Positions 1 through 20,000 of a stretch of 20,000 bases of DNA are shown here, piece by piece. Source of the DNA: Dehalococcoidia bacterium (GTDB taxonomy: Bacteria > Chloroflexota > Dehalococcoidia > DSTF01 > RBG-16-68-14); assembly GCA_040882355.1 (NCBI GenBank), contig JBBEBM010000054.1:61328-81327 (forward strand), in the 5' to 3' direction. Both the position numbers and the translations under genes were made by a program. Each line of letters begins with the position of its first letter. Within the stretch, counting starts at the first letter, position 1. The notes beneath the pieces were generated by a model. The model saw nothing but the letters and a program-made list of their open reading frames with translations. It was not told where the DNA came from and did not search any database.

Positions 1-935
1 GCCCGCACCGTCGCCCCGCCCGCCGTGGTTACGGCGATCAGTTCCGAAAGCGCCAGGTCGCCGTTCTCGCACCACACCTCGAGCTGCTGTTCGCCGTCGA
101 TCTGGCTCAGCGTCACATCACGCACGCCACGGATCGTCCGGAGGCGAGCCAGCTCGGCCGTGCGAAAGCCATCGAGCGTAATCGTCAGTCCGCGCAAGCC
201 GTCGGCAGCGACGCGAAGCTCGCCCGGTCGCAGCTCGTTCTGGAGGCGGCCCTCCGCCATGATCGCGATCCTGTCACACACTGCCGCTGCCTCTTCCGCC
301 TGGTGCGTGACAAGCAGCACCGTCATGCCCTCCTGCGCGACGAGGACGCCCCTGATCAGCGACCAGAGCTCGCGCGCATTCGCGGGGTCGACGCTGCGCG
401 TCGGTTCGTCGAGCAGGAGCACCTTCGGGTGACGCAGCAGGGCGCGCACAAGGGACATGCGGTGCCGGATGCCGGCGGAGTAGAACGAGTAAGGCTGGTC
501 CAGATAAGACGCGATGCCCAACCGCCCAGCGATCTCGTCGATCATGTGTCCGGCCGTCGCGCCGTGTATGTCATTGAGTGCGGCGAAGAACTCCATGTTC
601 TGGCGGCCGGTCAGGCGCCAGTAGAAGCTGCGGTCCTCGCCGAACGTGTAGGAAACCGCCGCGCGCGCCTCTCGCTCGTCCGCCACGACGTTGTAGCCCT
701 GCACGAACGCCGTGCCGGCGTCCGGGCGCACCAACGTCGCGAGGACCTTGAGGAGGGTTGTCTTGCCGGCCCCGTTCGAACCGAGAATGCCGACAACCTC
801 GCCCTGCTCGACGCGTAGGTCAAGCCCGTCGAGCACGCGCGTGCGCGGCCCGCTCAGCGGGTGCCGCAGCGTTGCGCGCAGGCCGCGGTGAGCCGGGTAG
901 TCCTTGACCAGGCCACGCACGTCGATCGCGTTCAT
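1..935 (-). CDS. ABC transporter ATP-binding subunit (probable lasso peptide exporter); 3' end lies beyond the window
   Basis: Not in the ORF track; translated by hand from the ATG at 935, which overlaps the kinase stop (ATGA). MNAIDVRGLVKDY..., Walker A GSNGAGKTT, signature-like YSAGIRHR, Walker B LLLDEPT, H-loop VTHQ. The frame stays open to the window edge. Confidence 0.9.
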   Translation of the reverse strand, partial: MNAIDVRGLVKDYPAHRGLRATLRHPLSGPRTRVLDGLDLRVEQGEVVGILGSNGAGKTTLLKVLATLVRPDAGTAFVQGYNVVADEREARAAVSYTFGEDRSFYWRLTGRQNMEFFAALNDIHGATAGHMIDEIAGRLGIASYLDQPYSFYSAGIRHRMSLVRALLRHPKVLLLDEPTRSVDPANARELWSLIRGVLVAQEGMTVLLVTHQAEEAAAVCDRIAIMAEGRLQNELRPGELRVAADGLRGLTITLDGFRTAELARLRTIRGVRDVTLSQIDGEQQLEVWCENGDLALSELIAVTTAGGATVR

Positions 936-1909
936 TCGGCCGGCTCTGCCGTCGTTATCGTGTCGACAACCTCGTTCAATCGCCCCAGATCACGCGGGCA
1001 GGCCAGCGCGTAGACCGGCGTCATCTCTGCGACCTTACGGAAGACTTCAAGCTGTTGCGCCAGCAGCTCCGGCTCCAGCGCCAGGAGTTGCGCCATGTAG
1101 CCATTTGCCAGGAGCGCCAGCAGCGCGTCGCGGCCGTGCAGTTGCCGGACGGCGACATGGCCTTCAGGCGTCACCGGCACAAGGACGTAGAGTGCGCGCA
1201 GGGGCCGCGCCCCGTCGCACACTTCACCCAGTTCTGAGCCGGGCGCGACACGTTTGTCGAGCCACGAGGCGTGACGCGGCAACTTTTCCCACGTCGAGCC
1301 ATCGAACAGGTGCTGGAGCGCGTCTGGCCAGAGTTTCATGCTGGGGAAGCTGGGGCCGACTCTTGGCCCATCGTCGTTGAGTTCAAGCGCCAGCACGTCG
1401 TCGGTGAGGAGGGCGGCGCCTCGCGCCAGCAGCGCCGCCCCAAGCGTCGATTTGCCGTATCCGGAGGGCGCCAGCAGGCCAACGGCCCCGCCTTCGATCA
1501 CGACCGCGCTGCCGTGAAGGCTGGTCTGCCCCTGCAACTGCAGGGCGAAGCCAAGCACCGGGCCGCTCACCGCCGCGGCGGCGTCAGAGAGCTTCGCTGC
1601 GTCCGCCGACCACTCGATGAGGCGTCCGTCACGCATGACGCTGAAGCGTCCGATCTCCGGATACACCCAGAGGTAGCGATCGCCCTGTCTTTCGACACGG
1701 TAGAAGACCGCGCCGTCCTCGTCGATAACTTCATGGACCGGGTCGCCGGCAGTCGACCGCCATTCCTCATGCTGCCGGCGCACCTTCAGGACCGGTGTTC
1801 CCGCGCTGATCGCGGGCAGCATGGGCAGCGGCAGGTCGCTCTCGAGCACCGTACCGTACGCCCGATACAGAAAGGTTGGTCTGGCGGCGATGGTTTGCGA
1901 ACGCGTCAT
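932..1909 (-). CDS. HPr-kinase-like P-loop kinase, probable lasso peptide kinase (PadeK/ThcoK type)
   Basis: LHGSAV...APSGYGKST...LLTDDVLAL motifs of the HPrK C-terminal fold. Lies directly downstream of the precursor genes. Confidence 0.85.
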   Translation of the reverse strand: MTRSQTIAARPTFLYRAYGTVLESDLPLPMLPAISAGTPVLKVRRQHEEWRSTAGDPVHEVIDEDGAVFYRVERQGDRYLWVYPEIGRFSVMRDGRLIEWSADAAKLSDAAAAVSGPVLGFALQLQGQTSLHGSAVVIEGGAVGLLAPSGYGKSTLGAALLARGAALLTDDVLALELNDDGPRVGPSFPSMKLWPDALQHLFDGSTWEKLPRHASWLDKRVAPGSELGEVCDGARPLRALYVLVPVTPEGHVAVRQLHGRDALLALLANGYMAQLLALEPELLAQQLEVFRKVAEMTPVYALACPRDLGRLNEVVDTITTAEPAE

Positions 1910-1994
1910 GGCCTGTCCGAAGCCTCACCACGCCTCTGCTGGTCCGAAGGTGTGTCCCGCGGCCAGCATCGAGAGGCGGGAGTGCGAGGTTTAG

Positions 1995-2159
1995 CTAGTC
2001 CGCACCCCCACCGCTTAGGGAATGCAGAATGTCCTGGTTCTCGAAGAGCACCAGGCCGTCACCAGCGCCAAAGGTCTTGTTCTTGGCCATCTTGGTGATC
2101 GCCCGAATGTCGCCGTAGGGCAACAGTACGGGCTTCTCATACGCCTTGCGAATCCCCAT
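1995..2159 (-). CDS. Lasso peptide precursor A3 (54 aa): MGIRKAYEKPVLLPYGDIRAITK|MAKNKTFGAGDGLVLFENQDILHSLSGGGAD
   Basis: Strong SD (GGAAAGGAGGGG) upstream of the ATG at 2159. Leader has an exact YxxPxLxxxGxxxxxT motif. The longer ORF-track start at 2219 runs through the SD. Confidence 0.9.
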   Translation of the reverse strand: MGIRKAYEKPVLLPYGDIRAITKMAKNKTFGAGDGLVLFENQDILHSLSGGGAD

Positions 2160-2291
2160 ACAGCCCCTCCTTTCCTTGCGCTTGGACGAGTCGGTCAGCG
2201 TCTTCTGACCGCGGGACACCTCAGCTAGCGTTCAGCCCCGCCGCTGGCGCAGATGTGTCCCGCGGCCAGCATCGAGAGGCGGGAATGCGGG

Positions 2292-2441
2292 TTAGCTGAT
2301 CGTTTGCAGAATGTCCTGGTTCTCGAAGACTACCAGGCCGTCACCAGCGCCGAAGGTCTTGTTCTTCGGCATGGTGGTGATCGCCCGAATGTCGCCATAG
2401 GGCAACAGCACGGGCTTCTCGTACGTCTTGCGAATCCCCAT
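2292..2441 (-). CDS. Lasso peptide precursor A2 (49 aa): MGIRKTYEKPVLLPYGDIRAITT|MPKNKTFGAGDGLVVFENQDILQTIS
   Basis: Absent from the ORF track; translated by hand (ATG 2441, TAA 2292-2294). Same SD and leader motif as A3, 42/49 aa identical to A3, ends in Ser. Confidence 0.9.
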   Translation of the reverse strand: MGIRKTYEKPVLLPYGDIRAITTMPKNKTFGAGDGLVVFENQDILQTIS

Positions 2442-2510
2442 ACAGCCCCTCCTTTCCTCACGCTTGGACGAGTCGGTCAGCGTTCTGACCGCGGGACACC
2501 ATAGTTGTCA

Positions 2511-2577
2511 ACCCGACCGCGGGCGCGCCGGCGCCGAGCGCCACGCGCATGCCGCTGTGGCCTTTTCGCGGCGGGGG
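2511..2577 (-). other. GC-rich imperfect stem-loop between precursors A1 and A2
   Basis: Inner gccac...gtggc arms and imperfect outer cccgaccgcg...cgcggcggg arms. Seen by eye, not folded computationally. Confidence 0.35.
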
Positions 2578-2588
2578 TCTCACATGCC

Positions 2589-2807
2589 TTAGGACAGACC
2601 AGTATCGCCTCCTCCGCTGGGTTGAGCCTCCCAGTGGAAGAAGATGAACAGGTCTCCGGGGCCCCAGTCCTTGTGGCGGAACCGGTGCGTAGTCAACTCC
2701 CGGATATCGCCATACGGCTGGATCGCCGGGCGCTGATACGCCTTGCGGCTTCCCTGACCACTATCCCTCTCCCTAGGCGTCGACGAGCTGGCGACTTTGC
2801 GTGCCAT
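2589..2807 (-). CDS. Lasso peptide precursor A1 (72 aa): MARKVASSSTPRERDSGQGSRKAYQRPAIQPYGDIRELTT|HRFRHKDWGPGDLFIFFHWEAQPSGGGDTGLS
   Basis: SD GGGGAGGAGGTG just upstream of the ATG at 2807. Leader YxxPxIxxxGxxxxxT shares PYGDIR with A2/A3. Overlaps the 3' end of the cyclase by 35 nt. Confidence 0.88.
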   Translation of the reverse strand: MARKVASSSTPRERDSGQGSRKAYQRPAIQPYGDIRELTTHRFRHKDWGPGDLFIFFHWEAQPSGGGDTGLS

Positions 2808-4680
2808 GCGACACCTCCTCCCCTTGTTGTTCCCGAAGCCACAGGCCCGCGGTGATCGCCCTCCACAAGGCGTGCCACCATGGGTGCTGACGGCTCCGGT
2901 ATGTCTCCAACTCTGTTGCCAGAGTGGGGCCATCTACGTAAAACAGCCGGCCCAGCGGACCGTCGAGCAACGCCGCATCGACGCGTTCGCGGTCGCGATC
3001 AAGCAGGCCGGTGTTCATGAGCTCATCGAAGATACCCTTGTCTGTACGCTCCACCACCACCTCAGGCAGCCGCGGACGCATAGCGTCGCGCAGGAGCGCC
3101 TTCGACCGTCCCGGGCGAACGTTCACCCAGGAGGGAAAGCGCAGCATCAGCTCCACCACACGCAGGTCCCAGAACGGTGAGCGCGCCTCCACACCGGCCG
3201 GCAGCGATGCCTGCCGCTCGCGCCATCCAATCACGGGCAACACCTCGCGGCGGTGCAGCGCCCAGAACAGTTCCAGGTCGTCGGCCTTGCGCCAGAGCGT
3301 CGGGACCTCCGGCGTTTCAAGCGCCGCGTCCAAGCCCAAGGCGGCGATCGCATCTGCGTCGATCCAGGGCGGCAGCGGGCTGGGGGCGGGCCGCCCGCGC
3401 CATGCGCGAACCCGGTGACGGAGCGCGTTTGGCGTCAGCGGAGCCAGGCCGGCCGATGCGAGCACGCTGAGGGTTGAGCGGTTATAGGCACGGCCCCAGG
3501 CGCTCGCGTCGCGCAGGGCGTGGGCCCAGTGCCCGCCGATCAACAGCTCGGCTATGTATTCCGTGGAGCTGCTCATGCACTCGTCCCCGCCTATGCCGTC
3601 AAGCAGAACGCAGACGCCGTCGTCGCGAGCCGCTTCCGCCAGGCGCACCATGAGAGGCGCCTGCATTGGCACGTTCGGCTGATCGAACACCGAGTCAGGC
3701 AGGTAGTGCGAGCTCAGGCTCCAGCAGTCGTCGACCGGGATCTCTTGCACGCTGATGCCGAGCTGGTGGCCGACCGCTCGAGCGTAGTGTCGCTCGTCCA
3801 TCCCGCTCGAGCCCTTGACGTAGGCGTTGTACGCGCGGAGATTGGGCGTGGCTTCGCGGGCGCGCGCGGCGACGTATGACGAGTCAAGCCCGCCGCTGAG
3901 CAGTACAGCGGGCGCCGAAGGGGCGCGCACCGCCGCGGCGGTCGCCTGGCCGAAGACTTCTTCGAAGTGCTCCACGTACTCCTCGCGGCGCTTGTACCGC
4001 AGCGTGGGCCGAGGTCCGAAACGCCAGTACTCCTGCAGCAGGACCTCGTCCCCGCGGGCCAGCAAGTAGTGCGCCGGCGGCACTTCGGCCACCGAAGCGT
4101 AGGGTGTTGCGCCCGGTTCGGGCACGGCGCCCGTGAGGTGACACGCGAGCACGAGCGAATCGATCGTGCGGGGCACGTCCGGGTGCGCGAAGAGCTGCTG
4201 CGGCTCCGACCCGACGATCAGCCGCTGCCCGACACGCGCATAGACCAACGGCCGAAAGCCGCGCTGGTCGCGCGCCGCGAACAGCGATCCGCTCCGGCTG
4301 TCCCAGAGCGCGAAGGCGAAATCGCCGATGATGCGGTCGAGGCAGGCGGTCTGCCATCGCTCGTAGGCGAGGGCGATGAGGTCGGCGTCGGTTGGCGCCT
4401 CGCGAAAGAGGTAGATGCCCAGCCCCTGCGCGAGGTCTTCGCGGTTGTCGAGGCGTCCGTCCAGGGCGATCTGGTAACGCCCACCGCAGACATGGGTGGG
4501 CAGGCCCTCTCTCGTCGCTTCGGGGGTCGTAGGCAGAATGCGCTGGCCCAGCGCGATGCCGGGGGCCAGCCAGACATGCCCCTGCGACCCGCGATGCGCG
4601 ATCGCGTCGAGCAGACCCTGAAGCTGCTCCCGGTCTACAGGCGCGCCGCTGGCATCGTAGATCGCCGCGATCCCACTCAC
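2773..4680 (-). CDS. Lasso cyclase (C protein; asparagine synthetase B-like macrolactam synthetase)
   Basis: AsnB two-domain architecture with the LSGGLDSS PP-loop, DGIGGDE and RSPFWD motifs. N-terminus is MSGIA (no catalytic Cys). GTG start overlaps the B2 stop. Confidence 0.92.
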   Translation of the reverse strand: MSGIAAIYDASGAPVDREQLQGLLDAIAHRGSQGHVWLAPGIALGQRILPTTPEATREGLPTHVCGGRYQIALDGRLDNREDLAQGLGIYLFREAPTDADLIALAYERWQTACLDRIIGDFAFALWDSRSGSLFAARDQRGFRPLVYARVGQRLIVGSEPQQLFAHPDVPRTIDSLVLACHLTGAVPEPGATPYASVAEVPPAHYLLARGDEVLLQEYWRFGPRPTLRYKRREEYVEHFEEVFGQATAAAVRAPSAPAVLLSGGLDSSYVAARAREATPNLRAYNAYVKGSSGMDERHYARAVGHQLGISVQEIPVDDCWSLSSHYLPDSVFDQPNVPMQAPLMVRLAEAARDDGVCVLLDGIGGDECMSSSTEYIAELLIGGHWAHALRDASAWGRAYNRSTLSVLASAGLAPLTPNALRHRVRAWRGRPAPSPLPPWIDADAIAALGLDAALETPEVPTLWRKADDLELFWALHRREVLPVIGWRERQASLPAGVEARSPFWDLRVVELMLRFPSWVNVRPGRSKALLRDAMRPRLPEVVVERTDKGIFDELMNTGLLDRDRERVDAALLDGPLGRLFYVDGPTLATELETYRSRQHPWWHALWRAITAGLWLREQQGEEVSHGTQSRQLVDA

Positions 4681-5138
4681 GATGCTTTCTCCAACTTCAC
4701 AAGCGCCACCAGGCGCTCTGCAGGCGCCTCAAACACCTCGAACGCGGCGCAGTGGCTCGGTGTGTCGTTTACGGGCTCTCCTGCCACCTCGACCCAAGCG
4801 TGGGCGGCCATCCTATCAGATCCTTTGAGTACACCGATGCGCATTTGTCCTTCGATGCCACGGCGGCGCAGGAGCCAGATCAGGACGAGCGACCGCTGCA
4901 GGCAGCGGCCGCCGAACGGCCAGCGGTTGGCGACAGCGTCGTCTATCCAAGCCAGGCGCGCCGCCTCCGTGCGGTCCGCGCGACCGCCTGACGGCGCACC
5001 GAGGGTGCCCTGCACCCAGCGACCGAGCAGCGCGCGCGGCGGCAGCAGAAAGCCGACCTGCGAGACGCCGAAGTAGACCACCGTCTCGGCCAGCCGGAAC
5101 AGCGTTCGAGGTGTGAGTTGCCTAGCTCGCCGCACCAT
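4677..5138 (-). CDS. Lasso peptide leader peptidase B2 (transglutaminase-like)
   Basis: RCLQRSL (Cys) and AHAWVE (His) motifs, followed by PVND (Asp). Probable start is the ATG at 5138 or the next GTG, overlapping the B1 3' end. The exact start is uncertain. Confidence 0.92.
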   Translation of the reverse strand: MVRRARQLTPRTLFRLAETVVYFGVSQVGFLLPPRALLGRWVQGTLGAPSGGRADRTEAARLAWIDDAVANRWPFGGRCLQRSLVLIWLLRRRGIEGQMRIGVLKGSDRMAAHAWVEVAGEPVNDTPSHCAAFEVFEAPAERLVALVKLEKAS

Positions 5139-5433
5139 CCTCCTTTTTCTCGAAGGCGAGGCCTTTCGCGACAAGCTCGGCCACGAACGAGTCGACGTCG
5201 GCGCGGAGCGCCTCCGGGGCCACGTCAAACTCCTCCACGAGGGTAGCGCAGATGGATGAAACGGAGTCGTCGTCAGCAAGAAGCTGCCAGACGCGCGTGG
5301 CAACGGCGTTCAGGCCGTAGTACTGGCCGGCGTCCAGGTCGAGCGCCACCGCCTCGTCGTCAATGACACGACAGAGCGCGCGGGGGTTGATGCTGTAACG
5401 GCGGTCCGCGACCGCCACTCGGTGGTCTTGCAT
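5122..5433 (-). CDS. RiPP recognition element / PqqD-family protein (lasso B1)
   Basis: 103 aa with DDEAVALDLDAGQYYGLNAVATRVWQLL...EEFDV...DVDSFVAELVAKGL, the typical PqqD pattern. SD AGAGGAGAGG. Confidence 0.93.
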   Translation of the reverse strand: MQDHRVAVADRRYSINPRALCRVIDDEAVALDLDAGQYYGLNAVATRVWQLLADDDSVSSICATLVEEFDVAPEALRADVDSFVAELVAKGLAFEKKEDGAAS

Positions 5434-5460
5434 AACCTCTCCTCTCTCGATGCCGATACT

Positions 5461-5485
5461 GCTCGTTCAGAATCGCCGAACGAGC
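5461..5485 (-). promoter_or_regulatory. Stem-loop in the putative 5' UTR of the lasso operon
   Basis: Perfect 8-bp inverted repeat gctcgttc/gaacgagc. On the minus-strand RNA it extends by one G.U and one G-C pair. Confidence 0.45.
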
Positions 5486-5749
5486 GTCACGCTGACTGAC
5501 TCATCTAAACGATAACGATCAAAGGTGGAGAGATGGTTGAGACGCAGGTGTAAGTGCCGGCCAGCAGGCCGGGCGGAATCGGGCTTTCGCCGGGCTCGAG
5601 GCGGGCGGCGATCCTCCCTGAGCCACCCCGGTTCCACGTCAATGCCACCGCCGTTCAACAACCGATCAACCCGCCAAATGTAGAAGGTTATGAGACGATG
5701 AAACACGCGTGAACGCGAGCCTCCTCCAGGCTTGCTCGGAGGGTTCCCC

Positions 5750-7477
5750 ATGCAGGTCCTCGGTATCAACTCCTACCTCCACGATTCGTCGGCGGCCCTG
5801 ATCAAGGACGGCCGGCTTGTCTTTGCGGCAGAGGAGGAGCGCTTCTCCCGGATCAAGAAGGACGCCCGCTTCCCCAGGCTCGCCATCCAGGCCGCGCTCG
5901 ATCATGCGGGTATCGAGTTCAGCGAACTGGAGGGCATCGCTTTCGGCTGGAACAAGGGCGGCGCCACGCCTCTGCACACGCTCCGCTCCACGCTCACCGG
6001 TGGGCTGCCGTTCAGCGCCCGCTACGTCGTCGACTCGTTCATGTCGACCGCGCGCGAGGTGTATCAGGCCAACGGGCGGCGAGCGCTAGAGCGCGCCTTC
6101 GGGCCGTTCGATCACAAGCGCATCTTCTTCGTCGACCACCATGACGCCCACGCGTGGAGCACCTACGCTCTCTCCGGCTACGACGAAGCGCTGGTCCTGA
6201 TCATGGACGGCCGCGGCGCCAGCCAGTCCACCACGCTCTACCATGGTCGCGGCGACAAACTGCGCCTCATCCGCACCATCAAATTCCCGAACTCGCTCGG
6301 CTCCTTCTACGAGTCGTTCACCGACCTGCTCGGCTTCGAGCGCAACAACGATGAGTGGAAGGTGATGGGCCTGGCCGCGTACGGCGAGCCGACACACGAC
6401 GTGAGCGACGCGCTCCGCGTTCTGCCGGACGGCTACAAGCTGAACTCGCAGCTCGTCTGCGGGAGCTGGTTCAACGACCTCTCACGCATGACCGCCCGCT
6501 ACGGGCCGCGCCGCGACCCCGAGCGGTTCATCACGGACGACGATCGCAACCTCGCCGCTTCCGTACAGCGCGCGTTGGAGGAAGCGGTATTCCGCCTGGT
6601 CGAGGTGGGCGTGCAAATGACAGGCTGTCGCAACCTCTGCCTGGCCGGCGGCGTGGCGATGAACTCGAAGGCGAACGGTCGCCTGCTCGCCGCCGGCCTC
6701 GTCGACGACGTCTTCGTGCAGCCCGCCGCGACTGATGACGGCACCGCCATCGGCGCAGCCGTTGCCGCGCACGCCGAGCTTGGCGCGCCGCCGCCCCGGT
6801 ATCGCATGACCGACGCCTACCTCGGCCCGGAGTTCGCCGAAAGCGAGATCGCCTCGGTGCTGGACACCTACAAGCTGCGCGCCACCCATGTGCCGAACGT
6901 GGAGGAGGTCGCCGCTGGCCTGCTGGCCGATGGCCAGATTGTCGGCTGGTTCCAGGGCCGGATGGAGTTCGGGCCGCGCGCGCTCGGCAGCCGCTCGATC
7001 CTGGCCGACCCGCGCCGACCGGAAATGAAGGACCGCGTGAACGAGTGCGTGAAGTTCCGCGAGGGCTGGCGCCCGTTCGCGCCGTCCTGCCTGGAAGAAG
7101 CAGCGCCGGAGTACTTCGAAGGCTGTCGTGAGGCGCCCTTCATGATCCTCACCTTCGACGTGCGCCCCGAAAAGCGCGACGTCATCCCGGCGGTCACTCA
7201 CGCCGACAACACCGCCCGGGTCCAGACCGTGAGCGAGGCGGCCAACCCCCGCTACTGGAACCTGATCCGGGAGTTCGCCCGCCTCACCGACGTGCCGGTG
7301 GTCATGAACACGTCCTTCAACCTGCGCGGCGAACCGATCGTCTGCGCGCCCAAGGACGCAATCCGCACGTTCTACTCATCGGGCCTCGACTATCTGGTAC
7401 TGGGAAGCCACATTGTCGCCAAGGACCCCTTCTGGCAGCCATCCGCGAGCGGGCAACTCGCGACGGCCGACCGGTAG
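5750..7477 (+). CDS. O-carbamoyltransferase (NodU/CmcH/TobZ family)
   Basis: MQVLGI...HDSSAAL...AAEEERFSRIK, HHDAHA, EWKVMGLAAYG, LAGGVAMN, GRMEFGPRALGSRS, VKFREGWRPFAPS and NTSFN motifs. SD GGAGG at 5738-5742 favours the ATG at 5750. Confidence 0.95.
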   Translation: MQVLGINSYLHDSSAALIKDGRLVFAAEEERFSRIKKDARFPRLAIQAALDHAGIEFSELEGIAFGWNKGGATPLHTLRSTLTGGLPFSARYVVDSFMSTAREVYQANGRRALERAFGPFDHKRIFFVDHHDAHAWSTYALSGYDEALVLIMDGRGASQSTTLYHGRGDKLRLIRTIKFPNSLGSFYESFTDLLGFERNNDEWKVMGLAAYGEPTHDVSDALRVLPDGYKLNSQLVCGSWFNDLSRMTARYGPRRDPERFITDDDRNLAASVQRALEEAVFRLVEVGVQMTGCRNLCLAGGVAMNSKANGRLLAAGLVDDVFVQPAATDDGTAIGAAVAAHAELGAPPPRYRMTDAYLGPEFAESEIASVLDTYKLRATHVPNVEEVAAGLLADGQIVGWFQGRMEFGPRALGSRSILADPRRPEMKDRVNECVKFREGWRPFAPSCLEEAAPEYFEGCREAPFMILTFDVRPEKRDVIPAVTHADNTARVQTVSEAANPRYWNLIREFARLTDVPVVMNTSFNLRGEPIVCAPKDAIRTFYSSGLDYLVLGSHIVAKDPFWQPSASGQLATADR

Positions 7478-7538
7478 ATCCCTCATATCGGGGTCAGGCA
7501 TTCGCGCCGATACTCTTCCGTCAAGGAGGGATATCGCG

Positions 7539-7763
7539 ATGTACAGGAAGGCAATCATCGGCACGGCGGCAGGCGTCCTCGCTTGGGGACTCTACAAGCT
7601 CACCAACGAGGCGAATCAGACGCCCTCACTCGAGGACGACCTGTTCTACCTGGACAGCGTCCGCAGCCACGCTCGGCATCGCCAGACACGACCCGCTCTG
7701 GCGGAAGCGCGCGACGCCTTCGACGAACGCATGCGCGACGTGATGAAGCGTAAGGCGGCTTAG
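7539..7763 (+). CDS. Small hypothetical protein (74 aa) with an N-terminal hydrophobic anchor
   Basis: AAGGAGG SD upstream of the ATG at 7539. Begins MYRKAIIGTAAGVLAWGLYK. Confidence 0.65.
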   Translation: MYRKAIIGTAAGVLAWGLYKLTNEANQTPSLEDDLFYLDSVRSHARHRQTRPALAEARDAFDERMRDVMKRKAA

Positions 7764-8188
7764 GGCTCCTTGTCCGCAGCCAGGATCGATTTCGCCTGGT
7801 TGATCCCGTCAAGCAGCAGCAGGGCGTTCCCGCTCGCCATCGAGCGAATCAGGCCGGCGTAGATCAGGCGATCGCACGCGCGTCTCAGCACCCCCGCCGC
7901 CTCGTCATCGCCCATCGTCTCGGCGCGCTGACAGATCGCGATGATCTCGACCAGCGCTCCGCCGAGGTCGGTGTCGCGAACGTCGCCCTTGGTCTGCAGG
8001 GCTGCGGGCGCCTGCCGCTCTACAACAACAAAGTCCTCCAGCACGACAGCAATCGCATCCTGGGGATCCGACGGCAGGCCGTCATCGGCGCTGTCGTCCG
8101 AGTCGCTGCTGCAGGCGACCAACCAGGGAATCATGATCGCGCTCGTGAGGAGGAGAACCCTCCAGCGTCCGAACGGCTGTCTCACCAC
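7760..8188 (-). CDS. Hypothetical lipoprotein
   Basis: SD GAGAGGAG upstream of the GTG at 8188. Basic N-region, hydrophobic stretch, lipobox LVAC, then a Ser/Asp-rich linker. Confidence 0.65.
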   Translation of the reverse strand: MVRQPFGRWRVLLLTSAIMIPWLVACSSDSDDSADDGLPSDPQDAIAVVLEDFVVVERQAPAALQTKGDVRDTDLGGALVEIIAICQRAETMGDDEAAGVLRRACDRLIYAGLIRSMASGNALLLLDGINQAKSILAADKEP

Positions 8189-8257
8189 GTTGTCGTCTCC
8201 TCTCTCACGGCGTTCAGTATACCCCGGCGATCCGCGCTGGCGTAAACAGCCCATGTA

Positions 8258-8286
8258 TCGACTTCAGCACCAGCACGTTGTACTAT
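8258..8286 (+). promoter_or_regulatory. Putative sigma70 promoter for the glycoside hydrolase gene
   Basis: TCGACT-N17-TACTAT, ending 8 nt before the ATG at 8295. Confidence 0.4.
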
Positions 8287-8294
8287 GCAAACCC

Positions 8295-10844
8295 ATGCGT
8301 CGGAGGCGCACACCGGCTTTCCTCATGCCTCGCACCGGCCTTGTCATTGCTTTGCTGGCGCTCGCCGCCTCTCTCGCCGCGCTTCCCCCGTGGTCGGAGC
8401 CCGCATCGGCCGGCTCGACGGTGAATCTGACGGTGGACGGCTCGCAGCAGTTCCAGGACATCGACGGACTGGGCGTGAACATCAACCCGAAGAACTGGAA
8501 CGATGGCGAGCTAATCCCGGCGCTGGACCTGCTCGCCGACCAGCTTGGCGCGGAGATCTTTCGCGTTGACCCGTTCGGCCAGTCGGACTGGGAGGTGGTG
8601 AACGACAATAGTCAGGCTGGGACGTTCAACTGGGCGTACTACAACGACATCTACGAATCGCCATCGTTCCAGGACCTCTGGCAGACGCTGGAGTACCTCG
8701 AGCAGAAGGACGTCCAGATCATGGTCGGCGTCTCCGGCCTCGTGCCCTCCTGGATGGGCGGCACGGCCGTGGACCCCGGCTGGGAGGCGGAGTGGGTCGA
8801 AATGATCGCCTCGCTCGTCTACTACGCTCGCGTCGTGCGCGGCATCGACTTCACCATGTTCAGCCCAGCCAACGAGACCGACTACGGCCCGCCGGAGGGC
8901 CCGTCCGCGGACGAGGCAAGCTACGTGGACCTGGTCCACGATCTGTTTCTTCGCCTCGACTCGCTGGGCCTATCGGACATCCGGCTCGTCGGACCGGATG
9001 TCGCCTTCCTGGACATGGACTACCTCGACGAGATCTGCGCCGACGCATACCTACTGGGAAAGCTCGATCACTTCGCCTTCCACAACTACAGCGGCAACAT
9101 GAACCAGGCGCCAGGCAACGCCGTGACGTGCGGGCGCGACGCCTGGATGACGGAGTGGTCCCAGGCGACCACAGACGGCTTCCTGGACAATGGCAACCAG
9201 GTGGCCGACGAGTGGGCGTTCGCGCGCGTCATGACCGACTATCTGTTCAACCACCTGAGCGACGACGACGGGGCGGGCCCGGGCGAGGGCGCCGAAGCCG
9301 TGCTCGCCTGGGACGCGTTCGACAACATTCACGAGCACAACCCCTCCGGCCTCTACTCACGCTGGGGTCTGGTCGCGTACGACCTGGACACCGGCGTCTA
9401 CACGCCCAAGGACCGGTTCTTCACCAACGCGCAGTTCTTCAAATTCATCTCGCCCGGCTCCGCGCGCATCGGCGCTGCCGAATCCGAACCCAACCTGCAG
9501 GTGCTGGCTTTCCGCCACGCCGCCACGGGGCGGCTGACCCTCGCCGGTCAGAACGTGGGCGGCGCGACGCTCACGCTCAACGGTACGATCAGCAACGTTC
9601 CGTCCGCGCCGACCACGCTGGCGCTGTACCGCACCAGCAGCTCGCTCGACCTCGCCCGCCAGGCAAACGTTCCTGTGAGCAGCGGGACGTTCTCGATCCA
9701 GGTGCCTCCCGACAGCTTCTTCACGCTGACGGGCACGCCCGGCGTCGCCGAATCCACGCCACCATCCATCTCGGGCGTCTCTGCGGCCGGCGTGACCGCT
9801 ACCGGCGCCTCGATCGTTTGGAACACCAACGAGGTCGCGGACACGCGTGTTGAGTGGGGCACGACCGCGTCCTACGGGCAAAGCACGGTCTTCGACGCGG
9901 GCCTGGTAACGTCACACCATCAGAAGCTGGCAGGTCTGCTGCCCGCCACGACGTACCATTACCGCGCGCACAGCGCCGATGCTTCCGGGAACCCCTCCGT
10001 GAGCAGCGACCACACCTTCACGACCACTACCGCCCCGCCCACGCTCACCGTCACGTTCGACGATCTGGCTGGACAAGACCAGGTGCTGAACGGCCAGTAC
10101 CCCGCAGGCGTCATCGACTGGGGCACGAACGCCTGGTACCACTCCGGCCCGTACGGCCTCTTCAACACAAAGAGCATCGGCTTCAACGGCCCGTCCATCA
10201 CCGCCGCCACGTTTACGCTCCTCACGCCGCGCCGCCTGGTGAGCATTCGGGCCCACAACGGCGCGTCAGGCCTGGCGACCAACACGACGGTGACGCTGAG
10301 CTGCCCCGGCCAGCCCGACAAGCGCGCCGATCTCGTCGTAGGCGAGATCGCGACGATTCCCACCGGCTGGGCCGGCACCTGCTCCAGCGTGACGATCGCA
10401 AGCACGGACGGCTGGGTCACGAACTTCGACGACCTCGTCTTCACCAGCGGCGGCGGCGCGCCCCAGGGCCCGGACAACGACGGCGACGGCTGCAGCGACG
10501 CCGCGGAGCAGCAGACCACACCGGGTAGCGAGGTGATCGGCGGGCTGCGAGATGCCAACGATGTCTGGGACTTCATGGACCAGTTTGTCGGCGCGCCGCT
10601 GGCAAGGGACCGGATTGTGGCCGTCGGCGACATCGGCGCCGTGGTCGGCCGCTTCGGCGCCACCGGGAGCCCGTCGGGCGACCCGCTGGTCCCTCCTGCA
10701 GGTTCCACCGGCTACCATACGAGCGCCGATCGCCAGGGGTCCATCCCGGGCCAGAACCCCTGGAACCTGCGCCCGCCCGACGGCGTGATCTCTATCGGTG
10801 ACGTGGGCGCCGCTGTCGGGCAGTTCGGGCACAGTTGCGCGTAG
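8295..10844 (+). CDS. Secreted multidomain clan-A glycoside hydrolase (GH30-like) with an FN3-like domain and a C-terminal flexitail/dockerin-like domain
   Basis: Signal peptide MRRRR...ASA|G. Acid/base motif SPANETD and nucleophile motif WMTEWS. FN3-like WNTNEVADTRVEWGTT...YHYRAHSADASGN. C-terminal DNDGDGC...QFGHSCA. Start is 8295 or 8325. Confidence 0.75.
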   Translation: MRRRRTPAFLMPRTGLVIALLALAASLAALPPWSEPASAGSTVNLTVDGSQQFQDIDGLGVNINPKNWNDGELIPALDLLADQLGAEIFRVDPFGQSDWEVVNDNSQAGTFNWAYYNDIYESPSFQDLWQTLEYLEQKDVQIMVGVSGLVPSWMGGTAVDPGWEAEWVEMIASLVYYARVVRGIDFTMFSPANETDYGPPEGPSADEASYVDLVHDLFLRLDSLGLSDIRLVGPDVAFLDMDYLDEICADAYLLGKLDHFAFHNYSGNMNQAPGNAVTCGRDAWMTEWSQATTDGFLDNGNQVADEWAFARVMTDYLFNHLSDDDGAGPGEGAEAVLAWDAFDNIHEHNPSGLYSRWGLVAYDLDTGVYTPKDRFFTNAQFFKFISPGSARIGAAESEPNLQVLAFRHAATGRLTLAGQNVGGATLTLNGTISNVPSAPTTLALYRTSSSLDLARQANVPVSSGTFSIQVPPDSFFTLTGTPGVAESTPPSISGVSAAGVTATGASIVWNTNEVADTRVEWGTTASYGQSTVFDAGLVTSHHQKLAGLLPATTYHYRAHSADASGNPSVSSDHTFTTTTAPPTLTVTFDDLAGQDQVLNGQYPAGVIDWGTNAWYHSGPYGLFNTKSIGFNGPSITAATFTLLTPRRLVSIRAHNGASGLATNTTVTLSCPGQPDKRADLVVGEIATIPTGWAGTCSSVTIASTDGWVTNFDDLVFTSGGGAPQGPDNDGDGCSDAAEQQTTPGSEVIGGLRDANDVWDFMDQFVGAPLARDRIVAVGDIGAVVGRFGATGSPSGDPLVPPAGSTGYHTSADRQGSIPGQNPWNLRPPDGVISIGDVGAAVGQFGHSCA

Positions 10845-10889
10845 TCGCTATCTCGTGCGTGCGATGTTACGCTGTCCTCGAGACGCCTC

Positions 10890-11249
10890 ATGAGCGGAGT
10901 CATCCTAGCCGTCATCAGCGACCTCATGTTCCAGTCGCGCGTCTCCGAGCAGGCACGAGTGCTCGGCTACGAGATCGCCGTTCTCGACACGGCCGCCACC
11001 CTTGATGCGGCGTTCGATCCGCCTCCCATCCTCGTCGTGCTCGACCTGCACGTGACCGGCGTCGACTGGCAGCGAGCCGCCGCGCTGGCGAAGGAGCGTG
11101 ACGTGCCCGTGCTCGCCTTCGGGCGCCACACCGAGGCCGAGCTGCTGCGTGACGCGCGCGACGCGGGCTGCGATCGCGTCGTGCCGCGTTCGGTCTTCGT
11201 CGAGGAGCTGCCACAGCTCATCCAGGAGCTGGCGGGCGCGCGAACGTAG
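10890..11249 (+). CDS. Single-domain response-regulator receiver (CheY-like, atypical)
   Basis: Beta/alpha pattern ILAVISD...LVVLDL...PVLAFG...AGCDRVVPR. The phospho-acceptor Asp is present but the conserved Lys is replaced by Arg. Possible extended -10 TGTTACGCT at 10865-10873. Confidence 0.7.
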
Positions 11250-11272
11250 AGCGTCGCACCAGCCGCCGGCGG

Positions 11273-11281
11273 TGCTATACT
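11273..11281 (+). promoter_or_regulatory. Extended -10 promoter element upstream of gatB
   Basis: TG-C-TATACT, 12 nt before the gatB ATG. No SD in between. Confidence 0.55.
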
Positions 11282-11293
11282 GCTCGTGAGCCC

Positions 11294-12784
11294 ATGACCG
11301 CGCCCAGCGCCACCAAGTACGAAGTCGTCATCGGCATCGAGGTGCACGCGCAGTTGCTCACGAAGAGCAAGATGTTCTGCGCGTGCCGGGCCGACTACTT
11401 CGGCGCGCCGCCCAACACGCACGTCTGTCCGGTCTGCCTCGGGATGCCGGGAGTGCTTCCGGTGATCAACCAGCAGGCCGTCGAGTACACGATCATGACC
11501 GGCCTGGCGCTGAACTGCGACATCCCCGAGCAGGCCAAGTTCGACCGCAAGAACTACCCGTATCCGGACCTGATGAAGGGCTACCAGATCTCCCAGTACG
11601 ACCTGCCCCTCTGCAAGAACGGCTGGCTCGAGATCGACCTCGATGGAGAGACGACCCGCATCGGCGTGACGCGCGTCCACCTGGAGGAGGACACCGCACG
11701 CAGCATGCACCGCATGAATGAGGCGGGCGAGGGCTACAGCCTGATCGACGTGAACCGCGCGGGGACCGCGCTGATGGAGATCGTCTCGGAGCCTGACGTG
11801 CGGTCCGGCCAGCAGGCGCGCCTCTACCTGACGAAGCTCCAGCAGACGCTGCGCTACCTGGGCGTCAGCCAGGCGAACATGGAAGAAGGCAACATGCGCT
11901 GCGAGCCGAACATCAGCCTGCGGCCCGCCGGCCGCGAAGAGTTCGGCACCAAGGTGGAGCTGAAGAACTTGAACAGCTTCCGCGCCGTCGAACAGGGCGT
12001 CGATTACGAGATCGAGCGCCAGCGCGAGATCCTCGACTCGGGCGGCAAGGTGGTCCACGAGACGCGCGGCTGGCGAGACGAGGAGAGTCGCACCGTCAGC
12101 CAGCGGAGCAAAGAGCTCGCCGAGGACTACCGTTACTTCCCGGAGCCCGACTTACCCCTGCTCACGATCGACCGGTCGTACGTCGAAGAGCTTCGCGCTC
12201 GCCTACCGGAGCTGCCCGACGCGAAGCGAAATCGCTTCATGGAGCAGTACGCCCTCGGCCACTACGAGGCGAATCTGCTGATCGCCACGCGCGCCCGCGC
12301 CGAGTACTTCGAGCGGGCGCTGGACGGCGCGAAAAGCGGCGACGGGACACTGCAGGCCCGCGCCAAAGCCGTGGCGAATTGGATGCTCGGCGATTTTGCG
12401 CGGTTGCTTAACGCCGACGGCATCGAAATCAGCGACTCGAAAGTCGCGCCCGAACAGCTCCACGAGCTGATTGTGCTGATCGAAGAGGGCACGGTCTCCA
12501 CCACGGGCGCCAAGGGCGTCTTCGAGGAGATGTTCCGCAGCGGCAAGGCGCCACGCGCGATCGTCGTCGAGCAAGGCCTGAGCCAGATTAGCGCTGCGGA
12601 CGAGATCCAGGGCGTCGTCGCGCAGGTGATCGGCGCGAACCCCCAGCCCGTCGCCGACTACCACGGCGGCAAGGAGGAAGCATTGAAGTTCCTCGTCGGT
12701 CAGGTGATGCGCGAGACGCGGGGGCGCGCCAAGCCTGATCTCGTTCACGACCTGCTGAAGCAAGAGCTCTCGAAGGGCGGCTAG
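11294..12784 (+). CDS. gatB: Asp-tRNA(Asn)/Glu-tRNA(Gln) amidotransferase subunit B
   Basis: [53 protein letters not shown] and FLVGQVM motifs. Confidence 0.98.
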
Positions 12785-12788
12785 CGAG

Positions 12789-13934
12789 CTGTCCCCGACG
12801 CGCACCCGACGCTCTACCGTCCTTCAAACCTCCCTCACTGTCGCCGCTGGGGCCACGTTCCTCGTACTGACAGCGTGCGCAGGCGAGGCCGCCCCGCCGG
12901 CGCCGACCGCGACGCCTCGCCCTAGCCCTACCGTCACCGCCACCGCAACGCCTGAGTTCCTGGAGGCGGCGCAGGTGCCGCCTCTGACGCTCGCCGAAGT
13001 CTTTCCACGGCGCGACCTGGCCACGTTGCGCCTCGACCCCGCCCGGCTGCGTACCGTCATCGCCACTGGCGACGTGATCCCGGCGCGCGGCGTCGACTAC
13101 GCCATCCGCCGGCGCGGCGATGACTTCCTCTTCCCCGTCGCCGCCACCACACAGCTCACAAGCAACGGCGACCTCACCGTCATCAACCTGGAAGCGCCGC
13201 TCGTCTCCTATTGCGGGCCGGCGCCATCCGGCACGTTCACCTTCTGCGGCCGGCCAGGGTTCGTCCAGGCACTGCAGGCGGCCGGCGTCGACGTCGCCAC
13301 GCTCGAGAACAACCACATCGGCAACTATGGCTCGGACGGCATCGCCGAGACGGCGGGCCACCTCGACGCAGCAGGTATCGCCTGGGCCGACCGCGACTCG
13401 CCGGCCGTGCGCGACCTGCGGGGGTTGCGCTTCGGCTTCCTCGCCTTCAACGGCGTCGGCGAGCGCATCGACCGGCAAGCGATGGCCGCGCAGGTCCAGG
13501 CGCTGCGCCCCCAGGTGGACGTGCTGATGGTGGCCGTGCACTGGGGCGCCGAGTACGTGCGCGTCCCCCAGACGGCGCCCGGCGTCGCGGATGACTACCC
13601 GGTCGAGATCGCGCATCTGGCTATCGATTCGGGCGCGGACCTGGTGATCGGCAACCACCCGCACTGGGTTCAAGCGGTCGAGCTATACAACGGCAAGTTC
13701 ATCGCCTACGCCCACGGCAACTTCATCTTCGATCAGATGTGGTCCTACGAGACGCGCGTCGGCGTCGTGGGCCGGTACACGTTTTATGACAAGTTACTCG
13801 TCGGCGTGGAGTTCGCGCCGGTGCTCAGTCAGGACTACTCCCAGCCTGTGCCGATGCAGGGTGCCGAGTCCCAGGCGGTCCTGGACGCGATGGAGGCCGC
13901 GAGCATTGAGCTCGCGGCGAAGCTGGTTCCCTAG
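12789..13934 (+). CDS. CapA-family (PGA_cap) metallophosphoesterase-like lipoprotein
   Basis: GDVI, INLE, NNHIGNYG, HWG, GNHPH and HGNFIFDQ motifs. The frame extends upstream of the ORF-track GTG (12975) through a Pro/Thr linker and lipobox LTAC to a CTG at 12789. Confidence 0.85.
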   Translation: MSPTRTRRSTVLQTSLTVAAGATFLVLTACAGEAAPPAPTATPRPSPTVTATATPEFLEAAQVPPLTLAEVFPRRDLATLRLDPARLRTVIATGDVIPARGVDYAIRRRGDDFLFPVAATTQLTSNGDLTVINLEAPLVSYCGPAPSGTFTFCGRPGFVQALQAAGVDVATLENNHIGNYGSDGIAETAGHLDAAGIAWADRDSPAVRDLRGLRFGFLAFNGVGERIDRQAMAAQVQALRPQVDVLMVAVHWGAEYVRVPQTAPGVADDYPVEIAHLAIDSGADLVIGNHPHWVQAVELYNGKFIAYAHGNFIFDQMWSYETRVGVVGRYTFYDKLLVGVEFAPVLSQDYSQPVPMQGAESQAVLDAMEAASIELAAKLVP

Positions 13935-13972
13935 CCGCGAAAGTGGTAATCAGAATGCGCAGACCTGCATAT

Positions 13973-14001
13973 TCGACGCTGATCCAATCGGCTGGTATAA
14001 T
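13973..14001 (+). promoter_or_regulatory. Sigma70 promoter for yvcK, probably giving a leaderless transcript
   Basis: TCGACG-N17-TATAAT with extended TG. The ATG at 14008 begins after a 6-nt gap from the -10 box. Confidence 0.7.
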
Positions 14002-14007
14002 CTTGCC

Positions 14008-15348
14008 ATGCGCTTCCTGAAGATCGACTCCAGCTTCGTGAAGTGGTTCTACTTCGGGATGCATATCAAGCGCTGGCTGCTCCTGTTGCTGATCGGGGTG
14101 GCCGTCATGGCGCTGGGCTTCGCCTACTTCCTGCGCGAGGTCTACCAGAGCTACGTCTTCCCGTCCGAGGTGTACTACCTAACCCTCCAGTTCCTGCCCC
14201 GCTGGGTTCGAGGGGCGATGTTCCTTGCCCTGAGCATCGGCATCATCATCTTCGCGGTCTGGCAGCTCAACCGTTCGCTCCTCTCCGCCTTCATCCAGTC
14301 GAGGCGCGACGAGAGTCTGGTGAACATCATTTACAACCACCGCTACCGGTTGCGCGGCCCGAAGATCGTCGCCATCGGCGGCGGTACCGGCCTATCGACC
14401 CTGCTGCGCGGGCTCAAAGAGCACACGGGCAACTTGACAGCCGTCGTCACCGTCGCCGATGACGGTGGCAGCTCTGGCAGGCTGCGCCGCGAGCTCGGCC
14501 TGCCGCCGCCCGGCGACGTGCGCAACTGCATCGCGGCGCTGGCGGACGTGGAACCGCTGATGACCAAGCTCTTTCAGTATCGCTTCGACGAAGGTGCGGG
14601 CCTGGAAGGTCACAGCTTCGGCAACCTCTTCATCGCCGCCATGACCTCCGTCACGGGCAACTTCGAGGAGGCGGTGCGCGAGACCAGCCGGGTCCTGGCC
14701 GTGCGCGGGCAGATCCTCCCGTCGACACTGGCCAACGTCACCCTCTCAGCCGTCGGAGAAGACGGCGAAGCGATCCACGGCGAATCGCAGATCACGGAGC
14801 GCGGCGGCCGCATCAAGCAGGTCTTCATCCACCCAGAGCACGCCCAGGCAAACCCGGACGCGATCAGAGCCATACTCAATGCGGACATGGTGATTGTGGG
14901 GCCGGGCAGCCTGTTCACCAGCGTCCTGCCCAACCTGCTCGTCGAGGGCATTCGGCGCGCCATCGAGATGTCGACAGCCGTCAAGGTCTACGTCTGCAAC
15001 GTCGCGACGCAACACGGAGAGACGGACGCCTTCTCAGTCAGCGACCACTACGAAGCGCTGTACGAGCACATTCGCGCCCACTTCTTCCACTACGTGGTCG
15101 CCAACAACAACATCTCGCGCGACGGCCTGCCAGAGGCATGGCGATCCGAGCCGGTGCGCATCGACCGACAGCGCGTGGACGGCGCGACGGTCTTCGCGGC
15201 TGATGTTATCAGCGAAGAGAACCGGTACCACCACGATTCGAAGAAGCTCGCCGCCGCATTGATCCGCCTCTACTTCCAGCGGCGCGAGTTCGAGCCGCCT
15301 CCCTCCCGCGAGGAGGAGAAGCGGCCTCAAGAGGCGGCAATCGTCTAA
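14008..15348 (+). CDS. yvcK: YvcK/GlmR (CofD-like, UPF0052) protein with an N-terminal transmembrane extension
   Basis: KIVAIGGGTGLS, VADDGGSSGRLR, PPGDVRNC, GHSFGNL and GPGSLFTSVLPNLLV motifs. Two hydrophobic helices at the N-terminus. Confidence 0.92.
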   Translation: MRFLKIDSSFVKWFYFGMHIKRWLLLLLIGVAVMALGFAYFLREVYQSYVFPSEVYYLTLQFLPRWVRGAMFLALSIGIIIFAVWQLNRSLLSAFIQSRRDESLVNIIYNHRYRLRGPKIVAIGGGTGLSTLLRGLKEHTGNLTAVVTVADDGGSSGRLRRELGLPPPGDVRNCIAALADVEPLMTKLFQYRFDEGAGLEGHSFGNLFIAAMTSVTGNFEEAVRETSRVLAVRGQILPSTLANVTLSAVGEDGEAIHGESQITERGGRIKQVFIHPEHAQANPDAIRAILNADMVIVGPGSLFTSVLPNLLVEGIRRAIEMSTAVKVYVCNVATQHGETDAFSVSDHYEALYEHIRAHFFHYVVANNNISRDGLPEAWRSEPVRIDRQRVDGATVFAADVISEENRYHHDSKKLAAALIRLYFQRREFEPPPSREEEKRPQEAAIV

Positions 15349-15363
15349 CAGGGAGACAGAACC

Positions 15364-15600
15364 GTGACCTTCAGCGACTACCTGAATATTGCCCAGCTAC
15401 TCATCTCCATCATCCTCATCGTCGTCGTCCTGCTACAGGTGCGGGGCACCGACGTGGGCGCCGCGTTCGGCGGCGGTGGGGGCGGCGGAGGCTCGTCGTA
15501 CCGCACGAGGCGCGGCCTGGAGAAGACGCTCTTCCAGCTCACGATCATCCTCGCGATCATCTTTGTGGGTATCTCTGCGCTGAGCGTGCGCTACTTCTAG
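15364..15600 (+). CDS. secG: Preprotein translocase subunit SecG
   Basis: 78 aa with two TM helices, VLLQ...GAAFGGG and RRGLEKTL. GGGAG SD before the GTG. Confidence 0.93.
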   Translation: MTFSDYLNIAQLLISIILIVVVLLQVRGTDVGAAFGGGGGGGGSSYRTRRGLEKTLFQLTIILAIIFVGISALSVRYF

Positions 15601-15638
15601 CGGGCGCTACCACTCGACACCGGTCCTTCTCCATCGCC

Positions 15639-17291
15639 ATGAGGCTCCCATATCGACCCCGCTGGCCCCTGCTCGTCGCGCTCATCGCCGGCATCGCGCT
15701 GCTGACGGCGCTCACGTATCTCGAAACAGATACGCCCGACGAGACAACGGCGTCACGCGGCGGCGCCTACGTGGAGGGCATCGCCGGCGAGCCCTCGCGG
15801 ATCAACCCGCTCTTCGCATCGCTCAACCAGGTCGACGGCGACCTCGCCAGCCTCGTATTCGCGGGTCTGGTGCGACTGGGCCCGAAGGGAGAGGTGCAAC
15901 CGGACCTTGCCGAGGAGCCCAGCGTCTCGCCGGACGGGCTGACGTACAGCTTCCATCTCCGGAGCAACATCTTCTGGCACGACGGCGTCCCGCTCACCGC
16001 CGACGACGTCGCCTTCACCGTGGAAGCCATCCAGTCACCCGATTTCGCAGGCGACCCAACGCTCGCCGATGTCTTCGAAGACGTCGAAGTCGATGCCCCG
16101 AACGAGAACACGGTCGTGATGACTCTTCCGCGACCGTTTGCGCCCTTCCTCGCTCACGCCACCGTCGGAATCCTCCCGGAACACCTGTTGCGAGGCCAGG
16201 ACGCGGCGGCCCTCTTTGCCTCGCCGTTCAACCAGGGTCCCATCGGCAGCGGCCCCTTCCGGCTGGTCGAGCTCACCGACGACGCGGCGGTCTTCGAGCC
16301 GTTCGACGCGTACCACATGGAACGTCCCTTCCTGGACAGGCTGACGATGCGCTTCTACAGAGATGACGCCACCCTGCTCACCGGGCTGCTCAACGACGAG
16401 GTGGACGGCGCCCTCTTCCACGCAAGCCTCGATCCCGACGACCTGGCCCTGATCGACGGCGACAGCGGCTGGGTGCGCCAGGCGCTCCACCCCACGACCT
16501 ACAGTCTCGTCTACCTCAACCCGAGCGTCGCTGCGCTGGATGACACGCGTGTCCGCCAGGCCCTCCAGCGCGGCCTCGACCGCGAGACGCTGGTGCAGCA
16601 GGCGCTCGCCGGGCAGGCGCTCCCCATCGACAGCCCGATCGCGATGGGTCTCTGGGCGTATGAAGGCTCACCCGACGATTACGCGTACGACCCGGACCTC
16701 GCTGCTGAGCTGCTCGACGAGGCCGGTTGGCGGACCGGAGACAACGGTCGTGAGAAGGACGGCGACCCACTCGCCTTCACACTGGCGACGAGCGATGACT
16801 CTGCGCAGGCGCGTGTGGCTGAAGAGATCGCGCGTCAGTGGCGCGAGTTGGGCCTGCAAGTCGCGGTTCAGCAAAGCGGCGCCAGTCAGTTCGTCGAAGG
16901 GGTGCTCATCTCCCGCGAGTTCGAGGCGGCCCTCGTAAGCATCGACCCCGGGCTCGATCCGGACCCATACCCCTTCTGGCACAGCACCCAGGCGCTGGGC
17001 GAGGGCCGCAACCTCACCGGCTTCGCGAACGCGTTCGCCGACATCTGGTTGGAGAACGGTCGCCAGGAGGCATCCGTCGACGCACGCGCCGAGGACTACC
17101 GCAACTTCCAGGAAGTCTTCGCCCTGGAGCAGCCGGCGGTATTGCTCACCACGCCGCTCTATCACTACGTCGTGAACGAGGACGTGCGCCAGTTGACGCC
17201 TGAGCTGCTCATCGGCCTCAGCTCCCGCTTCTACAACGTCCAGCGCTGGTACGTCGCGGGCGAGACGAGCAGCGCCGAATCAGACGAGTAG
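15639..17291 (+). CDS. Peptide ABC transporter substrate-binding protein (SBP family 5)
   Basis: PDLAE...SPDGLTYSFHLR...WHDGVPLTADDVAFT, PIGSGPF and RVRQAL motifs. N-terminal signal/anchor. Confidence 0.92.
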   Translation: MRLPYRPRWPLLVALIAGIALLTALTYLETDTPDETTASRGGAYVEGIAGEPSRINPLFASLNQVDGDLASLVFAGLVRLGPKGEVQPDLAEEPSVSPDGLTYSFHLRSNIFWHDGVPLTADDVAFTVEAIQSPDFAGDPTLADVFEDVEVDAPNENTVVMTLPRPFAPFLAHATVGILPEHLLRGQDAAALFASPFNQGPIGSGPFRLVELTDDAAVFEPFDAYHMERPFLDRLTMRFYRDDATLLTGLLNDEVDGALFHASLDPDDLALIDGDSGWVRQALHPTTYSLVYLNPSVAALDDTRVRQALQRGLDRETLVQQALAGQALPIDSPIAMGLWAYEGSPDDYAYDPDLAAELLDEAGWRTGDNGREKDGDPLAFTLATSDDSAQARVAEEIARQWRELGLQVAVQQSGASQFVEGVLISREFEAALVSIDPGLDPDPYPFWHSTQALGEGRNLTGFANAFADIWLENGRQEASVDARAEDYRNFQEVFALEQPAVLLTTPLYHYVVNEDVRQLTPELLIGLSSRFYNVQRWYVAGETSSAESDE

Positions 17292-18109
17292 TGTCGAACC
17301 CGATCATCACCCTGACCACCGACTTCGGCCTCAGCGACGCCTGCGTCGCCGCAATGAAGGGCGTCATCCTCGGCATCAACCAGCGGGCGACGCTCGTGGA
17401 CATCAGCCACGAAGTGCGCCCGCAGCAGATCCTGCAGGCGGCCTTCCTCACGCAGTCCGCCTGGCCGCACTTCCCGCCCGAGGCGCTCCACCTCGCAGTC
17501 GTCGATCCGGGCGTGGGCACCGAACGCAGCGCGCTCGCCCTCCAGACCCCGGGCGGACGCTTCGTGGGGCCGGACAACGGCGTCCTCTCCTCTGCGCTGC
17601 CGGACGAAGGCCGCCCGAATGGCGATTACACGGCGCGCGAGGTCGAGCTGCTCGCGGGACATCGCGCCTTCGCGATCACGAACGAGCGTTACCTGCGCGC
17701 GCCCGTCAGCGCTACGTTTCACGGTCGCGATGTCTTCGCGCCGGCCGCGGCGCACCTATCGCTGGACGTGCCCATCGAGGACCTCGGCGATCCTGTCGAG
17801 AGCGTCCTCGCCCTGCCACCTCTGCGCGCTTCCCGCGACGACGCCGGCCTGCGCGCCCAGGTCATCCACATTGACCGCTTCGGTAACGTGGTGCTCGATG
17901 CCCGCGCGGAGGACGCGGGCCCTTCGTTCGCCGTCGAGATCGCAGGACAGCTCGTGCCGGGTCCGGTGAGAACCTACGCGGAGGCGAGCGGTCTCGCCGC
18001 GGTAGTCGGCAGCGCCGGCTACCTGGAGATCGTGCTGCCCAGCGGCAACGCCGCCCAGGCGCTGGACGTCGATCTCGGTGAACCGGCCTTCGTGCGAGCG
18101 AGCGCGTAA
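17291..18109 (+). CDS. SAM hydroxide adenosyltransferase (DUF62; halogenase structural homologue)
   Basis: TLTTDFG, VVDPGVGTER, GPDNG, TFHGRDVFAP and IDRFGN motifs. Confidence 0.9.
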   Translation: MSNPIITLTTDFGLSDACVAAMKGVILGINQRATLVDISHEVRPQQILQAAFLTQSAWPHFPPEALHLAVVDPGVGTERSALALQTPGGRFVGPDNGVLSSALPDEGRPNGDYTAREVELLAGHRAFAITNERYLRAPVSATFHGRDVFAPAAAHLSLDVPIEDLGDPVESVLALPPLRASRDDAGLRAQVIHIDRFGNVVLDARAEDAGPSFAVEIAGQLVPGPVRTYAEASGLAAVVGSAGYLEIVLPSGNAAQALDVDLGEPAFVRASA

Positions 18110-18127
18110 CCGGCTAAGATCGACGCC

Positions 18128-19069
18128 GTGCGCATCGTCTTCATGGGCTCGCCCGAGTTCGCCCTGCCCAGCCTGCAGCGGCTCATCGAGAGCGACCACG
18201 AGGTCGTCGGCGTCGTCACCCAGCCCGACCGCCCCGCAGGGCGCGGTCGCCGCCTGCAGCCGCCACCGGCCAAGCCGTTGGCGCTGGAGCATGGCGTAAC
18301 CGTCCTCCAGCCGGAACGCGTCAACAGGCCCGAGTCGCTCGCGGCGATCGGTGAGATGGCGCCCGATGCGCTCGTGATCGCCGCCTATGGCCAGATCCTG
18401 CGCCAACCACTGCTCGACTTGCCTAGCCGAGGCGCCGTCAACGTCCACGCGTCGCTACTGCCCCGGTATCGAGGAGCGTCGCCGGTCGCTGCGGCGATCG
18501 TGGCGGGCGATGCGGAGACGGGCGTCACCATCATCGAGGTCGTCCTCGCCCTCGACGCCGGGCCGATGCTCGCACAGCATGCCTTGCCCATCGAGCCGAA
18601 CGACACAACGGGTAGCCTGAGCAACAAGCTGGCCCAGCTCGGGGCGGACCTGCTGATCGACGTGCTACCGGCGTGGGAACGCGGTGAGGTCACCGCTCAG
18701 CCTCAGGATGACGGGCAGGCGACCTATGCGCCGACGTTGCGCAAGGAGGACGCGCTCATCGACTGGTCGCTGCAAGCTGAGGAGATCTGCCGGCGCGTAC
18801 GCGCCTACAACCCCTGGCCTGTCGCGACGACGACGCTGGCTGGCGAGACGCTGCGTATCTGGGAGGCGCGCCCCTTGGACGATGAGCCCGCCGTGCCGCC
18901 GGGAACGGTCGTCGCGCTCTCGGCCACCGCGACGATTGCCTTCACCGTACGCTGCGGCCAGGGCTCGCTAGCCATCGAGCGGGCGCAGCGAGCCGGCAAG
19001 CGCGCGGTCACCGGCGAAGCGCTGTTGCGCGGCATGCCCGCCTTGCTCGGCGCGCGGCTCGGCGCGTAA
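18128..19069 (+). CDS. fmt: Methionyl-tRNA formyltransferase
   Basis: RIVFMGSPEFA, VVTQPDRPAGRG, NVHASLLPRYRGASP, LDAGPM and RAYNPWP motifs. Confidence 0.97.
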   Translation: MRIVFMGSPEFALPSLQRLIESDHEVVGVVTQPDRPAGRGRRLQPPPAKPLALEHGVTVLQPERVNRPESLAAIGEMAPDALVIAAYGQILRQPLLDLPSRGAVNVHASLLPRYRGASPVAAAIVAGDAETGVTIIEVVLALDAGPMLAQHALPIEPNDTTGSLSNKLAQLGADLLIDVLPAWERGEVTAQPQDDGQATYAPTLRKEDALIDWSLQAEEICRRVRAYNPWPVATTTLAGETLRIWEARPLDDEPAVPPGTVVALSATATIAFTVRCGQGSLAIERAQRAGKRAVTGEALLRGMPALLGARLGA

Positions 19070-19100
19070 GCAGCGGGCGCCCAATGGACGCCCGCTGCTT
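19068..19100. terminator. Probable bidirectional intrinsic terminator between convergent fmt and rplY
   Basis: Perfect 12-bp inverted repeat aagcagcgggcg/cgcccgctgctt, followed by gattt on the + strand. Confidence 0.75.
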
Positions 19101-19121
19101 GATTTCGCGTTCGTTCGCCGG

Positions 19122-19799
19122 TTACTCGCTCTTCTCTTCGGCAGCGCCGGCCTCGGCGGGGGCGCCTTCGGCTCCAGCAGCCGCGGCGGCAGCGGCAGCC
19201 GCCTCCTCTTCCTCCGGCGTCTTCTCCACTTCGACGGCCAGCCGCGGCGCGGCGACCTTGGCGACCACGAGACCGGGATCGTCCAGCACCTGGACTCCAG
19301 CCGGGATCGGGAGATCGCGCACGAAGAGCGCCGAGTCGACCGTTTCGAGATGGCTCACGTCGATCTCGACGTGCTGCGGAACATCCTGCGGCAGCGCTTC
19401 GATGTTCAGATGGTCCAGGCTCTGGAGCATCACGCCGCCGAACACGCTCACAGCCGGCGCTTCGCCGACGAGCACCAGCGGCACGCCGACCTTCATCTTC
19501 TCCGTGAGGGAGACCTGGAAGAAGTCCAGATGCACCAGCTCGCCCGAAACAGGGTCGCGCTGAACGCTCCGTAGGACCACAGGACGGGCCTGGGGCTCGC
19601 CCCCGATCTGCAGGTCGATGATGGCGTTTCGGCCTGCGGTGCGTAGCAGGTGGGTCACGGCCTGCTGCGCCGCTTGGAGGGCCAGCGAATCCGTTCCGCG
19701 ACCGTAGAGGTGCGCGGGAATGATCCCCTGCCGTCGCAGCGATTTCACCTTCTTGCCGGTAACCTGCCGGGGGTCGACACTCAGTTGCACATCAGCCAT
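19122..19799 (-). CDS. rplY: 50S ribosomal protein L25 (long Ctc/TL5 form)
   Basis: GKKVKSLRRQGIIPAHLYG, VQRDPV...HLDF, VPLVLVGEAPAV motifs and an acidic Ala-rich tail. SD AGGGAGGAG. Confidence 0.96.
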   Translation of the reverse strand: MADVQLSVDPRQVTGKKVKSLRRQGIIPAHLYGRGTDSLALQAAQQAVTHLLRTAGRNAIIDLQIGGEPQARPVVLRSVQRDPVSGELVHLDFFQVSLTEKMKVGVPLVLVGEAPAVSVFGGVMLQSLDHLNIEALPQDVPQHVEIDVSHLETVDSALFVRDLPIPAGVQVLDDPGLVVAKVAAPRLAVEVEKTPEEEEAAAAAAAAAGAEGAPAEAGAAEEKSE

Positions 19800-19890
19800 G
19801 GCTTCGTCTCTCCTCCCTCTGACGACTCAGGACCCGACCCGGCGAACAACAGCCTATAGCGCGACACGAGGTCGCTGTTCGGGCGACCGT

Positions 19891-19926
19891 CTACTGATCA
19901 AAGCCGCGCTGTTCCGCCGTGCGCAT
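19891..19926 (-). other. Short upstream ORF (MRTAEQRGFDQ*) in the rplY leader
   Basis: Perfect SD AAGGAGG (19932-19938) 5 nt before the ATG at 19926. TAG at 19891-19893. Confidence 0.45.
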
Positions 19927-19950
19927 ACGGGCCTCCTTGCTGCGGATCAG

Positions 19951-19979
19951 AGCGTAGCAAAGGCGGCATGAGGCGTCAA
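19951..19979 (-). promoter_or_regulatory. Sigma70 promoter upstream of rplY
   Basis: Minus strand TTGACG-N17-TACGCT with extended TG. Confidence 0.65.
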
Positions 19980-20000
19980 GATCCCGGCACGCTGCGATTG

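Follow-up and report, generated by a model that had tools for sequence, protein, structure and literature searches.

What ring a lasso peptide cyclase would close on a precursor lacking the usual acceptor acid is the question raised by a gene cluster in the 20,000-nt stretch analyzed here (the window; Dehalococcoidia bacterium contig JBBEBM010000054.1, positions 61,328 to 81,327). Known lasso rings are described as closing on Asp or Glu at core position 7, 8, or 9 (PMC9266682, PMC13352647, PMC12214591); reviews, in their available text, define lasso peptides by an α-amine ring on these positions, and LassoPred hard-codes the rule. In the window, a known gene set of the pseudomycoidin type, now in Dehalococcoidia, includes three precursors, two of which, A2 and A3, break the ring-position rule in a patterned way. 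Because neither has Asp or Glu at core positions 7 to 9, it is doubtful that their predicted products are ordinary lasso peptides.

Gene content, flanks, and distribution of the cluster

The cluster for peptide production was confirmed as real, and all genes named in an initial annotation of the window were found on the minus strand with catalytic motifs intact. B1 (5122..5433; 103 aa) is a RiPP recognition element (RRE) of the PqqD family (PF05402, E 3.7e-20). B2 (4677..5138; 153 aa), the leader peptidase, has intact motifs at Cys79 and His113 (PF13471, E 2.8e-23; NF033537 above cut-off) and is the sole PF13471 match in the whole genome. The 635-aa cyclase C (2773..4680), with an asparagine synthetase B fold, carries intact SGGLDSS and DGxGGDE motifs (PF00733, E 1.4e-42) and scored 352 bits against NF033535, under the cut-off of 525; these three Pfam matches are the ones that the annotation had anticipated. 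A predicted cyclase model (pLDDT 88) resembles AsnB and β-lactam synthetase folds, and sequence and fold searches of the PDB returned AsnB-family enzymes, none named as a lasso cyclase. The combination by which a lasso cluster is recognized, an RRE with a transglutaminase-like peptidase and an asparagine synthetase-like cyclase, is present. Downstream lie a 325-aa HprK-like kinase (932..1909, minus strand; PF07475, E 3e-5, under cut-off), which carries His132, Lys154, Asp170, and Asp171, the His-Lys-Asp-Asp motif of such kinases (PMC9266682), and a DrrA-like ABC ATPase assigned by profile match (1..935, minus strand, running past the left edge). B1, B2, C, and A1, annotated as coupled, overlap by 17, 4, and 35 nt, and kinase and ATPase overlap by 4 nt. 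A GGAGG-type site stands 5' of each of the three precursors; the promoter scan returned 0 promoters, and 3 terminators were predicted versus 1.9 expected. We rejected a carbamoyltransferase (5750-7477) as a cluster member, as tblastn gave matches in 0/14 loci searched, a set in which L002 and L095 are one record and some upstream flanks are short.

The cluster continues past the left edge, as had been proposed. After the ATPase come an ABC-2 permease, an NTP_transf_5 nucleotidyltransferase (PF14907, E 8.5e-49; PsmN-like by family match only), an opposite-strand GT4, a flippase, and a GT2; farther left are two GT4 genes, a GNAT, an epimerase-aminotransferase fusion, a 2079-aa surface-type protein, and a TylF methyltransferase. 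Since this flank adds a nucleotidyltransferase to the kinase, pseudomycoidin is a closer match than paeninodin, with which the gene set had been equated; the assignment to kinase-containing lasso-type clusters stands. The layout had been considered unusual, but the pseudomycoidin cluster also has the order C, A, K (PMC6993621), and the block B1-B2-C-A-kinase-ATPase-permease recurs in the related loci L002, L009, L103, and L104. A nucleotidyltransferase is next after the block in three of these four (L002, L009, and L104), namely, those with contigs reaching that far. The next GT4 genes are kept in L002 and L009 and absent from L104. Two sister loci, L097 and L098, have an almost identical set of matches, and L096 is truncated.

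In both cyclase trees (a quick tree and FastTree), the window, L002, L009, and L103/L104 formed one supported clade, and the three known cores of its sister clade are ordinary. Asp361 occurs in 24/24 cyclases of the window clade; we rejected it as a diagnostic residue, as it is found in 6/7 loci of the Lys type described below but also in 4/27 ordinary loci, and no other cyclase position separated these groups better.

Distribution is patchy. At a threshold of 1e-90, the cyclase profile matched in 0/15 genomes of the family and in 3/92 others of the order, counts in which, as in the following ones, many sampled genomes are incomplete. It matched in 4/400 genomes of a class sample (one in the window clade and three in the sister clade), in 2/400 of a phylum sample (both distant), and in 1/65 of the order of the same-class genome G342. 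A metagenome scan, used as a control and not as a source for the clade, gave only distant cyclases among the matches listed. The suggested Chloroflexota origin proved correct, the class being Dehalococcoidia; by itself this is no news, because the LassoPred table already has 61 Chloroflexota rows (60 of them viewed).

Precursors, their shared motif, and an inverted repeat

All three precursors lie on the minus strand. A1 (2589..2807; 72 aa) has a predicted 32-aa core with Lys6, Asp7, Asp12, and a C-terminal Ser; A2 (2292..2441; 49 aa) has a predicted 26-aa core with Lys5, Asp11, and a C-terminal Ser; and A3 (1995..2159; 54 aa), likewise with Lys5 and Asp11, is a tandem duplicate of A2 (93% over 179 nt). 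Each has the YxxPxL leader with Thr at −2 (3/3), and by the standard leader rule the cores of A2 and A3 start with Met and that of A1 starts with His. Scanned in all six frames for the lasso leader motif, the 3.3-Mb genome yielded seven matches, A1 to A3 plus four unrelated frames, in agreement with the annotated number of precursors. Matches to the precursor profiles NF033521 and NF033528 were weak and under cut-off. A2, recognized in the annotation outside the ORF track, exists as the called protein P0003 in a public collection. Contigs of equal length hint that A1-, A2-, and A3-type genes may be co-located in other samples too. As the annotation had stated of the cores, no characterized peptide matching them was found; in an ESM Atlas search, A3's nearest clusters carried no names and named matches stayed below 0.9, and a plasmid search with precursor P0166 gave no match.

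The annotation's small family of lasso peptides stands as a lasso-type cluster with three precursors, and falters on the nature of the products, as the first acid of A2 and A3 is Asp11. This ring-position anomaly had been overlooked, and the terminal residue of A3 is Asp versus the Ser modified by such kinases. A C-terminal Ser is present in A1, A2, and 34/40 motif-bearing family members. In A3, five more residues, the last of them Asp, extend beyond the conserved Ser as a tail; P0001, P0002, P0148, and P0157 also have a short acidic tail after Ser, and because of it these five precursors may escape the kinase.

What the precursors share is K-x-x-G-x-x-D, encoded (by sequence and family alignment) at 2652..2672 in A1 (core 6-12), 2340..2360 in A2 (core 5-11), and 2058..2078 in A3 (core 5-11), all on the minus strand. 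Profile searches gave 49 short homologs, A2 itself among them, after six long matches were left out (the four inspected are repeat proteins). The motif is present in 40/49, and its Asp falls at core position 9 (4 proteins), 10 (9), 11 (17), 12 (8), or 13 (2); an acid at 7 to 9 is missing from 31 of the 40. When Lys was disregarded, 31/57 distinct cores lacked an acid at 7 to 9, and Lys stood six residues before the first later acid in all 31, a count in which Lys was not presupposed. Family alignments have gaps before Lys and after Asp and none between, a pattern that holds for close relatives (P0009 and P0010 versus A2; P0142 versus A1). A1 has Asp7, as do 8/57 distinct cores; among its homologs (P0142, P0160, P0162, and P0164), P0142 keeps no acid there, and its conserved Asp is that of the motif. 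The leader Thr is invariant (27/27 aligned), which favors the normal cut site (PMC10885120), and 10 different amino acids occupy core residue 1. Seven further matches without the motif have Lys2/Asp8. Sister-clade cores, from three loci of matching gene order, begin with Gly or Ser and contain Asp8/9.

The homolog set is biased, having been gathered with motif-containing profiles, and many of its members are close kin. Loci found through their enzymes offer a less biased sample of 33 distinct cores, including those of 21/80 metagenome loci with a detected precursor. In this sample, Lys was present in 3/3 cores without an acid at 7 to 9, two of these being the window's own duplicates A2 and A3 and the third the Halopiger plasmid locus L124, reached via a cyclase picked for grouping with a profile-found locus; the corresponding figure for the others was 7/30. 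Every one of the 23 enzyme-found cores without Lys carries an acid at core position 8 or 9. The spacing recurs as Lys6/Asp12 in L002, Lys5/Asp11 in L009, Lys3/Asp9 in L103/L104, and Lys4/Asp10 in L124, where Gly is shifted one place earlier. L117, a precursor-profile find with Lys4/Asp10, has a cyclase from a different clade, and the cyclases that accompany the motif fall into two or more distinct clades. In LassoPred, two Actinomycetota members with Lys3/Asp9 are catalogued as having nine-residue rings, and several Bacteroidota cores are predicted with Lys1/Asp7.

A new feature of these loci is an inverted repeat of 15 to 17 bp with compensatory changes, which surrounds A2 and A3 and, in four related loci, the precursor. 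On the minus strand, A2 is bracketed by complementary 15-nt arms at 2485..2499 (5') and 2255..2269 (3'), and A3 is bracketed by such arms at 2205..2219 (5') and 1952..1966 (3'); the arm after A2 has the 5' arm of A3 as an alternative partner. The same arm type surrounds the lone precursor of L002, L009, L103, and L104. Shuffling gave equal length in 0/200 trials in each of the six cases, and among other precursors, A1 and the sister clade included, a comparable duplex was found in 1/30 (L106), with unrelated sequence. Between loci, two pairs are altered on both sides and one changes from U-G to U-A. In RNA folding, the arms of isolated cassettes paired with a probability of 0.6 to 1.0, and in a transcript of the complete window an alternative is pairing between the two inner arms. 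In the relatives, the 5' arm falls within the last cyclase codons, and a matching VSRG is present in 8/23 clade proteins checked; the window copies are noncoding but unchanged. An Rfam scan of positions 1 to 6000, aimed at the inverted repeat, gave a single chance-level match. The repeat may fold into an RNA helix that serves to protect the precursor message or to excise it, a role suggested by four loci of which two are close kin. RNase III is present in the genome.

Candidate ring closures

We tentatively read the locus, at just under an even chance, as a pseudomycoidin-type cluster whose cyclase would use the Lys side chain, not the N terminus, as nucleophile. By analogy, the kinase would phosphorylate A1 and A2 at their C-terminal Ser; B1 would bind the YxxPxL leader, and B2 would cleave two residues past the invariant Thr. 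The cyclase would then adenylate the Asp of K-x-x-G-x-x-D and link it to the ε-amine of the Lys at −6. The nucleotidyltransferase, perhaps with the adjoining glycosyltransferases, might by analogy put a sugar, expected to be a hexose, on the phosphoserine, and the ABC pair would export the product. By our atom count, a ring from Lys Nε to Asp(+6) has 26 atoms, the same as Gly1-Glu8 and inside the range of known lasso rings, 22 (Asp7) to 29 (Glu9), and the product would have a free N-terminal arm; α-amine rings on Asp10 to Asp13 would have 31 to 40. A fixed Lys-Asp distance behind an arm of variable length, often containing Pro, is what is expected where Lys supplies the amine, and a Lys-Asp bond would give the single window cyclase an identical ring on its Asp11 and Asp12 substrates. 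Weighing against this reading, no cyclase position tracks the Lys spacing, and ordinary rings are possible for A1, L002, and L009, which have an acid at 7 to 9, and for L103/L104 with Asp9. The conserved Lys may also serve another role; in albusnodin, Lys10 is acetylated (PMC9266682).

The fixed spacing would be explained equally well if a second protease or aminopeptidases trimmed the arm to expose Lys as the N terminus, followed by an ordinary seven-residue Lys1-Asp7 lasso ring. Gly1-Asp7 rings are known from huascopeptin (PMC13352647), the Bacteroidota cores predicted in LassoPred begin with Lys1...Asp7, and lanthipeptides undergo aminopeptidase trimming (PMC10885120). We nonetheless regard trimming as unlikely: no second peptidase gene was seen in the gene block shared by related loci, the arms are often Pro rich (P0136, P0145, and P0153; Met-Pro starts), the residues preceding Lys offer no fixed site, and ring closure and leader removal seem to be coupled in lasso biosynthesis (PMC10885120). 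New chemistry would be unnecessary if the cyclase tolerated α-amine rings of 9 to 13 residues, with Lys as a recognition or activity residue and probably unthreaded, branched-cyclic products. An engineered 10-residue ring of fusilassin, with a tolerance of ±1 (bioRxiv 10.1101/2020.11.25.399105), and the cataloguing of Asp9 family members as nine-residue rings speak for such oversized rings. Yields, however, usually fall upon a one-residue change in ring size (PMC13352647), rings of 34 to 40 atoms would be unlikely to retain a tail, and the gap-free Lys-Asp segment and unconstrained residue 1 are left unexplained, so we consider this reading improbable.

Slightly less probable than either, in our judgment, is that A2/A3-type precursors yield linear phospho- or glycopeptides; the cyclase would then act on A1 alone (His1-Asp7) or link Lys and Asp of separate molecules. 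Linear phosphorylated RiPPs with a kinase and a nucleotidyltransferase do occur in polysaccharide loci (PMC13381572), and the Asp7 of A1 and other cores would fit. Against this, Asp is invariant together with Lys; in P0142 the first acid moves to position 5 and K..G..D stays; and L117 and L124 each pair a cyclase with one Asp10 precursor, the only one detected.

Returning to closure through the Lys side chain, its wider form, a hidden lasso branch of threaded peptides with free arms at both ends, is possible at somewhat less than an even chance. Besides Chloroflexota, such a branch would probably cover Actinomycetota, Proteobacteria, and haloarchaea. It might take in numerous cores currently assigned as Lys1-Asp7 or Lys2-Asp8, and mining tools that demand an acid at 7 to 9 would overlook it. 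A phosphoglycosylated C terminus could link the peptide to the adjoining glycan pathway, and the N terminus left free by a side-chain ring would suit fusion and display applications. As the rule is broken regularly, every outcome would be informative, be it a new linkage, natural rings of 10 to 13 residues, a trimming step, or uncyclized products. In the literature searched, which was mainly open access, we found no description of a lasso cyclase acting through a Lys side chain, of natural rings larger than nine, of the K-x-x-G-x-x-D family, or of a precursor-flanking helix. Supplements such as RODEO tables may list members of this family.

Comparison with known systems

Graspetides and microviridins, like the product proposed here, are RiPPs with links from side chain to side chain, and they contain Lys-Asp/Glu amides. 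They are made by ATP-grasp ligases, and the gene scan here revealed none. Class V lasso peptides such as gelatinamin A have a Lys side chain in an isopeptide bond (PMC13178200). There it forms a second ring to the C terminus through a separate transpeptidase, whereas here the cyclase itself is proposed to make a Lys-Asp main ring; a scan of 22 proteins found no such transpeptidase family. The linear polyphosphorylated peptides of Bacillota share an RRE, a kinase, an NTP transferase, and an exporter amid glycosyltransferases, and paeninodin-like clusters are also known within polysaccharide loci (PMC13381572). In the available account, the linear peptides differ in having a SipW-like signal peptidase, not seen here, and no ring formation.

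Paeninodin (pade) has in common a kinase with the His-Lys-Asp-Asp motif and a C-terminal Ser target (PMC9266682); in the portion of that source available, it differs in that no nucleotidyltransferase is described and the product is an ordinary class II lasso peptide. The closest system is that of pseudomycoidin (psm) from Bacillus pseudomycoides, which shares the split B1/B2, the cyclase, the HprK-like kinase, the ABC transporter, an uncharacterized nucleotidyltransferase, the C-A-K order, and a C-terminal Ser, found here in A1 and A2 (PMC6993621). Compared with the available description of that cluster, the Dehalococcoidia locus stands apart in its host, its B genes upstream of C, its three precursors, of which A2 and A3 lack an acid at 7 to 9, its floating K-x-x-G-x-x-D, and its precursor inverted repeat.

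Genes flanking the lasso-type peptide cluster

Adjoining B1, the RiPP recognition element gene of the cluster, and divergent from it lies a gene for a NodU/CmcH-type carbamoyltransferase (window 5750-7477, plus strand), which could act as a modifier of the glycan or of a free amine. No counterpart of this gene was found in the related loci searched. In the glycan locus left of the window (L001), a minus-strand gene (L001 7771-10074) encodes an NAD-dependent epimerase fused to a DegT aminotransferase; a GNAT gene adjoins it. Farther along the window, 11294-19799 carries what appear from their translations to be housekeeping-type genes: GatB, YvcK-like, a peptide-binding protein, fmt, and L25.

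Large multidomain proteins

A 967-aa protein (window 7941-10844, plus strand) has a weak GH30 xylanase-like match and contains PF16656, the N-terminal domain of purple acid phosphatases; its C-terminus carries a flexitail domain. Left of the window, a 2079-aa protein (L001 1447-7686, minus strand) comprises S8 protease, staphylococcal-nuclease-like, GSDH, and PKD domains, joined by linkers rich in Thr/Pro. It also contains repeats of a domain of ~125 aa that has no Pfam name, and the same domain is found in the 967-aa protein.

Precursors and flanking repeats at other loci

Downstream of the cyclase on a Halopiger xanaduensis plasmid (L124 9057), we located a precursor missing from the gene table of the plasmid record; its core has Lys4/Asp10 and lacks an acid at positions 7-9. 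Its host is a cultured archaeon, and the locus would be an easier system for testing. At L106, the second of two tandem precursors is flanked by a 15-bp inverted repeat, matched in 0 of 200 shuffles. This repeat differs from the one bracketing A2 and A3 in the window; helices flanking precursors may recur in other lasso clusters. Finally, the Lys2/Asp8 or Lys1/Asp7 cores of loci L036 and L048, precursor homologs P0146, P0169-P0171, and P0173-P0175, and the LassoPred Bacteroidota rows look canonical, yet they share the six-residue Lys-Asp spacing of the K-x-x-G-x-x-D family.

Follow-up and report, generated by a model that had tools for sequence, protein, structure and literature searches.

Lasso peptide precursors of a Dehalococcoidia bacterium hint at a mode of ring closure not described before

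Related lasso peptide systems

The lasso peptides characterised as of June 2026 carry a ring of seven to nine residues closed from the N-terminal amine only, a nine-residue ring counting 28 atoms (PMC13352647). The definition of the class rests on these two things, ring size and N-terminal amine closure, and the 7-9 rule serves as a filter in mining tools. Their leaders follow a published rule with Tyr(-17), Pro(-14), Leu(-12) and Thr(-2) (PMC10368454).

The closest described systems are those of paeninodin and pseudomycoidin from Bacillota, which are phosphorylated or phosphoglycosylated lasso peptides with an Ala1-Asp9 ring. Their clusters combine split B1 and B2 proteins, a cyclase, an HPr-kinase-like kinase, an NTP_transf_5 nucleotidyltransferase and an ABC exporter (PMC8498205, PMC6993621). 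A further comparison is offered by the class V or triculamin-like peptides (gelatinamin A, lariocidin B and triculamin). They are reported as strongly cationic, with an ordinary Ala1-Asp8 ring, a Gly-Asp-Gly context at the acceptor residue (PMC13178200, PMC12070363) and near-identical cores found in different phyla with unrelated cyclases. They also contain a Lys isopeptide, the single one so far known from this class of peptides, in which the ε-amine is joined to the C-terminus by a clostripain-like transpeptidase (PMC13178200).

Gene content of the cluster

The window, a 20,000-nt stretch of contig JBBEBM010000054.1, encodes on its minus strand the same components as the paeninodin and pseudomycoidin clusters, in the order B1-B2-C-A1-A2-A3-kinase-ABC, with a permease and a nucleotidyltransferase just beyond its end. 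From this gene content the locus is predicted to be a functional paeninodin/pseudomycoidin-type lasso cluster, in a host belonging to Chloroflexota (Dehalococcoidia) rather than to Bacillota. B1 (5122-5433, minus strand, 103 aa) is a PqqD-type RiPP recognition element (Pfam PqqD, 72.5 bits) that also matches the lasso PqqD models, under their cut-offs. B2 (4677-5303, minus strand, given as the longest frame, the true start being probably nearer 5125) is a transglutaminase-like leader peptidase matching NCBIfam lasso_biosyn_B2 (78 bits, cut-off 33) and Pfam Transglut_core3 (81 bits). The lasso cyclase C (2773-4680, minus strand, 635 aa) is asparagine-synthetase-like (Pfam Asn_synthase, 147 bits) and scores 352 bits with NCBIfam lass_lactam_cya, under the 525-bit cut-off; by motif reading, it possesses the PP-loop SGGLDS and begins with MSG, without an N-terminal Cys nucleophile. 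The assignment of K (932-1909, minus strand, 325 aa) as an HPr-kinase-like peptide kinase comes from a weak match of the P-loop region alone (Hpr_kinase_C, 24 bits, cut-off 33.3; HprK_rel_A, E 5e-7), and a homologue is present at 10 of the 12 related lasso loci examined. The ABC transporter ATPase D (3-935, minus strand; Pfam ABC_tran, 97 bits) has a frame that continues past the left edge of the window and is followed, just beyond it (L046), by an ABC-2 permease and the NTP_transf_5 nucleotidyltransferase (L046 7326-8453, 167 bits), the latter present in genomes G654 and G027 too.

B1, B2 and C are adjacent to the precursor genes and the order is identical in G654. B2 and Thr(-2) are kept in every cluster and precursor examined, and a full-length cyclase adjoins the precursors in all four full clusters serving precursors of the type described below. 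A truncated cyclase (P0052), searched in the 401 genomes of the class, was found in G657 itself only. The Pfam scan of 15 window frames gave no clostripain-like transpeptidase, N-acetyltransferase or ATP-grasp domain, and sequence searches for solved structures came up empty for both lasso cyclases and kinase K. A divergent carbamoyltransferase (5732-7477) was considered as a Lys-modifying tailoring enzyme and rejected, having no homologue in the G654, G027 and Ectothiorhodospiraceae loci.

Precursors and leader register

Three precursor genes, each preceded by a GGAGG-type ribosome-binding site as read from the sequence, are located between the cyclase gene and the HPr-kinase-like gene. A1 (2589-2807, minus strand, 72 aa) starts at an ATG at 2807 inside the frame 2589-2933, in agreement with the end at 2807 given by the first-pass annotation, and its start Met is also that of the homologues P0042, P0043, P0045, P0046 and P0050; the 3' end of the cyclase gene extends over the first 35 nt of A1. 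The A1 leader ends with YQRPAIQPYGDIRELTT and is followed by the core HRFRHKDWGPGDLFIFFHWEAQPSGGGDTGLS, with Lys6, Asp12 and a C-terminal Ser. A2 (2292-2441, minus strand, 49 aa) comprises the leader MGIRKTYEKPVLLPYGDIRAITT and the core MPKNKTFGAGDGLVVFENQDILQTIS, with Lys5, Asp11 and a C-terminal Ser. A3 (1995-2159, minus strand, 54 aa) starts at an ATG at 2159 inside the frame 1995-2219; its core, MAKNKTFGAGDGLVLFENQDILHSLSGGGAD, likewise has Lys5 and Asp11, and it terminates with an Asp, a Ser standing six residues before the end (...SLSGGGAD).

All three leaders have the form Y-x-x-P-x-[LI]-x3-G-x5-T-x, with the YxxPxL motif, Tyr at -17 and Thr at -2. They share YxxPxL and Thr(-2) with paeninodin and pseudomycoidin, and A1 and A2 also end in a Ser (PMC8498205, PMC6993621). 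Under the published rule the cores start with HRFRHKDWGPGD (A1), MPKNKTFGAGD (A2) and MAKNKTFGAGD (A3), so that position 1 is His, Met and Met, respectively, and the shared Asp falls at position 12, 11 and 11, compared with Asp9 in paeninodin and pseudomycoidin. In A2 and A3, Asp11 is the earliest acidic residue and there is no Asp or Glu at 7-9, while A1 has both Asp7 and Asp12. Of the 32 leader-homologous precursors devoid of the module described below, 28 carry an Asp or Glu at position 8 or 9 when read in the same register, the count being taken after L004_+1600 and L048_+17930, two of 34 non-module sequences, had been set aside as pattern false positives. Because these relatives come out conventional, the register is sound and the anomaly real; any Asp or Glu at core positions 7-9 is found in just 14 of 53 distinct module-bearing cores.

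The Thr(-2) register assigned by the first-pass annotation was thus right, and the break with the 7-9 rule that it reported is real and conserved, and does not stem from the mis-assigned Thr(-2) that it had itself named as a ground for refutation. We also agree that each outcome it proposed would be unusual lasso biochemistry. Of its 11-12-residue ring, the position of the Asp beyond 7-9 in A1, A2 and A3 stands, whereas a ring of defined size is not the conserved feature, because the Asp position varies from 9 to 13 across the 53 cores; the Thr-to-Asp spacing, whose conservation was to be checked, is accordingly not conserved. The Asp7 of A1 is no conserved acceptor, the position behind the Lys being occupied in the family by D, E, T, Q, K, S, R, F or N, and the Gly1...Glu10 option (cleavage after KTF) needs a Thr and a Glu found only in the A2-like clade. 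The Lys six residues before the Asp had been overlooked; it adds a fourth option, closure from the Lys side chain.

A conserved Lys-Asp module

The three cores have in common the heptad K-x-(F/W)-G-x-G-D, which reads K-D-W-G-P-G-D in A1 (2652-2672, minus strand) and K-T-F-G-A-G-D in both A2 (2340-2360, minus strand) and A3 (2058-2078, minus strand), and family-wide it becomes K-x-Φ-G-x-x-D, with the Lys exactly at Asp-6. The heptad is no product of chance: the module is present in 23 of 27 short matches from a profile search of 1.84 billion proteins, with a profile that was built from module-bearing sequences and is hence biased toward them, and with the long matches P0018, P0029 and P0030 (299-1812 aa) left out of the 27. 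In a 33-row alignment, from which P0021, P0032, P0034 and P0038 were omitted for want of a strict module, invariance is confined to the columns of Pro(-14), Gly(-8), Thr(-2) and the Lys, Gly and Asp of the module, that of the last three being partly built into the family definition since the rows were picked for carrying it. Inspection of the 32 module-free leader homologues gave no instance of R-x-x-G-x-x-D.

Within the 53 distinct cores, the Asp stands at position 9 (3 cores), 10 (14), 11 (21), 12 (12) or 13 (3) and the Lys at 3 (3), 4 (14), 5 (21), 6 (12) or 7 (3). The length of the N-terminal stub that precedes the Lys varies inside all six multi-member clusters at 60% identity and even inside one operon (Lys6 in A1 vs Lys5 in A2 and A3); compared with relatives of 80-84% identity, P0008 has lost a single residue from the stub. 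This variation is not a search artefact, because the search profile penalises indels. A Gly precedes the Asp in 38/53 cores and follows it in 27/53, and the C-terminal residue is Ser in 43/53. Pro occurs in the stub of 21 cores, at position 2 (as in Met-Pro) in 15 and at position 1 in none of the 53. The residue before the Lys is Asn in 19, Gly in 6, Pro in 3 and Ala in 2 of the 53 cores; in P0027, found on four contigs, the Lys is preceded by GGPPP.

The hosts of the family are Chloroflexota and one gammaproteobacterium, and roughly 40 members come from metagenomes. A search with A2 in 401 genomes of the phylum yielded, apart from the window, a single real member, in G027, the remaining matches having E > 0.01; no precursor was found in G177 with the leader pattern, nothing in a locus search of genome contigs with a 10-row alignment, and in a metagenome scan only a single locus, L033, which is a chance match in another frame. 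The leaders of A2 and of the gammaproteobacterial P0037 are identical at 6 of 17 residues, whereas their cores have the uninterrupted nine-residue stretch KNKTFGAGD in common and are identical at 16 of 24 aligned residues (67%); the P0037 leader agrees in 10-11 of its 17 residues with the D9 leaders of Abditibacterium. This comparison suggests that the core module travels independently of the leader. A1, A2 and A3 are members of a small cross-phylum family in which a canonical leader is combined with the module K-x-Φ-G-x-x-D.

The module and its variable stub are not described for paeninodin or pseudomycoidin (PMC8498205, PMC6993621). Class V offers some parallels: in gelatinamin A the ring residue Lys2 lies six residues before the acceptor Asp8 (PMC13178200), Gly-Asp-Gly surrounds the acceptor (PMC13178200, PMC12070363), and near-identical cores likewise occur across phyla with unrelated cyclases. 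The PGDG of class V recalls the GPGD of A1, which is a resemblance only (PMC13178200). Unlike those peptides, however, the module cores are not cationic and have hydrophobic tails ending in Ser.

Phylogeny of the cyclases

In the cyclase tree, the enzymes of the window and G654 form the sister group of Dehalococcoidia cyclases with precursors of the G1-D9, S1-D9 and G1-D8 types (support 100/99), and those of G027 and Ectothiorhodospiraceae cluster with the Abditibacteriota D9 cyclases. A single clade of module-serving cyclases is rejected by the AU test (p 1.6e-48). Being scattered among enzymes for 8- and 9-residue rings, these cyclases therefore appear to be ordinary ones that accept module cores, which is easier to explain if the geometry of the ring is itself ordinary.

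How the ring could be closed

Judged from sequence, the precursors hint at a way of ring closing that has not been described. The reading that we prefer, and hold tentatively, combines canonical cleavage with a 26-atom ring between the Lys ε-amine and the Asp, behind a free N-terminal stub of two to six residues. B1 would bind YxxPxL and B2 would cut after the invariant Thr(-2)-x, as the conserved motifs suggest, leaving cores that begin with Met (A2, A3) or His (A1). The cyclase would adenylate the invariant Asp (Asp11 in A2 and A3, Asp12 in A1), to which both its invariance and its G-D-G context point, and the attacking amine would be the ε-amine of the invariant Lys at Asp-6 instead of the N-terminal α-amine, a step without precedent: in the literature we found no lasso cyclase using a Lys side chain. 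By calculation, an i/i+6 lactam between Lys Nζ and Asp Cγ has 26 ring atoms, the size of an ordinary 8-residue Glu ring (26) and close to an 8-residue Asp ring (25) or a 9-residue one (28, as published), whereas α-amine closure onto Asp10 to Asp13 would give 31-40. The free stub would be MPKN (A2) or MAKN (A3), four residues, or HRFRH (A1), five. The paeninodin and pseudomycoidin systems suggest, by comparison, that the kinase then phosphorylates A1 and A2 on their C-terminal Ser; a sugar may be added afterwards by the nucleotidyltransferase, and the ABC transporter would export the product.

A stub of variable length in front of a constant Lys-to-Asp segment fits the Lys ring. Met-Pro N-termini resist ordinary aminopeptidases, and Pro-rich stubs would fit a free end resistant to these enzymes. 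Side-chain Lys-Asp/Glu lactams are known from graspetides (e.g. microviridins), where they are made by ATP-grasp ligases; the bond type proposed here is the same, but the enzyme is asparagine-synthetase-like and the scanned frames hold no ATP-grasp domain. Retention of B2 and Thr(-2) would be surprising if the α-amine that they free went unused. A lasso cyclase that uses the side chain of an internal Lys, and not the N-terminus, for ring closure, leaving two free ends (stub and tail), is a plausible but far from secure proposal. The Lys at Asp-6 can coexist with an ordinary ring, because seven cationic leader-homologues (P0062, P0063, P0064, P0066, P0068, P0070 and P0073) have Lys2 and Asp8 directly after Thr-x, and the three Lys3/Asp9 members of the family could be plain canonical 9-residue rings.

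Oversized rings, in which the same cut after Thr-x is followed by attack of the residue-1 α-amine on the Asp, would have 11 residues in A2 and A3, 12 in A1 and 9-13 in the family, and we regard them as somewhat unlikely. They need known chemistry only, at the known cut site, and the absence of Pro from position 1 fits the requirement for a primary α-amine, although it fits equally a protease unable to cut before Pro. Two lineages of leader-homologues (P0032 and P0048/P0049) carry Asp10 without a Lys at Asp-6. Met1 or His1 would be no obstacle, because position 1 varies freely in relatives of the canonical type (V, G, A, T, K, R, N, Q or S) and PalC takes every residue but Pro (PMC13632552); odd position-1 residues have precedents in metanodin (Asn1) and the palassoptides, where ring sizes and the Thr(-2) cut are described as ordinary (PMC12670498, PMC13632552). 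That a lasso cyclase can exceed nine residues is indicated by the ten-residue-ring analogue obtained in vitro with the fusilassin/fuscanodin enzymes (cited in PMC8498205), an engineered product one residue larger, when the natural module family would need 10-13. A bulky C-terminal phospho- or glycosyl-Ser might act as a lock and relax the ring-size limit, which seems to us similarly doubtful; wild-type pseudomycoidin purifies unthreaded and its authors suggest the C-terminal phosphate and sugar as a lock (PMC6993621). Close relatives would nevertheless have rings that differ in size by as much as four residues, the size would not even be constant inside one operon served by one cyclase, the cyclases nest among makers of 8/9-residue rings, and the rings characterised in nature have 7, 8 or 9 residues only (PMC13352647). 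They also leave unexplained both the constant Lys-to-Asp length behind a variable segment and the absence of Arg in place of the Lys.

Ordinary rings would be restored if other peptidases removed the stub after, or instead of, the B2 cut, giving x1-K2-...-D8 or a 9-residue ring, which we consider unlikely; the 8-residue version would be Asn1...Asp8 in A2 and A3 and His1...Asp8 in A1. Pseudomycoidin, from the same kinase/nucleotidyltransferase type of cluster, is described as maturing without leader, B1 or B2, its N-terminus being made by cellular proteases (PMC6993621), and x-K-x-Φ-G-x-G-D-G resembles the gelatinamin ring with its Ala1, Lys2, Asp8 and PGDG motif (PMC13178200). The seven cationic relatives display [A/T]-K-...-D8 right after Thr-x, the residue before the Lys is often Asn, for which metanodin is a precedent as residue 1, and sometimes Gly or Ala, and in G657 a module-bearing precursor adjoins an HtrA-like protease. 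No extra peptidase was found, however, in the four full clusters, the frames of the window, G654 and G027 having been part-scanned against Pfam and the Ectothiorhodospiraceae locus compared with the window's proteins only. The Pro before the Lys in three cores speaks against trimming, as does the aminopeptidase resistance of Met-Pro; in P0027, Pro-Pro-Pro excludes 8- and 9-residue α-amine rings, and the invariant Thr(-2) indicates a B2 cut 3-7 residues upstream of the N-terminus that would be needed. A cut just before the Lys was rejected, since the Lys1-Asp7 ring, at 22 atoms, would fall below the size of every known one, and the cut site would shift relative to the leader; so was the Gly at K+3 as ring residue 1, which puts the Asp at position 4. 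The conserved Asp might bear no ring at all, the products being linear phosphorylated or glycosylated peptides, or A1 alone being cyclised at Asp7, with K...D as a target-binding motif. Linear polyphosphorylated peptides from related sets of kinase, RRE and nucleotidyltransferase are reported (PMC13381572), and the 67% identity between the A2 and gammaproteobacterial cores would also fit selection for a target. We judge this improbable given the full-length cyclase beside the precursors in all four full clusters; the Asp7 of A1 is replaced by Gln in P0023 and Thr in A2-like members, its position shifting with the stub, and G-D-G around the invariant Asp recalls the triculamin-like acceptor context (PMC12070363).

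The module family retains the complete lasso machinery, has been conserved in more than one phylum and is unable to follow the 7-9 rule. Lys-closed rings, if real, would represent a new cyclase regiochemistry and a new two-tailed scaffold, and their compatibility with ordinary cyclases would account for the spread of the module to different leaders in both Chloroflexota and Pseudomonadota. With rings of 9-13 residues, the lasso fold would reach beyond its known limits, and with trimming, maturation would gain a new step.

Repeats around the precursor genes

In the 3.33-Mb assembly, A1, A2 and A3 are the only copies of this precursor type, and A3 is a tandem duplicate of A2, the two belonging to a 282-nt direct repeat that is 93% identical. 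Between them lies an intergenic inverted repeat (2205-2269, no strand) with 21-nt arms, 86% complementary, and a 23-nt loop. Both A2 and A3 are enclosed between the 15-nt arm CTGACCGCGGGACAC and its complement.

Precursor genes and the surrounding cluster

The minus-strand cluster in the window is of lasso type, with the genes typical of paeninodin/pseudomycoidin systems. It includes genes encoding a PqqD-type recognition element B1 (5122–5433, 72.5 bits), a transglutaminase-like peptidase B2 (within 4677–5303; NCBIfam lasso_biosyn_B2, 78 bits, cut-off 33), a cyclase (2773–4680; Asn_synthase, 147 bits) with the PP-loop SGGLDS and without N-terminal Cys, the precursors A1 (2589–2807, 72 aa), A2 (2292–2441, 49 aa) and A3 (1995–2159, 54 aa), an HPr-kinase-like protein whose model matches are weak and sub-threshold (932–1909), and an ABC ATPase (3–935) that continues past the window edge. 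Next on the contig, just beyond the window, come genes for an ABC-2 permease and for a nucleotidyltransferase of the NTP_transf_5 family. According to PMC8498205, the kinase of such systems places a phosphate on the precursor's C-terminal Ser, and the nucleotidyltransferase attaches a hexose to this phosphate. In three A3-type precursors (A3, P0004, P0007) an extra GGG-x-(x)-D follows the Ser that is C-terminal in A2-type relatives, and the presumed target of the kinase would then be non-terminal.

Each precursor gene is preceded by a GGAGG-type ribosome-binding site, as read from the sequence. A2 and A3 form a 282-nt tandem duplication (93% identical), and A1, A2 and A3 are the only precursor copies in the 3.33-Mb assembly. 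A 15-nt arm, CTGACCGCGGGACAC, and its complement bracket each of A2 and A3 (1945–2500). Between the two lies a hairpin with 21-nt arms (2205–2225 and 2249–2269), which may act in the processing or stabilisation of the mRNA and so set precursor dose.

Register of the cores

The published lasso leader rule (Tyr -17, Pro -14, Leu -12, Thr -2), as given in PMC10368454, was applied to the three precursors and yields cores beginning MPKNKTFGAGD in A2, MAKNKTFGAGD in A3 and HRFRHKDWGPGD in A1, exactly the starts proposed in the first-pass annotation. The latter had also claimed that these cores break the 7–9 residue ring rule, their shared Asp falling at position 11 or 12; according to PMC13352647, the lasso rings characterised so far have 7, 8 or 9 residues only. 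The Asp belongs to a K-x-Φ-G-x-x-D motif, hereafter the module, and the core residues before its Lys are called the stub. From protein searches and neighbouring genomes we gathered 34 module-less precursors with a homologous leader and removed two pattern false positives. Counted from the same predicted cut after Thr-x, the first suitable Asp/Glu stands at position 8 (n = 16) or 9 (n = 12) in 28 of the remaining 32. Six of these come from Abditibacteriota and are all D9, and five come from Dehalococcoidia, where they belong to four clusters (the three of these four that were checked have the same C-A-kinase-ABC order). These relatives validate the Thr(-2) register, and the anomaly does not come from a counting error. 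The break with the ring rule is real, and the window precursors are a variant form of the lasso kind.

A small family with variable spacing

A word-based search with A2 found seven close homologues (80–84% identical), among which P0008 has one residue deleted between Thr and Asp. A profile built from 10 sequences and run against 1.84 billion representatives returned 30 hits at E ≤ 0.001, three long proteins and 27 short ones; K-x-[FWYLIHR]-G-x-x-D is present in 23 of the 27 short hits, or 24 when Φ is relaxed. Two more alignment searches supplied additional members. With a few dozen clusters among 5.8 billion, this is a small family. Only P0044, from a Dehalococcoidia MAG, has a name in any source, "lasso RiPP family leader peptide-containing protein". 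The family spans phyla, since the member P0037 comes from an Ectothiorhodospiraceae MAG.

The conservation of the Thr-to-Asp spacing, which the first-pass annotation had raised as a check, is not observed: across 53 distinct module-bearing cores the Asp occupies position 9 (3 cores), 10 (14), 11 (21), 12 (12) or 13 (3). Single-linkage clustering at 60% identity gave 21 clusters, and none of the six multi-member ones keeps to one spacing. The same mixture is seen in the window operon, with Asp12 in A1 and Asp11 in A2 and A3. For both P0006 (Asp11) and P0050 (Asp10) the source is given as an NCBI contig of 28,460 bases, which we infer to be one and the same. As profile searches penalise indels, this variation is no search artefact. 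Within the module the geometry is constant in the 53 cores, with Lys at Asp-6 and Gly at Asp-3; that K, G and D do not vary is partly by construction, because module-bearing sequences went into the profiles and the family is defined by the module. A C-terminal Ser is found in 43/53 cores, and only 14/53 have any acidic residue at positions 7–9. Position 1 is Met (15), His (9), Gly (8), Gln (7) or, in the remainder, T, A, F, I, S, R, W or L, and never Pro. The Lys is preceded by Asn (19), Gly (6), His (5), Val (4), Arg (3) or Pro (3), and otherwise by I, D, A, Y, S, C, T, L or W; Pro occurs within the stub of 21/53 cores, at position 2 in 15/53.

Pairing of the module with leaders and cyclases

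A tree was built from four cyclases of module-type clusters and eight of canonical clusters, the groups being named beforehand. The cyclases of the window and of G654, a genome of the same class, are sister to three Dehalococcoidia cyclases with S1-D9, G1-D8 and G1-D9 precursors (support 100/99), and those of G027, a genome of the same phylum, and of the Ectothiorhodospiraceae locus group with Abditibacteriota D9 cyclases (82/84). A single clade of module-type cyclases is rejected by the AU test (p 1.6e-48; 12 cyclases, with locus L055 on a long branch). A2 and P0037 have 6/17 leader residues in common versus 16/24 aligned core residues, KNKTFGAGD among them, and the P0037 leader matches Abditibacterium leaders at 10–11 of 17 positions. 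Tree and leader-core comparison agree: the core module is paired with locally typical leaders and cyclases.

Possible ring chemistries

The sequences display the machinery, the leader register, an invariant Asp in a G-D-G-like context, a fixed Lys-Asp spacing and a variable stub; every reading of ring chemistry is extrapolated from these. Of four readings, the one we tentatively place first, as no more than a possibility, is that the Lys ε-amine closes the ring onto the invariant Asp and that the N-terminal stub stays outside. It would account for a stub that alone changes length, for the absence of Arg in place of Lys, for the service of module cores by ordinary cyclases and for the tolerance of Pro-rich stubs, such as GGPPP in P0027. 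Such a ring would have 26 atoms, against 25 for an 8-residue Asp ring, 26 for an 8-residue Glu ring and 28 for a 9-residue Asp ring. For the three members with Lys3 and Asp9, this would put the Lys Nζ about where the residue-1 α-amine sits in a 9-residue ring, offering an evolutionary path. Against Lys closure count the lack of any precedent, the retention of B2 and Thr(-2), the Lys2 and Asp8 found directly after the cut in seven cationic relatives, and two Asp10 lineages without the Lys.

Closure by the α-amine, the default chemistry, would imply rings of 9–13 residues, which we consider somewhat unlikely; in its favour, a ten-residue fusilassin analogue is described in PMC8498205, and a phosphoglycosyl-Ser could act as a lock, an idea taken from pseudomycoidin (PMC6993621). 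Neither a natural ring of more than 9 residues nor a Lys-closed one was found described in the literature within reach, which leaves out most subscription journals. Trimming of the stub followed by an 8/9-residue ring, in our view unlikely, would fit the leader-independent maturation reported for pseudomycoidin in PMC6993621 and the resemblance of the module to the gelatinamin ring Ala1-Lys2...Pro-Gly-Asp8-Gly9 in PMC13178200; the three of 53 cores in which Pro precedes Lys speak against it, and so do the Met-Pro N-terminal ends. That the conserved Asp carries no ring at all seems improbable.

Related loci and neighbouring genes

The G654 cluster is ordered B1-B2-C-A-kinase-ABC-permease-nucleotidyltransferase; its one precursor reads GFDFNKEHGPAD... 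and its cyclase shares 52% pairwise identity with that of the window (51–53% across comparisons). B1, B2, kinase, ABC, A, C and nucleotidyltransferase are present in G027, and B2, B1, kinase, C and A in the Ectothiorhodospiraceae locus. No extra peptidase was seen in the window, G654 and G027 clusters in a partial Pfam scan of neighbouring frames, nor in the Ectothiorhodospiraceae locus when compared with the window's proteins only. The genomes G000, G654, G027 and G657 have one full-length cyclase each (E ≤ 1e-5). None of the conclusions draws on the unpublished genome G173.

Directly upstream of B1 in the window lies a 100-aa frame (5467–5769, minus strand) matching no Pfam or NCBIfam model. 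A NodU/CmcH-type carbamoyltransferase (5732–7477, plus strand, 581 aa) is transcribed away from B1 and probably lies outside the lasso cluster, since the G654, G027 and Ectothiorhodospiraceae loci have no homologue. Further along the plus strand are a CofD/YvcK-family protein (13786–15348) with an N-terminal extension of ~190 residues without family match and a 967-aa protein (7941–10844) that ends in a "flexitail" domain (NCBIfam, 93.6 bits) and has a relative near the G654 cluster.

On contig C99 of G657 (locus L044, 8184–10573), a module-bearing precursor with the core AVDKKFGFSD...NAS (L044 9424–9546) has two unusual neighbours: directly upstream P0052, a 375-aa stand-alone asparagine-synthase-domain protein with the PP-loop SGGRDS and without N-terminal domain, and directly downstream an HtrA-like serine protease without PDZ domain. 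The only full cyclase of G657 is encoded away from this locus, within a canonical G1-D8 cluster on C24. The arrangement, with P0052 as a truncated cyclase, recalls the truncated triculamin cyclase. The precursors P0062, P0063, P0064, P0066, P0068, P0070 and P0073 are Lys-rich and have the same leader type; their core, [A/T]-K-x5-D8-G, is ordinary and runs on into G-K-P-[RK]-T. This cationic family bears a loose likeness to triculamin-like peptides.
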